From: Clostridiales bacterium | GTDB taxonomy: Bacteria; Bacillota; Clostridia; Christensenellales; UBA3700 | Direction: 5' to 3' | DNA: 64,000 nt | Assembly: GCA_014799575.1 (NCBI GenBank) | Contig: JAAVHS010000015.1 | Location: 143,570 to 207,569, forward strand | Part shown: piece by piece, positions 1 through 64,000 of the stretch | How positions within the stretch are numbered: position 1 is the first letter of the stretch | Layout of the letters: the number at the start of each line of letters is the position of its first letter | Translations under genes and position numbers: made by a program | Notes under the pieces: generated by a model | The model's input: only the letters and a program-made list of their open reading frames with translations | Database searches by the model: none | Told to the model about the DNA's origin: nothing

Positions 1-255
1 TATATCTTCACTTTCTCTTAATGAGTGAGCACCTGTTACGATACCTTTTTCAATAAGCAACTTTGTTTCGTCAAGAGTAAACGTGTTACCTTCTATTGCG
101 TTAGAGTTATGACTCGCACTGATAGAGAACTCATTATTGTAATATTTGAGTTCGCATTCTTTCAGCGGACGAACTTTTTTCATAAGTGCATAGTTCTTCT
201 CTATCTCGCCGATAATATCTATGTACTTTTGTTGTTCTTCCATATTTTTTGACAT
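1..255 (-). CDS. Fic/DOC family protein, first 85 codons (gene runs off the window start)
   Basis: Reverse-strand ATG at 253-255 with AAGGAG 8 nt upstream. Reads MSKNMEEQQKYIDIIGEIEKNYALMKKVRPL...SASHNSNAIEGNTFTLDETKLLIEKGIVTGAHSLRESEDI. About 85% identical by eye to residues 3-87 of the Fic ORF at 58700-59608. Contains the SxxxEG inhibitory-helix motif. Confidence 0.8.
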   Translation of the reverse strand, partial: MSKNMEEQQKYIDIIGEIEKNYALMKKVRPLKECELKYYNNEFSISASHNSNAIEGNTFTLDETKLLIEKGIVTGAHSLRESEDI

Positions 256-277
256 AACCGTTACTCCTTTGTTTTAT

Positions 278-306
278 ATTATACCCATTTTACAATCAAT
301 AGTCAA
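278..306 (-). promoter_or_regulatory. SigA-type promoter of the left fic gene
   Basis: Minus strand TTGACT, 17 nt, TATAAT (plus-strand agtcaa 301-306, attata 278-283), just upstream of the RBS. Confidence 0.6.
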
Positions 307-331
307 GGTTAATTCTATTGCCCGTTAATAC

Positions 332-724
332 TTATTTCGCAGGTCTAAAACCTTTTCTGATTATACTTGGTAAAGTTTCGACGTTTAATTCTCCGTCTTT
401 CACAGAAACTACTCTTACTCCTTTATTAGTAAGAAAACTTATCTCTTCGGTTATCTCGATTGCAGAATTACCAAGCACTTCAAGTTCAGTTACAATTAGC
501 ACTTCAAATTCATGGTATTTTGCTTGCAATCTAAAATTGTTGTACGTGAGAGCATCCATCGTCCCACTTTCCAAGTAAGTGCGAACTACAGACAATTCAT
601 TTGCTTTGGCATAGTTGCCCAATACTTTGCTTTGGCTTTGCAAATCCGCATAATTTCCTTTTGCCGAACGGCAATATAAGATTGCACGTTTTTCTTTCTC
701 TCTAATTGCTACTTGTCCATTCAT
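332..724 (-). CDS. Serine-recombinase (resolvase/invertase) catalytic-domain-like protein lacking a DNA-binding domain
   Basis: 130 aa with a GGAGG RBS. AILYCRSAKG..LQSQ resembles YxRVSTxxQ. EFEVLIVTELEVLGNS resembles vlvxxlDRLGR, but Asn replaces the Arg. KGVRVVSVKDGEL is also resolvase-like. No C-terminal HTH. Confidence 0.5.
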   Translation of the reverse strand: MNGQVAIREKEKRAILYCRSAKGNYADLQSQSKVLGNYAKANELSVVRTYLESGTMDALTYNNFRLQAKYHEFEVLIVTELEVLGNSAIEITEEISFLTNKGVRVVSVKDGELNVETLPSIIRKGFRPAK

Positions 725-743
725 ATCTCTGTCCTCCTATAAA

Positions 744-780
744 TACAAAAGGGTTTGATTGCTTTTGCAAATCAAACCCT
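744..780 (-). terminator. Rho-independent terminator after the 1935-aa gene
   Basis: Minus-strand RNA AGGGUUUGAUUUGC-AAAA-GCAAUCAAACCCU (13-bp stem with one bulge) followed by UUUGUAUUU. Confidence 0.6.
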
Positions 781-911
781 CTATGTTACCCCACGGATTA
801 AATGATTTTATATTTAACTGTATTGATTATAACATCTTAATCCTTGTTTGTAAAGATGTACAGAGAACATTTTTATTAAAAACAATGCTTTCACATAGCA
901 AATCATTTCCA

Positions 912-3900
912 TTAAGCTATTTCTGCTTCACACTCGTCGTCTTCTTCTATTATTTCAACGACAGGTTTCTCAGATGTATCTTCATCCATAACTATGGGCG
1001 CTTCTTGCTTACCCAAGTCAAGTTCTGCATCTATGGACGCAAGTTCTTCTCTCAAGCGTTCCACTTCTTCCGCTTGTTCAAACGGCTTGTTTACTTGTTC
1101 TTTTGCCGCTGACAAGTTATGTTGTAAATTCTCTTTTTCTTCTTGTGAGTTAATCAAGTTGTTTTCTAAATTACTCAGACTGTTTTCCAAACGAGATATT
1201 GTTCCTACGTCACTTTCAGATATTTCCACTTTATGACTTCCCGCTCCAACCAACTTCACATAATTGTGTTCGCCTTCTTTCGGTTGCGGAACTATGGCAA
1301 AGCCTTTGATAAAGCCTATCGTTTTTCCGACATACTCGCCCGATGCAACCACACGAATCAACAATGCGCCTGCGTCTTTTCTTTCTTCGTACTTATTCTT
1401 TCCGACCTGTATTAAGTCGTTTTCGTGTTCTGTGCGAAGTTGAATATCATTCTGCAAAGTCTTAATCTTTTCGTCATTGAATTGTATTTTTTCGGGCGTA
1501 TGTAATATCTGCGTTTGCAACGCATAACGGTTATCGCGGTAAACCTTTTCCAAATCATTCAATTGTCCTAATCTCATTTCAATTTCCATTTTTCTCTTAA
1601 TCTTAGGATTATCCGATGTTATGGCTTTAATCTCCGCAAATGTCAGTGTTGCGTCATCTATATCTTCCGCAACTCTTACTGATAAATCTCCACGATTGAT
1701 TTGTGATATAAACCTTTGCTTTGTCTCCAATATCTGATATGAATAAGCGTCGAAAGTTCTTTTTGTAACATAGGTATAAAGCGATACTCTCTTATTCGTA
1801 TTACCTTGTCTAACTATACGTCCTTCACGTTGCTCCAAGTCACTAGGTCTAAATGGCGTATCCAAATGGTGCAATGCTATTAACTTATTTTGGAAGTTCG
1901 TACCTGCGCCACATTTCTCTGTTGAGCCGATAAACACCCTAACTTCGCCACTTCTAACTCTATCGAAAATATCTTGTTTCTGTTGATCCGTCTTGGCTTC
2001 ATGAATGTATGCAATTTCATTCTCTGGTATTCCGCACTCAATTAGTTTGCGCTTAATATCATTATATACGTCAAAGTCTTGTTCGGGATTGTAATCGCCA
2101 TACATCTTTTTCGGCGTTGACATATCACAAAATACAATTTGCGTACTTCTTTGCTCCGCTGTATCCGACCAAATCTTATAGATATTATTCACACAACGAT
2201 TCAACTTACTATTGCTATCATCTGGTATTGTTGGGTCAAAACATCTTGGGTCTAGCGCAATCATTTTACCGTCGTGAGTTACACAAAGCATATTGTCCTG
2301 TGACGGATCAACTGCTCCGTCTGCTATCATTTCAGAACGCTTAACTATTTCATCATTCAATGCTAAGATAGTGTCCGTAGGCTCTAATTGCTCAACGTGT
2401 TTATCGACTTCCGGAACAGGCAAGTTCAACATATCTGCCGTCTTAACGTCTGCAAAACTACGATACATCTTCAAGAGTTCTGGAAGGTTTGTAAACTTAG
2501 CAACTCTTGTCTTTGTCCTATATCCTTGTCCGCTAGGCGCAAGTTCCAATGCCGTAATAGTTTCAGTATATAATGCTGCCCACGAATCAAAGAATTGCAA
2601 TCCCACCTCTTTTAATCCGTTTCTTTGCAAATAAGTCTGCAATGTGTACATTTCCACCAATGAATTGCTAATGGGCGTTCCTGTTGCAAATACTACACCT
2701 CTATCGCCACCTCTGATTTCTCCTATGTACTCACACTTTAAGTCCATATCCGAAGAACGTTGCGACATTGCCCTGCTTATACCTGATACGTTATTCATTT
2801 TCGTAAAGATAAACTTATTCTTGTATTTGTGCGCTTCGTCAACAAAGATATAATCTACGCCTAAATCTTCAAATTGCAACAAGTCGTCTTTCTTTTCCGT
2901 ATTCATCAATTTCTCAAGCTGCACTCTTTTGTTTTTCAAAGTGCGTTCAAGGTCTTTGATTCTAATACGTTCTCCTCTCCCTTCTTTTGCCTCGCGTATG
3001 CCAATCTCTATTTCGGATATTTCTCTATTCAACCTTTCCTCTTGTCGTTGACGTGATATTGGTATTTTTTCAAAACTAGACATTGCAATAACTACTGCGT
3101 CCCAATCGCTGGTTGCGACCTTTGCTACAAATCTTTTGCGACTTGTTTTTTCAAAGTCTTTCTTTGTCGCCATAAGCACATTAGCGTTTGGATAAAGCGT
3201 ACGGAATTCATTTGCCCACTGTACCACTAAGTGATTAGGTACAACTATGATAGGTTTCTTTGCCACACCACATTCTTTAAGTTTCATACAAGCGGCCGCT
3301 ATCTCAAATGTTTTTCCTGCGCCTACTGAATGATGTAGTAAAACATTGTTTCCTTGCAACATACGCGCTACTGCGTCCTTTTGATAAGGCTTCAATGTAA
3401 TTTCAGGATTCATACCCGGAAATTCCAAGTAGCTGCCGTCATATTGCGGAACAACTGTCGTATTATAAATTTCGTTATACTTATTTACAAGATATTCTCT
3501 CCTTTCTGGCTCATCAAATATCCAACGCTTGAACTCATCATATATCTTTCTTTGTCTTTCACGAACTGCAATAGTTTCTTTTTTATTGGTAACTCGCTTT
3601 GTTTTTCCGTCCTCTTCTACTTCGTCCGTTATAGTAGGCGTTTGTTGATTGAGACATTTTTCAAAAATTCGAAAGGCGTCCATTCTATTCGTACCATAAA
3701 CCGAACTTGACTTTACGCTATGTCTAAGCCAAGCAGGTCTCTCAACTTTCCACTCTCCGGTTATTGAATTAAAGCTAATATCTATGTCCTCAATATAATA
3801 TGATTGTATGTCTAATAACTCACATATAAATTGTTTATAGTATTTTGTATCAACCCAATTTACACCTATCTTAACGGATATATCATTTGCTTCGAGCGGT

Positions 3901-6719
3901 GTAGGTTGAGCCAAACGCAATGCTTCTACGTTCTTCTTAAAAGAGTCATTATGTTCGGCCATAAATTCTGCTTGTTGCAATTTCTTGCGAACATTACCAG
4001 ACAAATATTCCGACGCATCTTCCCAACCCAAATATGGATCGTTCTCGTCCATTAAACATTTCGACGGATTACGATAGACTTTGTCTCCAAGTTCTTCGAC
4101 CACTTCGTCATAGGATTTTCCTGTCAACTTCTCAATTACACGCAAGTCAACAACACCACGTTCACTCTTACATACGTTTAGCGCGTCCATTACACTGTTA
4201 CAATGCGTAACCTTTTGATATGGCTTAATTGTACGTTTTGAGAACACATCTGTTTTCTCTGCCGTCCCTGTCTTTTCGTCAACCTTTTCGATAGAAATCA
4301 ATAACGCAAAGTCAGCATCTTCTCGGAACAGACTTCTATTAAGTTTTGAATTTACTATGCCATAAGTCTTTACAAATTTATCGTAATCCCTATTAAGTTT
4401 CCTTTGCTCAGTTTCTAAAATCTCATCAGTACAGTTGTCAAGTTGCACACTCAAAACTTTACGCACTTGCTTACGCAACTCTATAAGCGCTCTCATGCGG
4501 TCTATATTTGTTTTTGCAATATCTCTAGCTACAAGAGTGTCTTGCTCTCTTTGGTATAAAGTATTGCCAATAAAAGTGTAACAGTAGTTTTTTAAGTCTT
4601 TATGCTCATTATCAATAGGCAGTTCGGCTTCGGCTACCGCTTGTCCAACTGGCACTGCTTTCTTTTCGTCATACACATTTATAGGCAAATTCTCTACCGC
4701 TTCCGCAATGGCTTGTCCAAGTTCTCTATCATCTGGCAAAAGTTCAGTTTCATCGTCGCCGCCATACATAGATTTATGTTGCACCATTGTACCAAGCAAC
4801 ATCTCAGGATGTTCGATAAAGTATTGATTGACAGGTACACCGTTATCGTCAATGCCAATATTAATCCAACTATCCTTTGCTTTCTCGACAATTTTATCGC
4901 GCTTTTGAAAAAACAATATATCTGCCGTCACTTCCGTACCCGCGCTTGTCTTAAACGCATTGTTAGGTAAACGTATTGCGCCCAACAACTTCGCTCTGTT
5001 TGCTATATACTGTCTAACGTCCGTATCTTTTTTATCTAGCGTACCCTTTGTAGTGATTGCCGCGATTATTCCACCCGGTCTAACTTTATCTAGCGATTTT
5101 GCAAAAAAGTAGTTATGTATAAAGAATCCAAATCTATCATATTTCAGATCGTGGACTTTGAAAGCTCCGAATGGAACGTTTGTAATGACACCGTCAAAAG
5201 AGTTATCCGCAAAATTTGTTTTTTCAAATCCTTGTATTTTGACTTTTGTTTCTGGATACAAAAGATTTGCTATATTACCCGTTATCTCATCTATCTCTAC
5301 ACCGTAAGTTTCTTTTGCATTGAACGTGTCTGGCAATAATCCGATAAAGTTTCCTATTCCCATTGCGGGCTCAAGAATCTTTCCTTTCTCAAATCCTATA
5401 CGCTTTAACCCCGCATACACTCCGTCTATAATAGTTTTAGGCGTATAGTGCGCTGACAATACGGACTCTCTCGCCAAACGATATTCGTTATTATCTAGCA
5501 CTGACAATAGTTCGTTGTACTCTTTATTCCACTCAGGCTTATCTGGGTCAAATGCGTAAGCAAGTCCGCCCCAACCAACGTATTTAGAAAGCACACGTTT
5601 TTCTTCGTCAGTTGCCATTCTTCCCTCTGCTCGAATTTCGTGCATTAGTTTTATTGCCTCGATGTTTTGGCGAAAACGAGTTTTCACACCCGTTGCATAG
5701 ACAAAGTTCTCATCTGTTAAACGGTAGTTTCGTATGGTTGATACACTACTTTCGTCAACACCATTTCCTCGATTGTATGCTCCGTCTCTCGAAGATTCTG
5801 TACGTTCATCAGGAAGTTCAAAGACGATTCCCCCGTCATCTGCTTGCTCAACTGCTTTCTCATGTTCATCGCTTGCTTTTGTATTGATTTCAAGTGTCTC
5901 GGAAGTTGTCCCGTCATCAACAATATTTGATACGTTCTCGGATATTCCGATTTCAGGTAATCCCGACGCAAGTTCCCATAGTGAAAGTTGTGAATGCTGT
6001 TTTGTTTCATTTTTATCTTCCTCCAACTGATAATTTTGTCTTGCTACTTTTATGCGCTCTTTTTCTTTTCTCTTTTCTTCACGGATCTGTTCTTCTTCAA
6101 CAATTGCCTCTCGCAATCCTTCGGATATATCCAACACCTCCATACAAAGCCGAAAGTTCGTATCGTCATCAAATGGCAACGGCGCAATGTTTATACCTTT
6201 ATTACCAGTGTATACTGTCATGCATTGAGTTACACCTTCGGTCAAACAAGCTAGATACTCTTCCGTATATTCTTCTGAATCTCCGTCTGCAATATGCTCT
6301 TGACAATAACGATATATCGCTGCTTGCAATTCGCTCTCATTTCCTTTCGGCATTCCGCAAAATATGTTTTGACGATTGATACTGTCTTTAAGTTTGCTCT
6401 CGCTCATTCTATGTTGTATTCCGTGATACCTCTCGCTGCCATACGTCTGAGATATGTCGAATACATACACTTTCCTATTAGGTTTATCTTCGTCATAATA
6501 AGCGATACCGTGTTCGCCACGTTTTATTCTACGGTTATCTTGCTCATGCCAATCGTCAAATGTTTTGCAGATAGTAACGCTTGGTCTCTCCGAATAAATT
6601 TGCACACTATTCCAAAATGACAAATGCGGATTATTAATTAAAAACGCATAAAATCCCGCTAGACGTGTACCACTTGAAAAAATGCTATTTATTCTTTCAC
6701 TCGCTTCTTCTATTCTCAT
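912..6719 (-). CDS. Giant ArdC-N / N6-adenine methyltransferase / SNF2-type helicase fusion (DarB-like anti-restriction protein of conjugative elements)
   Basis: 1935 aa. N-terminal ArdC-N-like module (SFWNSVQIYSERPSVT..RRIKRGEHGI..VYVFDISQTYG). MTase motif I LEPAMGIGNFIG and motif IV NVPF. Helicase motifs SVGAGKT, DEAH and QREGRIVRQG. Confidence 0.85.
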   Translation of the reverse strand: MRIEEASERINSIFSSGTRLAGFYAFLINNPHLSFWNSVQIYSERPSVTICKTFDDWHEQDNRRIKRGEHGIAYYDEDKPNRKVYVFDISQTYGSERYHGIQHRMSESKLKDSINRQNIFCGMPKGNESELQAAIYRYCQEHIADGDSEEYTEEYLACLTEGVTQCMTVYTGNKGINIAPLPFDDDTNFRLCMEVLDISEGLREAIVEEEQIREEKRKEKERIKVARQNYQLEEDKNETKQHSQLSLWELASGLPEIGISENVSNIVDDGTTSETLEINTKASDEHEKAVEQADDGGIVFELPDERTESSRDGAYNRGNGVDESSVSTIRNYRLTDENFVYATGVKTRFRQNIEAIKLMHEIRAEGRMATDEEKRVLSKYVGWGGLAYAFDPDKPEWNKEYNELLSVLDNNEYRLARESVLSAHYTPKTIIDGVYAGLKRIGFEKGKILEPAMGIGNFIGLLPDTFNAKETYGVEIDEITGNIANLLYPETKVKIQGFEKTNFADNSFDGVITNVPFGAFKVHDLKYDRFGFFIHNYFFAKSLDKVRPGGIIAAITTKGTLDKKDTDVRQYIANRAKLLGAIRLPNNAFKTSAGTEVTADILFFQKRDKIVEKAKDSWINIGIDDNGVPVNQYFIEHPEMLLGTMVQHKSMYGGDDETELLPDDRELGQAIAEAVENLPINVYDEKKAVPVGQAVAEAELPIDNEHKDLKNYCYTFIGNTLYQREQDTLVARDIAKTNIDRMRALIELRKQVRKVLSVQLDNCTDEILETEQRKLNRDYDKFVKTYGIVNSKLNRSLFREDADFALLISIEKVDEKTGTAEKTDVFSKRTIKPYQKVTHCNSVMDALNVCKSERGVVDLRVIEKLTGKSYDEVVEELGDKVYRNPSKCLMDENDPYLGWEDASEYLSGNVRKKLQQAEFMAEHNDSFKKNVEALRLAQPTPLEANDISVKIGVNWVDTKYYKQFICELLDIQSYYIEDIDISFNSITGEWKVERPAWLRHSVKSSSVYGTNRMDAFRIFEKCLNQQTPTITDEVEEDGKTKRVTNKKETIAVRERQRKIYDEFKRWIFDEPERREYLVNKYNEIYNTTVVPQYDGSYLEFPGMNPEITLKPYQKDAVARMLQGNNVLLHHSVGAGKTFEIAAACMKLKECGVAKKPIIVVPNHLVVQWANEFRTLYPNANVLMATKKDFEKTSRKRFVAKVATSDWDAVVIAMSSFEKIPISRQRQEERLNREISEIEIGIREAKEGRGERIRIKDLERTLKNKRVQLEKLMNTEKKDDLLQFEDLGVDYIFVDEAHKYKNKFIFTKMNNVSGISRAMSQRSSDMDLKCEYIGEIRGGDRGVVFATGTPISNSLVEMYTLQTYLQRNGLKEVGLQFFDSWAALYTETITALELAPSGQGYRTKTRVAKFTNLPELLKMYRSFADVKTADMLNLPVPEVDKHVEQLEPTDTILALNDEIVKRSEMIADGAVDPSQDNMLCVTHDGKMIALDPRCFDPTIPDDSNSKLNRCVNNIYKIWSDTAEQRSTQIVFCDMSTPKKMYGDYNPEQDFDVYNDIKRKLIECGIPENEIAYIHEAKTDQQKQDIFDRVRSGEVRVFIGSTEKCGAGTNFQNKLIALHHLDTPFRPSDLEQREGRIVRQGNTNKRVSLYTYVTKRTFDAYSYQILETKQRFISQINRGDLSVRVAEDIDDATLTFAEIKAITSDNPKIKRKMEIEMRLGQLNDLEKVYRDNRYALQTQILHTPEKIQFNDEKIKTLQNDIQLRTEHENDLIQVGKNKYEERKDAGALLIRVVASGEYVGKTIGFIKGFAIVPQPKEGEHNYVKLVGAGSHKVEISESDVGTISRLENSLSNLENNLINSQEEKENLQHNLSAAKEQVNKPFEQAEEVERLREELASIDAELDLGKQEAPIVMDEDTSEKPVVEIIEEDDECEAEIA

Positions 6720-6733
6720 TTTCCCCTCTATCT

Positions 6734-7252
6734 TTACTCGGCTTCCGCAATATACTTTTTCTGTTTCTCGTCATAGACAAATCCTCCGTCTCCCCATAAT
6801 TCACGATAAAGAATAATTGCATCTTGACTAAGTTCTTCGTACTCTTCACTCTCAATTTCATTACCGCCATAAAACACTTTGTGTCCCGCAATAGTAGCTG
6901 AATTATCACAATACTCATATCGCACTCTAAATTGTGGCTGCGCTTTCGATATTGCTTGCGCAATCTTTCCAACCGTATCATTCGTATCAAAGTAAATTAG
7001 ATTACCTAACACAGGTGGATTCCCATCTCCCTCAAATACGATTTGCGTATTTGTTGCCGCATTTTTAGTTCCCCATTTGTCCAAGCACTCTTGCTCATCG
7101 TGTTCGTCATTAACATCTATTATTTTCGCAAAGTCGATTATCTCATCTCCGTCACTTTCGGGATCAGCCGTTATTATACTTTCGATATATTCTTTAATCT
7201 TTGCATTGTAATCGCCTGTAATTGACAGCAAATTGCCCATTGTATTGTTCAT
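6734..7252 (-). CDS. Hypothetical protein related to the 264-aa MPNW-family protein (DUF1281/Api92-like, tentative)
   Basis: 172 aa. Shares KWGTKNAATNT, IYFDT and RVRYEYCDN with NWGTKWNAHNT, LYFDTAW and KFEYEYAEE of ORF 13556-14350. Confidence 0.5.
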   Translation of the reverse strand: MNNTMGNLLSITGDYNAKIKEYIESIITADPESDGDEIIDFAKIIDVNDEHDEQECLDKWGTKNAATNTQIVFEGDGNPPVLGNLIYFDTNDTVGKIAQAISKAQPQFRVRYEYCDNSATIAGHKVFYGGNEIESEEYEELSQDAIILYRELWGDGGFVYDEKQKKYIAEAE

Positions 7253-7260
7253 TCTTTCAC

Positions 7261-7644
7261 CTACATCTCTGGCTCACGTTCTTTCTCTGCACTTCCACCT
7301 GCGCCGCCAGTCCAATTTGATTCGAGTTCTTGTGCATACTTTTCTACTTCCTCATTAGCAACACCGAAGAAATTGTATTTTTCCCAACGGCAATGTTCAC
7401 CGTCAAAACAAAAATGTCCGTAGCAAGCATTACCTGAATTAGTAGGCTCAATGCCAAAGCCCGAAAGCACTCTAAACAATTGATATTCTGGTTTGCGATA
7501 TTTCTCTGTCAATTTTTCAAGCGGTATAATACACACCCGACCTGCGTTATCTAACGTACCATCAGTAGGCACGTCATACATACTTCTTATACAATCCTCT
7601 TTTGTAAAACTTTTTCTATCTTTCATGTTGTTTGTCTTATTCAA
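7261..7644 (-). CDS. Hypothetical protein
   Basis: 127-aa ORF packed tightly into the minus-strand operon. No motif recognised. Confidence 0.55.
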   Translation of the reverse strand: MNKTNNMKDRKSFTKEDCIRSMYDVPTDGTLDNAGRVCIIPLEKLTEKYRKPEYQLFRVLSGFGIEPTNSGNACYGHFCFDGEHCRWEKYNFFGVANEEVEKYAQELESNWTGGAGGSAEKEREPEM

Positions 7645-8017
7645 TTTCTGTTTCTCCCATAATATTTTCGTGATACTTTTCGCAATATCTGATTATTAAG
7701 TCTCCTATTTCGTCCCAACTATTAACACTTGCGTATTCTTGTTTCAAATAGTAGGTATATAGACTATCTAACACGTCCTCGCCTTCTTTATACAAGCACT
7801 TAAATGCTTTTTCATTGAGATAGAAATTACCTTCATCTGTTACTAGATAATCTTTCATTTCATTATAAAAATTTATTTTGTAATAATCATAAAAGATTTC
7901 GTCTTTCGATTTCTCCATCTCTTTTGCATAAAAAAGGTTGAATTCATTAGTTACATTATTTGCTACCCTAATTCTATAATTTATCTCTATTTCATAAGTA
8001 CTTGTATCTTCCGACAC
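7637..8017 (-). CDS. Hypothetical protein
   Basis: 126-aa ORF overlapping the next gene by 8 nt (operon packing). No motif recognised. Confidence 0.55.
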   Translation of the reverse strand: MSEDTSTYEIEINYRIRVANNVTNEFNLFYAKEMEKSKDEIFYDYYKINFYNEMKDYLVTDEGNFYLNEKAFKCLYKEGEDVLDSLYTYYLKQEYASVNSWDEIGDLIIRYCEKYHENIMGETEIE

Positions 8018-8048
8018 TAGCCTTTCCTCCTTTCTAATAATTAGCTAT

Positions 8049-8672
8049 TTACATCTCAACTTCGCTCTGCATAAACTTATCAAATGCACTCTTATCTGTT
8101 CCTTGAAGATGATTGGAAAAGTATTTCAATGCAGACTTAATGTTATGGTTATCATAAGATAAACCGCAAAGATGCCGATTATTCTTATCCATAATTGAAC
8201 ACACATAGCTGTGCCATTCGCCTTTGTGATAGATTTCCGTAATCTCTATATTCCTACCATTTTCTTTGTCTGAAAACTCTTTTAGCGTCGTGTAATCAAG
8301 GATATTCCATAAAGTTCCGTTTGTATGTCCTTGCATTAAAAAGTCATAAACGTCTTTTGGCTCATATTGTTCTTTCATAAAATCAAGATGTTTCAATGCC
8401 TGTTCTTCTGGTAAATTTGCTATGAATTCCGCTTCATCTTTCATTTCCGGCAAATAAACGTATAAAGGAATTACTCTGCCAACACAAGACAATTGCTGTT
8501 TATCAGTAGGCTCAAATACGATATATCTATCCCCACACTTTGCTACGTTTTCATCGTTAGCAATCTTCTCTGTTGCCTTGCAAATAAGAACGTCCTCGTC
8601 AAGTAATTTATAGAAACTCTCTTTCAAGCCTTGATCTTCTAATTGCTCTATGATTTTATTCTTAACTTGCAT
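8049..8672 (-). CDS. Hypothetical protein
   Basis: 207-aa ORF overlapping the C5-MTase gene stop. No motif recognised. Confidence 0.55.
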   Translation of the reverse strand: MQVKNKIIEQLEDQGLKESFYKLLDEDVLICKATEKIANDENVAKCGDRYIVFEPTDKQQLSCVGRVIPLYVYLPEMKDEAEFIANLPEEQALKHLDFMKEQYEPKDVYDFLMQGHTNGTLWNILDYTTLKEFSDKENGRNIEITEIYHKGEWHSYVCSIMDKNNRHLCGLSYDNHNIKSALKYFSNHLQGTDKSAFDKFMQSEVEM

Positions 8673-9783
8673 CTCTATCTACTTCCTCCATATATCTAAA
8701 CAGTGGCAATTCGTAAAGCAACTGTTCTGGCGTTTTCTTGCGTTCTTGATAAACCTTATCTTCCCAATCATTAATTCCATATAAGACTCCGAATATCGCC
8801 ATTAGCACTGTTACTACAATACTGTTTCCTGCTTGCGCATACAAATTCGTCTCACGGACATTATTCACTTTCTTTCCATCTACAACTTTATACCGACATT
8901 TATCATAGTCTTTGTCAGTAAATCCCATTAAACGAAAACTTTCTACCGCTGAAAAACGCCTAATTATCTCTTTGCCTTTTATTCTGTTGTCATAGATTTT
9001 TGCGCCATTGTATGAATCGTCGGAATACATTACACATTCAGCAATCCCCTCTATCGAAAGTATTACATTTGTCTGTCTGTATTTATTCCAATTCAGAAAG
9101 CCACATCGTATAATCTTGTGCGTTTGCTCATCTATATACGGTTGATACAATTCCATTTTTTCGAGATTAGGCAGTTCCATAATAGTACTCACATCATCTT
9201 GTAAAACATGTTTTATACGCATTCCTGAATCGTATCCTATTGGGAACTTATAGCCACAATCAACGTCTTTTCTAATAGCAATTAAAAACAATCGTTCCCT
9301 ATTCTGTGGGACATTGAAATACTTTGCATTGACAACTTCCGAATATATGTTGTACCCATAAGCTAATAACATAAAATAAAATCTGCGAAAATTATGTAAA
9401 TGCTTTTGCGTAAGTACGCCCGGCACATTTTCCCAAACAACTACTTTGGGTTTCGATATAGAAATGAATTGCAAATAACTCCACATAAGGCTTGATCGTG
9501 TTCCGCTCCCCTCATCTCCACCTTCGCCTTTGCCCGCTACTGAAAAACTTTGGCAAGGCGTTCCTCCAACAAGCAAATCTATATCTAGTGGAATCGGTTT
9601 TTCATTCACTTCCGTCAGGCTGCCGAAATTCTTGTTTCTATCTACGTTATGTATTGAACAGTATGACGTAATTGCCGCCTCGTCAATTTCACTGAAACAA
9701 ACGAGTTCATACGAAATACCAAGTCTTGTCAATGCTTTTTCAGGCGCACCTATTCCACTACATACCGTTGCAACTTTTAACAT
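8662..9783 (-). CDS. DNA (cytosine-5)-methyltransferase, orphan
   Basis: 373 aa. Motif I VCSGIGA, IV GGTPCQSFS, VI ENVPG, VIII QNRERLFLIA, X GNSIVV. No restriction endonuclease gene nearby. Confidence 0.9.
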   Translation of the reverse strand: MLKVATVCSGIGAPEKALTRLGISYELVCFSEIDEAAITSYCSIHNVDRNKNFGSLTEVNEKPIPLDIDLLVGGTPCQSFSVAGKGEGGDEGSGTRSSLMWSYLQFISISKPKVVVWENVPGVLTQKHLHNFRRFYFMLLAYGYNIYSEVVNAKYFNVPQNRERLFLIAIRKDVDCGYKFPIGYDSGMRIKHVLQDDVSTIMELPNLEKMELYQPYIDEQTHKIIRCGFLNWNKYRQTNVILSIEGIAECVMYSDDSYNGAKIYDNRIKGKEIIRRFSAVESFRLMGFTDKDYDKCRYKVVDGKKVNNVRETNLYAQAGNSIVVTVLMAIFGVLYGINDWEDKVYQERKKTPEQLLYELPLFRYMEEVDRDAS

Positions 9784-10217
9784 AATTCAGGCTCCCTTTT
9801 CGATAATCTTTTTTCATAGTAATCAATACCGTCTTGAACGTCTATGTGGCTTTCTTCTTCATTAAATGAATGAATAGAGACGCCCCTTTGCGGATCGTAA
9901 TTCCAAATCTCTGTATCTACTCCATCTTCGTGCCAATAACAATTTGCAGATAAGAATTTAACACCGAGTTCCTTGCAGTACGATTCCATATTTTTTTGCT
10001 TGGTCTTGTACCAACCGTAATAAATACCTTGTCCGTTTTGACAATCAAATTCAAGTACGACGTTCCCGCTCGGCAATTTAGTTTCACTTAAATTTGCCAT
10101 CACTCCGAAATTATATAATTTAATTCTATCGCCAGTATTAAAGAACAAACCCTTGAATGCTTTTACATTTTCAGATGGAAGTACCGCAATACAATCAAAC
10201 ACTGCAAAACTTGACAT
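9777..10217 (-). CDS. Hypothetical protein, distant paralogue of ORF 10217-10675
   Basis: 146 aa. The N-terminal pattern AVLPSENVKAFKGLFFN parallels VVLPTENADKFEKLFITN of the neighbouring gene. Confidence 0.5.
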   Translation of the reverse strand: MSSFAVFDCIAVLPSENVKAFKGLFFNTGDRIKLYNFGVMANLSETKLPSGNVVLEFDCQNGQGIYYGWYKTKQKNMESYCKELGVKFLSANCYWHEDGVDTEIWNYDPQRGVSIHSFNEEESHIDVQDGIDYYEKRLSKREPELC

Positions 10218-10675
10218 TACTCAGCCTCCGCTTGATTATCATCGTCCAATGTTTCATCATCGTCTAATTCGTCATAGTCAGGCTCATCATAAAGGTCATG
10301 ACATTCTTCTGCAAGTCCATTTTTTCTATCATATGACACCGATTCTTCAAAACCTATTCCCGGCTCTCTACTTTTTGCAAGTAATCTTTTCACTTTCAGT
10401 TCTTTGCAAATCTCTTCTAATGTAGGACACTTTCCATTTGATTCTTGTGGATAGCCATCTATCATACACGAATGAATACTCCAAGCTGCGTCAAAATGTA
10501 TTAGTAGCCTTGTTAGTCCATGCTTGTTTTCTTGTCTTTCCACATTGCCCAGAAAACATCTTGCAAAGTACCTATCTTCTTCTTTTGTATCATTAGTGAT
10601 AAATAGTTTTTCAAACTTATCAGCATTTTCGGTCGGCAATACAACCGACATCTCACTTTCCGCCCAATTTGGCAT
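10217..10675 (-). CDS. Hypothetical MPNW-start protein (DUF1281-like, tentative)
   Basis: 152 aa. Starts MPNWAESEMSVVLP, like MPNWVRNRLTISG of ORF 13556-14350. Acidic C-terminal tail. Confidence 0.5.
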   Translation of the reverse strand: MPNWAESEMSVVLPTENADKFEKLFITNDTKEEDRYFARCFLGNVERQENKHGLTRLLIHFDAAWSIHSCMIDGYPQESNGKCPTLEEICKELKVKRLLAKSREPGIGFEESVSYDRKNGLAEECHDLYDEPDYDELDDDETLDDDNQAEAE

Positions 10676-11004
10676 TATGCCACCTTCCTTTGTCTCGCAT
10701 TATTTTCGCGATATAGATTTATGAGTTGGCGAAGATAATCTCTTGATTGTCTAGGCAATTCGCTTACTACGAATATATCCCAAAGTTTCTCGATAATCTT
10801 TTCACCCAAAAATTCGTTATATTCTTCGTCTCGCAATACGTCATCCATTAGATATTTATATACTTCTTTATAGAACGTAACTTTGAGCGAATTTTTGTAG
10901 ACTTTATCTACTCCGCTTCGCAGTTGAAAATGACGAAAACTGTCATATTCACTCTGCACTTGCTTGAAAAATGCTCTGCGCACTTCCTCCATATTTTCTT
11001 TCAT
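10675..11004 (-). CDS. Hypothetical protein
   Basis: 109-aa ORF. Its stop abuts the next gene's start. Confidence 0.5.
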   Translation of the reverse strand: MKENMEEVRRAFFKQVQSEYDSFRHFQLRSGVDKVYKNSLKVTFYKEVYKYLMDDVLRDEEYNEFLGEKIIEKLWDIFVVSELPRQSRDYLRQLINLYRENNARQRKVA

Positions 11005-11032
11005 TTCATTCCCCTTCTTCTAAATTTTATTT

Positions 11033-11623
11033 TTACATCATAGCCGTATAAGCCGAAGAGTGCTTTTCCATTTTGTTAAACAAATTTCCAAACTCGTCAT
11101 TACACGAATCTCGCATTTCTTTCAACACCTCTGCTAATTCATCTCCATAGAATCCACCGCAAGAATCTATTTCTTCGCCTTGTTCGTCTATAATCTTAAA
11201 AGCGTAACAATCGCCTTGTAGGTATTGGTCATACATTTTCACTTCGCCAATTAACCTTTCACGAATAGTTGTCTCTAATCTTTCATCTAACTCGCAATGA
11301 TATTCTTTCTTCGCTTGTTCTTTTGTAACGTAAATATAGCCAACTTGTCCGCTATCAAATCTATCCCCAAAATCGCAAGTAGATATTGTTATTCCAGAAT
11401 GGTCATATAGATAGAGCGGCAAAATCACAAAAGCATTTTTGTATTCTTTGCTTTCTTGAAACTCTCTTGGATTTCCATAGCCGTGCTTATCTCCGAGCAT
11501 ATATCTTCTATGCCAACAAACCATTTTTCCAAGATTGTCCCAAGTGCGTGGACTTTCTGCAAACTCATCTCTATATACTTCCAATTTGTATTTACCGTCT
11601 CCTACCGTTATTAAATCTTCCAT
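11033..11623 (-). CDS. Hypothetical protein
   Basis: 196-aa ORF in the operon. No motif I can name. Confidence 0.55.
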   Translation of the reverse strand: MEDLITVGDGKYKLEVYRDEFAESPRTWDNLGKMVCWHRRYMLGDKHGYGNPREFQESKEYKNAFVILPLYLYDHSGITISTCDFGDRFDSGQVGYIYVTKEQAKKEYHCELDERLETTIRERLIGEVKMYDQYLQGDCYAFKIIDEQGEEIDSCGGFYGDELAEVLKEMRDSCNDEFGNLFNKMEKHSSAYTAMM

Positions 11624-11633
11624 AATTCTCCTC

Positions 11634-12623
11634 TTACATTTCAGCTCTACTGTGCGTTACACTCAATGCCATATTGATCGTTCTTCTCCCATAATATCCA
11701 CCGCTGTTATCCCACTTAGGTCTATACAAGCCACTTGAACGGAAAATACTATCTATCTGGGATTCGTCTTGCGTCCAATACGCTAATATACTTGCAAGTG
11801 CAAAATCTGCTGAACTTTGTGTATCGTAACTACCTTGCCAATCACCGCGGAATAATCTATCAAACTTTGTCCCTTGCCTACTACTTCTTATGCGTTCAAC
11901 AAGTTCTCTATCGGACATTGTGGCCGGTGTACGTGCAATGGGTTTGTATTCTATCGGCTTGCCTAAATAAGTTTCATTTAACTCGCCAATTATGTCGGAT
12001 AAATCTTTTACTTCTGTTGTCTCTCCAACAATGTTACCAGTCATACATACAAATCTTTTGGTATCATACATTTCAAGTCCAAAAGTATCATTCTTCTTCC
12101 TCGCATTTTCAGGCAACTTTCCATAACAAAGAAAATGTAATCCTTTCCCACTTACCGAAGTTTCACAATATGTATCAAGTCTTGACGCTAGTTCAATTGT
12201 TTTTTCTTTTACTATGTCTGGCTTCTCATCTACTTCATCAATATCCACAAATACAATCCCGCTTGTTAACACAAAGCTCAACCCATCTTGTCCGTGCGTT
12301 TGCGCATATCTTAATGCCGTATCGAAATCGCTCCATGTTGTTGGCTCATTGCTTTTGGCAAAGTCGCCCGTAATGGGCGAAATCATAATCTTACCCCAAT
12401 GACCTTCTTGCGGTTTTGCTTTGAAACACACCCATTGCCGTAATCTCTTTAATTCGTCAGGTACGTTCTCAAGCTGCTTCCATTTCCGAATGCTTGGCTT
12501 TCCCTTCGCGAAACGGCTCTTCGGCAGTCTCACACCCACCGCCAGTGGCGGTAGGTGTGGGCGCTGCTTGCGCCCTTGCTTGTTGATCCTTATAAAACGC
12601 ACGTGAAATCTTGTCCATAACAA
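11634..12623 (-). CDS. PrimPol / P4-type primase-like protein (start uncertain)
   Basis: WVCFKAKPQ..GK..SP..G..AKSNEPTTWSDFDTA, GLSFVLTSGIVFVDIDEV and SADFALASILAYWTQDESQIDSIFRSSGLYRPKW are typical of bifunctional primase-polymerase / plasmid primases. The first ~50 codons (TTG start in the ORF track) overlap the ArdC-like gene. Confidence 0.65.
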   Translation of the reverse strand: MLWTRFHVRFIRINKQGRKQRPHLPPLAVGVRLPKSRFAKGKPSIRKWKQLENVPDELKRLRQWVCFKAKPQEGHWGKIMISPITGDFAKSNEPTTWSDFDTALRYAQTHGQDGLSFVLTSGIVFVDIDEVDEKPDIVKEKTIELASRLDTYCETSVSGKGLHFLCYGKLPENARKKNDTFGLEMYDTKRFVCMTGNIVGETTEVKDLSDIIGELNETYLGKPIEYKPIARTPATMSDRELVERIRSSRQGTKFDRLFRGDWQGSYDTQSSADFALASILAYWTQDESQIDSIFRSSGLYRPKWDNSGGYYGRRTINMALSVTHSRAEM

Positions 12624-13494
12624 GTTTCGTGCTTGCGCAAATAAGGTTGAGATTATCGCGGAAAAGTCCCGTTTGTTCTTCGTTCATATTTTGAATATAA
12701 TCAAAGTTAAAACCGCTCGTATCAAGACCGAAATGCGACGCAAGAATACATGCTCTACTGTCCGCTTCAATCTTTTCTGCGTTCTCGCCGGTCATACCTT
12801 CAAAGCCTCTTCCTTTATAGTTGTCGTTTATTGCCTTGCTTGCCGCTTCTATCGCAGTCAAAACCGTGGTAGTGTTATCCATTCCCTTACATATCTTAAT
12901 GGTTTTCTTCGCTTTGTCGATTTTATAGTTTTCATTCTGCGCGAACTCGGATTCGTCCGTAAACTTATATTTCCAATGCTTTGCAGACAAAGCCGAAAAT
13001 ACACCGTCAAGGATATTTTTTTTCTCTACGTCCGACACTTTCTTGCCAATTTTATAAGGCTTGTAATCCTCGCCTTCCGTTGCAGAAATATCGAATACGT
13101 ACACAGCATGGAATCCGTCAGTTCTTTCGCGGGTATGAACAATCTCTTTACCTTCTGCGTCAAGTTTCGGTTGATTATTCTCGTCTTTCTCTATTACTTC
13201 ATACTCGACTTTGGTAGGCGCAGTAATTTCCATACTCTTTGCACCCTCTTTGATATGTCTGCCGTCTCTTACCCATTCATTCATACCTTTCACAACCGTT
13301 ATCTCTGGGTTTTGGTCAAGCATGAGAAGAATATTGTTTACAGAATACTTGCTATTCTTACCGCATTTCAAAAGCAAATCTTTGTACTTGCCATCTGCTA
13401 TAATCTTCTTGTATTGCTCTTCGATTCTGTTATTGATTGCTTCTCTTTCTTCGTCCGTGTAGTTATTAACTACTTTTACATTCTTATCTTCCAT
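12469..13494 (-). CDS. ArdC-like ssDNA-binding / anti-restriction protein (N-terminal domain only recognised)
   Basis: 341 aa. KYSVNNILLMLDQNPEITVVKGMNEWVRDGRHIKEGAKSMEI and VYVFDISATEG match the ArdC-N pattern and the N-terminus of the 1935-aa protein. Confidence 0.7.
   Translation of the reverse strand: MEDKNVKVVNNYTDEEREAINNRIEEQYKKIIADGKYKDLLLKCGKNSKYSVNNILLMLDQNPEITVVKGMNEWVRDGRHIKEGAKSMEITAPTKVEYEVIEKDENNQPKLDAEGKEIVHTRERTDGFHAVYVFDISATEGEDYKPYKIGKKVSDVEKKNILDGVFSALSAKHWKYKFTDESEFAQNENYKIDKAKKTIKICKGMDNTTTVLTAIEAASKAINDNYKGRGFEGMTGENAEKIEADSRACILASHFGLDTSGFNFDYIQNMNEEQTGLFRDNLNLICASTKLVMDKISRAFYKDQQARAQAAPTPTATGGGCETAEEPFREGKAKHSEMEAA
12531..12575. other. Two adjacent GC-rich hairpins inside the ArdC-like/primase gene overlap
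   Basis: cacacccaccgcc-agt-ggcggtaggtgtg (13-bp stem, 1 mismatch) followed directly by gggcgc-tgctt-gcgccc. A GC island in AT-rich DNA. Confidence 0.7.
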
Positions 13495-13555
13495 TTTTTA
13501 TTCTCCTAATAATTTAATATATTTGTTTGTTGTTATTTGATATATAGGAACACAC

Positions 13556-14350
13556 CTATTCCATTTCATCTTCATAGACGTAATCGTATGTACCTGTTTT
13601 CTCATTGAACTGAAATTCATCTTCGCCACCCCAAAGTTCAAAATACTTTTCATAAGCCTCTTTGCTATACGGATCATATTCAGTAGCACTTGTAATTTTT
13701 CCGTTCTCATATTCACATTGTCCCGCAAAATATCCCGCGCATTCTTCTGCATACTCATATTCAAACTTGCACTTAGGGTGCAATTCTGAAAGTTTCCGAA
13801 TTAAATTCATCACTCTACTCCATGCAGTATCAAAGTACAACTTTGCAGTATTTAAGTCTGGAACTTCCGTATTATGCGCGTTCCATTTAGTGCCCCAATT
13901 ATTGCAGTGCCACGTATACCAATCGACTGCGCCATATTTCTTAAAGTTGTCTACAGCTTGTTTTCCCAATGCTAAAATGCTGTTCTCATCTTTATTCTTA
14001 CTTTGCATATTTTTGAGTTTTTCAGCGATTTCTTCTTGCGACATTGCAAAACACGGTTTAGCCTTTAACATGGATTGCGGTATCTTATTACACAAATCTA
14101 TGTACTCTTCAACGGGTATCTTCTCTGTACCGTAATAATTAATAAGCGGATTAATTGATGTGAGATAAATATCAATTGCTTCATACGTTTCTCCTCCTGC
14201 GTCAATATCCAACTCTTCTGGCATTGGAATTATTTTATTGAAATCAAAGTCATATTCGCCATCTATGTCATTCTTTACAAGATATGACTTCATTATTTCT
14301 ACCGCATTATCTCCACTTATCGTTAAACGATTTCTAACCCAATTAGGCAT
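13556..14350 (-). CDS. MPNW-start protein (DUF1281/Api92-like ferredoxin-fold family, tentative)
   Basis: 264 aa. MPNWVRNRLTISG, IIPMPEEL, NWGTKWNA, FDTAW. Confidence 0.55.
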   Translation of the reverse strand: MPNWVRNRLTISGDNAVEIMKSYLVKNDIDGEYDFDFNKIIPMPEELDIDAGGETYEAIDIYLTSINPLINYYGTEKIPVEEYIDLCNKIPQSMLKAKPCFAMSQEEIAEKLKNMQSKNKDENSILALGKQAVDNFKKYGAVDWYTWHCNNWGTKWNAHNTEVPDLNTAKLYFDTAWSRVMNLIRKLSELHPKCKFEYEYAEECAGYFAGQCEYENGKITSATEYDPYSKEAYEKYFELWGGEDEFQFNEKTGTYDYVYEDEME

Positions 14351-14377
14351 TATCTTATTCCTCCTTTTCTTTTTTTC

Positions 14378-14944
14378 TTACGCACAAATATTTACGTCAT
14401 TTCCCCAACAATCCCACCCACCTGCACTTTGTCTTGCAAACAATTCAATTCTTGGCACATCTCCAAACAACTCCACAATGCGGTCTCTTACTTCGTCAGG
14501 CTTCTTGCTATGCTCTTGAATTGGAGATATTATGCAACTTGATACACTATTGCTTATAGGCTTCATCTTTCCTTTAATACCCATAAGGCAAATTTCACAG
14601 TTACTTTTTGCATAATATCCTATACCGAAGAAAGGCTTGCTGTTTTTCTTATTTGTCTTTACCCAACTAAAACCTAACGTCGTATATCGAAATCCCCAAC
14701 TCTCAAACAATTTTATTTGCTCGTTTAAATATGGAAATGTTACCCACAAGAACAATACACAGTTGTCTGCCGCTATCTTTGGAATGGGCAAGTTTGCTAT
14801 ATCTTGCATTGTCATTAAATCATAATGTCCGTATGCGCCTTTTCCAAATTTAGTTTTGGGATTATTGCGCTTGTTGTATTTCCACGGCGGATCAGCGTAA
14901 ATGATATTGTATCTTTTGTCAGTTTCATATATGTTTGTAAACAT
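14378..14944 (-). CDS. MT-A70 family N6-adenine DNA methyltransferase, orphan
   Basis: 188 aa. IIYADPPWKY (DPPW catalytic motif), followed by FLWVT and WGF blocks typical of MT-A70. Confidence 0.85.
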   Translation of the reverse strand: MFTNIYETDKRYNIIYADPPWKYNKRNNPKTKFGKGAYGHYDLMTMQDIANLPIPKIAADNCVLFLWVTFPYLNEQIKLFESWGFRYTTLGFSWVKTNKKNSKPFFGIGYYAKSNCEICLMGIKGKMKPISNSVSSCIISPIQEHSKKPDEVRDRIVELFGDVPRIELFARQSAGGWDCWGNDVNICA

Positions 14945-14953
14945 TGTGCCTCT

Positions 14954-15202
14954 CTACATTTCTACCGTATTTTTAATTTCTTTGCAGTTATCAATTTCTT
15001 CCAAGCAATCAAGAAAATCGCATAAGAATTGAGCGCACCAAACTAATTCATTTTCCTCAATTTCGCCATTCTCAAATTTTTCAAGCACATCACCCAAATA
15101 ATTCTTGTGAACATTGTAGACCTCTTTGAAATCGTCAAGTGACCACCCTATGCTTTCCATTTTGTCAAATGTCGCTTGCAGTATCTTCTTTTCATTTTTC
15201 AT
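14954..15202 (-). CDS. Hypothetical protein
   Basis: 82-aa acidic ORF between the VirB4 and MT-A70 genes. Confidence 0.45.
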   Translation of the reverse strand: MKNEKKILQATFDKMESIGWSLDDFKEVYNVHKNYLGDVLEKFENGEIEENELVWCAQFLCDFLDCLEEIDNCKEIKNTVEM

Positions 15203-15217
15203 AATCTATCTGCCCCA

Positions 15218-17836
15218 CTAAAACAAACTCTCTATAAAGTCGCTCGTTACAATGTCAATGTTAGTTCTGTTTTGCGATGACGAAATAAAGAATGCTGTAC
15301 CACGTTTATTGTGCATTATGTAGTTTTGTTCTGCTTCGTTGATTTGCCCTGCGTGAGCGTATAAATCGCATAGGTCACTCATATCGTTTGGCGAAAGACT
15401 GAATATCAAAGAATACTGACAAACATCTATAAGCGCCTGACTCTTTCTCGCAATTTCTGGTGTTCCTGCCACGTCCTTTACACTCTGCGTAATGGTTATG
15501 AGCATACCTTCGTACTTACGAATTCTCTTTGCTAGACTTGCCATGAAATCAAGAGCTATCGGATATTTTTCGTCAATAAACAAGTGTGCCTCATCAACTG
15601 CAACAACCAATTTTCTTGACGTGCCGTGTTTTACGTTGTAGTCTTTATTCTTTACAACTTCGTTCTCAAGCCACTTCACGATTAACAGCATTTGCGCGTT
15701 CGCAACTATATTGTTTTTGTTTGCAAGCAACTTTTGGAAATCGAATACAACAAAATTCTCTTGCGGATTGAATGACGTTGCGCCATTCCACAAATTGCTA
15801 TATCGACCGCCTTGACGAAACTTTGCCACATAGTTCATAAGAACTTTCAAGCATGAACGATTGTATTCGTCCTTTTCTTTCTTCTCTCGCTCTTCAATCA
15901 AGTTGCCTAGATCGTCAAAGGTTGGATATTGTTTTGCCGTAACATTTGCCAAGTCGGTATACGGTGTAATACCACTCTTTTCATACAACTCTTGCGTCAA
16001 CTTATTTAAAAGTTCAAGCGAATCAGAATTGATTCCCGGCAGCACTACACGATAGAACTCTTCCAAGAACTGCAAGTGAGCAAAATAGTCATTGCTCGTT
16101 CCATCGCTATTTTCATCGTCCTCAGATCGTATGATGTGGAATGGATTGAGTTTTCCAAACTTACCGCTTGATACGTCCAACACCTTTCCGCCGAAACTCT
16201 GACAAAGTTTTCCGTACTCACTCTCTGGGTCAAGCACAAATACTCTTGTGTTGCAACTTGCTATATTTGCAATAATACTTTTGCAAGCGTAACTTTTACC
16301 GCTTCCAGGCTTGCCGAGAACAATCATGTTTGATGACAAGTGCGCTTCGTCTCTTTTTGTAAAGTCAACAAACACTGGCAATTTGTTTTCGCCAATAAGC
16401 AATCCCTTGTCATCTACAACGGCGTTACTTATAAATGGGAACACCGCTGCAATACTGCTCGTCTGGATACCGCGCGATACGTTGATTTTATCAGCCATAC
16501 AGATTTGGCTTGTGAGATATGCGTCTAACTGTCTACCTATCATCTCGTTGTAGCCGAAACCCATTTCTCTCAATCTTCGACGCACTTGTTTCTTAACAAC
16601 ATTCTTTCCTTTTTCGTCATAAGCGGTTAGGATTATCGTTGTGTCAAACAATACATCATTCTCGTTCTGCAAGTCCAACAAGAGACTTTGCAAACTTTCC
16701 AAATGCGTATCTTTCTCAATACTGTCGCTTGCGCGATTTCTCTTGCTTTGCGTTTGCACTTCCAAGATTGCATTGTCTATGCGGCGAATGGCTTTGAATT
16801 TTTCAACGGGCTTCATTTTCATTACAACTTTCGTATTAGGAATATCGAATAATCCCTCTCCCCAACCATTACTAACTCTCAACGGATAATTGTTGATTAC
16901 AAAATGAGTCAATGTCTTTCCGTTCTGTTGAGTTGTTGCAATGCCAAAATATACATCGTTAGGCGTAAAGCAATCTGCATACTTTTTATCGTCTATACTG
17001 CGCTCGTCAAACTCACTATCTATCGAATATCTTATAAAGGCTGCAAGTTCTCTCTGATTGAGTACACTTGTTTCAATACCAGACGATTTTAATGTAACAG
17101 CGGCAGTTTGCAACTGCAACTTCAAATCTCTTTCACTCCCACTATGTAAAACAAGATAATAACTTGAATACAAAATTTGATTACTGCTATTTATCTCGTC
17201 TATCGTAGTAATGCGATCTTGGATAACGTCTACCCTAGTCATATACTCGTCATCTGTCAGTTCGCCTTTTTCTTTGCTTTCAGCAATCTTAACGATACGT
17301 TCCATCTCGTCCGACACAAAGTTATCCAAAATCAACGGACGTTCCAACTTCACAATATCAGCTTGATTGCCAACCGCGACATTATTCAGCACCCTTGACA
17401 ATGCTCCGTCAATAAGTTCGTTTTGTTCAAACTCTCCAAGCATACGGAAATCCACAGGGTGGATCTCCATAACGCCAATGTAACGAGAATCTTTTAGTGC
17501 TACGATTCCATTGCCACATATTCTGTCATAAGCGGAAATACTTTCGACGTCGTTTTGGATTACTTCTCCCGCATTAGCTTTCTTAAATCTCTTGCGACTT
17601 ACCAAATGCTTGAAAAAGCACCCGACAACCTTATAAAGCCTATCGCCGTTTATCGAAATGAACAGTGGAATGAACATGACCAAGATTGCTCCCGCTATCA
17701 AAAACTTAAACGACAAATTACTCGCAAGCGCTATCGCAATCAGCAATGCTCCTACAAAACCGACAATCACGTCTGCAAACGTAATGCCTTTATAAAATGT
17801 CATCTTAACCTTTGTTTTCTTCGGAATTATTCTCAT
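15218..17836 (-). CDS. VirB4-family conjugative ATPase with N-terminal membrane segment
   Basis: 872 aa. Two N-terminal TM helices, Walker A GKPGSGKS, Walker B VAVDEAH. Confidence 0.85.
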   Translation of the reverse strand: MRIIPKKTKVKMTFYKGITFADVIVGFVGALLIAIALASNLSFKFLIAGAILVMFIPLFISINGDRLYKVVGCFFKHLVSRKRFKKANAGEVIQNDVESISAYDRICGNGIVALKDSRYIGVMEIHPVDFRMLGEFEQNELIDGALSRVLNNVAVGNQADIVKLERPLILDNFVSDEMERIVKIAESKEKGELTDDEYMTRVDVIQDRITTIDEINSSNQILYSSYYLVLHSGSERDLKLQLQTAAVTLKSSGIETSVLNQRELAAFIRYSIDSEFDERSIDDKKYADCFTPNDVYFGIATTQQNGKTLTHFVINNYPLRVSNGWGEGLFDIPNTKVVMKMKPVEKFKAIRRIDNAILEVQTQSKRNRASDSIEKDTHLESLQSLLLDLQNENDVLFDTTIILTAYDEKGKNVVKKQVRRRLREMGFGYNEMIGRQLDAYLTSQICMADKINVSRGIQTSSIAAVFPFISNAVVDDKGLLIGENKLPVFVDFTKRDEAHLSSNMIVLGKPGSGKSYACKSIIANIASCNTRVFVLDPESEYGKLCQSFGGKVLDVSSGKFGKLNPFHIIRSEDDENSDGTSNDYFAHLQFLEEFYRVVLPGINSDSLELLNKLTQELYEKSGITPYTDLANVTAKQYPTFDDLGNLIEEREKKEKDEYNRSCLKVLMNYVAKFRQGGRYSNLWNGATSFNPQENFVVFDFQKLLANKNNIVANAQMLLIVKWLENEVVKNKDYNVKHGTSRKLVVAVDEAHLFIDEKYPIALDFMASLAKRIRKYEGMLITITQSVKDVAGTPEIARKSQALIDVCQYSLIFSLSPNDMSDLCDLYAHAGQINEAEQNYIMHNKRGTAFFISSSQNRTNIDIVTSDFIESLF

Positions 17837-19520
17837 CTTTCTTCTCCTCTGGTTTTAGTGATGTTGTACCAGACTCAATGTTTCTTGTAGAGTCTGTATT
17901 TGTTGTCGGATTTACGCCTGCGACATTATTGTTCGGTACATTTGACGTATCCACACCCACATTTATGTTTTCTGGACTTCTTGTCGAATTCATATCCGAA
18001 TCTCTTGTTGAACTCATATCCGTGCCTTGCGTATTTGTTCCCAAATCAGTTGAAAGGTTTGGACTTTGATTTGCATTGTCAGCGTCTATTGTCGAACTTG
18101 TAATTTTCTTTGCCATATCTTCTGCCTTTCTCGCATTTTGAGTTGTATTAGCAGACTTATCTTCTCTCGACTTTTTAGGTTTCACTTCCGCTCTGCTTGT
18201 AAACGTGCTACCAGTTGCTACATTGCGCAATCTAGGAACAAAATTCTTTCCTGCTTGAATGATACCGCCTTGCATCATATCCTTTACGACTCCGGCTGGC
18301 ATTGTTGCAAGTCTTGTTACCGCTCCACCATATTGCTTTGCTTTACTCGTTTTCTTATTCTCTGGTTTCACTGTTTGATTGCGTGTACTATTTACCGACA
18401 TCTTCAAGCTATCGCCTGTACCATTTCCTTTCTTGCGATTCTTCAAGTAATCAGATCCACCTATCGCACGGCCTACAACTGCGCCAACTGCTCCCTTTGT
18501 TGCTCTTGCAAATGCTATTCCTGAACGGAAATTGTAAATCATTTGAGCAAACTCCCTACCGCCGGCTTGACTTCCTGTTAACTGTGATATAACTAGATTT
18601 GCTTTTGTTATCGCAAATGCTCCACCGATTAAGAACAAGATATATACAACGCCATTTTCAAAACGATTGTTAAAGAAGGTCATTCGACTCACTTGCGGTA
18701 TTATCATAAAGAACAGATTCATTACCAAAATAATGCCGTATGCTCCTAGCATTTTTGCAATCATCATGTCTTTCCATACTCGGAAACGATTACCGTCATC
18801 AAGTGGTATTGTACTTGCCGATATAGGCGAAATTATGTAGAGCAAGATTATATCGAATATTCTTTGAATGAACGTAATACTTGATATGACAAACATTACA
18901 AGCATTACCAGTCCGCCTAGAATACCTACCACGAAATTCATTTGAGATAGATCATAATATTTTTCTACCACACTCAACTTCGTGTAATCCAACTCGCCAG
19001 TTAAGAACATTTTCTCTATTACTTCCCGATTTCCCGACGATTCAATGAACGCATTGTTACCTGTTGTAATAAGCATTTGTCCGCCAATCAATGTTTGACC
19101 GTCCGTTACATATTGCTGCATTGAAAGATTTATAGATGACATAATTACGTTAACAAGCGTCATACTTGCAAGCATTATGAACGGAATTAGCAACATCGTT
19201 AGAAAACTTTGCCCTGCCTTTGCAATAACTGTCCCCCTCGTTTTCTTTTCATTCGTTTGATAGTTCATGCGAATGAGAGCAATTATCACAAAGACTGTGA
19301 GCAAAATCACGCCTATTAGCATTATGGTTAGGAATACTCTATGTACCGTGTTTGATTGAACTAAACTCGAAACAAGATCGCTTTCCTTTCCATCAACAAG
19401 AACAGTGTCGAGACCGCAAAGTTTGAAAAATATTTTCTTTATGAAATCTATTAGAAAACAAAGCATTGATTGTAATTGATATAGCAATCCATAAAACCAA
19501 TCTTTTAATGAATCAAACAT
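17805..19520 (-). CDS. Polytopic membrane protein, VirB6/TcpH-like T4SS channel component
   Basis: 571 aa. Multiple hydrophobic helices in the first ~330 aa and a low-complexity hydrophilic tail. Sits between the pilin-like and VirB4 genes. Confidence 0.6.
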   Translation of the reverse strand: MFDSLKDWFYGLLYQLQSMLCFLIDFIKKIFFKLCGLDTVLVDGKESDLVSSLVQSNTVHRVFLTIMLIGVILLTVFVIIALIRMNYQTNEKKTRGTVIAKAGQSFLTMLLIPFIMLASMTLVNVIMSSINLSMQQYVTDGQTLIGGQMLITTGNNAFIESSGNREVIEKMFLTGELDYTKLSVVEKYYDLSQMNFVVGILGGLVMLVMFVISSITFIQRIFDIILLYIISPISASTIPLDDGNRFRVWKDMMIAKMLGAYGIILVMNLFFMIIPQVSRMTFFNNRFENGVVYILFLIGGAFAITKANLVISQLTGSQAGGREFAQMIYNFRSGIAFARATKGAVGAVVGRAIGGSDYLKNRKKGNGTGDSLKMSVNSTRNQTVKPENKKTSKAKQYGGAVTRLATMPAGVVKDMMQGGIIQAGKNFVPRLRNVATGSTFTSRAEVKPKKSREDKSANTTQNARKAEDMAKKITSSTIDADNANQSPNLSTDLGTNTQGTDMSSTRDSDMNSTRSPENINVGVDTSNVPNNNVAGVNPTTNTDSTRNIESGTTSLKPEEKKDENNSEENKG

Positions 19521-19539
19521 CTAACAGTCTCCTTTTGCT

Positions 19540-19830
19540 TTATGCTATCTGCGCTTGTACCCAACCTTGCAAAATCGGCAAAGCAACCTTTAGTGCGACT
19601 ATCAAAACAAAGATTGCAACAAAACCTATGATTGCGCCAATCAAATCTTTCTTTGCTTTCTCTCTACTGTTCTGCTCATCACTCTTTGCAAGTTTAATAC
19701 CGAGTACAATACAATAGATTGCACCTGCCGCTCCGACAAGTGCTATTGCCGGCCACAAGATTGCATTCAACACTTCAAGTATTGGTGCAATTACTGGTGA
19801 GAAATCCACCGCTGCCAAAAAATACTTCAT
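19540..19830 (-). CDS. Small two-TM pilin-like (VirB2/TrbC-like) conjugation protein
   Basis: 96 aa. Two hydrophobic helices separated by the charged loop KLAKSDEQNSREKAKKD. Located first in the MPF gene set. Confidence 0.55.
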   Translation of the reverse strand: MKYFLAAVDFSPVIAPILEVLNAILWPAIALVGAAGAIYCIVLGIKLAKSDEQNSREKAKKDLIGAIIGFVAIFVLIVALKVALPILQGWVQAQIA

Positions 19831-19875
19831 ACTTTTTCCTCCAATTTTTTAATCTTTTTTAAGTTCTTTCAGAAC

Positions 19876-19948
19876 GAAGGCGGGTATCCCGCTTCCGTAG
19901 TTTTTGGATTAGGCTCAAATGACTTTGACGGCAAATTGAGTCTAATCC
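19876..19948. other. Two intergenic hairpins upstream of the pilin-like gene
   Basis: gaaggcggg-tat-cccgcttc (19876-19895). ggattaggctcaa-17 nt-ttgagtctaatcc (19906-19948, 13-bp stem, one mismatch). Confidence 0.55.
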
Positions 19949-19993
19949 TTATCCTGCTTGCCTTTTGGGGTATTTTTAGCCCTAATTCTTCTA

Positions 19994-22900
19994 CTATTCT
20001 TCTATTGAATCTTCGCAGGTGTTGTCGTTGTTTTGGACGTTTTTGAACTTCTTTTTATAGACTGCTTTTTTGCCGAAAATAATTGCAACTACTATGCCTA
20101 CGGCAATTAAAATTCCAATCACAATCAGAGCTATTGCGCCGCCGTTCATTTGGTATTTAAGCACAAATTTGTACGTCTGTTCGTTGCCTAGTTCGTCTCT
20201 TACTCTTACTTCATAACTGCCGTATTCTTTGAGCTCATCGCCCAAGTTGTACTCAATTCGTTCTCCGTCTTTGTACACTTCAACTGTTCCTTCTTCTGAC
20301 AAATCAGTTATCGTTACCGTCACGTTACCCTTGCCACCGTTCGATATTCCGTTGAGATTGACTGTTGGCGCAGTAGTGTCAAGAGCAAGTTCAAAGGAAT
20401 ATTCTTTGCCGTCCGCTTCGCAAACTACAACGTACGTTCCGTCCACGGTAAAGTTCAATCTATTTCCGTCCGCCTGAACTGCTTCGCCGTCGAGCATAAT
20501 GGATTTAATCTTCACGTTGTTACCGAGCGTATAATCAAGCGCCGTTTTTGTACTCCTAATGATTTGGAACGATAAAGTTTTCTCATTGCCATAAAGGTCG
20601 TAAGCCGTAAGTTTATAAAGTCCTTCTTCTTTCAACGGCGATCCGATTTCATATCCATATTCCGTTCCGTTCCTTGTTACAATTAGATTGACCTTTTCTG
20701 ATGACGAAATGATAACGTCCTTGTTTGAAATTACCCCGTTTCCTATCGTTGCTTTCAAGTCCACAGACTTGTCGATAACGACTGAAATAGTTGTATTGTT
20801 GCCGTATTCATCGGAAATGCGAAAACTGTAAATACCCTCGTCCGAAATCACTTGTCCGAAATCAAAGTCATAAGGACTTCCGTTCTTCGTTGCGGTCACA
20901 GATAATGGCTCATTGTTGACGAGCATAACGTCTTTGTTTGTAACATCAATACCAACTGTTTGCGTATTGTTTATGAGAATGGCATAGTCAAGCGTTTTGT
21001 CTATGGCAAAGGTCTTAATGCTTTGAGTTCCTAAATCGTTAGTTGCCACTATCGTATATTCGCCTTCATCAGATAACGTAGCTCCGTTTTGCAATTCAAT
21101 GACTTCTGCGTTGTTTCGAGAATAGGTTACTTGTACAATATCGCTTGCCGTCCAAGTTACGATAACATTTTTATTTGTCGTTGTACCGTCTGCCACGCTC
21201 AATACAAATTCGGGTGCAAGCGTATTGATTATGAACGTATAGTCCGTATAGTTCTCTGTATCGGTCAAACGGATTAAGCGTACCATGTAATATCCGCTGT
21301 TTCTATCTCTTCCAAAGAAATAAATCTCGCCATTGTAGTTTGTCGCATAGTCTTGACCATCTTTGTTAACCGTTGCAAAATACTTCGTATTGTCGAATGA
21401 GAACACAACGTCTGTTTTCGTCTTACCACCGTTTTCCACTCCAATCAAATTGCCCGAAGGTAACGACTTGTTAAACACGTATTCTTTCATAATCATTCGG
21501 CCGAAATTATCTCGCAAGTTTATTGTGTAGTATCCTGCGCGATCAAACGTATAATAAAGTTTGTTTGTTGACACACCGGTAAGGATTTCGCCGTTTCTGC
21601 TAATTTCAAGAAATACAACTGTATCAAAGTTCTGTTCAAGTGTAATTGCAATATCAAATGCAGTGTCGTCGTCATTGTTTTGAATAGTTATTGTTGCAGG
21701 ATTGCCGACGATATAAACCGTAAATGAAAAGCCGTTTCCAAGTCTGTCATATACGCTTAAAAGGTATTCACCACCCTCTGTAAGACACGGCAACGTATCG
21801 CCAAATGTATAATAAGTTGTTACATCGGCACTTGTAACGGAAATTACTGACCACTTGTCCGCATCAATGATTTCGCCTACTTCAAAACTTACATAGTAGT
21901 AAGCCGCTGTACTCGTCAAACTTTCTTTTGAAATGTTCAACTCCTTTGCGGATTCATTTCCATAAATCGTTGCCAACACTTTAAGTTCGGGAGCAAATTT
22001 ATCAAGGATACCGAAGAATACCGTTTCATTTCCTGCTTCATCCATTTCCGTAAGTTTATAAAGACCGCCTACGGAAATCTGCTTATCAAAAGCTATTCCA
22101 TAATTGAGTTTAGTTCTCGTTCCACTTCCGACAAACTCGGCATACAAATCTACTCCGTCAACCATATCAAACACAACTCCATTAAGCGAAGGCGCATTCG
22201 TTCCGTCCGAAGATGTCAGCAAATTGTCCGTCATACTCTCAGCAGTATCGCCGTAAACATTGTCTCCGTTCCATACGAAGTGATTAGCGTCTGACACATA
22301 GTCTTTTGCATAAAATGCAATTACCTCGTTCAATAATTCACGGTCAAAGTAATACAAATAACTCTCTGCATTTGCACGGGATTTGTAAAGCCAATATTCG
22401 CCCGTCCTAACTTCGCTGTTGCCTGCAATCAAGTGATGCTGATTAAAGTCTCCTACGTCGTTGAGTGTAAGTACAGTAACGGCTTTATCAAATTCTTTGC
22501 TACTAGCAAACTCAAGCGCTTCCGTAAATGTTGCAAACGAATAATCATTTTGGTCAAATGAAACCTTATACCATTTTGAAATCTTCAATTCCGAGCAAAT
22601 TAATTTATCCGCATTGTAGGTAGGCGCAACAGTGTCAATTTCGATAACGTAAGTTGTCGTGTTATTCGCCAAGTCCGACAATACAAATGTATAAACGCCG
22701 TCCTCTGACAACACTGTATTTTTTTCATAGGCTTGTCCATTTACAGTAGCAAAATTATCCGTTCCGTCCCAAGTGAAATATACTTTTGTATTAGTTACAC
22801 TATCGCTTAGTACAGGTATATAATTTGCATATAATTGTCCCGTTGGCGCAGCTGTATCTATGTAGGCTATAAACGTACTGCGATTATTTGCAAGGTCGCA

Positions 22901-24955
22901 CAAAGCGACTGTATACATTCCGTCTGCCGTAAAGGTCTGACCACTTTTTAGTGGCTTAAATCCACTATTATTAAATGAATATTCGCCTGTTACTCCTGCT
23001 TCGGTAAACTTGAATGTAAGTGGCTTTTGCGTATATCCACCATTCTCAAGTTCTCTCCCATCTGTTTGCCAAATACCTTGTGGGGCAAGTTTATCTATTA
23101 CAACGGTAAACGTGCTTTCATTCCCTGCTCTGTCATTCAATATAAGATTGTAAACAGTTTCCGTACCTTCAGCCGTAACAAGTTCTTTGCCCTTATCACT
23201 TGAATATGATATAAATTCGGTATTGTTCCCTGCTTGTATTGTTGCGCCTGTATGGGCGCTATTTACTATCGCTGTATCATCTGAAAACGTTACCGTCTTA
23301 TCGGTGTTAAAGTACAGTGTTGAGCCGCTCTCATAGTAAATTCCATCAATTGCTATCGTAGGCTTTTGTTTGACAACGTGATAAGTAAATCCACCCACAA
23401 TACCTGTTGAACTTGTGACGGTAATTGTGTGGCTACCAGCATTATAAGAATCGTTAATTACAATATCAGTATTTAATGCGTGGTCTGATGAAACTCTACC
23501 CGATGACGTTGTACACTCAATTCTTAAAATGTCATTTAGATTCAAGTAAATATCCGTATCGTAACTTGCCGATGTCGAAAACGATTTACTAAATTCTTTC
23601 GTTCCGTTCCTATATATTTCGACAAGTGGGGGTTGCGTTTCAAGGTACACAGACGTGGTCTCAGAACGATTGCCAACCTTATCAACAGCATAGAAGTAGT
23701 ACCAACCGTCGCCCGCATTTACAGGAATAATTGAGCCTGATGAATAAGGCGTATAAATGCCACTGATAGGCGACTTATAATAAAGGCTATTTATTCCACT
23801 TTCTGTATCTGTAGCTATATAATAGAACGTGGAACTGATATAACTTCCATCTGCAACTGTTGTGCCGTTTGCATAAATCGTGCCTATGGGCGATGTTCCG
23901 TCGTAGTATATCGAAACAGTATCGCTCGTCTTGCCAAAAAGATCTTGTGAATAAGCATAATACCAACCATTTGCCGTTCCTATCGTATACGTTTTACTTG
24001 TGGTAGAAACATACTCGCCACTAGTCGGAGTCTTATAATATATTTTAGAAAAGAAATCCCCGTCTGCCGTAAATTTTACTCGTTGATTAGTACTGCTTCC
24101 ACTTGCCACTTGGCTTCCGCTTGTATCAGTTATTGAGATAGTTGGAACAGATTTTCTGATTTGGATTTTACCTCTTATTGTTGAATGCGCTTCATAGCAT
24201 TCCCAACCGCAATAGAATAAGAATCCGTTTTCAGGCACCATATATTGATTATCTGTCCACAGATATACCCTTTGAATTGTTATCGTATAATCCCCATCAG
24301 GCAAATTTACAAGATGCCTTCCAAAAAAACTCGGCGACAATCGTATTAAATCTTCATCAGTACTTTCTTTCCAAACATATTGTTCGCCGTTAAGGTATGA
24401 ATCAAAGTAATAATTACAGTATTCAAAATTATAATCCTCCTCAAATGTGCCAAAATATTCTACAGAAAAGACAGTATCTCCCGCGCTGTTTTGAATACCA
24501 AAGTAATAATCCGTATCAATATATGCGTAAGATCGAGACGATACTTGCAATGGTGTGGCACTATTAAAATCAATATAAAAAGAATTTCCATTCAATTTTA
24601 CTGTATTTGTATTTGTTGTCGTACCTGTTGCATTATCATTCGTAGAATAAAACTTAATACCTGTATTAACCGATTTGCTCTCGGTAAAATCCACATCCAC
24701 ATATTTCGTGTGGCTTACCTCTTCTGTACCGGTAAAAGTTTGTGTTGATACTATGTCTGTTGACGCTGATGCCTTTTCGGTATTCAATGTCCCAACAATG
24801 CAACAAAGCAAAACTGAAACAATAATTAGCAATGCGCCAATAAATATTTTTGATTTTATCTTTGTTTTCAAATGTTCCCTCCTTTTACTTTTTTTCAACT
24901 CGGATTTCTCCGTTTTGTGTCTCTTCAAGTCGAGCAATCGCATTTTGAATTCCAC
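19994..24955 (-). CDS. Giant membrane-anchored surface protein with ~10 Ig-like repeats (putative mating or adhesion protein)
   Basis: 1653 aa. N-terminal TM/signal and C-terminal TM anchor (IALIVIGILIAVGIVVAIIF). Recurring ~90-aa repeat ending D..GN.s.f.v.iDk.aP, e.g. LNDRAGNESTFTVVIDKLAP and LSDLANNTTTYVIEIDTVAP. Confidence 0.75.
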   Translation of the reverse strand: MEFKMRLLDLKRHKTEKSELKKSKRREHLKTKIKSKIFIGALLIIVSVLLCCIVGTLNTEKASASTDIVSTQTFTGTEEVSHTKYVDVDFTESKSVNTGIKFYSTNDNATGTTTNTNTVKLNGNSFYIDFNSATPLQVSSRSYAYIDTDYYFGIQNSAGDTVFSVEYFGTFEEDYNFEYCNYYFDSYLNGEQYVWKESTDEDLIRLSPSFFGRHLVNLPDGDYTITIQRVYLWTDNQYMVPENGFLFYCGWECYEAHSTIRGKIQIRKSVPTISITDTSGSQVASGSSTNQRVKFTADGDFFSKIYYKTPTSGEYVSTTSKTYTIGTANGWYYAYSQDLFGKTSDTVSIYYDGTSPIGTIYANGTTVADGSYISSTFYYIATDTESGINSLYYKSPISGIYTPYSSGSIIPVNAGDGWYYFYAVDKVGNRSETTSVYLETQPPLVEIYRNGTKEFSKSFSTSASYDTDIYLNLNDILRIECTTSSGRVSSDHALNTDIVINDSYNAGSHTITVTSSTGIVGGFTYHVVKQKPTIAIDGIYYESGSTLYFNTDKTVTFSDDTAIVNSAHTGATIQAGNNTEFISYSSDKGKELVTAEGTETVYNLILNDRAGNESTFTVVIDKLAPQGIWQTDGRELENGGYTQKPLTFKFTEAGVTGEYSFNNSGFKPLKSGQTFTADGMYTVALCDLANNRSTFIAYIDTAAPTGQLYANYIPVLSDSVTNTKVYFTWDGTDNFATVNGQAYEKNTVLSEDGVYTFVLSDLANNTTTYVIEIDTVAPTYNADKLICSELKISKWYKVSFDQNDYSFATFTEALEFASSKEFDKAVTVLTLNDVGDFNQHHLIAGNSEVRTGEYWLYKSRANAESYLYYFDRELLNEVIAFYAKDYVSDANHFVWNGDNVYGDTAESMTDNLLTSSDGTNAPSLNGVVFDMVDGVDLYAEFVGSGTRTKLNYGIAFDKQISVGGLYKLTEMDEAGNETVFFGILDKFAPELKVLATIYGNESAKELNISKESLTSTAAYYYVSFEVGEIIDADKWSVISVTSADVTTYYTFGDTLPCLTEGGEYLLSVYDRLGNGFSFTVYIVGNPATITIQNNDDDTAFDIAITLEQNFDTVVFLEISRNGEILTGVSTNKLYYTFDRAGYYTINLRDNFGRMIMKEYVFNKSLPSGNLIGVENGGKTKTDVVFSFDNTKYFATVNKDGQDYATNYNGEIYFFGRDRNSGYYMVRLIRLTDTENYTDYTFIINTLAPEFVLSVADGTTTNKNVIVTWTASDIVQVTYSRNNAEVIELQNGATLSDEGEYTIVATNDLGTQSIKTFAIDKTLDYAILINNTQTVGIDVTNKDVMLVNNEPLSVTATKNGSPYDFDFGQVISDEGIYSFRISDEYGNNTTISVVIDKSVDLKATIGNGVISNKDVIISSSEKVNLIVTRNGTEYGYEIGSPLKEEGLYKLTAYDLYGNEKTLSFQIIRSTKTALDYTLGNNVKIKSIMLDGEAVQADGNRLNFTVDGTYVVVCEADGKEYSFELALDTTAPTVNLNGISNGGKGNVTVTITDLSEEGTVEVYKDGERIEYNLGDELKEYGSYEVRVRDELGNEQTYKFVLKYQMNGGAIALIVIGILIAVGIVVAIIFGKKAVYKKKFKNVQNNDNTCEDSIEE

Positions 24956-27146
24956 TTATATGCTCGATGTCATTGACACGTTCTGCTATCTGTTTCAATT
25001 GCGTAATAGCCTTATCGTATTGACGAGACTGCACTTTCATAAATAAGTCTCCCAATTCCTGTTCTGTAGCTATTCCTTGCACCCCATTTGCGACAATCAT
25101 TTGTAATTTTTCAGTTATACTTGCTTGTCTACGTCGCTCTGCGATTTGCTCTCTAACAGATCCACCGCTATTGCTCTTACGACGTGTAGCACTTACAATA
25201 GCATTTCGTGCTTTCATATCGTAGAATGCTGCCGCCTCATCAAAGTATCTACCAACTAAAAGTTCTTGTTCGCTCATCTTCAAATCGTAAAATTTACTTT
25301 GGTAACTCGGCGTAAACTTTGCTTTTATAGGCTGATAACCAAACACTGTTACAATCGCATTACCCATATTGCCTTTACTGTTGAGTTGTTGCAACTCTGA
25401 CGGATATATCAGCGGACGTTCTTTCACACTTGTGTTTGAGTTGACGTCATCTGCACGAACAGTATTAAAACCTACCGAGCGTTGAACAATACTGTAATTA
25501 CCGCACCTCTTGGAAAACTCTTCTATCGTTTTATAATCAGTTGTACCTATAAAGATTTGCGTATTACAGTTACTCTTGATAATATCTGCCGATTTCTCAT
25601 CATAAACTTTTGCAAGTTGGGCATAACTCTGAACTACAAGGTTGAGCCAAATGTTTCGGCTACGTCCGACCGTAATCATTTGTTCCAACTTATGTATCTG
25701 CGGAAGTTGTCCAAACTCGTCCAAGATGAAATAGACTGGTCTTGGCAATGACAACGTAGGATAATCATTTGCCTTGCGCACCAACTCTTTGTACGCTTGC
25801 AATATGACCATCGCTGCTAACGTGTGTCTGGTCTCTTTTTCATCAGGTATTTGCAAGAACAATGCAATCGGTTTTTCTCCCATCTCAGCAAATTCAATTT
25901 CGTTCTGGCTAGTCAAAGCGCAAAGCGATAGATCTGCGAACATTGAGAGCTTGTCAAACGTACTCGAAAGATAACTACCTCTCGTTTTATCCGAGCTATC
26001 CAACACTTGCTTTGAAAGTGACACTGCTTTTGACAACGGACTTCTCCCTTTAAAGTAGTTAAGCAATTCTGTACACTCATCGTCTGTGCTAGTTGCAACT
26101 TTCATCAACGAATAGAAGTTGTATTTTTCTTTCGTCATGTTCAGTTCTGGGTTTGCGCAATCTTCGAGCATAGCAAGAGCGATTGCAAGTACAAAGTTTC
26201 TTGCGCCACCCTCCCACATAGGCTCGTTCTTGTTTGTGATTGGACAAAGGACCGTTATAATATCATGCAAATCTTCATATACAATGTCACTGAGTTGCTG
26301 TTTCTTTACTTGAACTGCTGCGTCCTTATCTTTGGGATTGTAATACTCTTTCCCTTCGAACTCGTACGTCCCCCTGTCCTCGTGAATAATTACTTCCTTT
26401 TCTAAGTTCAACATTCGGGTATAGTTTAGGTATGCGCTTTCCATTGGATTCCATCTAACCGAGTTATATGGGTTACGCAAGTCCAAAATCTTTACGGTGT
26501 ATCCCTCGCCCTTGAGCTTTTTTGCATGCATTTGATACAGTTCGCCTTTTGGATCGGATATTATCATTGACGGCTTCGTCTTGCTTGTTGCAAGTATTTG
26601 GATTGTTGGATTAACAAACGTCGTTGTCTTACCACTACCAGTAGTACCTATTGCCAATGCGTGCGTAGATGGCGAAAAAGTGACTTTAAGTCTTTGCTTT
26701 TCTTCATACGCAATTATAGGTATTCCCTTGACCTCTGTGTTTGGTAATTCGTCATAGTAAACCGTTTGAAAGTTCTTTGCAATTTCCGTTTCCGTCTCAA
26801 ATCGTGCTTGTTCAAGATTCGCTGCAATATGCTTGTCTCGTTCCTTGCCCTTAATGATATTTTTGGAATTGAATATCCAATAATGCGTGTAGTAGTAATA
26901 CAACGCAAAGAATAGGAATAATCCACAAAGCACTCCCGAATACAAGAACGTTTTGCCGTCAAAGAGCAAGCGAGCCGAAATCTTGAGATGAAATCCCGCC
27001 GCAATAAAGCAGTTAATCGAAAATCCAAAAACATAACTACTTAAAATTACTCCCCCTAAAATCAAAAACCATTTCAAAATACTTTTTCGCCTATTCGAAA
27101 GCATTAAAAATAACTGCCTTACTTTTCCCTTTACCCAATTTCTCAT
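24885..27146 (-). CDS. Type IV coupling protein (VirD4/TraG family)
   Basis: 753 aa. N-terminal TM helices, Walker A GTTGSGKTT, Walker B FILDEFGQL. Start overlaps the relaxase stop. Confidence 0.85.
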   Translation of the reverse strand: MRNWVKGKVRQLFLMLSNRRKSILKWFLILGGVILSSYVFGFSINCFIAAGFHLKISARLLFDGKTFLYSGVLCGLFLFFALYYYYTHYWIFNSKNIIKGKERDKHIAANLEQARFETETEIAKNFQTVYYDELPNTEVKGIPIIAYEEKQRLKVTFSPSTHALAIGTTGSGKTTTFVNPTIQILATSKTKPSMIISDPKGELYQMHAKKLKGEGYTVKILDLRNPYNSVRWNPMESAYLNYTRMLNLEKEVIIHEDRGTYEFEGKEYYNPKDKDAAVQVKKQQLSDIVYEDLHDIITVLCPITNKNEPMWEGGARNFVLAIALAMLEDCANPELNMTKEKYNFYSLMKVATSTDDECTELLNYFKGRSPLSKAVSLSKQVLDSSDKTRGSYLSSTFDKLSMFADLSLCALTSQNEIEFAEMGEKPIALFLQIPDEKETRHTLAAMVILQAYKELVRKANDYPTLSLPRPVYFILDEFGQLPQIHKLEQMITVGRSRNIWLNLVVQSYAQLAKVYDEKSADIIKSNCNTQIFIGTTDYKTIEEFSKRCGNYSIVQRSVGFNTVRADDVNSNTSVKERPLIYPSELQQLNSKGNMGNAIVTVFGYQPIKAKFTPSYQSKFYDLKMSEQELLVGRYFDEAAAFYDMKARNAIVSATRRKSNSGGSVREQIAERRRQASITEKLQMIVANGVQGIATEQELGDLFMKVQSRQYDKAITQLKQIAERVNDIEHISGIQNAIARLEETQNGEIRVEKK

Positions 27147-28360
27147 TCGGCTTCTATCTCTCCTTCCTCAACTAATCTTTCATAATTTGCTTTTGCTAAC
27201 CGACGTCTATACTCTTCAAAGCAATTTATAGCTTCATCATCAACGTCTGCGACTATCCGCAATGATTTTCCTAACAGATAGCTCCTGTATTTTTTTGCTA
27301 TATGTTTTTTTGCTAATTCAGTCTTACATCTCTTTACCTCCCTATCGTCTTTTTGTTTTATATGCAATGCGAACTTTATGACTTTGTCGCCAAGTCGCCT
27401 GTATATATCCGTAATGTATTTTTCACTTATTAGATACTTGCTCGGATTATCTATTTTTTGCTCTTCACAAATACGCCTTCTATTAGCGTCAAATCTCGCT
27501 AAATCCGTGCAAAACGTGTCAAAATCAATCTTCAAGTTTGGATTGTTCTTGATAATGAAATTGACAATATCATTTACTTGCGGACGAAGTTTGTCCATAT
27601 TTTTACTTCCGTAACTGACACGGCCGTCTAATGGCAATGCTCGATATAATGCTAGCAATCTTTTCTTCAATTCTCTTTCATAGTCATTTAGTCCTTGCAA
27701 ATGAAACAGTGTATCGTGAACGGACTCGGTTAGGTTACGACGGCTACGCTTTAAGTCAAAGTTGGCATCTGTCAATCGTTCTTCAATCTTCATGCGGAAC
27801 ATACTAAGTTCCTCTTGTCCTATCGTGCCGTATCGATAACGTTTCGTTGCCCCATTTTCCTTAGTGAATAGCGGTTCTTTCTCGAAGAAACCTAAATGTA
27901 TGTGTTGGTTATCTGTGTTTTCGTGTAACCCTGCATACCAAATTACATTGTCAGTTGAGATTCCTATACTGCGAAAGAAATTCGGCAATTCAGCGTTCAA
28001 TAATTCCAAGGCATCTTTATAGGATGTCATATACTTGCCACCGAAATCTTCTGTAAAACTAATTACAGCGTGCCATATATTGCTGTCAGTTGACCGAAGC
28101 ATAGCTCGTAAATCTCGTATCGCTCTTTTTGTGAGTAATCCATTTGCTCCAAATAATCCGCTACTCTTTTCTTCGTTGCCTGCATATCCGAGAAAATCCC
28201 CCTCATCTATTCCCTCATTGACATATTTGAGTATGTCATAATGTTGCCGACAAGCATAAAACTGCCGTTCCGCAATATATCTCGGTTTCATAGAAAAACG
28301 ATTCATTGTGTCATTATTCGGAGCATACCCCATAATTACTACGACATTGGGATTGCCCAT
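27143..28360 (-). CDS. Relaxase (MobA/VirD2-type HUH nuclease)
   Basis: 405 aa. Histidine-triad-like HENTDNQHIHLGF. Lies directly upstream of, and overlaps, the T4CP gene. Confidence 0.7.
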   Translation of the reverse strand: MGNPNVVVIMGYAPNNDTMNRFSMKPRYIAERQFYACRQHYDILKYVNEGIDEGDFLGYAGNEEKSSGLFGANGLLTKRAIRDLRAMLRSTDSNIWHAVISFTEDFGGKYMTSYKDALELLNAELPNFFRSIGISTDNVIWYAGLHENTDNQHIHLGFFEKEPLFTKENGATKRYRYGTIGQEELSMFRMKIEERLTDANFDLKRSRRNLTESVHDTLFHLQGLNDYERELKKRLLALYRALPLDGRVSYGSKNMDKLRPQVNDIVNFIIKNNPNLKIDFDTFCTDLARFDANRRRICEEQKIDNPSKYLISEKYITDIYRRLGDKVIKFALHIKQKDDREVKRCKTELAKKHIAKKYRSYLLGKSLRIVADVDDEAINCFEEYRRRLAKANYERLVEEGEIEAE

Positions 28361-28363
28361 AGA

Positions 28364-28897
28364 TTATTTGTTTAATATACCCGGTATATCTTCCGAATCG
28401 CCGTCATCTTCTTCGTCATCAAGCCACAAATCGTCAAGCAATTCTGTCAAAAGTTCGACAAATCTTTTTGGCACATCGTCCATATACCCTATCTCTATCT
28501 GCGTTCTTGTAATAGGCTCGTCCGTTGCAATAGCCAAAAGAATGTTATATATGCAAGATGACATCTTCTCTGACATTTTGAGATGAGCCAACAAGCCTTC
28601 AACGTGCTTCTTATTGTAATCTTGCATACCCGAAATCATCTCTTTGAGTTGTTTGAGCATTACAGCAATATCGTCCTTGTTATTGCACGTTGGTATAATT
28701 GCGCTTGCTCCGACAGGTGAATCTGGCGGTGGCGTAAGATCTTTCATCTTATCTTTAATTCCACGTTCCAAGAGTTCGACAATCAACTGATTCTTCGTCT
28801 GATAGCGATTTTTACTCAACTTAAAAATCGTGTTCAAGCTCTCAATGAGCTTCGTGTCGTAAATCCTTACTGTTAGTTTGGTTTCAAATTGTTTCAT
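28364..28897 (-). CDS. Putative relaxosome accessory protein (MobC/RHH-like, tentative)
   Basis: 177 aa immediately upstream of the relaxase. The N-terminal beta-strand/helix pattern KLTVRIYDTKLIESLNTI is RHH-like. Acidic C-terminus. Confidence 0.35.
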   Translation of the reverse strand: MKQFETKLTVRIYDTKLIESLNTIFKLSKNRYQTKNQLIVELLERGIKDKMKDLTPPPDSPVGASAIIPTCNNKDDIAVMLKQLKEMISGMQDYNKKHVEGLLAHLKMSEKMSSCIYNILLAIATDEPITRTQIEIGYMDDVPKRFVELLTELLDDLWLDDEEDDGDSEDIPGILNK

Positions 28898-28913
28898 ATA
28901 TATTCTCCTTTAT

Positions 28914-29312
28914 TTAAAATATTATTTTTTTTAGTGATTCAAAAAAGTTGCGAATTACGCTTTGTAACTGCTCTTGCTTGTATCCGTGTACCGACATAAG
29001 GTAACGAATTGATTTATCATCACGGAAAAGGTCGTAAAGTATCTTTCCGTGTTCTACTGGTACTTTTACAATCTGGTTATGAATTAGATCTTCATATCCT
29101 TGCTCTTCCAAGACATCTTCAAAAACATAGATAAACTCTGAGTCCATTACTACAAGCTCGTTCTCAATTCTTCCGCGATATGCTTTTCGCATTTTAGCAA
29201 TGTGCTTTTGAAAATTGATTCTTCCGCGAGTTTGTAAAATAAGTTTACCTAACTTTTCATTGACGGGAACATACATTTCCATATCCCCTATTACTGCATT
29301 TATGTATTCCAT
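28914..29312 (-). CDS. Hypothetical protein
   Basis: 132-aa ORF with a GGAGG RBS. First gene of the mob operon. Confidence 0.5.
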   Translation of the reverse strand: MEYINAVIGDMEMYVPVNEKLGKLILQTRGRINFQKHIAKMRKAYRGRIENELVVMDSEFIYVFEDVLEEQGYEDLIHNQIVKVPVEHGKILYDLFRDDKSIRYLMSVHGYKQEQLQSVIRNFFESLKKIIF

Positions 29313-29399
29313 TTCTACCTCCTGACGGGAATTATTTTTGTACCCCTCACCTATTAGAGAAAAATTGGGGGTTTCTCAAGTAGTTTTTCGAAAAAAAGT

Positions 29400-29825
29400 T
29401 TAAATTTTTTTTAAAATCTTTCTTAATCGAGCGTAAAGGTGCTCCATTCTATCTGATATTGCTTGATCAGATACCCCTTCTTCTTTTGCAATTTCTGCCT
29501 GAGACATATTCGAAACAAAAATTTTATGTATCGTCTTTCGTTGTATATCTGTTAGCTTTGGTAGTGCCGCCCTCATCTTACGTATCAAAACTGATCTCGC
29601 CGCTTGCTCTTCTCTTTCAATTAATATCTTTTCTATGTCTGCATTCTCATCTACGAAGTCATGACCTGCGTCTGTAATCTTATCAAGCGAAGTTGTATAA
29701 TAACTTTCATACGCATTACTACGCCACTCTTCTTGCAAACTATCTCGATATTGCATTGCTATCTCTTCCGAGACTTCTACCGAAATTTTTTTACCACTCG
29801 CATTTTCTAAATAAATTTTTGCCAT
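29400..29825 (-). CDS. Sigma-70 region-4 type HTH regulator
   Basis: Start moved to MAKIYLEN (ATG 29823-29825, GGAGG 8 nt upstream), giving 141 aa. LTDIQRKTIHKIFVSNMSQAEIAKEEGVSDQAISDRMEHLYARLRKIL fits a sigma r4 / LuxR-like HTH. Confidence 0.7.
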   Translation of the reverse strand: MAKIYLENASGKKISVEVSEEIAMQYRDSLQEEWRSNAYESYYTTSLDKITDAGHDFVDENADIEKILIEREEQAARSVLIRKMRAALPKLTDIQRKTIHKIFVSNMSQAEIAKEEGVSDQAISDRMEHLYARLRKILKKI

Positions 29826-29938
29826 TTGGAAATACCTCCGATTTTTTTGTTTTTGATTTCGAAAATCGCAATCGGTAAGTATTAGCCACAAAAAATCCTT
29901 GTTTATGGAAGAAATTCGGTGTAAATTGCAACTAAAAT

Positions 29939-29980
29939 AAAAAAATACCCGATTGCGTGGATAACTCCAAACAATCGGGT
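29939..29980 (-). terminator. Rho-independent terminator
   Basis: Perfect 9-bp inverted repeat acccgattg / caatcgggt with a 16-nt loop. On the minus strand it is followed by AUUUUUUU. Confidence 0.55.
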
Positions 29981-30152
29981 ATAACTGCAACAACAAAAGA
30001 AGCCTGTCAAATAGAATAAACCCTAAGCAGGAATTATCTATCTGTCAGACTCCTCTTGACCTATCTCATCAAGTCCAATCTCATAACAAGATGTTAGCGA
30101 CGGCGTTCAACGGAATCCCGTCGCCCAAAATATTCATTTGTAATTTTCTAAT

Positions 30153-30338
30153 TTAAGCGTTTGCTCTCACTAGCTTGTCCTTTTGTGGTTGTAATGGCTT
30201 GTCACTTATATGTAAATTATCATTTTCTATTATTACATAAGCAAACTTACCACACTTCGGGCATTCGAGTTCAACTTTTGTTCCCGACTCACCCTTGCAG
30301 AGCCTTTTGCCACAATTTGGGCACATAGCGTACTTCAT
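30153..30338 (-). CDS. Small zinc-ribbon protein (Cys-rich, KTR-like)
   Basis: Start at MKYAMCPNCGK (GGAGG 9 nt upstream), giving 61 aa. Two CxxC pairs (CPNCG, CPKCG). Confidence 0.6.
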   Translation of the reverse strand: MKYAMCPNCGKRLCKGESGTKVELECPKCGKFAYVIIENDNLHISDKPLQPQKDKLVRANA

Positions 30339-30489
30339 ACTAATAAACCTCCATTTCCCCCAAAACAAGCATCTTTGAATTTAATATACCACTATGTTAC
30401 GGTTGGGGATTCCTATAACGCAGTACATCAAATGCTCGTCCAATATATATATCTTGTTGCAATGGGGCTGTATGCAACTTAATATTTAA

Positions 30490-30672
30490 TTAATCTTGCT
30501 TTACATTTTTCGTTGCAACTACTCTGAATCCAAATTCTTCTTTTGAATTTTTCAATTCAGTTACAACTATCTCTGCATCGCATTTATCACATATAAAATG
30601 ATTTTCAGTTTCTTCCAAATTAACTTGTTTTTGCAATTCCCCACAAAGTGGGCAATATAAATCTCTTCTCAT
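30490..30672 (-). CDS. Small zinc-ribbon protein
   Basis: 60 aa. CPLCG and CDKCD pairs. Confidence 0.55.
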   Translation of the reverse strand: MRRDLYCPLCGELQKQVNLEETENHFICDKCDAEIVVTELKNSKEEFGFRVVATKNVKQD

Positions 30673-30779
30673 ATAAATACCTCCTTATTCTTCTTTTGTA
30701 AATATATGAACATTTGTTCGTATTGATATGATAGCATAAGGCTTGGAGCTGTGTCAATAGTTTTTATATGCTAATATAT

Positions 30780-30817
30780 AAAAAAAACCTGTTATTGAGT
30801 TGAAGCTCAATAGCAGG
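30780..30817 (-). terminator. Rho-independent terminator of the surface-protein operon
   Basis: Minus-strand CCUGCUAUUGAG-CUUCAA-CUCAAUAACAGG followed by U8. Confidence 0.8.
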
Positions 30818-30828
30818 TTTTAATCCTC

Positions 30829-33800
30829 TTAATATTTATCTCGGCCTTCTCCATTTTCACCAGGCGAACCACCCCATCTTTTACTAGAATCGTGAGCCCC
30901 TGAATCTCCTACAGCTCCACCGTCACCACCATATCCTTTTATACCAGTGGTATACGATGCGACATATTTTGCACCATCAGAATCATATACACTACACATC
31001 GAATTTTCTCTAGTGAATGGAACTTTTTCTACTGCCAATCCTGATTCGCCACTTGTTCCTGCATTTCCGCCATTGCCACCATTGCCGCCGAAACCTTCTT
31101 GACCAGAAGTCTGTGTGTCTGGACCGCCTTTGCCACCAGTACCGCCATTACCTCCATTACCGCCTACGCCGCCTGCGCCGGCATCTCCATGACGGAATGC
31201 AACTGATGATCTGTTAACTATACTAACTGGTTGGTTGGCAACTACGGCTTTACCGCCATCACCGCCTTTACCGCCATTGCCACCATTGCCGCCTTTGCCG
31301 CCTGTACCGCCATTACCTGCATCATCACTATTTTTGTCGCTACTTCCAAAGCCACCACGATTAGTGGTTGCTGCACCATTGCCGCCGGTACCACCTTGTC
31401 CGCCATTGCCACCATTGCCGCCTTTGCCGCCTGCACCACCACCTGCTGAAAATGATGAAGCGTCAATAACTAATGTATTACATTCTATAGCGGCTCCACC
31501 ATCGCCGCCATTTGTACCATTAGTTCCATCTGTACCATCGCCGCCTGTTTTACCATGGGCATGGCTCAAATAGCTACCTTTATAATTTACTCCATCGTCT
31601 CCTTTTTCTCCAGGATTACCGTCAGATCCATTTGAGCCATTTCCACCTTTTCCACCACCAGCGCCAAAAAACCTTACATTATTAATTCTAAGGTTATTAC
31701 ATTTTATAGCGATACCACCTTTTCCTCCACTACTATCACTATCTTTGCCCAATATTCTCACAAGGTCTCCATTCCTTATCTCTATATCACCTTGTGAATA
31801 AATAGCAGCATTATTTGTGCTAGTTGAAGAAATTTCTCCTTCTTTCTTAAAGTTTAAAAGCGTTTTCGAATAAGAATTAATACTAATATATCCACTTATA
31901 GCTACGTTATCAAGATTAATACATAAGTCAGAAGTTCTACTTGAAACTATGATTTTGGTATTTTTCTTATTTGACAAGCCTTCTCCTGTAATTGTTACTT
32001 CCAACATATTACTTGGAATTTCTATATCACAATTATCAAATTTACTTAAACTTAAATAAGCCTGATTCGTGTTATTTTTATATTTATTCCAATAATTATA
32101 TTGATTACCATCGATAGTTCTGTTAAATCCCGTAATATCTTCACTAAGAACAAATCTTACATCTTTAGCAGTAATTTCCTGATTTTTATCAGTATTATAA
32201 TGAATGTAAATAAAGTATTCAACATGAATTTTTTCTGGTTTTACAAAACATAACATTTCCGTCAAATCAATGCTCTTGTTATTTGCATTATTATTGTAAC
32301 TATATGACTTTTTACCAATCTCTTGACCTTGATAATATAATGTTACATCTGCTTTTTCTAAGTATTGCACATTAGACATATTAACAAGAGTGGAACTACT
32401 TGTTTCACTAATGCTTGCGGATATGACTAAGCCATGATTAACTTTAATTTCATACACTTGCTCTTGATTGTCTATCCTGACTTTAATATAGAATAATTCA
32501 TCTATAACGGCAGATGTTGTAAAACCAAAATCATATAAATATACTTTTCCTTCGCTCGCTTTCGTTGTATAAATCAACTCATTACCGATTTGAGTACATT
32601 CATTTTTCCCATCAAAATTAAACCAATCTGTTCTACCAGCATGGAAAATAATTTGCACATCACCGTAGTAATATTTCGGGCTATATTCAACCATAAACGA
32701 TATTTTGCTAGATTGTTTCATAGATGTAGGCACTGCCTCTTCATTGGTTTTGGTCATCTCAAAACTATCTATACTTGTATCTTCTACAGTAAAATACGAA
32801 TACTCAGAAGTAATTCCATTGTGCGCAACTGCTAAAATCACGATCTCTGTACCGACATAATCTCCGCCTTCTCTAAGTCTATATAAAGCACTTCCATCTG
32901 GATTGCTGCTAATATAATAACCATCTTCATCTTCTTTTAAAGAACTATCATCAATGGCTTCATAGCCAGAAATGATTCTATACTTAATATTCTTATCATT
33001 AACAGCAGCTGGTGATATATTTGATAAGATACATTGTACCGTACGTCCGGCTTCAAATTTCCTGTTTTCTGCCTGATACCTAATATCAATACTTTCGACA
33101 GCAACTTTTATATGTAAATTAATAGAAGCACTAACTCCATTTATAGAACCTGATAAAGTTACTATTTCTTCCTTTTGCGGGTTAGCAATTATTCTTATCA
33201 TAATACTATTATCATCAACTTCATAAGTTAAAAAGTTCTTCGCCAAACTGTCTACTTCCCATGCATAATTCAAGTCAGTCGCAAACGCTTGAGGCTCCAA
33301 TACAAAGTTATATGTATTTCCCACATACATAGCATTAGTTGGATAATTGTTTTGCTCTCTGATTACTGCTTTCTTAACTTCAACTGGTACAACTTTAAAT
33401 ATTACCGTCCTTTCACACTTTCCTGCATAAAATACAACTTTGAATTGTTTCGATTCTCCATTGTCTTTTGTAGTTTTATTAAGTGGGAACAATTTCAATA
33501 ATAATTTTCCATTGTTCAACTGATCGTAAGATACTATTTCTTCGTGTTCCGAAATAATATACTTAATTTTAGTTTCAGTAGTATTTATCGGCAGCAAATT
33601 AATTATCAAATCACTTCTATCACTACCTAATTTACTATTTGGCGTGATATTAAATACCAAATCGCCATTTGATAATGTTTCTACATACTTACAAAAGTTC
33701 TTACTAACCTTGTCAACTTCAATTTCAATGTTATTAACTGGAATAGCTATATCATATGTTTTTATTCTCTCTAATCCGTCCTCTGTTGTTGCTTTAATTG

Positions 33801-35790
33801 AAAATGCTCCACCATTAGCCGTAGAATCAATGCTCAAATATTGTGCTGATAATATTTCAAACATTTTTGTCTCAATATAAATCCCGTCTACTGAATTCGG
33901 CATTGAGAAATCTACTAAACCATGATCGAGTTCATCGTAGAATCTATATTGAATTAATTGACTACTACCTAGATTGATTAACAATGGATTAACATAAAAA
34001 TCAAATGGTATTTGAGGATAAACGACATTTATACTTAATTTGTTATCCATCATAATCCCATCAATAGAAACCTCTATTTCATATACACCTGTTTCTGCCA
34101 TAAAATCTACACATATGACATTGTCAGTATAAAAACTCAATGGCGCTTCATCATCTACTATATTCGATTCAATAAACTTGAATTGTGCATTCTTAGGCGA
34201 TACTTCTATATGCTCCGTTAAATCTATAATATCGCCAGGATTTACTGTCAAAATATTTCCAGTTGAAAATGCGACGCTAATGGGTTTAATTACTTCTACT
34301 GTAAATCTTAGCGCATTGCTTTCCACTCCGTCAGCAACCGCAATGACCGAGAATTCATATCCTTCTGGGCAACCGCGCTTTAATGTTATTTCATCATTTT
34401 CTATTATGACAAATTCTTCATCATATTTATAACTTACATTTTGATATGTAGCATTGCTAGGCAATATGGTTGAAGCCAACTTGATTGTTTCACCATATGT
34501 AATTATATTTTTCTCTGACTGAATAGTAACTTTTTGCACGTCGTTTTTCACAATTTTGAATGCATGCGTGAATGTCTTGCCGTCCGCATTTACCGCAATT
34601 GTAACATCTGCGCCAATTTTAGCCGTGTTATCTATACTAATTGTACCACTTTCCGCTTCCATATCAGCATATTGCCCACCTGTCACTACATCATAATTTA
34701 ATTTAATAGGAGTAGCATTTGAAGGTGAAAACGTTGCTTTAAATTTATATTCTTCACCTTGGCGGACTTCATTAGGACTTCCTGTAAAATCTACATCTTT
34801 AACTTCTACGTATTCTTTCATCAATGAAGGATATTTATATCCACTCATAAAAAGCCAATTATTATCGAAGTTAGTCCAATTATATTGATTACGATTACGC
34901 ATCAAAGATAATGTCGATTCTTTGACGTTTACGGCTTGTCCAGAATTAAATGCTATTGCCTCCAAACCTGTATCGGATGAAAATAAAACATTCTCTACCG
35001 TACCATTCCAATTATCGCCACAAATTGCAGCCTTTGCAATGCCGCTAATCTCTCCAATATTATAGCATTGATTTATTGATGATTCATAATTTGCTCCATC
35101 TCCATTGCCCGCAATTCCGGCAACATATGTACCACCTGTAACTTTACCTGAATTATAACATTGAGATATTGTTTTTAAGTTACTACCACATATTCCACCA
35201 GTATACATACCAGAATCGGAATTTTCTACAATGCCTTTATTTGAACATTGCTCTACAGTACCACTATTGCTTCCTACAATTCCGCCTACGCCTTCGCCGT
35301 TACCAACTACTTTTGCATTATTTGTGCAACCGTCAATTACTCCCAAATTTGCTCCAGCAATAGCACCAACTTGTGATTTTCCCGATATTTGTCCGTCATC
35401 AATAATTACATTTTTAATTGTTCCTCTATTAATGCCAAACAATCCTAATCCAGAACTAGTTGAATTAAGACTTACATTTTTTATTTTATATCTTTGTCCA
35501 TCGTAATTTCCCCTGAAATATTTCCCAATGCCAGTGAAATTAGATAATTCGGAAAGATCAATATCTTGCGTTTGTATATAATGCCCCGTTAAATTATTCC
35601 TAATTTTAGCAAAATCCTCAGCTGATTCAATTAGTATAGCCGAATCAGTATTACTAGCCAACAAAGTATTGTCAGTATCAGTATTTAATCCTAACCAATT
35701 GCTACCATTTATAGATAATAGACACACCATGCCTATAACAATAACTAAAGCAATAGTTACACACATCATTTTTCTTCTTAACGTAGACAT
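30829..35790 (-). CDS. Giant surface protein: N-terminal anchor, GLUG-type beta-helix repeats, Ig-like (Big_2-like) domains, C-terminal glycine-rich GGNGG region
   Basis: 1653 aa. GGIVGSNSGTVEQCSNKG..GGICGSN..AGIAGNG (GLUG pattern). Several ~90-aa Ig-like segments. The last ~260 aa are dominated by GGxGGxGG repeats. Confidence 0.75.
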   Translation of the reverse strand: MSTLRRKMMCVTIALVIVIGMVCLLSINGSNWLGLNTDTDNTLLASNTDSAILIESAEDFAKIRNNLTGHYIQTQDIDLSELSNFTGIGKYFRGNYDGQRYKIKNVSLNSTSSGLGLFGINRGTIKNVIIDDGQISGKSQVGAIAGANLGVIDGCTNNAKVVGNGEGVGGIVGSNSGTVEQCSNKGIVENSDSGMYTGGICGSNLKTISQCYNSGKVTGGTYVAGIAGNGDGANYESSINQCYNIGEISGIAKAAICGDNWNGTVENVLFSSDTGLEAIAFNSGQAVNVKESTLSLMRNRNQYNWTNFDNNWLFMSGYKYPSLMKEYVEVKDVDFTGSPNEVRQGEEYKFKATFSPSNATPIKLNYDVVTGGQYADMEAESGTISIDNTAKIGADVTIAVNADGKTFTHAFKIVKNDVQKVTIQSEKNIITYGETIKLASTILPSNATYQNVSYKYDEEFVIIENDEITLKRGCPEGYEFSVIAVADGVESNALRFTVEVIKPISVAFSTGNILTVNPGDIIDLTEHIEVSPKNAQFKFIESNIVDDEAPLSFYTDNVICVDFMAETGVYEIEVSIDGIMMDNKLSINVVYPQIPFDFYVNPLLINLGSSQLIQYRFYDELDHGLVDFSMPNSVDGIYIETKMFEILSAQYLSIDSTANGGAFSIKATTEDGLERIKTYDIAIPVNNIEIEVDKVSKNFCKYVETLSNGDLVFNITPNSKLGSDRSDLIINLLPINTTETKIKYIISEHEEIVSYDQLNNGKLLLKLFPLNKTTKDNGESKQFKVVFYAGKCERTVIFKVVPVEVKKAVIREQNNYPTNAMYVGNTYNFVLEPQAFATDLNYAWEVDSLAKNFLTYEVDDNSIMIRIIANPQKEEIVTLSGSINGVSASINLHIKVAVESIDIRYQAENRKFEAGRTVQCILSNISPAAVNDKNIKYRIISGYEAIDDSSLKEDEDGYYISSNPDGSALYRLREGGDYVGTEIVILAVAHNGITSEYSYFTVEDTSIDSFEMTKTNEEAVPTSMKQSSKISFMVEYSPKYYYGDVQIIFHAGRTDWFNFDGKNECTQIGNELIYTTKASEGKVYLYDFGFTTSAVIDELFYIKVRIDNQEQVYEIKVNHGLVISASISETSSSTLVNMSNVQYLEKADVTLYYQGQEIGKKSYSYNNNANNKSIDLTEMLCFVKPEKIHVEYFIYIHYNTDKNQEITAKDVRFVLSEDITGFNRTIDGNQYNYWNKYKNNTNQAYLSLSKFDNCDIEIPSNMLEVTITGEGLSNKKNTKIIVSSRTSDLCINLDNVAISGYISINSYSKTLLNFKKEGEISSTSTNNAAIYSQGDIEIRNGDLVRILGKDSDSSGGKGGIAIKCNNLRINNVRFFGAGGGKGGNGSNGSDGNPGEKGDDGVNYKGSYLSHAHGKTGGDGTDGTNGTNGGDGGAAIECNTLVIDASSFSAGGGAGGKGGNGGNGGQGGTGGNGAATTNRGGFGSSDKNSDDAGNGGTGGKGGNGGNGGKGGDGGKAVVANQPVSIVNRSSVAFRHGDAGAGGVGGNGGNGGTGGKGGPDTQTSGQEGFGGNGGNGGNAGTSGESGLAVEKVPFTRENSMCSVYDSDGAKYVASYTTGIKGYGGDGGAVGDSGAHDSSKRWGGSPGENGEGRDKY
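30890..31680 (-). repeat. GC-rich coding repeat region encoding GGNGG/GGKGG tracts
   Basis: Includes an exact 34-nt duplicate ccgccattgccaccattgccgcctttgccgcctg at 31271-31304 and 31400-31433. Confidence 0.8.
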
Positions 35791-35808
35791 TATATTTCTC
35801 CTTTTAGT

Positions 35809-36531
35809 CTAGTCTACCCAATATGGAAAGACAATTTCTCCTATTTCTTCTGCAGTGCATTTCGCTATAACATGCGCACTCTGTCCACTCTGAATAGTAT
35901 CGTAAACGAATTCAACAACCATTTTATTGACATCATTATACATTGTATAGCTAAAGCTCATATTTTCGATTGGCAGATCCTTCTCACCAAGAAAATCCTC
36001 TATATTTGCATTATTAACCTCAAATATGATTTTGACAGCATCCTCCAACTCTTCGTATGCCATATCATTAAAATAATCATAATTATAATTATAATTAAAA
36101 ATATTATTTGTTCCATCTGAAATCAACGTCATAAACGAAGTTATATCGGAATCATAATTTCGAATTGATTCGCCATTGGAATCAGTATATTTCATATAGA
36201 TAGTATCATTTTTGAAATATACTTCTTGAAAATTATTCATATCACAATTAAAATCGTTGAAATAGATGGTATTAATCTCCAACTTTCCTATATTATCTTC
36301 TAGCAAAACGTAACTTTTGTTATATCTTACTATTTCTTCGGAATTAGATAATACCACTATTTCATTCTGCACGCTTAATGGCCTGAAATTGCTCCATTCA
36401 TTATGTATACTATCATCTAATGTCTCAACCATAGCTCTAGCATCAACTTCCGAATATTCCTTCGAACAACCTGCGAAAATTACAACAAATATTAATATAA
36501 AAATAATTAATATACTTACTTTCTTTTTCAT
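35809..36531 (-). CDS. Lipoprotein, function unknown
   Basis: 240 aa. Signal peptide with a lipobox-like VIFAGC. Confidence 0.6.
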   Translation of the reverse strand: MKKKVSILIIFILIFVVIFAGCSKEYSEVDARAMVETLDDSIHNEWSNFRPLSVQNEIVVLSNSEEIVRYNKSYVLLEDNIGKLEINTIYFNDFNCDMNNFQEVYFKNDTIYMKYTDSNGESIRNYDSDITSFMTLISDGTNNIFNYNYNYDYFNDMAYEELEDAVKIIFEVNNANIEDFLGEKDLPIENMSFSYTMYNDVNKMVVEFVYDTIQSGQSAHVIAKCTAEEIGEIVFPYWVD

Positions 36532-36541
36532 ATATACTCCT

Positions 36542-37456
36542 TTAAAAATAATTTATTCTATTTGATTGTGGCAATTCTATTCCTTGCTCTTCGCAATACG
36601 AGATAAACGACTTTGGAATTTCAAAGGCAAAATCATTATTTATCTCTAATACCTCTAGTATTTGAGGCTGATTGACTCTTCTCCTTTTGGTTTCCGTCCA
36701 ATCCATATGGATAGGATAATACTCAATTGAGTTGAGCTTATTCTCTTTCAATACCATCCTCGCTGACTTCGCTCTAAAACTTTTTGGTTTCGTCGCTTCG
36801 TTCAAGTTTATTGGATTTTTTACATACACTTCAATATTTCCGTTCTTCAACTCTTTAAGTCTTAATCTACCGACAAAGCGAGAAAACAACAATCTGCTAT
36901 CCATATAATAATCAGTTTCTATTTGCACCCATTTGCCTTCTTCTTCGGTATACTCATAAATCATATCCCTTCCAAGATAGATTGTAATATCGTCTTCTTT
37001 TTTATATACCGCCATTGAGCGTCCATTGAATTTCTCATACCATACTTCGTACTTTGTTTGTCTACCGCTAATAAACCATATAACTATACCTACAAATAAA
37101 CAAATAACAAAAATCCCCCATCTATTGCCTTCGCCATTACTCCTATTAGGAGAATTCGTCGCCATCAAAACAATAGACGTAATTAAACATACCAAAGATA
37201 TTAAAAAGAACGGGACTGTTACAATCAATCTTTGTATTAATGCCTTATGTTCAGGATAGAAGATTCCATGTAACGTATTTATGTCTTTATAGGTATTTTT
37301 TACTAATTCTACAGCTTTCGTGTCGCCTTTGATAATTTCGTCCGTCAAATCGAACTTTTCGGGCAATTCTTCGCCAGTCTCACGATTGGTATTTTCGTAA
37401 AATATATCTAGGTAAAGATTTAGTTCATCTTCTACTTTTTCTTTTAATTTCCCCAA
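36542..37456 (-). CDS. Membrane protein, function unknown
   Basis: 304 aa. Two central TM helices (FFLISLVCLITSIVLMA, WGIFVICLFVGIVIWFI). Confidence 0.55.
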   Translation of the reverse strand: MGKLKEKVEDELNLYLDIFYENTNRETGEELPEKFDLTDEIIKGDTKAVELVKNTYKDINTLHGIFYPEHKALIQRLIVTVPFFLISLVCLITSIVLMATNSPNRSNGEGNRWGIFVICLFVGIVIWFISGRQTKYEVWYEKFNGRSMAVYKKEDDITIYLGRDMIYEYTEEEGKWVQIETDYYMDSRLLFSRFVGRLRLKELKNGNIEVYVKNPINLNEATKPKSFRAKSARMVLKENKLNSIEYYPIHMDWTETKRRRVNQPQILEVLEINNDFAFEIPKSFISYCEEQGIELPQSNRINYF

Positions 37457-37458
37457 TC

Positions 37459-40400
37459 TTAGATAACGCCTCCCAAAACTCTCTTTGCTATTTTCAATGT
37501 GTCCTGAACAAAATCCACATCCGCCTCATTGTATGGTTGCACTATCTCGTTTATAATAATCGCCGTTCCACACGATATTGCTTGTTTGTTAGTGGTTACT
37601 ATATCAATGTACAGCCTATCATTATAATTGCAACCTAATTCGGCATAGTTTAACTCTATTAATTTTTCAATATTATTCCCTGCTTGTATTATAAATTCAT
37701 TGCTTTCGTATACTATTTCTCCATTTTTATTATCTCTTCTTATAACAACTTTTGCATTTTCGGCTCTGTATCCTGCATTATTTATATTTAAAGCTATAGA
37801 TTCTTTGCCCGCTTTTAAATGTTGAACAATATTGAGTTCTATGTTTGCATAGTCTACTTGTATTTGCGTATAATCATTTGCACCATTGCCATCATTAATT
37901 AAATCTAGTTTCAAATCAATAACACTAGGGATAGATTGACATGTCCAAATTATTTTAATTAACCTTTCTTCGTTAGGTAACAATGCTTGATTCAAAACAA
38001 CATTTTGCTCCTCGTTATTGATTAGTGCTTTAAACTCATTAATATTTGTGCATCCCTTATTCTTTATGAAACAATATATTTCATTGTCTCCTAACTTAAC
38101 AAAATCTAACATAAACGCCTCATCTAAACCAAGATCAGCCTTTAATTCACAAGATTCTGATTTAATTTCTCCTATTGATATATTTTGATTCGATGAGTAC
38201 TCATAAGTTACACCTACTATTTCTATTTTTGAATCAACAACGCAGCCATTTATAGCAATATAATTATTGTTATTATCCAAATAAATTCCATTAGTCCAAG
38301 AATCTTTCTCTCTGTCAAATTGCGCTAAATATAATTCCCTACTATCGTCAGCTGCTATCGTATAGATTATTCTGCTATCAACATCTTCTATGACCGAATA
38401 ACTATCCATAAGATTCGAATCCTGAATAATAGTTTTTTCAGTATTGTTCTTAATGTCAAGCATTTTTATGCTTCTGTCTTGATAATAGAACATCACAGTT
38501 GAATTATTTACGTTACCAAATTGAGGTTCACATTGCATAGTCTGAGATACTTTCTCAACTGCTTTTAAACTGTTTTTCTTTCCATAATATATGGACAACT
38601 TATCTGTAGACTCTAAATCGTTGGCTTCATTAATTGAGACCGCTATATTTATTTCTCCTTCCATATATGTAGCATCAAACGAACTAATTGGCGAATCAGT
38701 TTCATAGATTACATAAGGCTGCATCCAATTACTGTTTATTCTCTCAGCGCAATATAACTTATTCCTACCAGTTGCACCAAATGGATTGTTGTCCGTATTG
38801 TTTAACCAAACTATTGCCATATTTTGCGAAGTCGAATTCTTTACAAATTTAGGCAACGTACTCATCGTATCCAGAGAATAGGCTTTTATTTCCTCAAATG
38901 AACCGGTTGTAGTATTAAATTGAGCAACTTTAATCTGAGATGAAGCAAAGACATCACCAATTGTAGATTCTCCATCAAACACATTCGTACTCTTGTGCCA
39001 TACTACCATTGCAACATTGTCTATTACTTTCAACTCTGGATAATAGTCTGCCTTACCGTCATCAAGAACACTTCCCATTTTATCTCCATAAGAATAAACT
39101 AATTTGGTTTTATTATAGTTATCCCGCATATCATCTTTTTCTATCCATACACTTAACTTTTCATTATTGATATATACGCTTTGAGGGCGGGCATCCATAT
39201 AAGTTCCATTATTATTGGAATTATCTGACAAGTATTTCATTTTTGCGCGTTCATTAACGACATTTTTCTCATCGACTATTTTCCAATCGATTTCATAACC
39301 CAATATGCCAACTAGAACACCGAATGATAAAAATATATCTAACCCATCTTCACCATTTAATATATTAATTAAGAAGTCAATTTCGCCCTTGCCGTATGCA
39401 CCTATACTGCATATCTGCTTGATACCTACTCCTCCGCCAATACTTCCTCTAAATTTGACGATTAATTGAAGAACATGCTGAAGTTCTCTCAATTGTTCAT
39501 AGTCATAGTCAAATTCAATAGCACCACCTAAACCATATGTCATATAGATTGGTATTGGCACTGGTCCTGCGGTAACAATATGGTACTTAGTGAAATCGAC
39601 TCCACCTTCTAGTTCTAAATTGAATCCACCAGACAATATTCCATCTTTTCCTTTAACTTCGCCAGTAAAAACCTTATCAGAAATTTCAATATAACCTACT
39701 ACATTCAAAGCTAAAGACATTTTCTTTTCTAGTTTTGGTAATGCTGCAATCATATCTTTATAATAAAATTTGTCAAAAGCTCCCCACAAAGATTTAGCCA
39801 CTGACTGTTTCTTTGCCTTAGGATTAATGTTATCTCTTCTCATTTTATAACTATTTACAAAAGAAGTGAATTTCTTTTTGTTTTCGTTTTTTCTCGCTGC
39901 AGCCTCTTCCTTGGTTTCTTTTGGTTTTTTATCTTTTTTAAAATCCAACTTAACTCCTACAACCACCTGAAAACTACCTCTAATGTTGTCGTGAATAACT
40001 TCTAGTCCCGAGCCGCTTATATTAACTTTTCCAGCATTTATAGAAAGCTTTTCTTTCAACATTTTAAATATATCTATCTCACATGATCCCAAAAAATCAG
40101 TCTCCCCTAATTGTAGTTTTAAGGAATCGGAAAGACTAATTTTTATATATTCTTCAGCCGGCAAATCTGTTAATTCTACGACCGCAACCTTGATTTTCGT
40201 TTTTCTACTTCTTAATCCGCCTTTTTCGGTTACCAAATAAATATTATCATTTGCTTGAGAAATAGTTGATCTAACAGCTGGAGCCACTCCACGAGCATCC
40301 AAATCTTTTACAGGTAAATCTAAGAAATTGCCATCAGATGATGTGGCAATCAGCGTATCGCCATTATATAAATAATATGTATCGGCGCCATTTGCTTCTA

Positions 40401-41064
40401 CAGAAATATCAATAGTATCTTCATATGCATCATCTTTATAAAACGAGTAGGACTGCTCCGCAACGTTTGCCTTTTCGCCTAGATAATCTAGAGTAACATT
40501 ATAAATATCCATGTCGTCTGTTGGATTTTTTAAATAAATAGTCTTCTCTGTCTTACCTTCTTCATTTGCATAATAAACATCATAGAATTCTACATAAGGA
40601 TTATATCCTTCTTTTTCTATTCGCAATTCGACTATTTCCTCTGTCAATTTCACAAAAATCTGTCCAGACACATCTGTAAATCGAGGAACTCCATCAATGA
40701 CTATAACAGCTCCAGAAATTGCTTTATTTGTTTTACGATCCTTTACAGTAAATGTATGCCAAATTGGAACACTCTCGTATTCTGCCATTAAATTTATGCT
40801 TTCCGATGCTTTTCTTTGCTGATCTGCTATATATTCATCCTCTGATGTATATAATTTAATCCCTGCTCGTTCCAACACTTCTTCAGGTAAAACTTCTTGC
40901 ACTTCGCTAGATGTTGCGACAGCGGTAATTTCTTTGCTCTCAGTCTTCTCATTTTGTTTAAGCAGACTAAATGAAGTAGGTATTAATGTTACGAGCATAA
41001 TAACTAATAATACTGTTGCTATTGATTTTTTCATGGTTAACATATGTGTCTCCTGCATCTCCAT
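37459..41064 (-). CDS. Large secreted/surface protein, function unknown
   Basis: 1201 aa. Signal/anchor MKKSIATVLLVIMLVTLIP, a CarboxypepD_reg-like Ig segment, and C-terminal CARDB-like segments. These assignments are tentative. Confidence 0.6.
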   Translation of the reverse strand: MEMQETHMLTMKKSIATVLLVIMLVTLIPTSFSLLKQNEKTESKEITAVATSSEVQEVLPEEVLERAGIKLYTSEDEYIADQQRKASESINLMAEYESVPIWHTFTVKDRKTNKAISGAVIVIDGVPRFTDVSGQIFVKLTEEIVELRIEKEGYNPYVEFYDVYYANEEGKTEKTIYLKNPTDDMDIYNVTLDYLGEKANVAEQSYSFYKDDAYEDTIDISVEANGADTYYLYNGDTLIATSSDGNFLDLPVKDLDARGVAPAVRSTISQANDNIYLVTEKGGLRSRKTKIKVAVVELTDLPAEEYIKISLSDSLKLQLGETDFLGSCEIDIFKMLKEKLSINAGKVNISGSGLEVIHDNIRGSFQVVVGVKLDFKKDKKPKETKEEAAARKNENKKKFTSFVNSYKMRRDNINPKAKKQSVAKSLWGAFDKFYYKDMIAALPKLEKKMSLALNVVGYIEISDKVFTGEVKGKDGILSGGFNLELEGGVDFTKYHIVTAGPVPIPIYMTYGLGGAIEFDYDYEQLRELQHVLQLIVKFRGSIGGGVGIKQICSIGAYGKGEIDFLINILNGEDGLDIFLSFGVLVGILGYEIDWKIVDEKNVVNERAKMKYLSDNSNNNGTYMDARPQSVYINNEKLSVWIEKDDMRDNYNKTKLVYSYGDKMGSVLDDGKADYYPELKVIDNVAMVVWHKSTNVFDGESTIGDVFASSQIKVAQFNTTTGSFEEIKAYSLDTMSTLPKFVKNSTSQNMAIVWLNNTDNNPFGATGRNKLYCAERINSNWMQPYVIYETDSPISSFDATYMEGEINIAVSINEANDLESTDKLSIYYGKKNSLKAVEKVSQTMQCEPQFGNVNNSTVMFYYQDRSIKMLDIKNNTEKTIIQDSNLMDSYSVIEDVDSRIIYTIAADDSRELYLAQFDREKDSWTNGIYLDNNNNYIAINGCVVDSKIEIVGVTYEYSSNQNISIGEIKSESCELKADLGLDEAFMLDFVKLGDNEIYCFIKNKGCTNINEFKALINNEEQNVVLNQALLPNEERLIKIIWTCQSIPSVIDLKLDLINDGNGANDYTQIQVDYANIELNIVQHLKAGKESIALNINNAGYRAENAKVVIRRDNKNGEIVYESNEFIIQAGNNIEKLIELNYAELGCNYNDRLYIDIVTTNKQAISCGTAIIINEIVQPYNEADVDFVQDTLKIAKRVLGGVI

Positions 41065-41423
41065 CTTATTTTTTTATATTTTATTTTTACTCAAAATATT
41101 TACTACTATAAAAACTTACACCCATCATCATATTTGAATATCTTCTCTGAATTTTTTAGGATCTTTGGGCTCCTTCCACAACTATTCTATAACGATGACG
41201 ACCAGTTACGACGTTATCACCCTCTATAGTCCAATTATCATGTGTAATGATATACACTCTCTCACCCTCTATACATTCTGAGAACATTATTAATCTTAAT
41301 GGCGACTTTATCATAACTCCATAGTAATATTTATTTCAACCAACTTTACTTTGAACTTTGTCCATTTTATATGTATTTTTAGTTTTACAAACAATCCAAA
41401 TAGCTTAATTAGCAATTTTGCTC

Positions 41424-41464
41424 AAAAAAATAAGCAATTAAAATTGATTTAATTGCTTATTTTT
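41424..41464 (-). terminator. Rho-independent (bidirectional-looking) terminator
   Basis: 13-bp stem ataagcaattaaa / tttaattgcttat flanked by A7 and T5. Confidence 0.75.
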
Positions 41465-41487
41465 AACTTTTGCTACTTTTACCTAGT

Positions 41488-41976
41488 TTATTGTTTTATA
41501 ACATTGCCATTTCCATCTAATAAAACAATAGATGTTACCTTCTCTATCCAATCATCGGAATCATGTTTATATCGCATTAATGCACACCAATACTTTTGTT
41601 CTCCATTTGTGCTACAAGATGTGGATATGGTCTTAAAAATATTTAAATCTGTCGTTGTATTGCGACTTTCAAGCGTCATATTGGAAATATATTCTTGAAA
41701 CGTGTAAGATGAATAGAGTTCCACAACAACGGGTATCTTAGAATTGCCTATAGTAAAATCATTCTTCACTGTAGCCGTAACAATACCATCTTTTGCATTA
41801 ATTGAAAGCGATAGTTTTGTATAAATACCTCTAGCGTTATCATTTTCCATCTCTTCGCTTTCGATAGTATCTGCTTGTGCAACGATAGGATTAAAATAAA
41901 AACAAAACAACATAAATGTTAATAGTATAGTAATTGAAATTAAAAAAATTACTTTCGATTTGCCTTTTGTTATCAT
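41488..41976 (-). CDS. Secreted protein, function unknown
   Basis: 162 aa. Signal peptide ending IVAQA/DT. Confidence 0.55.
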   Translation of the reverse strand: MITKGKSKVIFLISITILLTFMLFCFYFNPIVAQADTIESEEMENDNARGIYTKLSLSINAKDGIVTATVKNDFTIGNSKIPVVVELYSSYTFQEYISNMTLESRNTTTDLNIFKTISTSCSTNGEQKYWCALMRYKHDSDDWIEKVTSIVLLDGNGNVIKQ

Positions 41977-42008
41977 AAACTAGTACTCTCCTAAAATGTT
42001 TATAAGTA

Positions 42009-42037
42009 TTATAAACCTTTATCTATCACTTGTCAGT
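42009..42037 (-). promoter_or_regulatory. SigA-type promoter for the 162-aa gene
   Basis: Minus strand CTGACA, 17 nt, TATAAT, ~30 nt upstream of the AGGAG RBS. Confidence 0.55.
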
Positions 42038-42078
42038 CTAGTAAACTTGTATATTCGTCCATATTACATTGTTTTTTA

Positions 42079-42627
42079 TTATTTTTTACGACTTTTGCTT
42101 AAAAAACAAATAAGAGTAACGATAGCTCCTACTAATACCGCAACTAATAATACAAATAAACCTATATTCACTGATTGTGGCATTCTCCAATGTGCGGATT
42201 GTACTGTATCTATTCCTTTATTGGTAGTGAATAATGTAATAGATAATATAAATATTGACAAACCTGCAAAAATAGTAACAATGATTAGCATAATGATACT
42301 TAACTTTTTATGCTTTTTAGGTCGTTTCTCATCTTGCTGAATCTGCTCTTCTACTATTTCATCTTTACTTTTATTATCATTTTCTACACGTTGCGCTTCA
42401 AGCATTGTTGCGCAAGTTTCATTATCTTGCTCTACAAACTCATTTGCGCTTACATTAAATGTTTCACAAATCACTTTTATTCTAGCAAAATTAGGCTTAC
42501 TAGTTCCTAACTCCCAAGATGAAACTGTTTGTTTTGCAACTCCCACTCTATAAGCAAATTCTTCTTGAGATAAACCGTTTTTCTTTCTTGTTTCTCTTAT
42601 CTTGTCGCCTATGTAATTATCTTCCAT
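42079..42627 (-). CDS. XRE-family HTH regulator with C-terminal membrane anchor
   Basis: 182 aa. IRETRKKNGLSQEEFAYRVGVAKQTVSSWELG. Two C-terminal TM helices. Confidence 0.8.
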   Translation of the reverse strand: MEDNYIGDKIRETRKKNGLSQEEFAYRVGVAKQTVSSWELGTSKPNFARIKVICETFNVSANEFVEQDNETCATMLEAQRVENDNKSKDEIVEEQIQQDEKRPKKHKKLSIIMLIIVTIFAGLSIFILSITLFTTNKGIDTVQSAHWRMPQSVNIGLFVLLVAVLVGAIVTLICFLSKSRKK

Positions 42628-42822
42628 TATTTCTCTCGCAAATTATTTTATTATATCAAGTTCATTTGATTTTGTCTTTAATCTTATGTTGTTATTATAC
42701 TATAACTATAATGAATTTTCAAGAACTATCGTTAATTTATTTTGATAGTATAATCTTATCGACATTATCTTCCATTTTTCGACATCCAACATATATAATT
42801 ATAAATATAAAACAATAATTTT

Positions 42823-43006
42823 ACAAGCAACTTTACTCGACATCTTGTCAACTTTAGTTTACATTATGCCGATTTACACTTAACATCTTGTCAACTTTTG
42901 TTTACATTATGTAAACTTACACATAATGATTTGTCAACTTTACTTAACATTGTGTAAACTCACACGCAAAATCATGTTAACTTTACTTAACATTGCGTGA
43001 TTTGTT
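42823..43006. repeat. Array of 4-5 direct repeats, period 42-46 bp (iteron or operator-like)
   Basis: Units start near 42823 (partial), 42841, 42884, 42930 and 42972. Core (c/t)ttgtcaactttNNtt(t/a)acatt(a/g)tg. Unit 2 contains the palindrome tttacat-t-atgtaaa. Confidence 0.75.
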
Positions 43007-43078
43007 ATTAAAAAAATAAAATACACTTTATTGTTTGGTAGAATTAAATATTTTTCTTATTTGAACAAATTTTGAATA

Positions 43079-43591
43079 TTACGGTTTAATTATAATAATT
43101 TCTAAACCTTGATTACGCGCATAATCTATTGTTGATTTAGTTCCCCCATATAGACCATTAAATAACGCTATCATTAGCGATGAATTGTTTACCATAAATC
43201 TATTTCTTTCCAACATACATTCAGGTCCAATATATGTATCAAATTTGCAACGGATTCCGTCTAATTGTTTTAGTAGTTCTCTATATCGTTCTCTATCTTT
43301 ATATTGCCATATTTTATCTTGAGTTTTGCAAGGCAATGCGCCTATGATCTTTATGCCGCTATACTTTTTCTTTAATGCAAGAATTGTTTCCGCGCATATC
43401 ATATCAAAACCAAGCGCCATTCCGCAAAGAAAGGTCCTGTACCCTCTCTCTATTACTTTTTCCAATTCCGTTCGCAATGTTTCTTTCATTACTTTGCAAC
43501 GCTCATCTTCTTCATTAAACCGCCAAGGCAACTTCTGACTCCTATGCCCTGTAAAACATACCGCTCGCTCTTTCTCTATAATTTCACACAT
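43079..43591 (-). CDS. SLOG-fold DUF1273 (YpsA/YoqJ-like) protein
   Basis: 170 aa. CFTGHR, GYRTFLCGMALGFDMICAE, ERNRFMVNNSSLMIALFNG..GGT. Confidence 0.65.
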   Translation of the reverse strand: MCEIIEKERAVCFTGHRSQKLPWRFNEEDERCKVMKETLRTELEKVIERGYRTFLCGMALGFDMICAETILALKKKYSGIKIIGALPCKTQDKIWQYKDRERYRELLKQLDGIRCKFDTYIGPECMLERNRFMVNNSSLMIALFNGLYGGTKSTIDYARNQGLEIIIIKP

Positions 43592-43756
43592 AAAAAATGC
43601 CGCCCTTTGCAGAACGGCACTGTAGATATACCGTCCACCGCAGTCGCCAAACCAAAAGCAGAATTCCCCAACGAGAAAATCAGCGCGATGTAGGTATAGT
43701 TCTACCTATAGCTCGCGTCGGGTACTTTTATATTCTACTTTTAGTTTGGCATATTG

Positions 43757-43785
43757 ATTATATCAAATTACTATTTATGTGTCAA
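43757..43785 (-). promoter_or_regulatory. Consensus SigA promoter driving a ~165-nt leader of the SLOG gene
   Basis: Minus strand TTGACA, 17 nt, TATAAT (plus-strand tgtcaa 43780-43785, attata 43757-43762). Confidence 0.7.
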
Positions 43786-43787
43786 TC

Positions 43788-43815
43788 AAAAGAGCCGTTC
43801 CTTACGGAATGGCCC
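43788..43815 (-). terminator. Rho-independent terminator after ORF 43828-44181
   Basis: Minus-strand GGGCCAUUCC-GUAA-GGAACGGCUC followed by UUUUGAUU. Confidence 0.7.
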
Positions 43816-43827
43816 TTCTGACACTCA

Positions 43828-44181
43828 TTACTTATTCACATCTAATACCCCACTTGAAATCAAGTGATTCTTTACTTTTATAGGAAATACCTTTGCCAAG
43901 TCCATTAGTTCCTTTGTGGATATTTTGTTTTTCACAATGAATTCTATTATCCTTTCTTTAACTAAATCATTCAACTTTGTCTGTGTTCCCATATCCACAA
44001 ATAGTTGTAGTATTTTATAAGCATTTACATTTGCTTTTGAGATTTGGCAACGCGCTTTTCTTAACACAAATTTTCTACCGCCAATCTCAATTTTCCTACA
44101 CTTCATTTCGCCGTTGCTTGTCACAATTTCAACAACGTCAGGCATTTGCGACGTAACTGAAAATTCATTCTGCAATTTCAC
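43828..44181 (-). CDS. C-terminal part of an AbiEi-type (DUF6088-like) protein, tentative
   Basis: 117 aa with a GTG start overlapping the upstream stop (GTGA). FSVTSQMPDVVEIVTSNG..RKIEIGGRKFVLRK resembles the middle of AbiEi-family antitoxins. Confidence 0.4.
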   Translation of the reverse strand: MKLQNEFSVTSQMPDVVEIVTSNGEMKCRKIEIGGRKFVLRKARCQISKANVNAYKILQLFVDMGTQTKLNDLVKERIIEFIVKNKISTKELMDLAKVFPIKVKNHLISSGVLDVNK

Positions 44182-44459
44182 ACCGCTATAAATTCCATAG
44201 ACATTAGAACATACTTTTTGTTCATTACGTCATCAGACGTTATTGTAGGCAATCCTAAATCAGCCTTTTGTGGGATATAATATACCCCACTACTGAATTG
44301 CGCAAGTTCACCAACGGACTTTGACTTATTTATAAGACGAAACACATAAGCGCGCGTATATTCTGCAAACAACTCCAATATCTCGTTCGTAAATATGGGT
44401 TCATTGCTACTGAACTTCTTTTTCAATCTATTGGCAAACGAAACTTGACTTTTATCCAT
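44178..44459 (-). CDS. AbiEi-type N-terminal winged-helix-like protein, tentative
   Basis: 93 aa. FTNEILELFAEYTRAYVFRLINKSKSVGELAQFSSGVYYIP resembles the AbiEi N-terminal domain. Confidence 0.4.
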   Translation of the reverse strand: MDKSQVSFANRLKKKFSSNEPIFTNEILELFAEYTRAYVFRLINKSKSVGELAQFSSGVYYIPQKADLGLPTITSDDVMNKKYVLMSMEFIAV

Positions 44460-44467
44460 ATTTACTC

Positions 44468-47400
44468 TTATCTTCTATTCATAGCCTTTTGCTCTTTCAA
44501 GTAATCGGCATATCTTTCGATTTGATCTTCCCTAAGGTCAATCATATCTTTTGCTGTTCCAAACGCTTGTGCATCCGCTACAATGAGTTCCGTTTCCTTG
44601 ACTTTTATCTTAGAACCGTCGCTAGTCGCATTACGGCGAATATCTTTCATATACTCATCTTCCATTTTATAAAGCGCAACAACCGTGTCTTTCTTGATCG
44701 TCAACTTCAACAATGGATTTGCCGTATTCGGTCCAAAGACTACAAAGTACGTTGACTTCTTCTCTTTGCATTTATCCTTTGAGAGAGCGTAATCTCTAAG
44801 TCCGTCAAAGTACTTCTTCTGTTCTTTACTAAGAGTTGCGTAAGCCTCATCAAGCGTAAGACGTGGAGCAACTTCCTTTTTAGGCTTTGGCGCAGCTGCC
44901 ACCTTAACTTCCTTGATTACCTGTTTTTCAACTACCTTTTCTACAGGCACTTCGACAACCTTTTCTACGACCTTCTCGACTTCGATAGGTACTTCCTTGA
45001 CGACTTCCTTCTCGACTATCTTCTCTACCGGTACTTCAACAACTTTCTCCACTACCTTTTCGACAGGAACTTCAACAACCTTCTCTACGACTTGCGGTTG
45101 ATTGTTTTGGTTGGCAGACAGCTCTAATATCTTTGCCATAAGCAATTCTTGGTTTTTCAACATCTGCTTTATTGTCTCGTCATTTTGTCCGCTTTGCGTT
45201 ACTACTTTAAGTATAGTTTCATCGCTTATGTTTGAAGAAATCGGTTGTAACTTATTAACAAGTTTTTCCAACGTTTCTTCGCTTATGTTGGCGCTTGCGA
45301 CTTCTCTTTCAGCGGGCATCTCAACAAGTTGTTGCATCAACTTCTCAACGCGCCTTTCCGTCTGCTCATTAAGTTTTCTCAATCGTTCTTCATTTTGTGC
45401 GTTCTGCTCCATCAGTTTCTGTACAAACACATCGTTGTTTGCAGTTTCCGAAGGTTTCTCGGCGAGTTGCTTCATAAGTTTCTCATTTTGGTCAATTAGC
45501 TTTTGCACCATCTCATCGTTTGTCGATGCTTGTTGCGGTAACATTTGTTGCATACCTGGGAGCATTGCCGTAACGGTCTCGGATATAAGTCCTCTCATAT
45601 CATCTGCTGTTAAGCCTTGTTGATAAGCAAAACCGCCTTGAGCTCCCGCTCCGCCTGCATTTCCGCCCATCATACCCATGAGCATCATACGCATATTTTC
45701 ATCGCGTTTTTTCTCGTCAAAATCAGCCTTATTGCGATTGTATTCGTCGAGATGATCTTCGTACTCTTCTTCCGCTTTATTGCGTCTTGACTTGGCAATC
45801 AACATCATTACAAACGATACCACTGCCATTACAATCAACACACACGCTATTGCAGTCCATATAGACATTGCCACGCCCAAGAATGCTCCTGCGTACATAC
45901 TCTCCAACTTACTTGCTTTCTTGTTGAACTTCTTTCTCTCTCCGTCATACTTTGCAGTCTTTGATAAGAATACTATAATAAGTATTATGCTTATAAAACT
46001 TGCTATCAACTGCCACAATGGTATTTCTTTGAGTTTCTCTAATATCTCTTCAAGTGAGCCGCCAAATAAGCCTCCACCCTCATTATTGTTGGGGGGATTT
46101 TCGCCGCTTTGGTCTCCGCTGTTTGGATCTTTGTTATCGTCCTCATTAGGAGCATACGTAACTTCTTCCACAACGGAATTACTTGCGTCTATCATTGCAT
46201 AGTTGCTATTGTTAAGTTTAGCGACTACTTTTGCTACTTCCACTCCGTCTGCAATTTCTGCAAGCGTAAGTTCATAGCCATCTTCGTCATAATACGTATA
46301 CGTAAACTCTATATCGCTGTTTCCTCTAACACTCAACTTAGGCAAACCGCTTTCTTCATCTGTCGTCCAATTCAACCTATTTTGCGTTATAGTTGCCTTT
46401 TCAATCTTGACGGTAACAGTGTAACTATCCGTAGTTCCGTCTTCGTCATCCCAACAGAATATTTCTTCATCTTCAAGGCTAATTCTTATGGTGTATTCGC
46501 CCGCATCGGTCAAGTTGCCATCTAGTATTTCAAACTTGACACCCGTAGGCATTTCATCTCCGCTTCTCAAGAATTCTTCGATAGTATGCGGATTTCCGTC
46601 ATAGGTAATTTTCTTGTTGGTATCGAATACAGGTTTTACAATAGATGCGCTCGATCCCGGTCGAAGTACCGTCTTTGGCTCGCCGTATATCTTGATATCG
46701 TCCTCGTAGCCATCTTTAGCGAACAACTCTTTGAAGTATGGAACGCCTGTTTCCATATCTCTAATACCATTTGCAAGAATATTGCCATCGCTGTCTTTAT
46801 ATCTGTAATCTACGTAGGATTTTACCCAATCGTCCAATACTGCCGTAGCGTTGGTATTATTACCTTGCCACTCCAAGTTTATCTCATAAGCCTTTACTCT
46901 TACCAAAGTGGAAGCCGCCGGCCAAACTCCGTCTTGCCAATCTATATTGTCATAATCTAACAAATCAAATACTACTGTGTACTCGCCCGCCTTGATTGCC
47001 TTGTAAGCGTCTCCGTCAAGTCCGTCAAAAGCGCTACCGTCTTTCGTGATGGTAATCGTCATATAATTTTCCCATCCCTCTTCGGTTATGCCAAACATTT
47101 GGGCGAAATCGTGTACTTCTCCGTCAAATACCGTCCAACTCTTGTCAAATACAGGAGTCGGCAATATCTTGACTGAAATGCTCCAATTCAATCTTGTCTG
47201 CAAAGAGCTTGGCATAACTACCGTCTCATAGTTGCTACCCAAGTCAGCGAGTGCGTATTGTATTGAATAATTACCCACTTTGCTCTGTGTACGTTCACCG
47301 CTATTATAAGAGATATAATCTTTCAAGATTTCGGGTACGTTGATAAGTCCGACGGTATATGATGCTTCTCTACCGCTTGCTCTAGTATACGGCAATGCTC

Positions 47401-49978
47401 CCGTATATTCCGTTTCTTCTCCGTCTCCAATTACGTATCCCCATACGATAGCCGACGCATCTACCTTGGCTTTTGCTATGCTCCAAGAAAGCGTAGTCGG
47501 GAAGTTGGGCGCATTGTAATTCTTGGTATCGTAAGAGAACGTAATACGCGCGGTATAGTCGTTGCCCGCATTGGTTTCTTCGTGACCTATTACGCTTATG
47601 CTCAAGCCGTTTATACTGTCCTTACCGACAAGCGTCAACGTATGCGCCGTATTATCATACGTCATCGGATCAATTTCATTGTTGCTTGCATCCAACCACT
47701 TGTTTTGGTCGAAATCATATGTAGCCGCAACGTTGCCGTGTGTATACTGCCATTTGAGTCCGCTCACGTCAAAGTCGGCTTTGATTATCTCGAAATTAAA
47801 TTCCAAACATCCGCTGTCAATATAGTTATCCTCTGCTTTATCGCTATTAAGTACGACTTCTATTCTGTACTTACCCACTTCCGTAGGTTCGCCAATAATA
47901 GGACTAGTAGCTCCGTCCTTGTAGTAATGAAGCGTGATATCTTGCGCTCCTACTCCGCCATCGGCTTGAAGTATCTCTATACTAGGCGAGTATGCGCTAC
48001 CTGTGTATGACAACTGTTTGTCTTGGATATTCTCGCCATTCCATTGCAATTCCAACTTGACAACGAATTTATCCTTACCAATGACGAACGTGTATTCTGC
48101 CGTATCGCCTGTCGATAACTTATAATTCCCGCTATACGCTGTCTTGAGCGTAGCCACTACCCTATACGTGGTCTCTTCTGTTACTTCATCAGGACTCGGC
48201 AACGTGGTAACTTGTTCGCTGCCTTTATAATAAGTATAGTCTACCATGTTCGCTTGTGGAAGATTGTTAAGCGTAGGCCACGTGTATTGAGTCACGTTTC
48301 CGTTGTTGTCATTCTTCCAACTTACGCTGATTGTCGCTTGGATTATCTTCCAACTTACAGAAAATTCGAAGTCATCGCCTATATAAGAAGTCTTATCACT
48401 CGCAATAGGTACGATATAATTATTCACGTAATCTGACGTTATACTAAACGTAACGGTCGTGGTATAGTCGCCCACGGGCGTTTTACTTCTGTCGCCTGTA
48501 TACGTCGCTGTCAAACCTGCGGGCAATACGCCTTGCAATTCCATGCTTTGCGGAGATCCGTTGTATTCTAATTGTTTTACGCTAGGCCAACTCAATCCCG
48601 TCAAATTGTACTTCGCCTTATCTATGCGATAAGACAAAGTATATTGCTTGGTGTAAGTCTCGTAAGTGTTGTCTAAATTCGTTAAATGAACTGTGACTGA
48701 ATATAGCGACGTACTAGCGTTTGTTGCGCTAATATTTCCGCTATATCCGCCCGTAGTACCACTCTTGGTCGTGTCTATCTTGACGCCGTGCGAAGCAAGT
48801 ACGCTGTCGTCTATGCTAAACGTATACGGACTGCCTGTGTATACAACTGAATAATTCGTAGGATAGCCTATTGAAATACTATTGCACAACCAATCAATAT
48901 CTGTGTCTTGTAGCGTAATACCTACTCCGCTGACGTGGAATACCAACGTCTTTGGCGTAGACAACGTGTAATTGCCGTTGGCATTACTACTGCTTGCGTT
49001 AGCCTTTTCGACGTATATCGTATAGTCGCCTTTGGCAATGCCCGTCGGCATTGTTATAGTAGTTGTCTTACCGCTTACTACTTTAATGGTATTGATTTCA
49101 TCGTACTTTGTGCCTGTACCTATACTGTTATTTATATAATATATCTTTAATTCTATTGTATCATTAGTATATGAATCTTCCGTTATCGTTACGGTAGGTT
49201 GAACTCCGTAATTCCAAGTATTGTTGTTTGCATCGCAACTTATTGTGATGCCCAACGCTTTTGGATTTATTGTCACAGGCAATGAAAAACTATCCGTTCC
49301 ACCGCTCGACCACACCATTGAGCTTTTCTCGACTAGCGAAAACGTGACGTAATAAGTACCCGCGTCTTTGACTTTCAATTTACCGTCTTTCAACTCTAAT
49401 ACGCCATCTTTTAACTCTAATATATTATTGTCTTTTTTGATATTATCGATTTTAACGTCATCGCTCAATCCGTTGATGGTAAATTCTTGCAGTTCGCCGT
49501 TATACGACAAAGTATTCGACCCTATGGTCGGCTTTGTCACGGGTTTTGCGGTAATCGAAAGGTCAGGCGTTGCTTTGCAAGTACCTTTCAATTCATAGTT
49601 ATTGTTTGGGTTCATCGTCGCTGTGACGGTATACGTACCTACCGCAGTGGGATATTGGGTATATGTTTCGCCCGTTAAATTGTTTTTGTAAGTAATAGTA
49701 AACGTCGGCGCTCGATCTCCTGTATCGCTGTCGTATATCTTATTGGCGTCAGGGTCGTTGGCAACGACTATAGGCGTGACGGTATAACCTCCGCCGCTCG
49801 ACGTAGGTTTTATCTCACATTCTATAGGTTTTTTCTTGATTGTAAATGTAAATTTTCGAGTTGTAGCGTCTTCACCTTTGCTTACATCGGGGTCGCCTTT
49901 GAACGTAAATTCCGGGTCTTCTTGTAATTTCTGGTCAGAAATCTTCGCCGTCACTGTATAAGTGCCGGCGTCTTTCAT
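44468..49978 (-). CDS. MBG-repeat surface protein, distal part of the DGR target. The frame stays open upstream to 50209.
   Basis: 1836 aa as listed. Repeated AGTY(T/Y)VT...YNG MBG-type units, a TM helix (LWQLIASFISIILIIVFL plus a second helix), and a cytoplasmic tail with EKVVEVPV repeats. No signal peptide and no clear RBS at the listed ATG. Confidence 0.7.
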   Translation of the reverse strand: MKDAGTYTVTAKISDQKLQEDPEFTFKGDPDVSKGEDATTRKFTFTIKKKPIECEIKPTSSGGGYTVTPIVVANDPDANKIYDSDTGDRAPTFTITYKNNLTGETYTQYPTAVGTYTVTATMNPNNNYELKGTCKATPDLSITAKPVTKPTIGSNTLSYNGELQEFTINGLSDDVKIDNIKKDNNILELKDGVLELKDGKLKVKDAGTYYVTFSLVEKSSMVWSSGGTDSFSLPVTINPKALGITISCDANNNTWNYGVQPTVTITEDSYTNDTIELKIYYINNSIGTGTKYDEINTIKVVSGKTTTITMPTGIAKGDYTIYVEKANASSSNANGNYTLSTPKTLVFHVSGVGITLQDTDIDWLCNSISIGYPTNYSVVYTGSPYTFSIDDSVLASHGVKIDTTKSGTTGGYSGNISATNASTSLYSVTVHLTNLDNTYETYTKQYTLSYRIDKAKYNLTGLSWPSVKQLEYNGSPQSMELQGVLPAGLTATYTGDRSKTPVGDYTTTVTFSITSDYVNNYIVPIASDKTSYIGDDFEFSVSWKIIQATISVSWKNDNNGNVTQYTWPTLNNLPQANMVDYTYYKGSEQVTTLPSPDEVTEETTYRVVATLKTAYSGNYKLSTGDTAEYTFVIGKDKFVVKLELQWNGENIQDKQLSYTGSAYSPSIEILQADGGVGAQDITLHYYKDGATSPIIGEPTEVGKYRIEVVLNSDKAEDNYIDSGCLEFNFEIIKADFDVSGLKWQYTHGNVAATYDFDQNKWLDASNNEIDPMTYDNTAHTLTLVGKDSINGLSISVIGHEETNAGNDYTARITFSYDTKNYNAPNFPTTLSWSIAKAKVDASAIVWGYVIGDGEETEYTGALPYTRASGREASYTVGLINVPEILKDYISYNSGERTQSKVGNYSIQYALADLGSNYETVVMPSSLQTRLNWSISVKILPTPVFDKSWTVFDGEVHDFAQMFGITEEGWENYMTITITKDGSAFDGLDGDAYKAIKAGEYTVVFDLLDYDNIDWQDGVWPAASTLVRVKAYEINLEWQGNNTNATAVLDDWVKSYVDYRYKDSDGNILANGIRDMETGVPYFKELFAKDGYEDDIKIYGEPKTVLRPGSSASIVKPVFDTNKKITYDGNPHTIEEFLRSGDEMPTGVKFEILDGNLTDAGEYTIRISLEDEEIFCWDDEDGTTDSYTVTVKIEKATITQNRLNWTTDEESGLPKLSVRGNSDIEFTYTYYDEDGYELTLAEIADGVEVAKVVAKLNNSNYAMIDASNSVVEEVTYAPNEDDNKDPNSGDQSGENPPNNNEGGGLFGGSLEEILEKLKEIPLWQLIASFISIILIIVFLSKTAKYDGERKKFNKKASKLESMYAGAFLGVAMSIWTAIACVLIVMAVVSFVMMLIAKSRRNKAEEEYEDHLDEYNRNKADFDEKKRDENMRMMLMGMMGGNAGGAGAQGGFAYQQGLTADDMRGLISETVTAMLPGMQQMLPQQASTNDEMVQKLIDQNEKLMKQLAEKPSETANNDVFVQKLMEQNAQNEERLRKLNEQTERRVEKLMQQLVEMPAEREVASANISEETLEKLVNKLQPISSNISDETILKVVTQSGQNDETIKQMLKNQELLMAKILELSANQNNQPQVVEKVVEVPVEKVVEKVVEVPVEKIVEKEVVKEVPIEVEKVVEKVVEVPVEKVVEKQVIKEVKVAAAPKPKKEVAPRLTLDEAYATLSKEQKKYFDGLRDYALSKDKCKEKKSTYFVVFGPNTANPLLKLTIKKDTVVALYKMEDEYMKDIRRNATSDGSKIKVKETELIVADAQAFGTAKDMIDLREDQIERYADYLKEQKAMNRR
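44905..45092 (-). repeat. In-frame tandem repeat encoding (V/I)VEKVVEVPVEK units
   Basis: Protein VVEKVVEVPVEKVVEKVVEVPVEKIVEKEVVKEVPIEVEKVVEKVVEVPVEKVVEKQV. The corresponding DNA units recur with small changes. Confidence 0.7.
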
Positions 49979-50090
49979 ATCCGACGGATATGAAAGAGTT
50001 ATGACGTCATTGTTAAACCACTTTTTCTGCTCTGCCGATATATTTGCGATTGTCTGAATGTCGCCGTTATATACGGATTCTACATCCGTC

Positions 50091-50128
50091 GGGCGCTCAG
50101 CGCCCAGAGAGCCAGCGCGAGCGCTGGC
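50091..50128. promoter_or_regulatory. Two GC-rich hairpins just 3' of the VR (DGR target-recognition-like element)
   Basis: gggcgc-tca-gcgccc (50091-50105). gccagcg-cgag-cgctggc (50111-50128). Confidence 0.6.
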
Positions 50129-50149
50129 AGATTTTAGATTAAGATGAAA

Positions 50150-50207
50150 CGCGGGCCGAACCGCGGCCGGCGGCGGTAAACTAACAAGCCGAACGCAGCC
50201 ACGAATA
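50150..50207 (-). repeat. DGR variable repeat (VR), collapsed form
   Basis: 58 nt identical to 52674-52731. Flanked on its 3' side (coding sense) by TTTCATCTTAATC, where the TRs have CTTCACTC(A/G)CTTG (an IMH versus IMH*-like difference). Confidence 0.75.
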
Positions 50208-51269
50208 GCTTACGCTATTCCCGGAAACGGTTGTTGATGTAGATCTTTGATTTGTCGATGTTTTCCACAAGCCATTGGCTGTGTCAGCATATCCTACTTC
50301 TGCAAAACTAGGCAACCATAGCCTATCGTTTCCCCATGCTAAATAAGAATCTGTATTTACCGTAGTACACGTGTAATAAATACGCGGACTGTTAGCCGTC
50401 GTATACTGATACATATTCTCCGTTATCGGCGCTCCCAAACAATCATTGTTTGCGTCATAAGAATATGACGAATGTAGAGCTTGTTTCTTTGCGCTCTCTT
50501 TTTCATTATTCTTTTGATAAGGCGTATTGTTAGGTATTTCTATGAAATCTGTCAAACTTCCCTTCATTCCGGGAGTTGTATTGGGCACTGTGAATTTTGC
50601 GTAAGTACTGCTTACTTGCTGCTGAATGTTTTCCGTTGCGCTTGTATTACTTCTTGCAAAATAACCGCCGTTGTTCAATACCGCTGTCGCCATTGCGCTT
50701 GTGCCGTAAGAGTTGGACGGATAAGTATTCACGCTGTTTGTACTATTGGTAGGATTCCATGCTATATTTACCCCTGTTGCCATAGCATTGGTACTCACGT
50801 TGTAATAATTAAGTGATATTGCGTCCGCTTGCCATAAAGTCAATATCGGATCGCCATTCGCATTCTGCGATAGATACGTCGCCGTCCACGGTTTTCCGTC
50901 TATCATTACAACTACGTCAGCTCCACCATTGTTAGTGCGGAAGTCTGCCGACGTCTTTTCCGTACTTCCAAGACCTTCAAGTGTAGCCGCTGTAGGATTG
51001 GTCACTCCTGATATCTTACTGACGAGTTTCCAAAATATCTCGCCGTTGAATACGTTACCCTTGCCTGTGGTATCATCCGCATATCCATCAAGCAACATCT
51101 CAGTCGTCGTATTATCATCTGCTTTCAATGCCGTATAATTACCTTGAAAGGCATTGGCTACTTCGCTACCATTAAATAATATCCCCACACAACTAAACAC
51201 TATTGCCAATACCAATATTGACACCAACGCTGTTGTTATTCTCTTATTTCTGCTTTTTTCATTATTCAT
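50181..51269 (-). CDS. Proximal part of the DGR target: signal peptide plus a WLRS-type (C-type-lectin/DUF6273-like) domain truncated in the VR
   Basis: 362 aa. TM/signal ITTALVSILVLAIVFSCVGILF. C-terminus ..RLWLPSFAEVGYAD..SVSYSWLRSAC-stop. Confidence 0.75.
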   Translation of the reverse strand: MNNEKSRNKRITTALVSILVLAIVFSCVGILFNGSEVANAFQGNYTALKADDNTTTEMLLDGYADDTTGKGNVFNGEIFWKLVSKISGVTNPTAATLEGLGSTEKTSADFRTNNGGADVVVMIDGKPWTATYLSQNANGDPILTLWQADAISLNYYNVSTNAMATGVNIAWNPTNSTNSVNTYPSNSYGTSAMATAVLNNGGYFARSNTSATENIQQQVSSTYAKFTVPNTTPGMKGSLTDFIEIPNNTPYQKNNEKESAKKQALHSSYSYDANNDCLGAPITENMYQYTTANSPRIYYTCTTVNTDSYLAWGNDRLWLPSFAEVGYADTANGLWKTSTNQRSTSTTVSGNSVSYSWLRSAC

Positions 51270-51550
51270 ACGATTTCTTCCTTTCTTGTCTTACTCTCTA
51301 ACAACTTGTCAATTGCGACTAGTTTAATGTCACATTTACTTCGTTTTTCGACATAATGACTCAATATAGAATTTTCGATACCTATACTTAATAATCATAC
51401 GCTATTAAAAAAAATTTTGCAAGGCTTTTTATAAAATTTATGGAATATGGGCGATTATTTATGATATTTTTACTAAATATTGATATATTTTCGCTTTCCT
51501 TTTACCTTTGCTCATTTTTATCATTATTTATGTCAATAACTTAAATGCTA

Positions 51551-51579
51551 TTGACATACAATATATTATATGATATAAT
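51551..51579 (+). promoter_or_regulatory. Consensus SigA promoter for the only plus-strand gene
   Basis: TTGACA (51551-51556), 17 nt, TATAAT (51574-51579). AAGGAAA RBS precedes the ATG at 51607. Confidence 0.7.
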
Positions 51580-51606
51580 CAACTTACCGAATAAGGAAAA
51601 TTTATT

Positions 51607-52071
51607 ATGTTTGTAAAAATCACATCTGTTGCTACTCTTCCCGATTATATCCTTCTCGTAGGATTTGTGTCAGGCGAATATAAGCAATTCGACTTAAAAC
51701 CGCTTATAGAAAAATATGCGCCGTTCAAATCTTTGGTAGAAGTGGAAGGCCTTTATGAACAAGTGAAAATCGACGTAGGCGGTTATGGTCTTGTCTGGAA
51801 CGACGATCTCGATATCGCCGCAGATGGAATTTATGACAAAGGTATTTCTTGCGCTCCTCCGAGCGACATAGAAACTTACAGACAAAAACTTGTCGAAGAG
51901 TTTGTCAAAGCGCGTAAGAACGCAGGTCTTTCTCAAAAACAACTCGAAATTCTTTCGGGGATTCCCCAACCATGTATCGCTCGAACGGAAAAAGGGTTAA
52001 CAGATCCGCAACTTACAACTTTACTAAAACTACTTTCCCCATTAGGTTTGACTCTTTCAATTACAAAATAA
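51607..52071 (+). CDS. DUF2442 domain / XRE-type HTH fusion protein
   Basis: 154 aa. N-terminal pattern V..LPDYILLVGFVSGEYKQFDL..DVGGYGLVWNDDLDIAADGIY fits DUF2442. C-terminal AGLSQKQLEILSGIPQPCIARTEKG is an HTH. Confidence 0.65.
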   Translation: MFVKITSVATLPDYILLVGFVSGEYKQFDLKPLIEKYAPFKSLVEVEGLYEQVKIDVGGYGLVWNDDLDIAADGIYDKGISCAPPSDIETYRQKLVEEFVKARKNAGLSQKQLEILSGIPQPCIARTEKGLTDPQLTTLLKLLSPLGLTLSITK

Positions 52072-52081
52072 GTTTATCCCC

Positions 52082-52271
52082 GAAGTGAGCCTTGCCGCCG
52101 TAGCAATAAAAGCATTAACCGTCATTACAGGACAAGGCTCTGTTTCGTCTTTGCCACTAACATTGTCGACAAAAACAGGACAAAAGTTTCCTTCATCTCT
52201 ATCTTATCTGTCCGCTCGACCGTGATCGATACGGATACGGGAATTCCTTGCCTAATAGCAAGTGAGTGAAG
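52082..52271 (-). ncRNA. TR1-flanking conserved segment (DGR spacer-like RNA, copy A)
   Basis: Blocks shared with 52483-52673: atccgtat.gat, agcggacaga, gagatgaagg, aaacagagccttgtcct, atgacgg, ggctcac (coding sense). The complementary gagcct(t)g / c(a)aggctc segments are kept in both copies. Confidence 0.45.
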
Positions 52272-52388
52272 CGCGGGCCGAACCGCGTTGGTATTATTGA
52301 CATTATTGTTATTCATAGAAGTGCCGGCGGCGGCTAGTCTGTATGAATTGTTGTAATTGTTATAATTAGCCGAACGCAGCCACGAATA
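52272..52388 (-). repeat. DGR template repeat TR1 (full length, adenine-rich)
   Basis: Coding sense encodes YSWLRSA-NYNNYNNSYRLAAAGTSMNNNNVNNTN-AVRPA. 12 of the 27 central codons are AAY. Confidence 0.8.
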
Positions 52389-52482
52389 ATACGGCAACCA
52401 GATACAAAAACTTCTACCCTGCGCCCATTATAGCATATCACTTACTGAAATATCAACTTTTTCTATAACATAAAGTAAAAAT

Positions 52483-52673
52483 GTGAGCCTCGCCATTTTT
52501 ACGCTAAAAGCAGTCATTGTTTTCCACCGTCATCGTAGGACAAGGCTCTGTTTTGTCTCTCCCGCCTTTGCGGTCAAGACTAGACGAAATCCCCTTCATC
52601 TCATATCTTCTGTCCGCTTGACCTTAATCAATACGGATGCTGGAAATACTTATCTTTTGACAAGCGAGTGAAG
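52483..52673 (-). ncRNA. TR2-flanking conserved segment (DGR spacer-like RNA, copy B)
   Basis: Homologous in blocks to 52082-52271. Directly follows TR2. Confidence 0.45.
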
Positions 52674-52731
52674 CGCGGGCCGAACCGCGGCCGGCGGCGG
52701 TAAACTAACAAGCCGAACGCAGCCACGAATA
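52674..52731 (-). repeat. DGR template repeat TR2 (deletion derivative, identical to the VR)
   Basis: Equals TR1 with a clean 35-nt deletion and 34 nt replaced by 10 nt. Carries the TR-type 3' flank CTTCACTCGCTTG. Confidence 0.7.
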
Positions 52732-52822
52732 CATACAAACCTCAAACAAAAGATTTCGCCGTGTGTATTATATTGTATATAATAATTTACTATCACTTCA
52801 ATAGATATAGTAATTTCTATGT

Positions 52823-54466
52823 CTACTGTCTGGCTTTTGATTTCATCCAACCGCTCAACATCTTCTTGACTTCGCAAACTTGCTTACCTATAAGCATGGC
52901 TTGTTTGTTTGTAATGGCCTGCTTAACCTTTGCGGTCTCAGCATAAAAGTCCAATAGACACAAGTTGACCATTGCTTGCTTTTGGTACTCGCTACGCTTT
53001 TCATCTCTTTCAAAATTTGCGTAGTACAAACTCTCTATGACTGACGTCGATGCGTCCATAAGCCTTGATACAATACTCCATCTCAATGTCTTTGGCGACT
53101 TTTCCGTGATAACAAAAATATACTCGCTCAATTTCTTTGCGCCTGTAAACACTTGCATTTCTCTGTCTTTGGGTTGATTGAAGTCAGTTATCTTAAAAGG
53201 CTTTTTCTCCCCTTCTTGCGTTTGGTTTTCAATTGTGTTTTCTTTGGTTTCTCCCAAAAGTTCATTCTTTATTTCTTGGTCTATGTCGTTCATCATCTCT
53301 TTCAAATACTCCTTTTGTCCTTCATACGTAGATAATTTTTTCTCTTCGGCAAATGCTTTTTCTTTCTCTTCGATCGGCTCTAATTTCCGCTCGATTTCTT
53401 TTGCAAACTTTATACTCTTTGCGTGTTTCAAATGACCGTGAAATGCTGCGCACGTTTGCCTTATTCGTTCAATATTTATCAGTCCCTCATAGTATCCTTT
53501 CTTTATTAGTTTCACTCGCCATCGGAATCTTCGCTTGGTTTGCTTCTTTATCGTCTTGACTATTTCCCCTTCAGGTGTAACAACAAATCTGTACCCAAGA
53601 TAAGTCACTCCGTTCTTTATCGGAAATATCTGTGTCTTGGAATTTAATTTCAAGCCTAGCCGCTTTACCAAATCTTCTATCCGTTCTTTGACGTACTTTA
53701 TGTATTCAAGGTTTTCGTGCATAAGTACGAAGTCATCCATATACCTTGAATATACCTTTATTCTCAACTGCTCTTTTATTAATCTATCCACGGGGTCAAG
53801 ATAAAACATTCCAAAAATTTGACTTGTCTGATTTCCAATCGGTATACCCCTTCCCGTCTCTTCGCCTTTGCCTAATGGCTCTATACCGTACTTAGTCAGA
53901 TAATCGGGACTTGTGCTGTATCCGTCAATTACGCCTTCTATCATCTTTCGTATGCGCTCGTCCACTATGCGAGTACAAACTACCGACTTTAACTTGTCAT
54001 GCGGTATGCTTGCAAAAAATTTGAGTACGTCGCACTTGAGAAAATACCCATTGACTCCATTCTTATCTATGTGTCTACGCAACATTTTTTCAAATCTATC
54101 CAATGCAAAATGACTGCCTTTGCCCTTTTGGCAAACACAATTATCATAAATTACCCTATTTGCAAAATATGGCATAAGCATATTATCGCATAAGACGTGC
54201 TGTATCACTCTGTCGCAATACCGCATATTTTGAATCTCTCGACGCTTGGGCTCAAATACTAAAAAGGTGTTATAGCCACCAAACTTAAATGTACCGTTTA
54301 TTAATTTCTTATGTAATTCGTAAATATTTCCTAATGCGGAAATTTCAAATTTTACTATGGGTTTCTTACTTCTACGAGAAGCCCTGCTCTTCAAGTGAGC
54401 TGCATAAAGATTTTCTATACTGAACAACTCTTCGTAAGTGTTCGTTATCAATTTATTTGTTTTCAA
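52823..54466 (-). CDS. DGR reverse transcriptase with C-terminal Avd-like domain
   Basis: 547 aa, TTG start with GGAG 5 nt upstream. RT motifs FEPKRREI, CQKGKGSHFA, GIPIGNQTSQ (the DGR-specific (I/L)GxxxSQ) and SRYMDDFVLM. C-terminal ~115 aa: SPKTLRWSIVSRL..ESLYYAN..EVKKMLSGWMKS, resembling the Avd four-helix bundle. Confidence 0.85.
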   Translation of the reverse strand: MKTNKLITNTYEELFSIENLYAAHLKSRASRRSKKPIVKFEISALGNIYELHKKLINGTFKFGGYNTFLVFEPKRREIQNMRYCDRVIQHVLCDNMLMPYFANRVIYDNCVCQKGKGSHFALDRFEKMLRRHIDKNGVNGYFLKCDVLKFFASIPHDKLKSVVCTRIVDERIRKMIEGVIDGYSTSPDYLTKYGIEPLGKGEETGRGIPIGNQTSQIFGMFYLDPVDRLIKEQLRIKVYSRYMDDFVLMHENLEYIKYVKERIEDLVKRLGLKLNSKTQIFPIKNGVTYLGYRFVVTPEGEIVKTIKKQTKRRFRWRVKLIKKGYYEGLINIERIRQTCAAFHGHLKHAKSIKFAKEIERKLEPIEEKEKAFAEEKKLSTYEGQKEYLKEMMNDIDQEIKNELLGETKENTIENQTQEGEKKPFKITDFNQPKDREMQVFTGAKKLSEYIFVITEKSPKTLRWSIVSRLMDASTSVIESLYYANFERDEKRSEYQKQAMVNLCLLDFYAETAKVKQAITNKQAMLIGKQVCEVKKMLSGWMKSKARQ

Positions 54467-54529
54467 GCAGCTCCGCCTATCTCTTCCGTGTATTCTTGAG
54501 ATATAGCAATGCCTTTCTCAATGCTACTG

Positions 54530-54559
54530 ATTTTATCAAATAATCTAAGTGATTGTCAA
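54530..54559 (-). promoter_or_regulatory. Candidate promoter of the RT gene
   Basis: Minus strand TTGACA, 18 nt, TAAAAT, ~60 nt upstream of the RT start. Confidence 0.5.
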
Positions 54560-54668
54560 TCAGTTACTATATTCTCTTTTTGGTAAATATTCCTATATCA
54601 TCTTTTATGATATATTTTTCATTCCATTGGGGATGGTGTTTCCTTTTTCCCTTTCGATGTTTCTAACT

Positions 54669-54703
54669 AAAAAAAATATAACCACACTTTTAAAAGATGT
54701 GGT
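54669..54703 (-). terminator. Rho-independent terminator after ORF 54713-55120
   Basis: Minus-strand ACCACA-UCUUUUAAAAG-UGUGGU followed by UAUAUUUUUUUU. Confidence 0.65.
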
Positions 54704-54712
54704 CATATCAAA

Positions 54713-55120
54713 TTAGTCATCTAAAAAAGATTTAAGACTCTCTCTTAAATTCTCTTCATGCTTCTTTAGTTTCTCGTCTTGTGCCTTAGTTCTAGGTTTT
54801 CCTTCAACAGAATTTATCTCAGCAAGTGTTTGCTCAATTTCAGGCTTTTGCTTCTGCCATTCTTCAATTTTTATTGCCATGCTTTCAATTTTTTTATCTA
54901 ATTTAAACCCTGAAATCACTGTATATAAAATTGCTGCAAAAGTCAACACTATTGAACATATTGCTGAAAAAATAGACCAAAATGTCGATTGGTCAATTTT
55001 CCCAATAATTCTTGCATAAATATCTAAACCAATGGCAATCAAAGTAACGACTACAATACTCGCAGATAATACAACTAATAGAATATTTCCTATATTGCGT
55101 TTTTTATTATGTCGTCCCAT
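54713..55120 (-). CDS. Two-TM membrane protein with coiled-coil tail, unknown function
   Basis: 135 aa. Helices ILLVVLSASIVVVTLIAIGL and FWSIFSAICSIVLTFAAILYTVI. C-terminus EENLRESLKSFLDD. Confidence 0.55.
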   Translation of the reverse strand: MGRHNKKRNIGNILLVVLSASIVVVTLIAIGLDIYARIIGKIDQSTFWSIFSAICSIVLTFAAILYTVISGFKLDKKIESMAIKIEEWQKQKPEIEQTLAEINSVEGKPRTKAQDEKLKKHEENLRESLKSFLDD

Positions 55121-55769
55121 CGGCGTGTCGTTCTCCCAACCAAAAATCTTGATTTGTTTCCCAAATAGGATGTAAAGTCATACCTGTAAGGATTCCTTCA
55201 ATACTTTTAGGTGATTCTGCTCTATACGCTAAAAAATAAATAAGATTTGCTTTTGCTTTTTTCCATTCATCATTGACCTTATCGGTATTGCAATGATAAC
55301 ATTTTATTTTTGTTTCATCAAACACCATAGGCAATAAATAATATGCTACTACTGCTTCATTGATGAAAAGAAATTTTGCTTTGAATTTCTTTAACTCTAA
55401 CTCAGAAAAACCATCTACTGTAAGATTTGCTATATCGCCTTCAACAAAAATAGGTTTACGCTTAATCCACCAATAGCCTAAATAAGCCGCTTCTTTAATT
55501 GCGTTAGCACATTTAACCGGATGAAATTCTTTTAGACGTTTTAAGTCTTCTACCGTATCTATAATGACTTGATTTAGCAGCAAATCATTAACTCTTATTT
55601 TAATAAAATCGCCGAAACCTTTAGCCACCAAATTGTTGCTTACTTCTTTAGCGACTCTTAACACTTCTTTTTTTAAATTTACTATATATTCTTGTTTAAA
55701 ACCGTGCTTCCTATCAATTACAGATTTTAGCTCTTTGTACTCTACAATCATGATCGTTCCTATTTCCAA
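55107..55769 (-). CDS. Hypothetical protein
   Basis: 220-aa ORF overlapping the downstream gene by 14 nt. No motif recognised. Confidence 0.55.
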   Translation of the reverse strand: MEIGTIMIVEYKELKSVIDRKHGFKQEYIVNLKKEVLRVAKEVSNNLVAKGFGDFIKIRVNDLLLNQVIIDTVEDLKRLKEFHPVKCANAIKEAAYLGYWWIKRKPIFVEGDIANLTVDGFSELELKKFKAKFLFINEAVVAYYLLPMVFDETKIKCYHCNTDKVNDEWKKAKANLIYFLAYRAESPKSIEGILTGMTLHPIWETNQDFWLGERHADGTT

Positions 55770-55770
55770 A

Positions 55771-55965
55771 TTAATCTTCTAAAAAAGATGAATATGATTT
55801 TCTAATATTTTCTTCCGTAAGTCTCTTACTGTCCCCATTATTAGAGAGCCTAAGCTGTGGAAACTTATCCGCTTTCAATACCGATATTATGTTTTTTGAT
55901 AAAGAATTTATATCCTTATCTGTTATATTCTCCATTTCAATTATATTATTATATACTCTTTTCAT
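55771..55965 (-). CDS. Hypothetical small protein
   Basis: 64 aa. Its C-terminus EENIRKSYSSFLED parallels the tail of the 135-aa protein. Confidence 0.45.
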   Translation of the reverse strand: MKRVYNNIIEMENITDKDINSLSKNIISVLKADKFPQLRLSNNGDSKRLTEENIRKSYSSFLED

Positions 55966-56008
55966 AAAACTTCACCAATTCTCAATCTCTCAGTTTTGAC
56001 CTAGCTCC

Positions 56009-56149
56009 TCAATTATTTCTCCTATTTTGCAATCTCATTTGTAGTAATTTCTTTTCTACAATAGGTCTAGTTGCATTTTGTACAAGTACTTCTACTTCCT
56101 CAGGAGTAGTATCTCCTGAAAGTATAACTTTATTGCTTCTAATAATCAT
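56009..56149 (-). CDS. Possible 46-aa small protein (not in the ORF track)
   Basis: ATG at 56147-56149 with GGAGG 5 nt upstream. Reads MIIRSNKVILSGDTTPEEVEVLVQNATRPIVEKKLLQMRLQNRRNN. Confidence 0.3.
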   Translation of the reverse strand: MIIRSNKVILSGDTTPEEVEVLVQNATRPIVEKKLLQMRLQNRRNN

Positions 56150-56234
56150 TCTATCCTCCAATTCGAAAAACGTGCTTAGATATTATACATATTAATATAT
56201 TTTAAGTCAAGCAATTTCATTGTGTTCCTAGTAT

Positions 56235-56468
56235 TTATTTTTCAATTTCGCTCAAAATATTTTCAAATATAGGAAGCCTTGCACCTAAAACAGTTTTGAT
56301 TGTTGCGGCTAACCCACCAACTTTGTATACTCTCTTTCGATTTTCGGGATCTGCCATAAGTTCTTTTACAAACTCAGTTAATTCCTCGTATGTAATTAGT
56401 TTAGATATTTGATCATCAATTTTTATTTTCAGTGCATTTGCAATTTCTCTAACATTGTTATAAGTCAT
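56235..56468 (-). CDS. Hypothetical small protein
   Basis: 77 aa with AGGAGG RBS and an upstream promoter. Confidence 0.5.
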   Translation of the reverse strand: MTYNNVREIANALKIKIDDQISKLITYEELTEFVKELMADPENRKRVYKVGGLAATIKTVLGARLPIFENILSEIEK

Positions 56469-56496
56469 ATAGCACCTCCTTTTTCTCTTTTACTAT

Positions 56497-56524
56497 ATTA
56501 TATCATATTCTCGAAAAAAGTCAA
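56497..56524 (-). promoter_or_regulatory. Candidate promoter for the 77-aa gene
   Basis: Minus strand TTGACT, 16 nt, TATAAT with an extended -10 TG. Confidence 0.5.
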
Positions 56525-56849
56525 TAATTTGATGATATTATTTTTTTTATATTTATCAATATTCTTGTATTTTACATACTTCCTGTACAATTTACATTTT
56601 TTCGGTAAATAACAAGTAAATTATTCCTTACCAAATAATGATTATTAACTTTAAATCAAAACAAATTCATTTATTTTTGATACTTTTTAAACTAAACAAA
56701 CTCATACAACTTTCCTCTGAATTTATGCTGAAATAGTATTCTGTTTAAGTAAATAATTCGCTCTATTCCTTATACTATGTTTCTATAAGTTCAATCAAGG
56801 CGAATCTGTGTTTAATTGTACCATAAAACCACTTGAAAAAAGTCGCCAA

Positions 56850-56922
56850 CCATAGGGTTGCGATACATACCTATAGATACCATTAGGTTGGAGATACTCT
56901 CTCGTACACATCTCGTACACAT
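56850..56922. repeat. Short direct repeats in the non-coding end region
   Basis: ccatagggttgcgatac (56850) and ccattaggttggagatac (56880). Tandem ctcgtacacat x2 (56901-56922). Further aaattagca x2 near 57010 and 57030. Confidence 0.6.
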
Positions 56923-57045
56923 TTCAGTCAAAAACAGATAAAAACGGAAAAAAACAAATTGAACCAAATTGAAATGATTTTTCTTGGTATGTGTCGATTT
57001 TAGCCATACAAATTAGCATTTATTGAACTAAATTAGCACATATAA

Positions 57046-57129
57046 AACTGCGATTTTTCCGTGGGTAACAACCCAATGGTAGGCGCTTCCGTATCTTGCG
57101 CAGTTGCAGTAGAAGAAGCTTTGAAGTAA
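57046..57129 (+). pseudogene. Orphan 3'-terminal fragment of an unidentified plus-strand gene (possible integration-target remnant)
   Basis: 27 codons NCDFSVGNNPMVGASVSCAVAVEEALK-stop preceded by an in-frame TAA. Followed by a plus-strand terminator. No upstream coding sequence. Confidence 0.4.
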
Positions 57130-57175
57130 TTCACCAACACAAAATATTGTGTTTTACTTAAATAAATAACAACAT

Positions 57176-57207
57176 ATAGCGGTCTTGAAAGAGACCGCTA
57201 TTTTTTA
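57176..57207 (+). terminator. Plus-strand rho-independent terminator
   Basis: atagcggtct-tgaaag-agaccgctat (10-bp stem) followed by T5-6. Confidence 0.7.
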
Positions 57208-57239
57208 TTAATTCGCATAATTTCGTATTGCGTTCTCAC

Positions 57240-57292
57240 CTCGTCCACATGCGTTAAAAAATGTGGACGAGAGTTGTATTTCCCGTCCACAT
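57240..57292 (-). terminator. Integrase-gene terminator with alternative pairing (three copies of cgtccacat/atgtggacg)
   Basis: atgtggacg (57261-57269) pairs with cgtccacat (57284-57292), followed by U6 on the minus strand. It can also pair with ctcgtccacat (57240-57250). Confidence 0.6.
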
Positions 57293-57315
57293 GAGTAATG
57301 TTTTCTTAATATGTG

Positions 57316-58617
57316 TTAACTAAAAACTCTATTAACAACACTCCTGCCCTGTTGTCTTATATCGTCTGTCACATGCTCATAAACTTCAAACGTAGTGCTC
57401 AATTTTGAGTGTCCTAATCTGCATTGGATATACTTCTGCGTAGCGCCACTTTCTGCAAGAATACTTGCATGCGTATGTCTCAATGAATGATAATCAAATT
57501 CTTCGCAAATATCTTTCTTTATTATCTTTGTCGCATGTTGCATAGTTCTTGGACTAATAAAAGTACCGTCCTCTCTTATACAAACAAAATGAATAAGATA
57601 ATCTGTTTCTTGAGTTCGAATTCTATTTTGAATATCATTGTACATATTAAATTTATTATCAAATACTAAAGGTCTATCAGAATAATAGTTGTGATAATAT
57701 ATCCCATAATACGCTTTTGCTATCTCTTGTCTTTTCTTTTCTACCGACAGTATTTTAGCTAATCCATCACTAATCTCTATGGCGCGATAAGAATTATATT
57801 TTGGCGCTGAAAAATACCAATAACCATTGCCACATTCTGATGAGCCGTTGTTAGCAATTTTGTCATATATTGTTCTTTCTTTATCTTGATACCATTGAAC
57901 TTGTCTGTTTATATAAATAACCTTGTTGACTAAATCTATATCTTCCCAACACAGTCCAAAAGTTTCCCCCAAACGTAAACCGCACTCATAGCCAAGTTTT
58001 AAAGGAATATAGCTCGAGCTTCTTTCTGTAAAGCGTTCAAATATTTTTTGCATTACTTCACCTTTAATAAAATGATGCGGAGCCGAACGTGTTGGCACTT
58101 GGGGCACTCTATTCTTAGGTATTTTCAATCTAACTGCCGGAGTGCAAACTATGTAGTGATTGTCCATTGCATAATTCATACTTTTAGTAAGCATTCCTTT
58201 AAATGAAACTAGCGAATTTCTAGAATAACCGAAGTCATACATCTCGACTAAAAAGGCTTGCAGTACTTCTCTCGTTAAAGATCTTAGCCTATACGAACCC
58301 AATTTAGGCTTGAATACGTTGTCTATAACTTTCTTATAGTGCGTCAACGTCGTTTCTTTCAAGTCAACCATACAATCTTTTTCGAACCAAATATCAAAAA
58401 AATCCGCTACTGAAATCTGATCCTTTGCAATATGTCCATAGTTCTCGTACTGTCTCATCGCTTCCCTTCCTGCTTTTCGCGCTTCAGTAACAGTTTTAAA
58501 TCCGCTCTTTGATTTCCATTTTCTTTTGCCATCAATACTCGCAATCTCAAAGCGGTATTCATACACTGCGCCATTTGTTGAAAAACGTTTTCTGATACAT
58601 AAATTAATCATATACAA
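57316..58617 (-). CDS. Tyrosine recombinase / integrase
   Basis: 433 aa. N-terminal arm-binding-like segment, then HSLRHTHAS (HxxR) and LGHSKLSTTFEVYEHV (catalytic Tyr). Confidence 0.85.
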   Translation of the reverse strand: MYMINLCIRKRFSTNGAVYEYRFEIASIDGKRKWKSKSGFKTVTEARKAGREAMRQYENYGHIAKDQISVADFFDIWFEKDCMVDLKETTLTHYKKVIDNVFKPKLGSYRLRSLTREVLQAFLVEMYDFGYSRNSLVSFKGMLTKSMNYAMDNHYIVCTPAVRLKIPKNRVPQVPTRSAPHHFIKGEVMQKIFERFTERSSSYIPLKLGYECGLRLGETFGLCWEDIDLVNKVIYINRQVQWYQDKERTIYDKIANNGSSECGNGYWYFSAPKYNSYRAIEISDGLAKILSVEKKRQEIAKAYYGIYYHNYYSDRPLVFDNKFNMYNDIQNRIRTQETDYLIHFVCIREDGTFISPRTMQHATKIIKKDICEEFDYHSLRHTHASILAESGATQKYIQCRLGHSKLSTTFEVYEHVTDDIRQQGRSVVNRVFS

Positions 58618-58699
58618 ATCTCCTTATAAAAAATTAACGGCAGTAAAACTGCCGTTAATAGTATATCTTATAAGTCAATATGTTTTTTATTATTAAAAA

Positions 58700-59602
58700 T
58701 TACATTTCCAAATCTTTCTTTTTTCTACCACTAACTTTATCATTTGATTCAGTGTTTGTTGCTCCGCTTCCAGAATATATCGAAAGCCATATTTTCATAC
58801 TCTCAAGTTCGCTTTCAGCAAGCAACTTTGCCATACCTTCCGTCTTGCTCTCAGGGCGTGTGCTATACTTTTCTTTATCCCTATAAGAACTTATTGCAGC
58901 ATAATACCTATCGCGTTCTTCATAACGCACGTCGACAGGCAAAAGTCCCAACAAAATCATCTCATAGATTAAAAGCAATCTTCCCGTTCTTCCATTGCCG
59001 TCAACAAATGGATGTATGTTTTCAAACTCAATATGATGTTTCGCAAGATTGTGGAACAACTCAACCCAGTTAAACTGTCCTTTCTCCGCAAGTTCGCAGT
59101 TGCGTTTACAATCGGCTTGCAGTTCTTCCACATACGCTTTCATCTTTTCCGGTACTTGCGACGGCGAACAAGGCGTATAAACTATTCTTGTTAGATTGCC
59201 TATATAATTCTGTATTGTTCTATATTGTCCTGCACCGTCATCACCACGCAAAACAAAACTGTGAACTTTCTTTATAAATTCTTCAGTAATCGGCTTCTTT
59301 TCCTTTACCGATTCATAGAGGAAATCAAAGGCCTGTTTATATCCAACTATGTCTTCGCTCTCACGTAAAGAGTGCGCGCCAGTAACAATTCCTTTTTCAA
59401 TAAGCAACTTGGTTTCGTCAAACGTAAAGGTATTACCCTCTATAGCATTAGAGTTATGGCTAGCGCTAATAGAAAACTCATTATTAAAATACATAAGTTC
59501 GCTTGAAGTAAGCGGACGGACTTCTTTCATACGCGCATAGCAATTCTCTATCTCGCTTATGATTTCTATGTATTTTTGTTGTTCTTCCATTTTTTTAGAC
59601 AT
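58700..59602 (-). CDS. Fic family protein with N-terminal inhibitory motif
   Basis: Start set at the second ATG (MSKKMEEQQ; AGGAG 8 nt upstream). Fic motif HPFVDGNGRTGR. Inhibitory helix motif SNAIEGN. Confidence 0.9.
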   Translation of the reverse strand: MSKKMEEQQKYIEIISEIENCYARMKEVRPLTSSELMYFNNEFSISASHNSNAIEGNTFTFDETKLLIEKGIVTGAHSLRESEDIVGYKQAFDFLYESVKEKKPITEEFIKKVHSFVLRGDDGAGQYRTIQNYIGNLTRIVYTPCSPSQVPEKMKAYVEELQADCKRNCELAEKGQFNWVELFHNLAKHHIEFENIHPFVDGNGRTGRLLLIYEMILLGLLPVDVRYEERDRYYAAISSYRDKEKYSTRPESKTEGMAKLLAESELESMKIWLSIYSGSGATNTESNDKVSGRKKKDLEM

Positions 59603-59690
59603 AGCCATTGCTCCTTTTTTACATTATAATCATATTTATATAAATAGTCAAGGTTAATTCAATCGCCTAACTGTACTTATTTTATTACAG
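59349..59690. repeat. Right copy of the fic 5'-end plus promoter module (partner at 1-345)
   Basis: See the left-copy entry. Homology runs from codon ~87 through the promoter to ~40 nt beyond the -35. Confidence 0.8.
59623..59651 (-). promoter_or_regulatory. SigA-type promoter of the right fic gene
   Basis: Minus strand TTGACT, 17 nt, TATAAT. Confidence 0.6.
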
Positions 59691-59820
59691 AAATTGAATA
59701 AACGTAGAGTAATTAACTTTCAACTTTTATCTTTGGTAAAGTCAATATACGCTAAATACATATTTCAGACTTAATAGCCTGAAAATATTCAGTTTTAAAT
59801 AGTATACATTGCTTCTTAAT

Positions 59821-60935
59821 TTACGATTCTAGTTCAATTGCCAAACCAGTTATATAAGAAAGAATATTATTGTACCCATCTTCAAGCACACTTAATCCAT
59901 CTGCTAACACTCTCAAATTAAGCCACAATAATATTAATTTAACTATTTCATTAGCATTAGTATCTATTGCATCATCAGCATAATCCCCATGCACAATACC
60001 ATTTCTGAAACAAATTCCTTCCGTCTTTACATTTGCAAATATTTTTTTATAATAATTATTAATTTTTTCCCAACTATGCTGTTCCCATTCAATACTTATT
60101 TTATCTAATAAATCTTTTATCTTTTTTGCTCTTTCATGACCTTTTCTATATTCTTTTTCTTGGTAAAATAGCCTTCAAACGCATCAGCGCATCTTTTATG
60201 CTCACTTTCCAACAATGCAAAAATATTTCTTGCAGCAGCTCGATAGCACCCTTCATTTAGAAGATTAATTGATATTATGATATCTTCTCCTTTTCTGCCC
60301 ATAATTGGACTTGGATTTGGCATATTTACATATCTATCGAGCATTACTCTTAAATTTAAACTATCGTTAAACAAGTATGTGTCAATCAAAAAACTTTCTG
60401 TTAACTCATCATCAAGTATATCTATATCAGGTGTTTCAAGAAAATACAATAAAACTCCATTATCTGCGTATTGGTCCATTCTTTCAATATATTCTTTTGT
60501 AAAAAATCTCTTTCTATCATTTTCTATCTGCTTATTTAATTTATATACCGCATTAAAATATTCGTAATTTGCCTTTCCTAACTCGTCTTGCAGTGCTTTA
60601 TCTTCTCTGAATTCTGGTATCTCTTTCATTCGTTCTGAAATATACACATATTCTTCTGATTTGTTAATGAACACATTTAACAACCATCTCATAGCTTCGA
60701 CAGAAGTTTCTTTTTGGCTAAACTTACTTTCAATATCAGGATATTTTTCTTTTAATTTTGAAAGCCCTAATATAATTAAATTTTTAGATTTCTCGTCCAA
60801 CTCATCACGTATTTCTTGCTTTTCATGTGCAATCTTGCTCAACCGTATCTGTTCCTTAATAGCTTTCTTTATTTCTTCGGTTAACATTTTTTGTTGTTTA
60901 ATTAAAAAATTAAAATATTTTTCTTCTGTCAACAT
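59821..60935 (-). pseudogene. HEPN-motif (Abi-like) gene interrupted by a frameshift at an A6 run
   Basis: The 272-aa ORF ends ..MKEQKR-stop at 60117. A 99-codon ORF with no start codon continues in the -1 frame to 59821 and contains ICFRNGIVHGDY (Rx4H). An A7 run instead of A6 (plus-strand T run 60122-60127) would fuse them into ~370 aa. Confidence 0.6.
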
Positions 60936-60991
60936 ATTTGCTCCATATTAATTTAATAACATTTTACTGAATAAAATTTTTTCTTGATATA

Positions 60992-63028
60992 TTACTCTTT
61001 GGGGGATAATAAATCTGATGGAATTGAAATTTCTATTGCATTGGGAAATCTATGTTTGAATTGTTCAACCTCGCTATTAGTGAGAACTCGAACACACGCA
61101 AGATTTTTCTTAGCACGAGAACATGCGACATATATTAACTTTTGAGAGTTTATTTTTTTCTCAACATTCTTTTCGCCTTCTTTATAAAGCAAAGAAAAGT
61201 CATATTGATTCCAAAAATATTCTTCCATTACAACAATAACAGAAGGTATACTGGTACCTTTAGTTTTGTGCATCGTAATATAATTTGTTTCCTCATCAAG
61301 ATACTTTGCATAATTTAATACCTCTGAAAACTTGAGATTCGACGAAAATAAATCTGTTATGAAGCGTTCTTTTTCCCACTGCGATAAATAAAAATCAAAT
61401 TCTTCTTTGGATGAAACAATATTACTATCCTTGATTCGGCTATATGTATTTAATCCACTTAAATAATTAGTTTTAAACTTTTGATATAAATCATCGTGTA
61501 TTAGTTGCTTCAAATAATTGTCATTCCGTGCAGATATGTTTCTATAAGTTTCAGTTCTTTTAATAATTTGTTGTTTAATAGCATTCTCCACTATGTCTAT
61601 AATAGATGAATTTGAATCATTTATTATACCATGTATTATATCATGTAATCTCTTCTTGTCAGCAATAGAATGTATAACATATCCACCTTTTTTTGCAAGT
61701 CTAATTACCTCATTATAATTCCCCTTTAAATATAAACGGCATAAGTCGCTTACATCCAGTGCTTGTATAGAACGCAAATAGCTTTCTATCCTGTCACTCA
61801 CATCAAGATATCTTTCATCAAAAACTTTATAAAGCTGTTTGAAGTCATTTTTCTCAGCGATTGCCTTATTTGTAAGAATTAATACTTTGGAATTACCCAC
61901 ATTTTTTTGCGCCTCGGCAATTAAATAATTAATAAGTTTTTGAAATTTTCCTTTTTCATCGGGGTCACTTTTTGATGTCGGTTTACTTTCTACTACAGAA
62001 TATAGAATCTTTACCACACCATGACGATCCGCTTCATTTTCATATCTTCCATCGCTTAGTTTTTTTAATGCAACATCTTGAGAAATACTGTCGATACGCA
62101 AAGAATTAATTAATTCGACGACTTCATATGAGCATCTATAATTGTCGACTTTAGCAATTTCATCAAGCATTCCAGTTTCTATATAGGCATCCAAACTTCC
62201 AATTCCATCATCATAAATAGCTTGCATACTATCTCCAAATAGCCCAATTGTCAAATTGTATTCTGAAGACAACTGCAACATATCGCTCATAATTTCTGCT
62301 CTAGTATCCTGATACTCATCGATAAAAATATAGTCATACTTATCTGAAATAATTTTACCCAATATGGGATACTCTTTTACCATGTAATGAAAAATAGCAA
62401 GAAGTCCATCGTGGCCATAACTCAAATCACCAAAACTATCAAATTTCGTCTCATTGTAAATTATTGAAGAATAATCTTTTTCATTAATGATGTCTAAGAT
62501 TTTATTATTGAGAGTTTTGATTTTTTCATTAAGAACTTGATTGTAATTTTCAGGAGATTTATCATAGTCTCTTTTATTAACAACTTTGTCGCAATTCTCT
62601 TTACAAATAGAGTATAGCTTACCAGAATACTTGCTATATATTTTTTTGTATTTTTCGTACTCATCTTTTTTATATTCCGTTTCAGAGATATCTTCAGTTT
62701 GCACACCATGTCTAATTGATGGGACTAAAAACAATCCTGGAATTACTGATTTTATATTTTTCTTATAATTTCCAATCAATCCATATAAAAACGAGTGAAT
62801 TGTACTGATGTAGTAGCCATCACCTACTCTATTCACAATTTCTTCAACTGCGGCATTTGTATGTGTAATACAAACAACTTTGGCCTGGGGTTGAGATTGC
62901 TTAATATATAAAAGCAGCTCTTTTAGTGATTCAGTTTTTCCACTTCCAGCACCACCTTGAAGAACAAAACTTCTATGCAAATCAATACACTTTTTACATT
63001 GGTCTAATGCACTTGTTTCTGTAACCAT
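60992..63028 (-). CDS. UvrD/PcrA-family SF1 helicase (GajB-like)
   Basis: Start set at MVTETS (AGGAGG 6 nt upstream), giving 678 aa. GGAGSGKT, FIDEYQDT, GDSMQAIY, ITMHKTKGTSIP, YVACSRAKKNL. Confidence 0.85.
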   Translation of the reverse strand: MVTETSALDQCKKCIDLHRSFVLQGGAGSGKTESLKELLLYIKQSQPQAKVVCITHTNAAVEEIVNRVGDGYYISTIHSFLYGLIGNYKKNIKSVIPGLFLVPSIRHGVQTEDISETEYKKDEYEKYKKIYSKYSGKLYSICKENCDKVVNKRDYDKSPENYNQVLNEKIKTLNNKILDIINEKDYSSIIYNETKFDSFGDLSYGHDGLLAIFHYMVKEYPILGKIISDKYDYIFIDEYQDTRAEIMSDMLQLSSEYNLTIGLFGDSMQAIYDDGIGSLDAYIETGMLDEIAKVDNYRCSYEVVELINSLRIDSISQDVALKKLSDGRYENEADRHGVVKILYSVVESKPTSKSDPDEKGKFQKLINYLIAEAQKNVGNSKVLILTNKAIAEKNDFKQLYKVFDERYLDVSDRIESYLRSIQALDVSDLCRLYLKGNYNEVIRLAKKGGYVIHSIADKKRLHDIIHGIINDSNSSIIDIVENAIKQQIIKRTETYRNISARNDNYLKQLIHDDLYQKFKTNYLSGLNTYSRIKDSNIVSSKEEFDFYLSQWEKERFITDLFSSNLKFSEVLNYAKYLDEETNYITMHKTKGTSIPSVIVVMEEYFWNQYDFSLLYKEGEKNVEKKINSQKLIYVACSRAKKNLACVRVLTNSEVEQFKHRFPNAIEISIPSDLLSPKE

Positions 63029-64000
63029 TCGAGTCCCTCCTTGATATATGCTGGAGTATTCCAATTTAGTCCATTTGCATGCGTGAGGAATAAAATAGTA
63101 GATGCAAAGTCAGACTTTTTACTAATAACTCGCGTTGTCAGTTTATACATGTCAGAACAAGTTTCAAATTCTTCTTTATTTTTCAATCCTTCTATTGATG
63201 AAAGATTTGATTTGATTTGCGATAAATTTACATTGATAAATGCATCTTCAAAACTTCTTGCGTAGTACGATTTTTCCTCCCCTTGATAAGCGATATGGAC
63301 ATTGGGGCTTATGCAATTAGCTTTATGCTTTAACACATCATTAAACCAACTGCTGTACGAATCATCCCCCACTTTACAATTTGGTTCTCCTAAGTAATAC
63401 ATTATTGTAGCATTGCTTGTTTTGCATACATTAGAATCATTTACCTCACATGATGAATACCAAACTCCCTTGTCTGTAGTTTCTTGCTTCACTGTATCAA
63501 TATCGGTAATTATTAGCGATGGTATTTTCAAAAACTCAAGAAAATGCCGAAACACTTTTGCATTAGCACCAGCACGAACAACCGTCACATTTTGAGCTGA
63601 TAGTGGAATATAAGTAGGTTTTAATGTAGGATCATTAGCAATTCTGGTCTCCTCTTCCTCAATCTTGACTGTATCAAATTGTGTAATGAAGTGTTGCAGT
63701 AAAATATCTTCTGATATACCTTCAATAAAAATTGCCTTATCTGCAAAAAACAGTTCTGACGATTCAATAGAAAGATACTGCTTTAAAAATTTAAACTCAT
63801 TCTGTTCACCAGAGTACATACTGCTTAAGTCTTTGTGAAAATTCTTAATCTCTATATTATAAAACCCCTCTGAATCTCTTATAGTGGACATATATCTAAT
63901 GTTCTCAAAAGGATGACTGGCTACAATATGGGAAGAGTGAGTTGTGATAATCGTCTGCATACCTGGAATACCACTAACGATTTCACTAATTTTTCTGGCA
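63004..64000 (-). CDS. OLD-family ATPase/Toprim nuclease (GajA-like), C-terminal part; gene continues beyond the window
   Basis: The frame stays open to the window edge. IITTHSSHI (ABC H-loop region), FIEGISEDILL (Toprim Glu), LIITDIDT (DxD). Confidence 0.75.
   Translation of the reverse strand, partial: ARKISEIVSGIPGMQTIITTHSSHIVASHPFENIRYMSTIRDSEGFYNIEIKNFHKDLSSMYSGEQNEFKFLKQYLSIESSELFFADKAIFIEGISEDILLQHFITQFDTVKIEEEETRIANDPTLKPTYIPLSAQNVTVVRAGANAKVFRHFLEFLKIPSLIITDIDTVKQETTDKGVWYSSCEVNDSNVCKTSNATIMYYLGEPNCKVGDDSYSSWFNDVLKHKANCISPNVHIAYQGEEKSYYARSFEDAFINVNLSQIKSNLSSIEGLKNKEEFETCSDMYKLTTRVISKKSDFASTILFLTHANGLNWNTPAYIKEGLEWLQKQVH

What the first reader, a model, noticed from the sequence alone, without database searches (positions are those of the whole stretch)
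42823..43006. Iteron-like array of 42-46-bp direct repeats between the SLOG gene and the XRE regulator
Four full units and one partial unit share the core ttgtcaactttNNtt(t/a)acatt(a/g)tg. They sit at regular spacing in a non-coding stretch. One unit contains the palindrome tttacat-t-atgtaaa.

Regular phasing of a ~20-nt core suggests cooperative binding of a protein. This could be a replication-initiator iteron set for an element that encodes its own primase. It could also be a partition site, or an operator array for the membrane-anchored XRE regulator 200 bp away.
Basis: seen in the sequence. Interest (0 to 1): 0.55.

Follow-up and report, generated by a model that had tools for sequence, protein, structure and literature searches.

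The report
Regulator-binding repeats upstream of a promoter
The repeats are real, but they look like a row of docking sites for a gene-activating protein rather than a replication origin: the same sites sit at a fixed distance in front of surface-protein genes in related gut Clostridia, so this mobile element seems to have wired its cargo genes into a host control circuit.

Summary
The array is real. It runs 42823-42994 on the minus strand (the gene direction), with period 43 bp made of eight 21/22-bp sub-units. Four are strong copies of AATGT(A/T)AA(C/G)nAAAGTTGACAA; the motif occurs nowhere else in the 64 kb.

The same unit occurs as 2-3 tandem copies, 21-22 bp apart, at chromosomal promoters in Clostridia MAGs, several labelled Christensenella. 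It always lies between an upstream terminator or gene end and a promoter, in one orientation. A -10 hexamer sits exactly 32-33 nt after the proximal unit. The genes behind it encode secreted proteins, lipoproteins or a short RNA. Two pairs of orthologous loci keep the repeats while the flanks diverge.

No Rep or Par gene lies nearby and there is no DnaA-box cluster. XRE-TM homologues at 77-79% and about 50% identity have an invariant recognition helix, yet no such site lies within 10 kb of the four that have long flanks.

Best reading: an upstream activator-site array for a trans-acting, probably host-encoded, factor that drives promoter P1 (TTGTAA-17-TATAAT) ahead of the XRE-TM/secreted-protein operon. 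The geometry matches LytTR-type sites: a 9-mer AAAGTTGAC, 12/13-bp spacers, and 10 bp to the -35. The binding protein is not identified. The iteron, partition-site and XRE-operator readings are not supported.

The parts
42823..42994 (-). Whole array: eight contiguous 21/22-bp sub-units (u1 distal to u8 proximal), i.e. four 43-bp units
   Evidence: TRF period 43 and 21; direct-repeat families D1 and D2; unit coordinates
42973..42994 (-). u1, strong unit AATGTTAAGTAAAGTTAACATG (9-mer AAAGTTAAC)
   Evidence: PWM built from non-window units scores it 21.0 bits; 9-mer matches 7/8 of the LytTR consensus
42952..42972 (-). u2, weak unit ATTTTGCGTGTGAGTTTACAC. It keeps only the 9-mer TGAGTTTAC, in register.
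   Evidence: 6/8
42930..42951 (-). u3, strong unit AATGTTAAGTAAAGTTGACAAA
   Evidence: PWM 29.9 bits
42909..42929 (-). u4, weak unit TCATTATGTGTAAGTTTACAT (9-mer TAAGTTTAC in register). Its 3' end plus the start of u5 form the palindrome GTTTACATAATGTAAAC (42900-42916).
42887..42908 (-). u5, strong unit AATGTAAACAAAAGTTGACAAG, identical to the consensus of the chromosomal sites
   Evidence: PWM 33.4 bits, the maximum
42866..42886 (-). u6, weak unit ATGTTAAGTGTAAATCGGCAT. It keeps ATGTTAAG but has lost the 9-mer.
   Evidence: my re-count in the shifted register gives 4/8
42844..42865 (-). u7, strong unit AATGTAAACTAAAGTTGACAAG
   Evidence: PWM 32.7 bits
42823..42843 (-). u8, promoter-proximal degenerate unit ATGTCGAGTAAAGTTGCTTGT. 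Its 9-mer AAAGTTGCT (42826-42834) overlaps the -35 hexamer by one base.
   Evidence: (2.6 bits); the same arrangement occurs in L143 and L086
42798..42826 (-). Promoter P1: -35 TTGTAA (42821-42826), 17-nt spacer, -10 TATAAT (42798-42803). Proposed target of the array.
   Evidence: Promoter scan, 10/12 matches. Its architecture is conserved in chromosomal loci L143 and L086. The -10 lies 42 nt after u7, i.e. 21 nt after u8.
42737..42775 (-). Remnant duplicate of the 5' end of an XRE-TM gene (ATGGAAGATAAT..., MEDNVDKIILSK*) just downstream of P1
   Evidence: Direct repeat D3, 42764-42803 against 42616-42655, 73%; sequence. That it records a past recombination is inferred.
42694..42722 (-). Promoter-like site P2, TTGAAA-17-TATAAT
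   Evidence: 11/12
42650..42678 (-). Proximal promoter P3 (AAGACA-17-TATAAT with TG) containing the palindrome ATCAAATGAACTTGAT (42655-42670). Candidate auto-operator of XRE-TM.
   Evidence: This segment, not the array, is conserved upstream of XRE-TM homologues L145 (88%) and L147 (79%).
42079..42627 (-). XRE-family HTH protein with two C-terminal transmembrane helices (182 aa); first gene downstream of the array
   Evidence: Pfam HTH_3 1.6e-14; alignment of homologues
41488..41976 (-). 162-aa secreted protein, conserved partner of XRE-TM
42995..43078 (.). AT-rich spacer (GC about 14-24%) between the SLOG stop codon and the array. It contains no hairpin terminator.
43079..43591 (-). YpsA/SLOG-family gene (170 aa) upstream of the array. 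Its association with the array is not conserved elsewhere.
   Evidence: Pfam YpsA 3.3e-28; other loci have unrelated upstream genes

Best explanation
The array is a cis-regulatory element, not a replication or segregation site. It is a row of binding sites for a sequence-specific transcription factor that acts in trans. That factor is probably encoded by the host chromosome, because no candidate was found on the element.

The sites sit immediately upstream of, and in u8 overlap, the -35 of promoter P1 (TTGTAA-17-TATAAT, 42826-42798, minus strand). P1 reads into the XRE-TM gene, the 162-aa secreted-protein gene and, probably, the surface-protein cargo behind them.

The unit AATGTWAASnAAAGTTGACA is the recognition element of a small regulon in Clostridia MAGs, several labelled Christensenella. 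At chromosomal promoters, two or three units 21-22 bp apart lie at a fixed distance from the -10 hexamer, in one orientation, usually in front of weak -35 hexamers. This is the anatomy of activator-dependent promoters.

The geometry is that of LytTR-type regulators (AgrA, ComE, VirR, LRS):
- a 9-mer AAAGTTGAC, read in the direction of transcription;
- 12-13-bp spacers;
- the proximal 9-mer 10 bp from the inferred -35.

The element carries an expanded version: four strong and three or four weak units over 170 bp. This should give cooperative, switch-like occupancy, so the cargo operon is expressed when the host factor is active.

Shown: the repeats, their conservation, their orientation, their spacing to -10 hexamers, and their independence from the XRE, SLOG and Rep genes. 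Inferred: that P1 fires, that the factor activates rather than represses, and that it is LytTR-type. I put the LytTR sub-claim at about 0.35-0.4 on its own.
For: 1. A genome-collection scan for one unit returned 119 loci. Among its 124 pattern hits, the best partner at +/-21-22 or +/-41-44 bp has 8-13 mismatches of 19 in 102 hits, the chance background. It has 0-3 mismatches in 12 hits, in seven loci. Six of those loci are Clostridia MAGs (L028, L034, L042, L051, L120, L138). The seventh is the unexplained GC-rich locus L065.
2. L042 and L120 lie on one contig, and L051 and L138 come from one MAG, so there are several sites per genome.
3. Oriented by the motif, every locus reads: terminator or gene end, repeats, promoter-like sequence, gene. 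The downstream products are:
   - a 1557-aa secreted protein plus an ABC ATPase (L042);
   - lipoproteins (L120, L138);
   - a secreted protein, a lipoprotein and an ABC transporter (L028);
   - membrane-anchored paralogues (L034);
   - short terminator-ended transcripts (L143, L086, L051).
   The window's own downstream genes all carry signal peptides, anchors or a lipobox.
4. A -10 hexamer matching at least 5/6 lies exactly 32 nt after the proximal TTGACN in L028, L120, L051 and L138, and 33 nt after it in L042. In L034 the -10-like hexamers (4/6) lie 30-32 nt after a third, degenerate unit. In the window and L143 the -10 lies 42 nt after the last full unit, which is 21 nt after the degenerate unit.
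5. Phylogenetic footprints:
   - L120 and L138 are orthologous sites just downstream of clpC. They keep the repeats although the rest of the spacer does not align.
   - L143 and L086 are orthologous. They keep the units, the -35 and the -10, while the flanks diverge.
6. A PWM built only from non-window units finds exactly four sites in the 64-kb window, all in the array.
7. LytTR criteria from the literature:
   - consensus [TA][AC][CA]GTTN[AG][TG], repeats 12-13 bp apart, upstream of the -35 (PMC5600425);
   - 9-bp repeat, 12 bp, 9-bp repeat, with a strong bias to 10 bp upstream of the -35 (PMC6193735);
   - VirR boxes precede genes for secreted proteins and three small RNAs (PMC4877802).
   AAAGTTGAC matches 7 of the 8 specified positions. 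Seven of the eight window units carry such a 9-mer in register.
Against: - No binding protein is identified. No LytTR, AraC or OmpR-type gene is present in the window or in the 8-kb array loci (low sensitivity).
- Conservation covers the whole 19-bp unit, including ATGTAAAC inside the would-be LytTR spacer. A 9-bp LytTR site does not explain that.
- In the window the strong units are 43 bp apart, not 21-22, and u6 lacks the 9-mer.
- P1 lies 165-170 nt upstream of the XRE start codon. Two further promoter-like sites (P2, P3) lie in between, so the XRE gene need not depend on P1.
- The -35 positions are inferred from the -10 hexamers; there are no transcription data.
- One unit in each locus was selected by my search pattern, so the sequence logo is biased. 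Only partner units, spacing and context are independent evidence.
- The host of the window is unknown.
Confidence: 0.66

Rival explanations
1. The array is an operator array for the adjacent membrane-anchored XRE regulator. XRE-TM dimers would bind the pseudo-palindrome TGTAAAC-N4-GTTGACA, or GTTTACA-N3-TGTAAAC at unit junctions, and would autoregulate their own operon. Chromosomal copies would be served by XRE-TM paralogues acting in trans.
For: - The XRE-TM gene is the first gene downstream.
- The unit contains heptamers related by dyad symmetry (6/7), and one perfect 8-1-8 palindrome lies at 42900-42916.
- A remnant XRE 5' end sits right after P1. This suggests an ancestral arrangement of array, then P1, then XRE.
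- The contig that carries the L143 array also carries an XRE-TM homologue elsewhere.
Against: - The HTH, including the recognition helix, is invariant in homologues down to 47% identity.
- Even so, a PWM finds no site within 10 kb of them in 12 loci (L004-L015), nor on the short contigs L145-L148. TRF finds no array.
- L147 (79%) and L004 (77%) have short, unrelated upstream regions.
- The segment that does travel with the gene is the P3 region with ATCAA-N6-TTGAT.
- None of the six chromosomal array loci has an XRE gene next to it.
- Strict orientation and fixed distance to the -10 fit an asymmetric activator better than a symmetric repressor.
Confidence: 0.12
2. The array is the binding site of a transcription factor of another direct-repeat-binding family. 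One candidate is an AraC/XylS-type monomer, whose two HTH motifs would read ATGTAAAC and AGTTGAC one helical turn apart, with monomers 21 bp apart as at araI1-I2. The other is an OmpR/PhoB-type winged-helix regulator reading GTnnAC boxes every 10-11 bp, as at the ompF F1-F3 sites.
For: - The whole 19-bp unit is conserved, with two sub-sites about 10.5 bp apart (position counts).
- Units are head-to-tail at 21-22 bp, are orientation-specific, and lie upstream of or overlapping the -35.
- The resemblance to AraC and OmpR site architecture rests on my own knowledge and was not tested here.
Against: - No such regulator gene lies in the window or next to any array.
- The 10-bp gap to the inferred -35, the 12/13-bp spacers and the 7/8 match to the LytTR consensus fit LytTR more specifically (PMC6193735, PMC5600425).
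- In u2 and u4 only the 9-mer half survives.
Confidence: 0.25
3. The array is an iteron-type replication origin. An element-encoded initiator would bind the 21/22-bp repeats and melt the adjacent AT-rich stretch, allowing the excised element to replicate.
For: - The array has 21-22-bp head-to-tail repeats in helical phase, as in R6K and pPS10 iterons (PMC4980987).
- An 84-bp stretch with GC down to 14% adjoins the array.
- The element encodes a primase-polymerase-like protein at 11634-12623.
Against: - No Rep-family gene lies in the window. The nearest genes are SLOG, a frameshifted DUF6088 gene, XRE-TM and secreted proteins. The prim-pol gene is 30 kb away.
- There is no perfect DnaA box, and only one 1-mismatch box within 300 bp.
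- The GC-skew slope does not change at the array.
- The motif occurs in 2-3 copies at several chromosomal promoters per genome, at a fixed distance from -10 hexamers.
- No plasmid or phage record carries a similar array.
- Related conjugative-element loci that encode RCR-type Rep proteins (REP_ORF2-G2P) have no such array.
Confidence: 0.04
4. The array is a partition (centromere-like) site or an oriT accessory site of the conjugative element.
For: Arrays of short phased repeats are typical of type Ib and type II centromeres (my own knowledge). The element is conjugative, with a MobL relaxase, a coupling protein and a VirB4-like ATPase.
Against: - No ParA/ParB/ParM/ParR-type gene was detected.
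- The relaxase gene is 15 kb away.
- The chromosomal promoter-linked copies argue against an element-specific maintenance site.
Confidence: 0.02

Closest known systems
LytTR-family activator sites (AgrA P2/P3, ComE DR1-DR2, VirR boxes, LytTR regulatory system operons)
   Same: - Imperfect 9-bp direct repeats that fit [TA][AC][CA]GTTN[AG][TG] (AAAGTTGAC, 7/8).
- 12-13-bp spacers.
- The repeats lie just upstream of a usually weak -35; the 10-bp gap is the modal value reported for LRS operons.
- The target genes encode secreted or surface proteins, ABC transporters and a small RNA, as in the VirR and AgrA regulons.

Sources: PMC5600425, PMC6193735, PMC4005675, PMC4877802.
   Different: - No LytTR protein is identified.
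- The 'spacer' itself is conserved (ATGTAAAC).
- Known sites are pairs. Here there are up to eight units, with the strong ones 43 bp apart.
- In the window, L143 and L086 the proximal 9-mer abuts the -35 instead of lying 10 bp away.
Plasmid iterons (R6K, pPS10 22 bp; RK2 17 bp; F, P1 19 bp)
   Same: Head-to-tail direct repeats of about 22 bp in helical phase, in an intergenic AT-rich region of a mobile element (PMC4980987).
   Different: - No cognate Rep gene is present.
- There is no DnaA-box or 13-mer DUE organisation.
- The identical motif occurs at chromosomal promoters in fixed register with -10 hexamers.
- The motif is absent from plasmid records.
Tandem activator sites of OmpR/PhoB-type or AraC/XylS-type regulators (ompF F1-F3, pho boxes, araI1-I2)
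   Same: Asymmetric units of about 20 bp, each made of two sub-sites one helical turn apart. Several units lie contiguously upstream of, or overlapping, the -35, and they are orientation-dependent. This comparison rests on my own knowledge.
   Different: The sub-site sequences do not match any consensus I know for these families. No such regulator gene lies nearby. This was not tested beyond Pfam scans of neighbouring genes.
Cro/CI-type (XRE) operator arrays of phages and integrative elements, e.g. ImmR sites of ICEBs1
   Same: Several phased sites lie next to an XRE-family regulator gene on an integrative conjugative element.
   Different: - The sites are direct repeats, not dyads.
- They lie upstream of the promoter core rather than over it.
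- They do not co-occur with the regulator gene among homologues.

Membership tests
Iteron-type replication origin | Several direct repeats of about 17-22 bp in helical phase | tested here: met
   Eight 21/22-bp units
Iteron-type replication origin | A cognate Rep initiator gene, normally adjacent | tested here: not met
   Pfam and PHROG scans of all larger ORFs found no Rep. Neighbours are SLOG, DUF6088, XRE-TM and secreted proteins. The prim-pol-like gene is 30 kb away.
Iteron-type replication origin | An AT-rich DUE and DnaA boxes next to the repeats | tested here: inconclusive
   An AT-rich 84-bp spacer is present. There is no perfect DnaA box and no local cluster. 13-mer repeats were not examined.
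Iteron-type replication origin | The repeats are specific to the replicon and its origin | tested here: not met
   The same unit occurs in 2-3 copies at chromosomal promoters in at least five MAGs or contigs.
Iteron-type replication origin | The fragment supports autonomous replication or incompatibility | not testable with these tools
   Needs an experiment
LytTR-type activator binding site | Imperfect 9-bp direct repeats fitting [TA][AC][CA]GTTN[AG][TG] | tested here: met
   AAAGTTGAC matches 7/8. Seven of the eight window units carry a 6-7/8 match in register; consensus from PMC5600425.
LytTR-type activator binding site | Repeats separated by 12-13 bp (11-13) | tested here: met
   Unit period is 21-22 bp in the window and in L028, L034, L042, L051, L120, L138, L143 and L086.
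LytTR-type activator binding site | Proximal repeat 4-11 bp (typically 10) upstream of the -35 | tested here: met
   In five chromosomal loci there are 33 nt (34 in L042) from the last base of the 9-mer to the -10, which equals 10 + 6 + 17. The -35 is inferred. In the window, L143 and L086 the proximal 9-mer abuts the -35, one helical turn closer.
LytTR-type activator binding site | A LytTR-domain protein that binds the repeats | not testable with these tools
   None was found in the window (Pfam) or in the array loci (phmmer). The host genomes are not available in full, and binding needs an experiment.
Auto-operator of the adjacent XRE-TM regulator | The site co-occurs with the regulator gene among homologues that share the recognition helix | tested here: not met
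   The helix is invariant. There is no site within 10 kb in L004-L015, nor on the short contigs L145-L148.
Auto-operator of the adjacent XRE-TM regulator | Dyad-symmetric half-sites that overlap the promoter core | tested here: inconclusive
   Heptamers are related by imperfect dyad symmetry (6/7) and there is one perfect palindrome. The units are head-to-tail and lie upstream of the -35. A better dyad sits over P3.
Partition centromere (parS/parC-like) | An adjacent partition ATPase and centromere-binding protein genes | tested here: not met
   No ParA/ParB/ParM/ParR domains in the scanned ORFs

The most novel reading that the evidence does not exclude
An integrative conjugative element of uncultured gut Clostridia has captured, and amplified to 7-8 units, the recognition site of a host regulator. 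The LytTR-like geometry suggests a quorum-sensing or envelope-signal regulator. That regulator otherwise controls chromosomal surface-protein genes and a small RNA. The element would therefore listen in on a host signal to time expression of its membrane-anchored regulator and surface-protein cargo. At four strong plus three or four weak sites, it might also titrate the host factor and alter the host regulon when present.
Probability: 0.2. Interest if true: 0.55.

Novelty: new member of a known kind. Interest (0 to 1): 0.35.

Why it matters
- **Annotation.** The result removes a false lead. This is not an origin, so it gives no evidence that the element replicates autonomously through iterons.
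- **A testable regulon.** It defines a concrete motif, AATGTWAASnAAAGTTGACA in tandem at 21-22 bp, 32 nt from the -10, for a poorly studied group of gut Clostridia. The targets are secreted proteins, lipoproteins, ABC transporters and a candidate small RNA.
- **Host control of a mobile element.** It gives an example of a conjugative element placing its cargo operon under what appears to be host control.
- **Next step.** The motif can be used directly to scan complete genomes, find the regulator (autoregulated operons usually carry their own site) and design binding assays.

Tried and rejected
- **Close relatives in annotated collections.** blastn of 41000-44500 and of the array alone against phages and plasmids gave nothing useful.
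- **Known RNA families.** Rfam at gathering threshold on the window, at E-value threshold on 42000-43700, and on seven array loci found nothing at the arrays.
- **Viral contigs.** A scan for two-copy patterns gave 0 hits.
- **Metagenome contigs.** The scan for two-copy patterns gave 6 hits. One was relevant (L143). The rest were unrelated repeats: an L141 satellite, L140, L144, and L139/L142, which are unclear.
- **The array as a companion of the SLOG gene.** Rejected, because upstream genes differ in every other locus.
- **Other motif families from memory.** I compared the unit by eye with Spo0A boxes (TGTCGAA), ECF-sigma -35/-10 elements, TnrA/GlnR sites (TGTNA-N7-TNACA; here the spacer is N8), LexA/Cheo boxes, CcpA cre, CtsR and WalR sites. 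None fitted both sequence and spacing. These are not tests.
- **The repeated TTGACA as stacked -35 boxes.** Rejected, because no -10-like hexamer lies 16-18 nt downstream within the repeats.
- **Finding the regulator.** The only hit was an irrelevant one in a Bacteroidota locus.
- **L065.** This GC-rich contig has three similar units at 41-43 bp at its end. I could not interpret it.
Full report
**1. Observation**

The repeats are real.
- Tandem Repeats Finder reports 42840-42994 with period 43, 3.6 copies, 81% matches and score 161. It also reports a period-21 reading at 42828-42918.
Shuffles predict 0.25 matches in the window, and there is no match elsewhere in the 64 kb.
- Read on the minus strand, which is the direction of every flanking gene, the array resolves into eight contiguous sub-units, u1-u8.
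- Four are strong: u1, u3, u5 and u7, of the form AATGT(A/T)AA(C/G)nAAAGTT(G/A)ACA.
- Four are weaker: u2, u4, u6 and u8.
- The array is identical in two other assemblies. It has 5 substitutions in a 98% identical relative.

**2. Context**

The window is an integrative conjugative element. All its genes lie on the minus strand.
- It carries a tyrosine integrase, a diversity-generating retroelement reverse transcriptase, a MobL relaxase, a coupling protein, a VirB4-like ATPase, DNA methylases and a primase-polymerase-like gene at 11634-12623.
- The array lies in a low-GC segment. It sits between the stop codon of a YpsA/SLOG gene (43079-43591) and an XRE-family HTH protein with two transmembrane helices (42079-42627).
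- Downstream come a 162-aa secreted protein, then a 1201-aa, a lipobox-bearing 240-aa and a 1653-aa protein. All have signal peptides or anchors.
- Three sigma-70-like promoters lie between the array and the XRE start. P1 (TTGTAA-17-TATAAT, 42826-42798) has a -35 that overlaps u8. P2 is at 42722-42694. P3 is at 42678-42650.

**3. Is the array tied to the XRE gene?**

It is not.
- A protein search gave a graded series of XRE-TM homologues at 99, 88, 79, 77 and about 50% identity.
- Their HTH, including the recognition helix, is invariant, so they should read the same DNA.
- Only the 99% relatives, which also share the SLOG gene, have the array.
- L147 (79%) and L004 (77%) have short, unrelated upstream regions.
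- The roughly 50% homologues have a small extra HTH gene upstream instead.
- A PWM finds no unit within 10 kb of the XRE-TM gene in 12 loci (L004-L015). It also finds none on the short contigs L145-L148, which hold only 82-600 bp of upstream sequence.
- What is conserved with the gene is the P3 segment, with its palindrome ATCAA-N6-TTGAT, seen in the window, L145 and L147. That palindrome is the likelier auto-operator.
- A 12-codon remnant of an XRE 5' end (MEDN...) lies just downstream of P1. This suggests the array-P1 module was fused in front of an XRE gene that already had its own promoters.

**4. Where else is the motif?**

- A genome-collection scan for one unit gave mostly single chance hits. 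For each of its 124 pattern hits I scored the best partner at +/-21-22 or +/-41-44 bp.
- The distribution is bimodal. The background has 8-13 mismatches of 19. Twelve hits in seven loci have 0-3 mismatches.
- Six of the seven loci are Clostridia MAGs: L028, and L051 with L138 (labelled Christensenella); L034; and L042 with L120 (Clostridiales, one contig).
- The seventh locus, L065, is a GC-rich contig of unknown origin with three units at 41-43 bp at its end. I could not interpret it.
- L086 carries a unit plus a degenerate unit.
- A metagenome scan for two-copy patterns added L143. It lies on the contig that also carries an XRE-TM homologue, but at a different place, next to uppS and ppx.
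- These are chromosomal contexts: asnB and hup; pncB and lgt; ctsR-mcsB-clpC; uppS.

**5. Anatomy at those loci**

- Oriented so that the unit reads ATGT...GTTGAC, every locus shows the same order: a terminator hairpin or gene end, then 2-3 units, then a promoter-like sequence, then a gene or a short transcript.
- Downstream products are a 1557-aa secreted protein with an ABC ATPase (L042), a lipoprotein family (L120, L138), a secreted protein, a lipoprotein and an ABC transporter (L028), and membrane-anchored paralogues (L034).
- In L143 and L086 the downstream product is a roughly 130-nt transcript. It ends in a terminator stem with 4 compensatory pairs.
- The spacing is fixed. A -10 hexamer matching at least 5/6 lies exactly 32 nt after the proximal TTGACN in L028, L120, L051 and L138, and 33 nt after it in L042.
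- In L034, -10-like hexamers (4/6) lie 30-32 nt after a third, degenerate unit (my count).
- In the window and L143 the -10 lies 42 nt after the last full unit, i.e. 21 nt after the degenerate unit that overlaps the -35. This is the same face of the helix, one turn closer.
- About 3-4% of positions in these regions match at least 5/6. Five of five at one or two offsets is therefore far beyond chance, even allowing for post-hoc choice of the offset.
- The hexamers at the inferred -35 positions are weak in three of the five loci.
- Orthologous pairs keep the units and promoter hexamers while the surrounding spacer diverges. L120 and L138 lie after clpC. L143 and L086 lie before ppx.

**6. Mechanism**

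This is the anatomy of an activator-dependent promoter with tandem upstream sites.

The published LytTR criteria are:
- 9-bp imperfect direct repeats fitting [TA][AC][CA]GTTN[AG][TG], 12-13 bp apart, upstream of the -35 (PMC5600425);
- two 9-bp repeats with a 12-bp linker in ComE promoters (PMC4005675);
- a 9-bp repeat, 12 bp, then a 9-bp repeat, with a strong bias to 10 bp upstream of the -35, in LytTR regulatory systems (PMC6193735);
- VirR boxes in front of genes for secreted toxins, a protease and three small RNAs (PMC4877802).

How this array compares:
- The 9-mer AAAGTTGAC, read in the transcription direction, matches 7 of the 8 specified positions.
- It recurs every 21-22 bp.
- In five loci it ends 33-34 nt before the -10, which equals a 10-bp gap plus a 6-bp -35 plus a 17-bp spacer.
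- In the window, seven of eight units keep such a 9-mer in register, including u2 and u4, which have lost the other half of the unit.

I therefore rank a LytTR-type binder first, but only at about 0.35-0.4.
- The ATGTAAAC half is also conserved in the chromosomal sites. A LytTR site does not explain that.
- A two-HTH AraC-type monomer or tandem winged-helix protein would explain it.
- No regulator of any of these families is encoded in the window or beside any array.
- The factor must act in trans and is most simply host-encoded.

The element's version has four strong and three or four weak units over 170 bp. It is larger than any chromosomal site seen here. That predicts cooperative, switch-like occupancy and possibly titration of the factor.

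**7. Why not an origin or centromere?**

Iteron origins are defined by a Rep initiator, iterons, a DUE and often DnaA boxes (PMC4980987).
- Only the phased repeats and an AT-rich neighbour are present here.
- There is no Rep gene and no DnaA-box cluster.
- The skew slope does not change at the array.
- No similar array exists in 72,556 plasmid or 50,697 phage records.
- The motif is shared with chromosomal promoters.
- No partition genes were found.
- The relaxase is 15 kb away.

**8. Verdict**

- The general idea of cooperative protein binding is right.
- The iteron, partition and XRE-operator readings are not supported.
- The array is best explained as an expanded upstream activator-site array of a regulon found in Clostridia MAGs (several labelled Christensenella), placed in front of an ICE cargo operon.
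- It is a new member of a known kind of element. It is of moderate interest, mainly as a handle on an uncharacterised regulon and as a case of a mobile element wired to host regulation.

Noticed in passing
window 52125-54466, 50145-50207: A diversity-generating retroelement. The RT has a bAvd-like C-terminus (52823-54466, minus strand). The template repeat at 52609-52689 matches a variable repeat at 52207-52287 at 81%; the variable repeat lies inside a 90-aa ORF with a DUF6273-like end. A second copy of the conserved 3' element (50145-50207, 98% to 52669-52731) lies at the end of the 362-aa gene 50181-51269, suggesting a second target.
   Followed up: partly
window 43828-44459 (minus strand): The two ORFs of 93 and 117 aa are one frameshifted DUF6088 gene. 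The 98% identical relative L016 has an intact 213-aa protein (tblastn: residues 1-84 in frame -1, residues 88-213 in frame -3).
   Followed up: yes
window 41487/41488; L016 3978: The window and L016 are 98.3% identical from the large upstream gene through SLOG, the array, XRE-TM and the 162-aa gene. Similarity stops exactly at the stop codon of the 162-aa gene. Downstream, the window has large surface proteins, while L016 has a radical-SAM/DUF1611/ABC cluster. So XRE-TM plus the 162-aa gene heads exchangeable cargo cassettes. One assembly contig (L001) also ends near here.
   Followed up: partly
window 42737-42775 (minus strand): A remnant copy of the XRE-TM start (ATGGAAGATAAT..., MEDNVDKIILSK*) lies 150 bp upstream of the real start. 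It is part of direct repeat D3 (42764-42803 against 42616-42655), a scar of promoter-region recombination.
   Followed up: partly
window 42655-42670: The palindrome ATCAAATGAACTTGAT overlaps the proximal promoter P3. It is conserved upstream of XRE-TM homologues L145 (88%) and L147 (79%), which lack the array. It is the likely auto-operator of XRE-TM.
   Followed up: partly
L143:1772-1906 (minus strand) and L086:412-556: A candidate small RNA of about 130 nt lies downstream of an array-type promoter in two orthologous chromosomal loci, before ppx. It has a conserved core TTCAA(T/A)GTAGGCTAAAAT and a terminator stem with 4 compensatory pairs. It has no Rfam match.
   Followed up: partly
L004, L007-L015, L016, L145-L148: XRE-TM (177-200 aa) is always followed by a 158-162-aa secreted protein (68-86% identical to the window's in the two compared, L004 and L007). 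The loops and transmembrane region of XRE-TM carry an invariant FTTNxGIxTxQSxHW motif. The pair looks like a membrane-bound one-component sensor with a secreted partner, placed in front of ABC-transporter or peptide-modification cargo.
   Followed up: partly
L065:7439-7533: A GC-rich (53%) contig of an unidentified bacterium ends in three units, ATGTAAA(A/G)(G/A)AAAGTTAACA, spaced 41-43 bp apart, like the window's strong units. The downstream gene is unclear, so this may be the same kind of site in an unrelated lineage or a coincidence.
   Followed up: no
window 44907-45100: In-frame 12/24-nt periodic repeats lie inside the 1836-aa gene (44468-49978), which has no Pfam match. They imply a repetitive low-complexity protein segment.
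   Followed up: no
window 11634-13494: A primase-polymerase-like protein (NrS-1 polymerase HBD domain, BT4734-like N-terminus) lies next to an ArdC-N-like protein. It is 30 kb from the array.
   Followed up: no

Follow-up and report, generated by a model that had tools for sequence, protein, structure and literature searches.

The leader of the SLOG gene studied here contains a structured RNA of about 160 nt, which represents a new, well-supported RNA family that appears to use a known regulatory principle in a distinctive form. The RNA occupies positions 43592..43750 of the window (the whole stretch of 64,000 nt of DNA that was analysed) and lies on the minus strand, as do all features of this locus that are given below with their coordinates. 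The covariance model of the family matched positions 43591-43756 with a score of 113.5 bits (E about 5e-21), and this was the sole copy of the RNA detected by the model in the window. The minimum free energy (MFE) of the leader was -63.1 kcal/mol, compared to -42.8 +/- 4.1 kcal/mol for shuffled sequences (z = -4.97), and none of 200 shuffles gave as good a fold. An earlier sequence-only reading of this DNA had described the leader as GC-enriched; indeed, the GC content of positions 43596-43715 was 50%, against 36.7% for the window, which places this segment in the 98th percentile among 120-nt windows. Judged from its sequence, the RNA would most likely govern both transcription and translation of the SLOG gene behind it.

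The RNA is preceded by a sigma-70-type promoter at 43757..43785, consisting of TTGACA and TATAAT separated by 17 nt (12/12 match) and a TG extended -10 element. The sequence-only reading had placed this promoter ~165 nt upstream of the gene, in agreement with the 166 nt that we found on the minus strand between the end of the -10 box and the ATG at 43591. Transcription is predicted to start near 43750, and only ~6 nt separate the predicted start from the first helix of the RNA. Sites of the TTGACA-17-TATAAT type occur 8 times in the window at one mismatch or less, against 1.5 expected, and only 2 of them are perfect. A promoter with at least 10/12 matches and a TG extended -10 element was present at the same position in 25 of the 30 family copies examined. 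No convincing antisense promoter was found inside the leader. Directly against the -35 box lies a terminator-like hairpin followed by a U-run (43786..43822), recognised from the sequence, which closes the split AbiEi-like gene that comes before it; for the 45 nt that precede the -35 box, RNAfold predicts a folding energy of -23.2 kcal/mol. This hairpin insulates the RNA unit from transcription arriving from upstream, and a comparable hairpin abuts the -35 box in ~13 of 30 family copies. On the other side of the RNA, the SLOG/YpsA-family (DUF1273) gene extends over 43079..43591 and encodes a protein of 170 aa that matches PF06908 with an E value of 3.3e-28 (99.2 bits, cut-off 27.7).

Three helices, P1, P2 and P3, stack to form a rod. 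P1 is a 19-bp long-range helix that encloses the interior of the leader, and is formed in the fold by pairing of its 5' strand GCCAAACUAAAAGUAGAAU (43732..43750) with its 3' strand AUUCUGCUUUUGGUUUGGC (43646..43664), both of which are supported by covariation in the family. Two G-U pairs in P1 are possible on the minus strand only, which argues for a structure of RNA and not of DNA. The 5' strand of P2 maps approximately to 43712..43722 and is irregular in the window copy, while its 3' strand, CUCGUUGGGG, lies at 43666..43675; both strands were assigned from the covariance-model alignment and show covariation in the family. P3 is a hairpin at 43695..43710 in which UAUAG (43710-43706) pairs with CUAUA (43699-43695), again with covariation in the family, and a conserved motif, GGUAGA (43706-43701), is located in or beside its loop. 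The composite hairpin of 5 + 6 bp at 43684-43717 that had been proposed earlier is indeed present in the single-sequence MFE fold, but comparative data favour the P3 register UAUAG/CUAUA. Attenuation by a leader peptide was considered and set aside, as small open reading frames in the leader occur out of frame only and are disrupted by the covarying helices.

Homologues of the RNA were collected by several routes. A scan of species-representative genomes with the SLOG protein gave 62 loci, mainly from metagenome-assembled genomes of Christensenellales and other Clostridia. BLASTN of the leader against these loci detected the closest relatives only, and the architecture seen in the window was recognised at four loci (L002, L003, L014 and L010) by reading the upstream DNA. 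The closing helix of L010 has an entirely different sequence with its complementarity kept. In metagenome contigs, a degenerate pattern based on the conserved 3' core gave 39 matches, ~17 of which were discarded by eye as chance matches, and the pattern scan thus contributed ~22 further genuine copies from metagenome contigs as well as one from IMG/VR. RNAalifold applied to a MAFFT alignment missed P2 and P3 due to misalignment, and was replaced by a hand-derived structure and realignment with a covariance model. This model was built on 16 copies with the hand-derived structure and, with contigs fetched for SLOG homologues included, identified 36 significant copies, 33 of them distinct, with scores of 48-173 bits. 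The copies were found in contigs of Christensenellales/Clostridia.

The sequence-only reading had suggested covariation analysis of leaders upstream of homologous genes as a check, and this analysis strongly supported the upstream helices. A standard pair was present in 89.9% of the pair cells over the 33 distinct sequences, compared to 40-50% when the partners were slid, and changes on both sides were seen at 32 of 53 pairs; none of 500 shuffles reached the observed values. Both-side changes were found at 10 of 14 pairs in P1 (90.8% of cells paired), at all 6 pairs in P2 (88.1%), at 6 of 9 pairs in P3 (85.0%) and at 3 of 12 pairs in the terminator (98.5%). A set of 24 distinct sequences gave the same picture of covariation. 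The family comprises two subtypes, type A, which includes the window copy, and type B (L004, L010, L064, L110, L113, L115 and L120), which has an additional C-rich/G-rich hairpin and a different P3.

Rfam 15 gave no match at gathering score on the window, and scans of the region at E<=10 and of eight divergent copies at E<=1 returned noise only. This bears out the earlier remark that the leader could not be matched to a known riboswitch class. ARAGORN and the Rfam models for T-box, tRNA and tmRNA recognised no tRNA, tmRNA or T-box, and a BLASTN search of INPHARED phages and PLSDB plasmids with the leader found no match. Among viral contigs, two pattern scans gave a single copy (L103), and scans with the SLOG and HTH proteins found nothing. 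A literature search combining DUF1273, YpsA or SLOG with riboswitches found no relevant paper.

The most conserved portion of the RNA is its 3' domain, which can form two mutually exclusive hairpins. The terminator (43592..43621) has an 11-bp stem, in which 43621-43611 pairs with 43606-43596, a GCAA loop (43610-43607) and a predicted energy of -15.3 kcal/mol; its U6 tract (43597-43592) is followed directly by the ATG at 43591, with no spacer. The hairpin and the U6 running into the ATG had been noted in the sequence-only reading, but as a weak 5-bp stem with a 12-nt loop, a stem that was too short because G-U pairs had been ignored. Such pairs are common in the family, being found in most sequences at several terminator positions (e.g. 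in 29 of 33 at one of them), and the strength of the terminator ranges from -15 to -23 kcal/mol. The 9-bp anti-terminator hairpin, GGACGGUAU / GUGCCGUUC, spans 43612..43636 with an energy of -10.1 kcal/mol and has a 7-nt loop, AUCUACA, that contains UCUAC. Its 3' strand GUGCCGUUC makes up most of the 5' arm of the terminator, so that positions 43620-43612 are common to both hairpins. The anti-terminator is 99.7% pairable across the 33 distinct sequences and is present in both subtypes. Folding of successive prefixes of the RNA indicated that the anti-terminator forms first and is displaced only after the 3' arm of the terminator is made. The strand shared by the two hairpins varies by C/U transitions only, all of which are allowed by both partners; the tolerated pairs are G-C or G-U on one side and C-G, U-A or U-G on the other. 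This is the pattern expected of a strand under two pairing constraints.

The only sequence resembling a Shine-Dalgarno (SD) element is AAGGG at 43603..43607. It had been placed within the loop of the stem by the sequence-only reading, and can now be located more precisely at the boundary between the loop and the 3' arm of the terminator, at a long spacing of 11-12 nt from the ATG (11 nt in the corrected location). All copies have a purine-rich terminator 3' arm (GGGAG, GGAG or GGGGG).

Contacts between the 3' tail and the rod connect this domain to the rest of the RNA. In the first, which we call PK1, CAUCGC (43685..43690) in the bulge between P3 and P2 pairs with GCGGUG (43636..43641), 4 nt past the end of P1. 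Pairing of 5-7 bp was found in all 17 distinct type A copies with compensatory changes (for example, AUCGUUG/CAACGAU, AUUGCUG/CAGCGAU and UUACUG/CAGUAA), and both sides had changed at 6 of 7 pairs. Cognate PK1 pairings were more stable than non-cognate ones (p=0.017). A second, loop-loop contact joins GUAGA of the P3 motif to UCUAC (43626-43622) in the anti-terminator loop; it is 99-100% pairable, with one compensatory case (GUAGU/ACUAU).

An alternative pairing is available to the 3' strand of P3. UAUACC (43698-43693), that is the 3' strand of P3 followed by CC, can pair with GGUAUA (43632-43627), and this pairing is 98-99% pairable in the family. In type A, the alternative duplex consists of two halves, UAUAC:GUAUA (98% pairable) and PK1, which flank an internal loop containing GAACG. 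In type B, UACCnGUUCC, formed by the 3' strand of P3 and the bases next to it, mimics the 5' arm of the terminator, and this mimic forms with GGAACGGUA a continuous duplex of 9 bp with an energy of -11.9 kcal/mol, compared to -12.8 kcal/mol for the anti-terminator. The mimic and the terminator arm changed together in L110, where both now read CCGUUUCC. Conservation is the main support for the anti-terminator, the alternative helix and the loop contact, each of which shows a single compensatory change.

The downstream junction was scored in 34 copies of the RNA. A start codon lies 0-6 nt past the U-tract in 16 of these (15 SLOG genes and, in L014, an AraC-like regulator). Another 12 face a convergent XRE/CI-type HTH gene whose stop codon adjoins or overlaps the U-tract, mostly with a co-oriented SLOG gene just beyond. 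The remaining copies are followed by another copy of the RNA that has a promoter of its own (2 copies), by a gene with its own promoter, so that the RNA stands alone (3 copies), or by a SLOG gene 211 nt downstream with a remnant of the HTH cassette in between (1 copy). The SLOG proteins encoded behind the copies that abut a start codon share a mutual identity of 70-86% only. In the 27 loci first analysed, SLOG was downstream and co-oriented in all 20 that had a SLOG gene within 2.5 kb. The anti-terminator is equally conserved in the convergent, tandem and own-promoter copies, where a leader acting in cis is not needed.

Conservation of the leader upstream of homologous genes, on which the sequence-only reading had made its interpretation depend, gave a divided answer. 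The RNA is present at 6 of the 62 species-representative SLOG loci and is missing from the other 56, and most other SLOG homologues have an N-terminal extension of ~25 aa or a divergent HTH gene instead. However, among 12 SLOG proteins with the short N-terminus seen in the window, the RNA abuts the gene in 7, is nearby in 1 and is absent in 4. The genes flanking the family members are diverse, and include those for UmuC-like polymerases, sigma factors, resolvase, primase-polymerase, SNF2 helicase, Ku/LigD, Fic, methylase, an EF-G/TetM-like protein and S15/PNPase. Since these flanking genes vary widely, the conserved unit is the RNA followed by SLOG. The window itself is a conjugative element, with genes for a MobL relaxase, a TraG/VirD4 coupling protein and a VirB4-like ATPase that are all co-oriented with the RNA. 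A general role as a master switch of the conjugation operon was also considered, and is weakened by the many copies in non-conjugative contexts. Two 1653-aa open reading frames were compared with each other and are not paralogues.

P3, the long-range duplex, then the anti-terminator and finally the terminator are four helices that overlap in succession, and they follow classical attenuator logic. We propose, with somewhat more confidence than doubt, that the ~160-nt RNA is a self-contained transcription unit that acts in cis as a terminator/anti-terminator attenuator and also gates access to the SD sequence. When P3 is closed, the anti-terminator would dock on the P3 loop; docking would allow read-through by RNA polymerase and leave the SD sequence free, and SLOG and the genes behind it would be expressed. 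If the 3' strand of P3 pairs with GGUAUA instead, the 5' strand of the anti-terminator would be sequestered and the terminator could form, such that transcription would halt at 43592 with the SD sequence buried. The balance between the two states would be set by an effector, for which a small molecule, a protein and another RNA are candidates. In copies where an inverted XRE gene separates the RNA from SLOG, read-through would cross the repressor gene in the antisense direction and then enter SLOG. Overexpression of YpsA blocks cell division in Bacillus subtilis (PMC6459960, PMC7376506), which makes tight control of such a gene plausible.

An attenuator acting in cis is the best-supported reading, and would explain the competing helices, the mimic of the terminator arm, the strict placement of the start codon in diverged SLOG genes as well as in one unrelated gene, and the invariable co-orientation of SLOG. 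The sequence-only reading had taken the leader for an attenuator- or riboswitch-type control region, and the structured RNA, its conserved and mutually exclusive terminator and anti-terminator, and the sequestered SD sequence agree with this. However, a purely cis-acting SLOG leader is too narrow a description because the RNA is autonomous, as seen in the 12 copies with a convergent XRE gene, the 2 in tandem and the 3 that stand alone.

The nature of the switch may be considered in the light of known regulatory RNAs. In the ZTP, preQ1 and SAM-II riboswitch classes, the expression platform is coupled to the aptamer via pseudoknots or loop-loop contacts. The RNA described here resembles these classes in that its helices covary, its junction and loop nucleotides are conserved, tertiary pairings form over long range, terminator and anti-terminator compete, the SD sequence is sequestered and the RNA is located in Firmicutes leaders. 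It could in principle be a new riboswitch class, in which the rod and pseudoknot bind a small molecule and toggle the chain of P3, long-range helix, anti-terminator and terminator, thereby switching SLOG. The ligand would then plausibly be a nucleotide-derived metabolite or a signal related to the ligand of SLOG itself and, on mobile elements, the genes behind SLOG would be switched too. We regard this possibility as rather unlikely. P1 itself cannot be the ligand-sensitive switching helix, as it is 19 bp long. Typical riboswitches have a conserved aptamer and a variable platform, whereas here it is the 3' switching domain that is most conserved and, unlike the pseudoknot-coupled classes, the RNA belongs to no Rfam class and about half of its copies do not lead into a gene. 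In protein-dependent antitermination of the RAT/BglG-SacY type, a short conserved anti-terminator overlaps the 5' arm of the terminator, is weaker than the terminator and needs to be stabilised. The short anti-terminator hairpin described here, with its conserved sequence, shares this overlap and this lower stability, but its stabilising partner appears to be the 5' domain of the RNA itself. No gene for an antiterminator with PRD/CAT domains was seen among the neighbours scanned.

Read-through in Tn916 is proposed to run antisense across orf9, an inverted HTH repressor gene. The order of RNA, inverted XRE gene and SLOG in 12 of our copies is similar, and insulating terminators are present. Termination and antitermination in Tn916 have been described (PMC11658703). 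There and in pCF10 prgQ/IRS1 attenuation (cited within PMC13401043), a terminator in the leader gates long co-directional genes of the element, as would be the case here. Unlike Tn916 and pCF10, the present family has no leader peptide, no counter-transcript promoter that could be found, no similarity to canT and a different gene content.

Half of the scored copies (17 of 34) do not lead directly into a gene, being followed by a convergent HTH gene (12), a second copy (2) or a gene with its own promoter (3). This, along with the near-consensus promoter of the RNA itself, the insulating terminator that is often found upstream and the strength of the terminator, could also mean that the RNA is mainly a stand-alone, abundant, trans-acting non-coding RNA with a constitutive terminator. 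Such an RNA may bind and neutralise SLOG, in the manner of type III antitoxin RNAs, with SLOG supplied by rare read-through, or it may pair with the mRNA of the convergent HTH gene; the conserved tertiary fold would then be a surface for binding protein or RNA. Type III toxin-antitoxin loci (ToxIN, CptIN and TenpIN) have a comparable layout on mobile elements, with a promoter, a structured non-coding RNA, a terminator and a protein gene directly behind; their toxins are endoribonucleases of the ToxN/AbiQ, CptN or TenpN families and their antitoxins are short tandem RNA repeats. The family described here shares with them the gene order, including a terminator between the RNA and the protein gene, the presence on mobile elements and a potentially growth-inhibiting protein, given that overexpressed YpsA is toxic in B. 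subtilis (PMC7376506). However, a type III antitoxin was rejected as a candidate, as Tandem Repeats Finder (TRF) detected no tandem repeats in 43000-44300; the protein is a PF06908 YpsA/SLOG protein outside the known type III toxin families, with no match in PADLOC; copies of the RNA are also found with no SLOG gene beside them, and most SLOG homologues lack the RNA. A constitutive terminator would, moreover, leave unexplained both the conserved chain of mutually exclusive helices and the start codon kept 0-6 nt past the U-tract in 16 copies. We consider action mainly in trans the main rival reading, though clearly a less likely one, and it and attenuation in cis are not mutually exclusive.

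Among described systems, the closest is the zipper-type attenuator cATT of the pLS20 family of conjugative plasmids, which has a long imperfect stem-loop and a terminator directly before the first gene (PMC13401043); leader attenuators of this kind abut the first gene of conjugation operons. There, too, the anti-terminator forms first, and a segment 5' of the long stem, the 3' strand of stem-loop SL-2, pairs with the 5' arm of the terminator, thus lengthening the stem (PMC13401043). The conjugative nature of the window, with the relaxase, coupling protein and VirB4-like ATPase genes co-oriented with the RNA, would fit membership in this family, as would the location of the RNA in the leader of a conjugative element from a Gram-positive host, the terminator that comes after a long imperfect stem and abuts the first gene, and an exclusive anti-terminator that forms first. 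Nevertheless, that the RNA is a zipper-type or conAn-associated leader of the cATT family is very improbable, and membership is largely refuted on the defining features, the zipping 5' segment and ConAn1. The ~6 nt before P1 are not complementary to the terminator, so that no segment 5' of the long stem could extend it over the terminator, and the anti-terminator strand is found 3' of the long stem, as part of a separate hairpin in contact with the apical loop and a bulge of the rod. SLOG, and not ConAn1 (PF17362; PMC8191782), is the first gene, and the neighbouring proteins that were scanned gave no match to PF17362. The sequences are not similar, and PLSDB plasmids gave no similarity either; many copies lie outside conjugation operons, by S15/PNPase, DNA-repair genes or a methylase. 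The location in a conjugative element, the conserved orientation relative to the genes of the element and one family copy that adjoins a tRNA-Ser gene could also point to a DNA-level element (a single-strand origin, an oriT or an attachment site, for example) that folds in single-stranded form. This too is hard to credit, as the structure lies between a conserved double-stranded promoter and a U-tract, the many G-U pairs in its helices would be G-T pairs in DNA and A-C mismatches on the other strand, and copies are also found in plainly chromosomal contexts. Finally, AT-rich genomes give many promoter-like and hairpin-like matches (18 promoter-like sites in 2.1 kb, against 9.8 expected), and an ordinary 5' UTR with chance hairpins in a locally GC-richer spacer might give a similar impression; this explanation has a negligible probability and is refuted by the z-score of the fold and by 33 distinct homologues whose covariation is far above that of the shuffled and slid controls.

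If the attenuator model holds, the RNA would constitute an uncatalogued structured family from poorly studied gut Clostridia (Christensenellales), whose competing helices and tertiary contacts form an unusually explicit chain. It would provide a handle on the control of SLOG/YpsA-family genes, the overexpression of which blocks cell division in Bacillus, and would add to the recently recognised leader attenuators of Gram-positive conjugative elements. Given its place at the head of co-directional gene arrays, both on conjugative elements and on mobile elements of other kinds, the RNA may also be a checkpoint for activation of the element. The family, with 33 sequences and a covariance model, is defined well enough for direct testing, and the identity of the effector could reveal the signal to which these elements listen.

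The window encodes a MobL relaxase (27143-28360, minus strand), a TraG/VirD4 coupling protein (24885-27146, minus strand) and a VirB4-like ATPase (15218-17836, minus strand), and the presence of these genes identifies it as part of a conjugative element. Nearly all of its large ORFs lie on the same strand as the RNA and SLOG. Five of the ORFs are giant (1201-1935 aa), and were found at 912-6719, 19994-24955, 30829-35790, 37459-41064 and 44468-49978; a Pfam scan of the last four detected no match. Their products probably belong to the surface or adhesin-like proteins that the conjugative element encodes. Two of the giant ORFs share a length of 1653 aa, but they are not paralogues. We also observed a 547-aa ORF (52823-54466, minus strand) in which a reverse-transcriptase domain (RVT_1) is fused to a bAvd-like C-terminus; a relationship to a diversity-generating retroelement is possible. 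Besides the promoter of the RNA, only one other site in the window matches TTGACA-17-TATAAT at all 12 positions; it too has a TG before the -10 box, and is located at 51551-51579 (plus strand), just upstream of a 154-aa ORF (51607-52071).

Just upstream of the RNA are two small ORFs of 93 and 117 aa (43828-44459, minus strand), both with matches to a single AbiEi antitoxin model (PADLOC PDLC02236), the first to its N-terminal half (profile positions 3-79) and the second to its C-terminal half (positions 91-205). The pair is a split or frameshifted AbiEi gene, and no AbiEii toxin gene was found behind it. On the other side, a 450-nt spacer separates SLOG from an HTH-transmembrane gene (42079-42627). 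Several promoter-like sites (10-11/12) occur in this spacer at 42650-42826 (minus strand), and the HTH-transmembrane gene probably has promoters of its own.

Two N-terminal forms were seen among the SLOG homologues of loci L001-L062, which come from species-representative genomes. The short form has ~10 residues ahead of the CFTGHR motif and often has the RNA upstream, whereas the long form carries an additional ~25-residue N-terminal extension, probably helical, and is found without the RNA.

Other loci of the RNA/SLOG survey place the RNA or SLOG beside further genes. At L116 (1-1663), an EF-G/Tet(M)-like gene is followed by the RNA-SLOG pair. At L118 (956-2746), the genes downstream of SLOG are Sigma70_r4, HTH_16 and HTH_17, in an arrangement resembling the orf7-orf8-xis region of Tn916. 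L083 (3749-4226) contains two tandem copies of the RNA, the first of which has a rearranged 5' end and is overlapped at its start, by ~10 nt, by the end of a tRNA-Ser(GGA) gene. This boundary between the tRNA gene and the RNA may represent an integration junction.

Follow-up and report, generated by a model that had tools for sequence, protein, structure and literature searches.

The variable region (VR) of a diversity-generating retroelement (DGR) in a Clostridiales bacterium is an exact copy of a short, adenine-poor and stop-bearing template repeat (TR2), and in this state it knocks out a giant surface protein, reducing it from 2,286 to 362 aa. The element lies within a stretch of 64,000 nucleotides, the whole of which we analysed and call the window; it corresponds to a metagenome contig in ENA (ERZ27267574, MEGAHIT k119_95342, 129 kb). 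That TR2 has been copied into the VR we hold with high confidence. Beyond this we lean, with clear reservations, towards a reading in which a conserved null template switches the target off by retrohoming while a second, adenine-rich template (TR1) is able to switch it on again in a new form. The dependence of the TR2 transfer on the reverse transcriptase (RT), its reversibility and its adaptive value are inferred, in the absence of reads, cDNA or expression data, and we are less sure of them than of the copying itself.

Locus layout and template modules

The features relevant to the DGR (the RT-Avd gene, both TR modules, the VR and the target ORFs) are all encoded on the minus strand, and 3' of the RT-Avd gene the modules follow in the order module B (52731-52483), then module A (52388-52082). 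The locus comprises:

54530..54559, minus strand: promoter-like site 5' of the RT gene (TTGACA-18-TAAAAT, 11/12 matches, TG extension; consensus match only)
52823..54466, minus strand: RT-Avd fusion of 547 aa, reverse transcriptase with a C-terminal Avd-like domain (Pfam, PHROG and motif evidence)
52767..52796, minus strand: promoter-like site about 36 nt upstream of TR2 (GTGATA-18-TATAAT, 10/12 matches)
52674..52731, minus strand: TR2, 58 nt with 3 adenines, putative null template, reading WLRSAC-TAG in the target frame; equal to the VR at 58/58 positions
52483..52688, minus strand: structured RNA element 3' of TR2, conserved core 52573-52688 including the GC-rich right motif (nhmmer 106.6 bits; covariation)
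52427..52456, minus strand: promoter-like site about 39 nt upstream of TR1 (TTGATA-18-TATAAT, 11/12 matches, TG extension)
52272..52388, minus strand: TR1, 117 nt, adenine-rich putative diversifying template with 35 adenines and 12 in-frame AAY codons
52082..52286, minus strand: structured RNA element 3' of TR1, conserved core 52170-52286 (nhmmer 110.2 bits; covariation)
51607-52071, plus strand: DUF2442-HTH gene
50181..51269, minus strand: target gene in its present reading, a 362-aa N-terminal fragment (signal/TM segment and incomplete DUF6273)
50150..50207, minus strand: VR in the OFF state, an exact TR2 copy with an in-frame TAG at 50181-50183 and a 59-nt deficit
50073..50128, minus strand: three GC-rich hairpins directly 3' of the VR (50111-50128, 50091-50105 and 50073-50089; DNA fold)
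44468..50149, minus strand: distal target ORF of 1,893 codons with repeats, two TM segments and a coiled-coil tail, no longer in the reading frame of the N-terminal fragment
49978-44468, minus strand: 1836-aa ORF within the distal target part

The window's two 1,653-aa ORFs are unrelated.

The RT matches Pfam RVT_1 (E=4.9e-18) and PHROG 1423 (RT, E=1.3e-103), and the DGR-type motif (I/V/L)GxxxSQ is present as IGNQTSQ at residues 210-216, invariant in the RT alignment. Its C-terminal residues 434-546 match the PHROG entry 'Avd protein of DGR' (E=1.1e-12), and Pfam bAvd was found at residues 444-543 with E=6.4e-9 and 36.7 bits, slightly below the 40-bit cut-off. The Avd accessory protein expected of a DGR is present in the form of this RT fusion, without a separate avd gene. 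A blastn search of a phage database with positions 49900-54600 gave no match, and the RT relatives in IMG/VR were only 23-37% identical.

The original prediction had placed two homologous modules 3' of the RT stop (52483-52731 and 52082-52388) that share their start and end motifs with the VR, and both were found there on the minus strand. The window contains exactly three copies of the left motif TATTCGTGGCTGCGTTCGGC (52712-52731, 52369-52388 and 50188-50207) and exactly three of the right motif GCGGTTCGGCCCGCG (52674-52688, 52272-52286 and 50150-50164), in each case one per module and one in the VR; relaxed matching revealed no looser copies of either motif elsewhere in the window. Directly 3' of both TRs stands CTTCACTC, followed by a homologous flank with 81% identity over 81 nt and 84% over 38 nt, whereas the 3' side of the VR has TTTCATCTTAATC and then coding sequence, in keeping with the claim that the flank is conserved in blocks between the modules and absent after the VR. 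Overall the flanks of modules A and B are only about 71% identical. Counting likewise confirmed module A as a 117-nt adenine-rich TR with 35 adenines and 12 AAY codons, and module B as a 58-nt repeat with 3 adenines that matches the VR throughout. Module B as the remnant of a second, decayed target gene, of which it would be the 3' end, was rejected: its 3' flank is of the TR type, it keeps 20/21 pairs of the RNA structure described below and its 5' homology extends over only 20 nt.

Both modules were aligned and folded with homologues, as had been suggested as a check. A profile of about 115 nt of post-TR sequence found 1-7 copies per locus in about 55 of 80 species-level loci, and an alignment of 72 sequences yielded a consensus structure of 21 pairs, with compensatory changes in 17. 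Counted directly, paired cells made up 90.6%, compared to 36-46% in slid controls; the covariation score was 0.494 against at most 0.156 and none of 500 shuffles reached the observed value. Both window modules keep 20/21 consensus pairs. Searching Rfam with positions 49900-53000 returned no match at E-values up to 1. Boxes resembling TATAAT about 40 nt upstream of the TRs are also found in other arrays. With a promoter-like site, a TR and a structured RNA each, the modules look, as far as sequence can tell, like autonomous units.

The hairpins directly 3' of the VR fold as DNA with -26.8 kcal/mol (z = -4.6), and hairpin 2 shows a compensatory change in the related locus L109 (GGGGGC/GCCCCC versus GGGCGC/GCGCCC). 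As regards target recognition, GCGGTTCGGCCCGCG is common to TR and VR, while the VR is flanked by TTTCATC and the hairpins and the TR by the TR-type sequence given above; the recognition function itself is inferred. In the BPP-1 DGR a hairpin 3' of the VR is reportedly needed for target recognition, and the hairpins found here are similar. The BPP-1 spacer also has a structured RNA 3' of the TR, as here.

State of the target gene and direction of copying

Translated in the frame of the target, TR2 and the VR give WLRSAC and then run into a TAG, and compared to TR1 both lack 59 nt; the in-frame stop together with this deficit is what makes the present VR a knock-out. When the VR was replaced by TR1 in silico, the 362-aa and 1836-aa ORFs fused into one 2,286-codon ORF running from 51269 to 44468. 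The full protein has a signal/TM segment at the N-terminus; after it come the variable domain and about 1,400 residues of repeats, and then two TM segments and a coiled-coil tail. Once restored it matches Pfam DUF6273 at residues 314-397 (34.7 bits), with the end of the match at the end of the VR; the 362-aa fragment as it stands has no Pfam match. The original prediction had overlooked that a TR2-type VR breaks the target gene, by an in-frame TAG and a frameshift.

The distal ORF was compared between the window and the related locus L020, which are both OFF and carry different null alleles. dN/dS was 0.06 over 1,431 codons with 66 synonymous and 14 non-synonymous codon differences and zero stops, indicating that the distal gene is maintained by selection. 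This selection fits a recent or reversible inactivation, or else a distal part that is expressed separately.

Relatives of the RT were collected by protein search and their contigs fetched, and a scan of one genome per species added 80 loci. The close relatives all came from ENA, NCBI and Logan; an exact scan of JGI metagenomes and IMG/VR for the VR 3' junction gave no match. Several assemblies share their study of origin, and a sample may have been assembled more than once among them.

OFF VRs that are exact copies of the genome's own short TR were found in three species-level lineages, and the short TR differs between the lineages. These lineage-specific copies back the earlier suggestion that the VR is a copy of a crippled, non-diversifying TR2. 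The 58-nt OFF VR of the window is also seen in L103, where the 3' junction with the VR flank was recovered up to the contig end. The VR of L020 is identical at 67/67 positions to its own 67-nt short TR and has a VR-type 3' flank. In L109 and L110 the VR lies mid-contig and is identical at 61/61 positions to the short TR of the MAG that contains L022; L109 belongs to this same MAG and L110 is an independent SPAdes assembly. Swapping in the long TR of the MAG restored an ORF of 2,237 aa. A partial case comes from a sister lineage, P0002 (RT 78% identical), where the VR of L013 starts as an exact copy of the 62-nt-type short TR and the contig ends 56 nt into the repeat. Inferring from how assemblers behave, a k=55 graph should break in this way at a genuine repeat.

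The P0002 lineage also provides the evidence for the direction of copying. Here the short TR is identical in 10 assemblies and the VRs are all different; eight VRs are derived from TR1, seven of them full-length and one (L010) lacking 1 nt. Compared to TR1 these eight VRs are changed at 116/272 adenine positions (43%) and at about 1% of other positions, and this concentration at the TR1 adenines indicates that the DGR is active and that TR1 is used. The RT protein is identical at the P0002 loci, of which seven are intact ON, one is OFF and one has an indel; the pairing of intact ON with TR2-type OFF alleles within one strain background rests on the contig-end case of L013. Since the short TR is stable while the VRs vary, information flows from TR2 to VR. 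Flow from VR to TR2 was rejected on the same grounds, TR2 being invariant.

Within the window's own lineage, sample ERZ27276792 contains a TR1 and a TR2 identical to those of the window together with a VR that is TR1-derived, mutagenised at adenines and frameshifted by a 1-nt deletion, which argues that both templates are used in one genetic background. The VRs of the sister strains L104/L105 differ from TR1 at adenines and carry a 1-nt deletion; they are the only TR1-derived VR of this lineage seen whole, as the VR of L106 has a TR1-like start and is cut by the contig end. The adenine differences between TR and VR that define a DGR are thus seen in sister strains and in the sister lineage, the window VR itself being a TR2 copy. 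The database yielded no intact ON allele for the lineage of the window.

The null template and competing explanations

We propose a DGR with two template modules that would be transcribed separately, each made up of promoter, TR and structured RNA, the last presumably used by the RT-Avd protein for the start of the cDNA. TR1 would be the ordinary mutagenic template. TR2 would be a null template, being short, nearly free of adenines, stop-bearing in frame and of a length that shifts the frame, and its cDNA would have replaced the VR, leaving 362 aa of the 2,286-aa surface protein (OFF). If a TR1 cDNA came in later, the ORF could be restored in a new variant (ON), so that the DGR would do phase variation in addition to diversification. 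For this locus it is inferred that TR RNA is copied into cDNA with adenine mutagenesis and that the cDNA homes into the VR; the reversal from OFF to ON, of which no instance is documented, is inferred as well. The replaced tract has the same ends as TR1-derived tracts, 20-23 nt of 5' homology and the GC-rich 3' element. The OFF allele has lost neither of these ends nor the hairpins beyond the VR, and for this reason a TR1 cDNA could restore the ORF.

In none of the OFF VRs is an adenine of the short TR altered (3, 6 and about 5 adenines in the three alleles). We considered whether this speaks against retrohoming and found it not significant, because in the VRs that derive from TR1 in the sister lineage only about 17% of isolated adenines are changed, compared to 43% for all adenines, and end-adjacent adenines almost never. 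At such a rate error-free copies of templates with 2-4 internal isolated adenines are fairly often expected.

The null template is not confined to the window. Relatives with RTs 78-81% identical (L009-L018, L022 and L023) have the same pair of a short followed by a long TR. In P0002 (L009-L018 and L023) a 62-nt short TR reading WLRSAL-TAG precedes a 117-nt adenine-rich TR, and L022 (RT 81% identical) has a 61-nt short TR reading WLRSAV-TAG. The window's own lineage shows short TRs of 58 nt (window, L006 and L107), 64 nt (L106) and 67 nt (L020). Further away, L030 (RT 50% identical) has a defective TR that is poor in adenines, 1 nt short and interrupted by TAG at the corresponding codon, and L093 (RT 52% identical) has a similar one with a 2-nt deficit, four TAGs and only 7 adenines; the short TR of L025 has its TAG three codons further on. 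L025 aside, and counted from the W of WLRS, the TAG occupies codon 7 in all five lineages while the codon before it varies by lineage (TGT, TTG, GTT, TCC and TGC). The length deficits of the short or defective TRs are 59, 53, 50, 55, 56, 1 and 2 nt, none divisible by 3. Spacer identities across lineages separate only weakly, with 70-72% for short-short pairs versus 63-68% for short-long pairs, and so the case for a common ancestor of the null modules depends mainly on their TAG being in the same place.

The main competitor to a selected switch is that TR2 is merely a duplicated module in decay that can still home, its occasional copying into the VR being a harmful or neutral by-product. TR2 does resemble a deleted and A-to-N mutated derivative of TR1. 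A cDNA-derived origin of TR2, which had been put forward as a weak hint, is plausible for TTGTTA and GTTTAC when set against TAATTA..AATTAC; it fails for the TAG, which cannot be reached from the matching TR1 codon through adenine changes alone and requires a non-adenine change. Other VRs are broken by simple 1-nt deletions (L010, L104/L105 and L031), which shows that inactivation is possible without TR2, and loss of the gene might simply be favoured or tolerated. The missing intact ON allele in the window's lineage and the many odd copies in the TR arrays of relatives point the same way. Decay alone would nevertheless have to account for a null module kept across RT identities of 50-81% with its RNA structure intact through compensatory changes, with TAG at the same codon and with a promoter-like site. 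It would also have to account for a combination of stop and frameshift that makes the knock-out robust to adenine mutagenesis, for the four TAGs of L093 and for the strong purifying selection on the distal ORF in OFF strains. We regard this explanation as unlikely, though it remains a serious one.

A second possibility is that the TR2 sequence reached the VR by DNA recombination independent of the RT, that is by gene conversion. A copy made at the DNA level would be error-free, as are the OFF copies with their zero adenine changes; the low rate of change at isolated adenines in ON VRs means, as noted, that unmutated copies are also fairly often expected from reverse transcription. The flanking homology of just 20-23 nt and 15-16 nt is a poor substrate for RecA. 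Moreover the tract ends match those of TR1-derived mutagenised tracts, where the A of GTATTCC is mutated in L010 and L012, and TR2 bears the full RNA element expected of a template for reverse transcription. Gene conversion cannot be formally excluded but we consider it improbable.

That the TR2-type VR or the second module is an assembly artefact is hardly credible. Contigs do frequently break at these repeats (L007, L008, L013 and L021), and the scaffold L102, the same locus as L103, crosses over from the flank of the VR to that of TR2. In the window, L020, L109 and L110, however, the VR is complete and has unique sequence at either end (L103 shows the 3' junction to the contig end), and these assemblies were made from different samples with MEGAHIT and SPAdes. 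Nor can the VR be put down to a de Bruijn mis-join, because the stretch that TR2 has in common with a TR1-type VR on the 3' side is only 16 nt long, less than any usual k. An assembly duplication of the modules, which would have refuted the prediction, is ruled out by flanks that differ by about 29% and by the presence of the pair in more than 15 assemblies made with different assemblers.

Template arrays and relation to known systems

A survey of related elements for one versus two TR modules, proposed along with the original prediction, was carried out as a census of TRs and VRs in the window and the 80 species-level loci. It was rough and automated, its counts are approximate, and it contains false or mis-registered units (for example L037, L055, L067 and stray matches in L045, L051 and L079). 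A recognisable TR was found in 67 of the 81 loci; 29 loci have at least two TRs, 19 at least three and the maximum is 11. The duplicated TR-plus-spacer arrangement, presented originally as an unknown layout, is thus common in this RT clade (29/81 loci). A null TR was flagged in seven loci including the doubtful L037. Fourteen loci have a full-length TR bearing an in-frame stop, mostly TAA, and at that site the VR usually has a sense codon, with L063 retaining the TAA in its VR. Adenine-poor full-length TRs that resemble stored VR alleles occur in seven loci. In loci with an array as well as a VR, the VR usually comes from one particular TR (L044, L045, L076, L085, L086 and L098). We offer, as a tentative idea that may well prove wrong, that the separately promoted TR modules of the clade form a programmable library of adenine-rich diversifying templates, adenine-poor full-length archived alleles and a conserved null, in which the choice made by transcription would set the target to off, to a stored variant or to a new one.

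The window shares with canonical DGRs (BPP-1 mtd/avd/TR/brt and those of Legionella, Treponema and Bacteroides) an RT of the IGxxxSQ type, an Avd-like domain, transfer from TR to a VR that closes a lectin-like domain, the changes being specific to adenines (43% of adenines versus about 1% of other positions, in the sister loci), and a GC-rich element at the VR 3' end followed by a hairpin. It differs from them in that RT and Avd are fused, in that at least two TR modules serve one VR, each with a promoter-like site and an RNA element, in that one template is short, adenine-poor and stop-bearing, and in the position of the VR, which lies near the N-terminus of a 2,286-aa protein and not at the C-terminal end. 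DGRs are generally seen as serving diversification alone, with templates made in such a way that stops do not arise. A study of Bacteroides described normal TRs as built of AAY codons and noted that AAC never yields stops (10.1101/2024.11.15.621889). More than one TR per RT has been mentioned in passing in Stenotrophomonas sp. SKA14, where two TRs are linked to several VRs in different genes (PMC6642488), and in the zeta crAss-like phage Lera, which has several TRs (PMC12386605). These multi-TR DGRs come without a described null, adenine-poor or stop-bearing TR or a VR identical to one. Apart from such passing mentions of multiple TRs we found nothing on null or stop-bearing templates, TR arrays or ON/OFF switching of DGRs in the searchable literature, subscription-only papers being outside its scope.

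Classical phase variation by slipped-strand repeats or invertible promoters resembles the present case in an OFF state that is reached through a frameshift or stop, with the rest of the gene intact and under selection; the two would also share a surface gene that is ON or OFF among near-identical strains, which for intact ON alleles rests here on the contig-end case of L013. Here, however, the switch would be written by reverse transcription of a null template and not by repeat slippage or a recombinase, and a renewed ON state would also yield a new protein variant. Neisseria pilS/pilE and Borrelia vls achieve antigenic variation through gene conversion from silent cassettes. Arrays of 2-11 unexpressed donors in the relatives, a single expression site and a VR derived from one particular donor recall these systems, but here the donors look like RNA templates that have promoters of their own and are served by an RT, adenine mutagenesis is added and no RecA-type mechanism is implied.

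In practice, a VR that equals a null TR is free of A-to-N mismatches and would be missed by any detection of TR/VR pairs that is based on mismatches, and split or truncated giant surface-protein genes beside DGRs in MAGs of gut Clostridia may be OFF states rather than pseudogenes. The covariation-supported RNA 3' of each TR is a candidate for a new RNA family, and arrays in which several templates have promoters of their own suggest ways of building multiplexed editing tools from DGRs. If our reading of TR2 were correct, a conserved template that yields only a broken target would mean that the DGR machinery is used for programmed and potentially reversible inactivation, and template choice would be an unrecognised layer of DGR biology. 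Were the library idea to hold as well, the clade would possess an RNA-templated system in which phase and antigenic variation are combined.

Template arrays and the RNA element that follows them

At least two template repeat (TR) modules were found in 29 of the 81 species-level loci of the RT-Avd clade in our automated census, whose counts are approximate. Tandem arrays of 2-11 modules adjacent to the RT are frequent among the relatives L022-L101 (L-numbers denote related DGR loci found through their RT), with the following examples:

L045:9711-10623, TR array
L046:5602-7662, TR array
L051:9692-12053, TR array
L076:9715-11039, TR array
L085:9720-13748, TR array

In array loci the lone VR could mostly be traced to one specific array member through A-to-N changes. 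Some relatives (L025, L032, L034 and L093) carry their arrays on the strand opposite the RT gene, and at L035 two TRs are divided between the strands, one on each.

Each TR is followed 3' by a conserved element of about 115 nt, a structured RNA that shows strong covariation (alignment A2). It is without any Rfam family and is a candidate for the DGR template RNA domain of this RT-Avd clade.

window:52082-52286 and 52483-52688, structured RNA elements 3' of the TRs (alignment A2)

On the L102 scaffold the left flank of the VR and its 58-nt core run into the TR2 3' flank (L102:1445-1554), an assembly ambiguity that results from the exact 58-nt repeat. Contigs end inside these DGR repeats at L007, L008, L013 and L021.

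Neighbouring genes

Strains differ in the small cargo carried in the gap that separates the target gene from the TR modules, comprising DUF2442-HTH, DUF4160 with DUF2442-HTH, RelB/ParE or a GIY-YIG gene; at L020 this gap holds none.

window:51607-52071, plus strand, cargo interval
L006:9393-10131, cargo interval
L106:8535-9163, cargo interval
L009:9885-10169, cargo interval

Several further very large ORFs (1,201-1,935 aa) lie in the window on the same strand as the DGR; its two 1,653-aa ORFs, when compared, showed no relationship to each other. Upstream of the DGR there is an integrase gene as well as a Fic gene.

window:912-6719, minus strand, large ORF
window:19994-24955, minus strand, large ORF
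window:30829-35790, minus strand, large ORF
window:37459-41064, minus strand, large ORF
window:57316-58617, integrase gene

Stop codons, frameshifts and adenine-poor templates

A single in-frame TAA interrupts A-rich, otherwise normal TRs at L060, L063, L069, L079, L068, L084, L059 and L065, and unmutated homing from such a TR is therefore expected to give an OFF allele. The VR codon opposite is TTA, ATA, TAT or TTT, except that L063 retains TAA and L068 shows TAG plus an indel.

L060:9679-9786, TAA-bearing A-rich TR
L063:6300-6407 and 7787-7894, TAA-bearing A-rich TRs

The target ORF is also broken by a 1-nt deletion in three full-length A-mutagenised VRs, suggesting either indel errors of homing or that protein loss is frequent and tolerated.

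L010:11988-12103, VR with 1-nt deletion
L104:1896-2011, VR with 1-nt deletion
L031:12576-12685, VR with 1-nt deletion

Certain array TRs, including members at L051 and L085, are adenine-poor (4-14% A) yet in-frame and full-length.

L053:3463-3944, adenine-poor full-length TRs
L061:10406-10513, adenine-poor full-length TR
L076:9715-10228 and 10731-10838, adenine-poor full-length TRs

Judged by their sequence, these members resemble VR alleles that have been stored or fossilised within a TR context, hinting that some information may flow from VR to array, or that variants may be archived there.

What the first reader, a model, noticed from the sequence alone, without database searches (positions are those of the whole stretch)
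52823..53175. DGR reverse transcriptase fused to an Avd-like domain
Typical DGR RTs are ~330-400 aa, and the accessory variability determinant (Avd, a four-helix bundle) is a separate small gene.

Here the RT ORF is 547 aa. After the RT core comes an E/K-rich linker. The last ~115 aa read AKKLSEYIFVITEKSPKTLRWSIVSRLMDASTSVIESLYYANFERDEKRSEYQKQAMVNLCLLDFYAETAKV..GKQVCEVKKMLSGWMKSKARQ.

This follows the Avd pattern: ..fPk..r..l...l..a..si..i..An ... ei.kmL.gw. Compare the end of Bordetella bAvd, ..EVGRILGSWI.

No separate avd gene is present in the locus.
Basis: inference. Interest (0 to 1): 0.65.

Follow-up and report, generated by a model that had tools for sequence, protein, structure and literature searches.

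The report
DGR reverse transcriptase fused to Avd
This gut Clostridia element makes the two proteins of a diversity-generating retroelement, the reverse transcriptase and its helper Avd, as one 547-residue chain, a rare natural arrangement that still drives adenine-directed mutation of its target gene in close relatives.

Summary

- **The ORF:** 52823..54466 (-) encodes 547 aa. It has a DGR-type RT (aa 1-~350; best solved match is Bordetella bRT 8UB7_A), an acidic helical and disordered linker (aa ~351-433), and a basic four-helix bundle (aa 434-547).
- **The Avd match:** the bundle matches Pfam bAvd and NCBIfam Avd end to end. Its predicted fold matches only Avd/23S-IVS proteins (2GSC, 2RLD, 8UB7 B-E, 4DWL).
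- **Origin:** the nearest unfused relatives have RT followed about 37 nt later by a separate 160-aa avd. That avd aligns at 55% identity with aa 388-547, so the fusion came from reading through an RT-avd gene pair.
- **Not an artefact:** the fused frame recurs in many independent assemblies. Length differences against a 78%-identical homologue fall in whole codons in the protein alignment.
- **Frequency:** 2 of 80 related species-representative genomes are fused. There are at least two independent fusion lineages, possibly four.
- **Activity:** five assemblies with the 78%-identical fused enzyme share one TR but carry five different VRs, with 73 of 79 changes at TR adenines.

This is a new variant of a known system. 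No paper describing it was found.

Separately, the locus has a second, shortened, stop-containing template cassette, and its sequence has overwritten the target's VR in this window.

The parts
52823..54466 (-). RT-Avd fusion ORF, 547 aa, TTG start
53417..54466 (-). DGR reverse transcriptase domain, aa 1-~350; contains IPIGNQTSQ and YMDD
   Evidence: RVT_1 E=4.9e-18. Sequence match to bRT 8ub7_A E=3e-37. Fold match to 8ub7_A with target TM 0.90 and 30% identity.
53168..53416 (-). Linker, aa ~351-433. Two long helices (352-379, 381-404) followed by a disordered stretch (406-430). It derives from the RT 3' end, the former intergenic spacer and the N-terminal extension of Avd.
52826..53167 (-). 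Avd four-helix bundle, aa 434-547, pI 9.6
52826..53305 (-). Whole stretch homologous to the free-standing 160-aa Avd of sister DGRs (aa 388-547, 55% identity)
53291..53296 (-). ATG-ATG (Met391/392) close to where the ancestral avd start aligns (about codon 388), with AAAAGGAG 12 nt upstream. It could be an internal start for a free Avd; this is speculative.
54530..54559 (-). Promoter-like site upstream of the RT-Avd ORF (TTGACA-18-TAAAAT)
52674..52731 (-). Short template-like repeat. It lacks both A-rich stretches and reads WLRSAC-TAG.
52483..52673 (-). Conserved non-coding segment downstream of the short repeat. It sits in the position of the Bordetella spacer RNA; it has no Rfam match.
52272..52388 (-). 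Full template repeat (TR), 34 adenines, AAY-rich. It has its own promoter-like site at 52456..52427.
52085..52271 (-). Conserved non-coding segment downstream of the full TR; a repeated 81-nt stretch is 81% identical to the one after the short repeat
50150..50207 (-). Variable repeat of the target gene, here in the short state. In the 63-nt repeat 50145..50207 it is 62/63 identical to the short template, and it carries the VR-type 3' flank.
50181..51269 (-). Target gene, N-terminal 362 aa, cut off by the TAG inside the short VR
44468..49978 (-). 1836-aa ORF. In the homologous locus L001 the equivalent sequence is the continuation of the same 2237-aa target protein.

Best explanation
This is a genuine in-frame fusion of a diversity-generating retroelement (DGR) reverse transcriptase with its accessory protein Avd.

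In this Clostridia DGR lineage the usual gene order is RT, then avd on the same strand with a gap of a few tens of bases or an overlap, then one or more template cassettes. In the ancestor of the window's clade the RT stop codon was lost. The former spacer plus the N-terminal extension of Avd then became a roughly 80-residue acidic linker, part helical and part disordered.

The product carries both activities that Bordetella supplies as two proteins. One is the polymerase that misincorporates opposite template adenines. The other is the basic four-helix bundle, which in Bordetella forms a pentameric barrel, binds the spacer RNA and is required for bRT to work.

Inferred mechanism, not shown here:
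- The Avd domains oligomerise through the bundle.
- The long linker lets one RT domain dock on the barrel and on the RNA downstream of the TR.
- cDNA is made from the TR transcript and replaces the VR of the giant surface-protein gene.

Two points remain open: whether all five RT domains of such an assembly are used, and whether a free Avd is also made from the retained ATG at codon 391.
For: Domain identity:
- RT.
- Avd by profile.
- Avd by fold.
- Full-length model: RT, helices, a disordered stretch, then the bundle.

Origin:
- The unfused sister loci L005-L008 have an RT of 371 aa, a 37-nt gap, then a 160-aa bAvd gene.
- That Avd aligns with aa 388-547 at 55% identity, including the extension.
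- 76 of 80 related species-representative loci have RT followed by a separate avd on the same strand; 2 of 80 are fused.

Genuine and under selection:
- The fused frame is present in many independent assemblies.
- Length differences in the linker fall in whole alignment columns, that is, whole codons.
- Fused lineages each have closer unfused relatives than fused ones, so the fusion recurred.

Activity:
- L001-L004 and L024 carry the 78%-identical fused enzyme, one TR (one base differs in L024) and five different VRs.
- 73 substitutions fall at TR adenines and 6 elsewhere. Adenines are 30% of the TR.
- In the window's own species, L019/L020 have a VR with 15 of 16 changes at adenines.

No other avd is present in the window. 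The Bordetella requirement for Avd and the 1 bRT: 5 Avd: 1 RNA stoichiometry come from bioRxiv 10.1101/2023.10.23.563531.
Against: - No biochemical test was possible. Oligomeric state, docking of RT on the bundle and use of the linker are inferences.
- The Avd profile scores are borderline against curated cut-offs: Pfam 36.7-40.1 bits against 40, NCBIfam 39.5-43 bits against 80.
- A profile of this Avd subfamily did not hit bAvd by sequence in the PDB. The link to bAvd rests on the Pfam and NCBIfam models and on the predicted fold.
- In this window the VR is not diversified; it is in a truncated state. None of the five sampled assemblies of this species has an intact target ORF, so current activity in this particular strain is not shown.
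- Diversification in relatives could in principle be driven by another RT elsewhere in those genomes.
- A free avd elsewhere in the genome, outside the 64 kb, cannot be excluded.
Confidence: 0.82

Rival explanations
1. The fusion is a sequencing or assembly frameshift that joins two adjacent genes that are really separate.
For: In many relatives the RT and avd ORFs overlap or abut in different frames, so a single-base error would fuse them. Two of the distant fused proteins, P0009 and P0019, are known from one contig each.
Against: The same fused frame is found in:
- at least 9 members of the 90% cluster, from ENA, Logan and NCBI assemblies;
- 21 contigs read for P0002;
- L023 and L024;
- P0008 and P0022, which are 83% identical to each other.
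The linker differs between the 547- and 558-aa versions only by whole alignment columns, that is, whole codons.
Confidence: 0.02
2. The fused ORF is a tolerated but non-functional remnant. The DGR of this strain is dead, and the truncated target is part of the same decay.
For: The window's VR is the undiversified short form. All five sampled assemblies of this species have a disrupted target: four short, one frameshifted.
Against: - The ORF is intact and 94-99% conserved across strains.
- The TR, its promoter-like site and the downstream RNA segment are intact.
- A VR diversified at adenines exists in the same species (L019/L020).
- The 78% fused relative shows five different adenine-mutated VRs.
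Confidence: 0.08
3. The fused polypeptide is made, but the working particle still has the Bordetella 1 RT : 5 Avd composition, because free Avd is translated from the retained internal ATG (codon 391) or released by proteolysis of the disordered linker.
For: - ATG-391 lies three codons downstream of the position that aligns with the ancestral avd start (about codon 388).
- It keeps AAAAGGAG 12 nt upstream in both the window and L001.
- The stretch aa 406-430 is predicted to be disordered.
Against: - The 12-nt spacing is long for a ribosome-binding site.
- The AAAAGGAG also encodes conserved residues (QKEY).
- The second fused lineage (P0008, P0022, P0009, P0019) has no Met at that position.
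- No expression data are available.
Confidence: 0.2
4. The C-terminal bundle is a generic 23S-IVS-type four-helix protein with a role other than Avd's.
For: The best fold matches are 2GSC and 2RLD, which are not from DGRs. The NCBIfam Avd score is below its cut-off.
Against: Its closest sequence relatives (51-59% identity in alignment A3, several hundred proteins) are all the small genes that sit directly after DGR RTs in this lineage. The bAvd Pfam model scores far better than the IVS model: E=5.5e-10 against 5.5e-4.
Confidence: 0.04

Closest known systems
Bordetella phage BPP-1 DGR: bRT plus Avd (PDB 8UB7, 4DWL)
   Same: - Same RT subclass: E=3e-37, fold TM 0.90.
- Same four-helix basic accessory fold: target TM 0.85-0.90.
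- Adenine-specific TR-to-VR transfer.
- A structured non-coding segment next to the TR.
   Different: - In Bordetella the two proteins are separate, the gene order is avd-TR-brt, and the particle is 1 bRT : 5 Avd : 1 RNA.
- Here the order is RT-(Avd)-TR, the two are one chain, and Avd carries a roughly 45-residue N-terminal extension.
- A covalent link forces equal numbers of RT and Avd domains unless a free Avd is also made.
Unfused sister DGRs of gut Clostridia/Christensenellales MAGs (for example P0006 RT plus 160-aa Avd, loci L005-L008)
   Same: - RT 64-65% identical; Avd 55% identical including the extension.
- Same RT-then-avd order.
- Same type of template cassettes, including a short stop-containing first cassette.
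   Different: A stop codon and a 37-nt spacer with a ribosome-binding site separate the two genes. In those loci the template cassettes lie on the opposite strand.
DGR RTs with unexplained C-terminal extensions (Wu et al. 2018, PMC5758913)
   Same: About 20% of DGR RTs were reported to have extensions of up to ~150 aa after the thumb domain.
   Different: That survey found no motif in them except a weak MutS_I match in three RTs, and gave 300-500 aa as the size range. Here the extension is about 195 aa and is identified as Avd. Ten other extended RT representatives scanned here had no Avd domain.
Engineered Avd-Fae fusion used for cryo-EM (bioRxiv 10.1101/2023.10.23.563531)
   Same: It shows that Avd tolerates a covalently attached partner and still supports adenine-mutagenic cDNA synthesis on a truncated RNA.
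   Different: - It is artificial.
- The partner is attached to the C-terminus of Avd, at the wide end of the barrel.
- It blocked use of the intact TR.
- Here RT is attached to the N-terminal side of Avd through a long natural linker.

Membership tests
DGR reverse transcriptase | RT motifs with a catalytic YxDD, and closest similarity to known DGR RTs rather than to group II intron or retron RTs | tested here: met
   YMDD is present. The best PDB sequence hit is bRT (E=3e-37), against 1e-8 for the best group II intron RT. The best fold hit is 8ub7_A.
DGR reverse transcriptase | The [LIV]GxxxSQ signature in the fingers/palm region; that this is a DGR hallmark is from my own knowledge | tested here: met
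   IPIGNQTSQ at aa 208-216, invariant in alignment A1.
DGR (whole system) | An adjacent TR and a cognate VR whose differences are concentrated at TR adenines | tested here: inconclusive
   In the window itself the VR is the short, undiversified form. In the same species (L019/L020) 15 of 16 changes are at adenines. In the 78% fused relative 73 of 79 are.
DGR (whole system) | The GC-rich 3' end of the repeat carries a VR-specific flank (IMH) that differs from the TR flank (IMH*) | tested here: met
   GCGGTTCGGCCCGCG is followed by TTTCAT at the VR and by CTTCAC at both template copies.
Avd (accessory variability determinant; Pfam bAvd PF22296, clan with 23S_rRNA_IVP) | Significant end-to-end match to the family profile | tested here: met
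   PF22296: E=5.5e-10, 40.1 bits against gathering score 40 for the isolated domain; 36.7 bits within the whole protein; profile positions 8-106 of 107. NCBIfam Avd: E=4.5e-11, but below its 80-bit cut-off.
Avd | Four-helix-bundle fold superimposable on bAvd | tested here: met
   AF2 model with pLDDT above 90 over the bundle. Matches 4DWL and 8UB7 B-E with target TM 0.79-0.90 and rmsd 1.5-2.0 A.
Avd | Basic surface charge | tested here: met
   Core aa 435-547 has pI 9.60. Free-standing relatives have a mean pI of 8.76.
Avd | Encoded next to a DGR RT and TR | tested here: met
   It is in the same ORF as the RT, with the TR 430 nt downstream.
Avd | Homopentameric barrel that binds RT and the spacer RNA and is required for cDNA synthesis | not testable with these tools
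   Only monomer prediction was available. This needs multimer modelling, SEC-MALS or cryo-EM, and an activity assay.

The most novel reading that the evidence does not exclude

The element carries two templates. One is the full A-rich TR, which diversifies the giant surface protein. The other is a conserved, shortened, adenine-poor cassette whose copy into the VR introduces a TAG and a frameshift.

On this reading the retroelement acts as a reversible ON/OFF switch as well as a diversifier. The short VR keeps both homology ends, so the full TR could in principle restore it.

A related reading concerns the fused RT-Avd itself. It may be a self-sufficient single-chain DGR enzyme working with equal numbers of RT and Avd domains, unlike the 1:5 Bordetella particle.
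Probability: 0.25. Interest if true: 0.75.

Novelty: new variant of a known kind. Interest (0 to 1): 0.45.

Why it matters
Avd is indispensable for the Bordetella RT, yet how strictly the 1 RT : 5 Avd architecture is needed is unknown. A natural, recurrent and apparently active covalent RT-Avd offers a direct test.

- If the single chain suffices, the stoichiometry is flexible. The linker would then mark which ends of the two proteins must be close.
- It gives a one-gene enzyme for DGR-based targeted mutagenesis tools, which at present need RT and Avd co-expressed.
- It accounts for one case of a DGR RT with a long C-terminal extension, a class that large surveys left unexplained.
- It warns that such a locus could be scored as lacking avd when the Avd is hidden inside the RT gene. 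The NCBI record of this protein is annotated only as a 467-aa hypothetical protein.

Tried and rejected
- **Mixed alignment:** an alignment of fused proteins, RT-only and Avd-only sequences (A4) spread the Avd-only sequences over the RT region. It was discarded. The full-length model used fused plus RT-only sequences instead (A5).
- **Subfamily profile against the PDB:** a profile of the Avd subfamily found no Avd by sequence. The link needed the Pfam and NCBIfam models and the predicted fold.
- **Rfam:** no match on the template region 51900-52900.
- **Other extended RTs:** a Pfam scan of ten other DGR-RT representatives with long extensions found no further Avd fusions; one has a SLOG/YAcAr domain.
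- **JGI metagenome scan:** a search for the VR 3' end (GCGGTWCGGCCCGCGTTTCATCT) returned nothing, so the frequency of the short VR state could not be widened beyond the ENA and Logan contigs.
- **VRs for the distant fused lineage:** repeat searches in L009 and L011 found TRs but no VR within reach. Activity of that lineage is untested.
- **Literature:** searches for a described natural RT-Avd fusion or a truncated stop-bearing TR found none. The Roux et al. global survey could not be retrieved in the library.
- **Fusion junction at DNA level:** the alignment (A7) is too diverged to place the exact lost stop codon.

Full report
**Observation**

The ORF 52823..54466 on the minus strand encodes 547 aa. 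It starts at a TTG preceded by GGCGGAG, and a near-consensus promoter-like site lies at 54559..54530.

Pfam finds RVT_1 at aa 76-294 (E=4.9e-18) and bAvd (PF22296) at aa 444-543 over almost the whole profile. The bAvd match is E=6.4e-9, or E=5.5e-10 and 40.1 bits when the C-terminus is scanned alone, against a gathering score of 40. NCBIfam's Avd model matches end to end (E about 5e-10 to 5e-11) but below its strict cut-off. The linker aa 365-434 is acidic (pI 4.65) and the C-terminal core is basic (pI 9.60).

No other Avd-like ORF exists in the window or among the annotated neighbours within 10 kb.

**Structure**

An AlphaFold2 model of aa 388-547, built on 98 free-standing relatives, has helices at 48-68, 72-98, 102-127 and 133-156, with pLDDT above 90 over most of the bundle. 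Foldseek against the PDB ranks only the Avd/23S-IVS family (ranks 1-23) before the first unrelated fold at rank 24. These are 2GSC, 2RLD, the Avd chains of the Bordetella DGR particle 8UB7 and its sister entries, and free bAvd 4DWL. Target TM is 0.79-0.90 and rmsd 1.2-2.2 A, apart from one 2RLD chain at 0.71 and 4.1 A.

The full-length model has pLDDT 87. It shows a confident RT (1-350), two long helices (352-379, 381-404), a disordered stretch (406-430) and the bundle (434-546). Its RT part matches bRT best: 8ub7_A, target TM 0.90, 30% identity. The sequence match to bRT is E=3e-37.

**Origin**

The closest unfused RTs are P0004-P0007, 64-65% identical over the RT domain. In their loci (L005-L008) they are followed 37 nt downstream by a separate 160-aa bAvd gene with its own ribosome-binding site. 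That Avd aligns with window aa 388-547 at 55% identity, including the N-terminal extension and the nearly invariant RKPF.I.DF..P.D.EM motif.

A scan of one genome per GTDB species found 550 related loci. Of the 80 best:
- 76 have RT followed by a separate avd on the same strand, often with overlapping reading frames;
- 2 are fused (L023, L024);
- 2 are cut off by contig ends.

The fusion is therefore a rare derived state produced by reading through an adjacent gene pair. The window keeps ATG-ATG at codons 391-392, with AAAAGGAG 12 nt upstream. This lies three codons downstream of where the ancestral avd start aligns. The 78% relative keeps a single ATG there with the same upstream AAAAGGAG. 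This could be a relic or a working internal start.

**Not an artefact, and recurrent**

The fused frame occurs in these places:
- the window's contig (ENA ERZ27267574 k119_95342);
- other ENA and Logan assemblies and an NCBI MAG, where it is annotated as a 467-aa hypothetical protein;
- 21 contigs read for the 78%-identical P0002.

The 547- and 558-aa versions differ in the linker only by whole alignment columns, that is, whole codons.

A neighbour-joining tree of the RT domain puts the window's fused clade inside unfused RTs. BLAST of the other fused proteins shows each has a closer unfused relative than any other fused lineage:
- P0008/P0022: the unfused L100, 62-64%;
- P0009: the unfused L096, 64%;
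- P0019: the unfused P0280, 73%.

That gives at least two well-supported independent fusions. It may be four, but P0009 and P0019 rest on single contigs.

In a search of 1.84 billion representative proteins, only one of the best 150 hits covers both domains. Ten other long DGR RTs had no Avd domain.

**Function**

Loci L001-L004 come from four samples and L024 is a species representative. All carry the P0002-type fused enzyme, the same short cassette and the same TR (one base differs in L024). Their VRs are all different. 73 substitutions lie at TR adenines and 6 elsewhere, while adenines are 30% of the TR.

In the window's own species, L019/L020 have a full-length VR with 15 of 16 changes at adenines. 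This is the signature of DGR mutagenic retrohoming, so the fused enzyme is very probably active. It remains an inference that the neighbouring RT, and not another one in the genome, did the work.

How the chain assembles is also inferred. Bordetella bRT is inactive without Avd, and the particle is 1 bRT: 5 Avd: 1 RNA (bioRxiv 10.1101/2023.10.23.563531). A covalent fusion either gives a barrel with five tethered RT domains or is supplemented by free Avd from an internal start. The second fused lineage has no Met at that position.

**Comparison with the literature**

The large DGR survey (PMC5758913) reports RTs of about 300-500 aa. About 20% have unexplained C-terminal extensions of up to ~150 aa, and avd is always a separate gene. 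Reviews and later surveys that were searched do not mention a natural RT-Avd fusion. I therefore rate this a new variant of a known kind. It is of moderate interest, mainly for the stoichiometry question and as a single-gene enzyme for mutagenesis tools.

**A second finding in the same locus**

After the RT-Avd stop there are two template cassettes, not one.
- The first is 52674-52731. It lacks both A-rich stretches and reads WLRSAC-TAG.
- The second is 52272-52388, the full TR.

Each is followed by a conserved non-coding segment of about 190 nt. A promoter-like site precedes each cassette: 11 of 12 consensus matches before the full TR, 9-10 of 12 before the short one.

The short, stop-containing cassette is conserved in the 78% and 81% fused relatives and in the unfused sister clade.

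In this window the target's VR (50150-50207) is not a diversified copy of the TR. In the 63-nt repeat it is 62/63 identical to the short cassette, and the single difference lies in the 3' flank. As a result the target stops after 362 aa. In L001 the equivalent of the following 1836-aa ORF is part of one 2237-aa protein.

The short VR recurs in independent assemblies. In L017, whose short cassette has a different sequence, the VR matches that strain's own short cassette exactly. The segment TGTTAGTTTA cannot be derived from the full TR by deletion, so the short VR was copied from the short cassette.

No adenine of the short template is changed in any VR. That fits faithful gene conversion better than mutagenic retrohoming, unless selection keeps the TAG. 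Whether this is a retroelement-driven OFF switch or ordinary conversion from a decayed duplicate is open.

Many cassette arrays (up to 7) and in-frame stops in full TRs occur across this lineage.

Noticed in passing
window 52483-52731 (-) and 50150-50207 (-); L017 4235-4300 and 6177-6245; L001 7734-7810: A second, shortened template cassette lacks the A-rich codons and has an in-frame TAG. It is conserved in related DGRs. Its sequence has replaced the target's VR in this window and in at least three other assemblies. In L017 the VR matches that strain's own variant of the short cassette. This could be a DGR-linked OFF state of the giant target protein, or gene conversion from a decayed duplicate.
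   Followed up: partly
window 44468-51269 (-): The 362-aa and 1836-aa ORFs are two pieces of one giant protein; the homologue in L001 is 2237 aa. The protein has an N-terminal membrane anchor, a lectin-like variable domain and long repeats, with hydrophobic (apparently transmembrane) stretches and a Glu/Lys-rich tail further on. The VR lies about 350 aa from the N-terminus, not at the C-terminus as is usual for DGR targets.
   Followed up: partly
L019 1896-2010, L020 1851-1965, L002 ~11024-11028: Two otherwise full-length, adenine-diversified VRs carry a 1-nt deletion that frameshifts the target. These could be real retroelement indels or consensus artefacts from mixed VR populations.
   Followed up: no
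loci L047, L052, L062, L068, L086, L005-L008: Relatives carry tandem arrays of 3-7 template cassettes, each with the conserved downstream RNA segment. Some copies are adenine-poor and look like already diversified repeats. Many full TRs contain in-frame TAA or TAG codons that adenine mutagenesis could remove.
   Followed up: partly
L021 1445-1554: This metaSPAdes scaffold joins the target's 5' flank to the short repeat and then to the template-type 3' flank. It is either a repeat-induced misassembly or a recombinant. It shows that contigs often break or switch at these repeats.
   Followed up: no
window 60992-64000 (-): An OLD-like TOPRIM protein lies next to a UvrD-type helicase, which resembles a Gabija-type defence pair. 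A Fic gene (58700-59608) and a tyrosine integrase (57316-58617) follow. The DGR therefore sits beside a probable integrated island.
   Followed up: no
window 51607-52071 (+): A DUF2442 plus HTH_3 gene lies between the TR and the target on the opposite strand. In sister strains (L012, L019) a DUF4160 gene accompanies it, but not here.
   Followed up: no
L001-L004 3621-3971: The 78% fused relative also has a free-standing 116-aa 23S_rRNA_IVP (PF05635) gene 2 kb upstream of the RT-Avd ORF, separated from it by a transporter gene. The window has no counterpart.
   Followed up: partly
P0244, P0248: Two database homologues of the target end in translated Illumina adapter sequence (QIGRAHV, EIGRASCRERV). 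Their C-termini are artefacts.
   Followed up: yes
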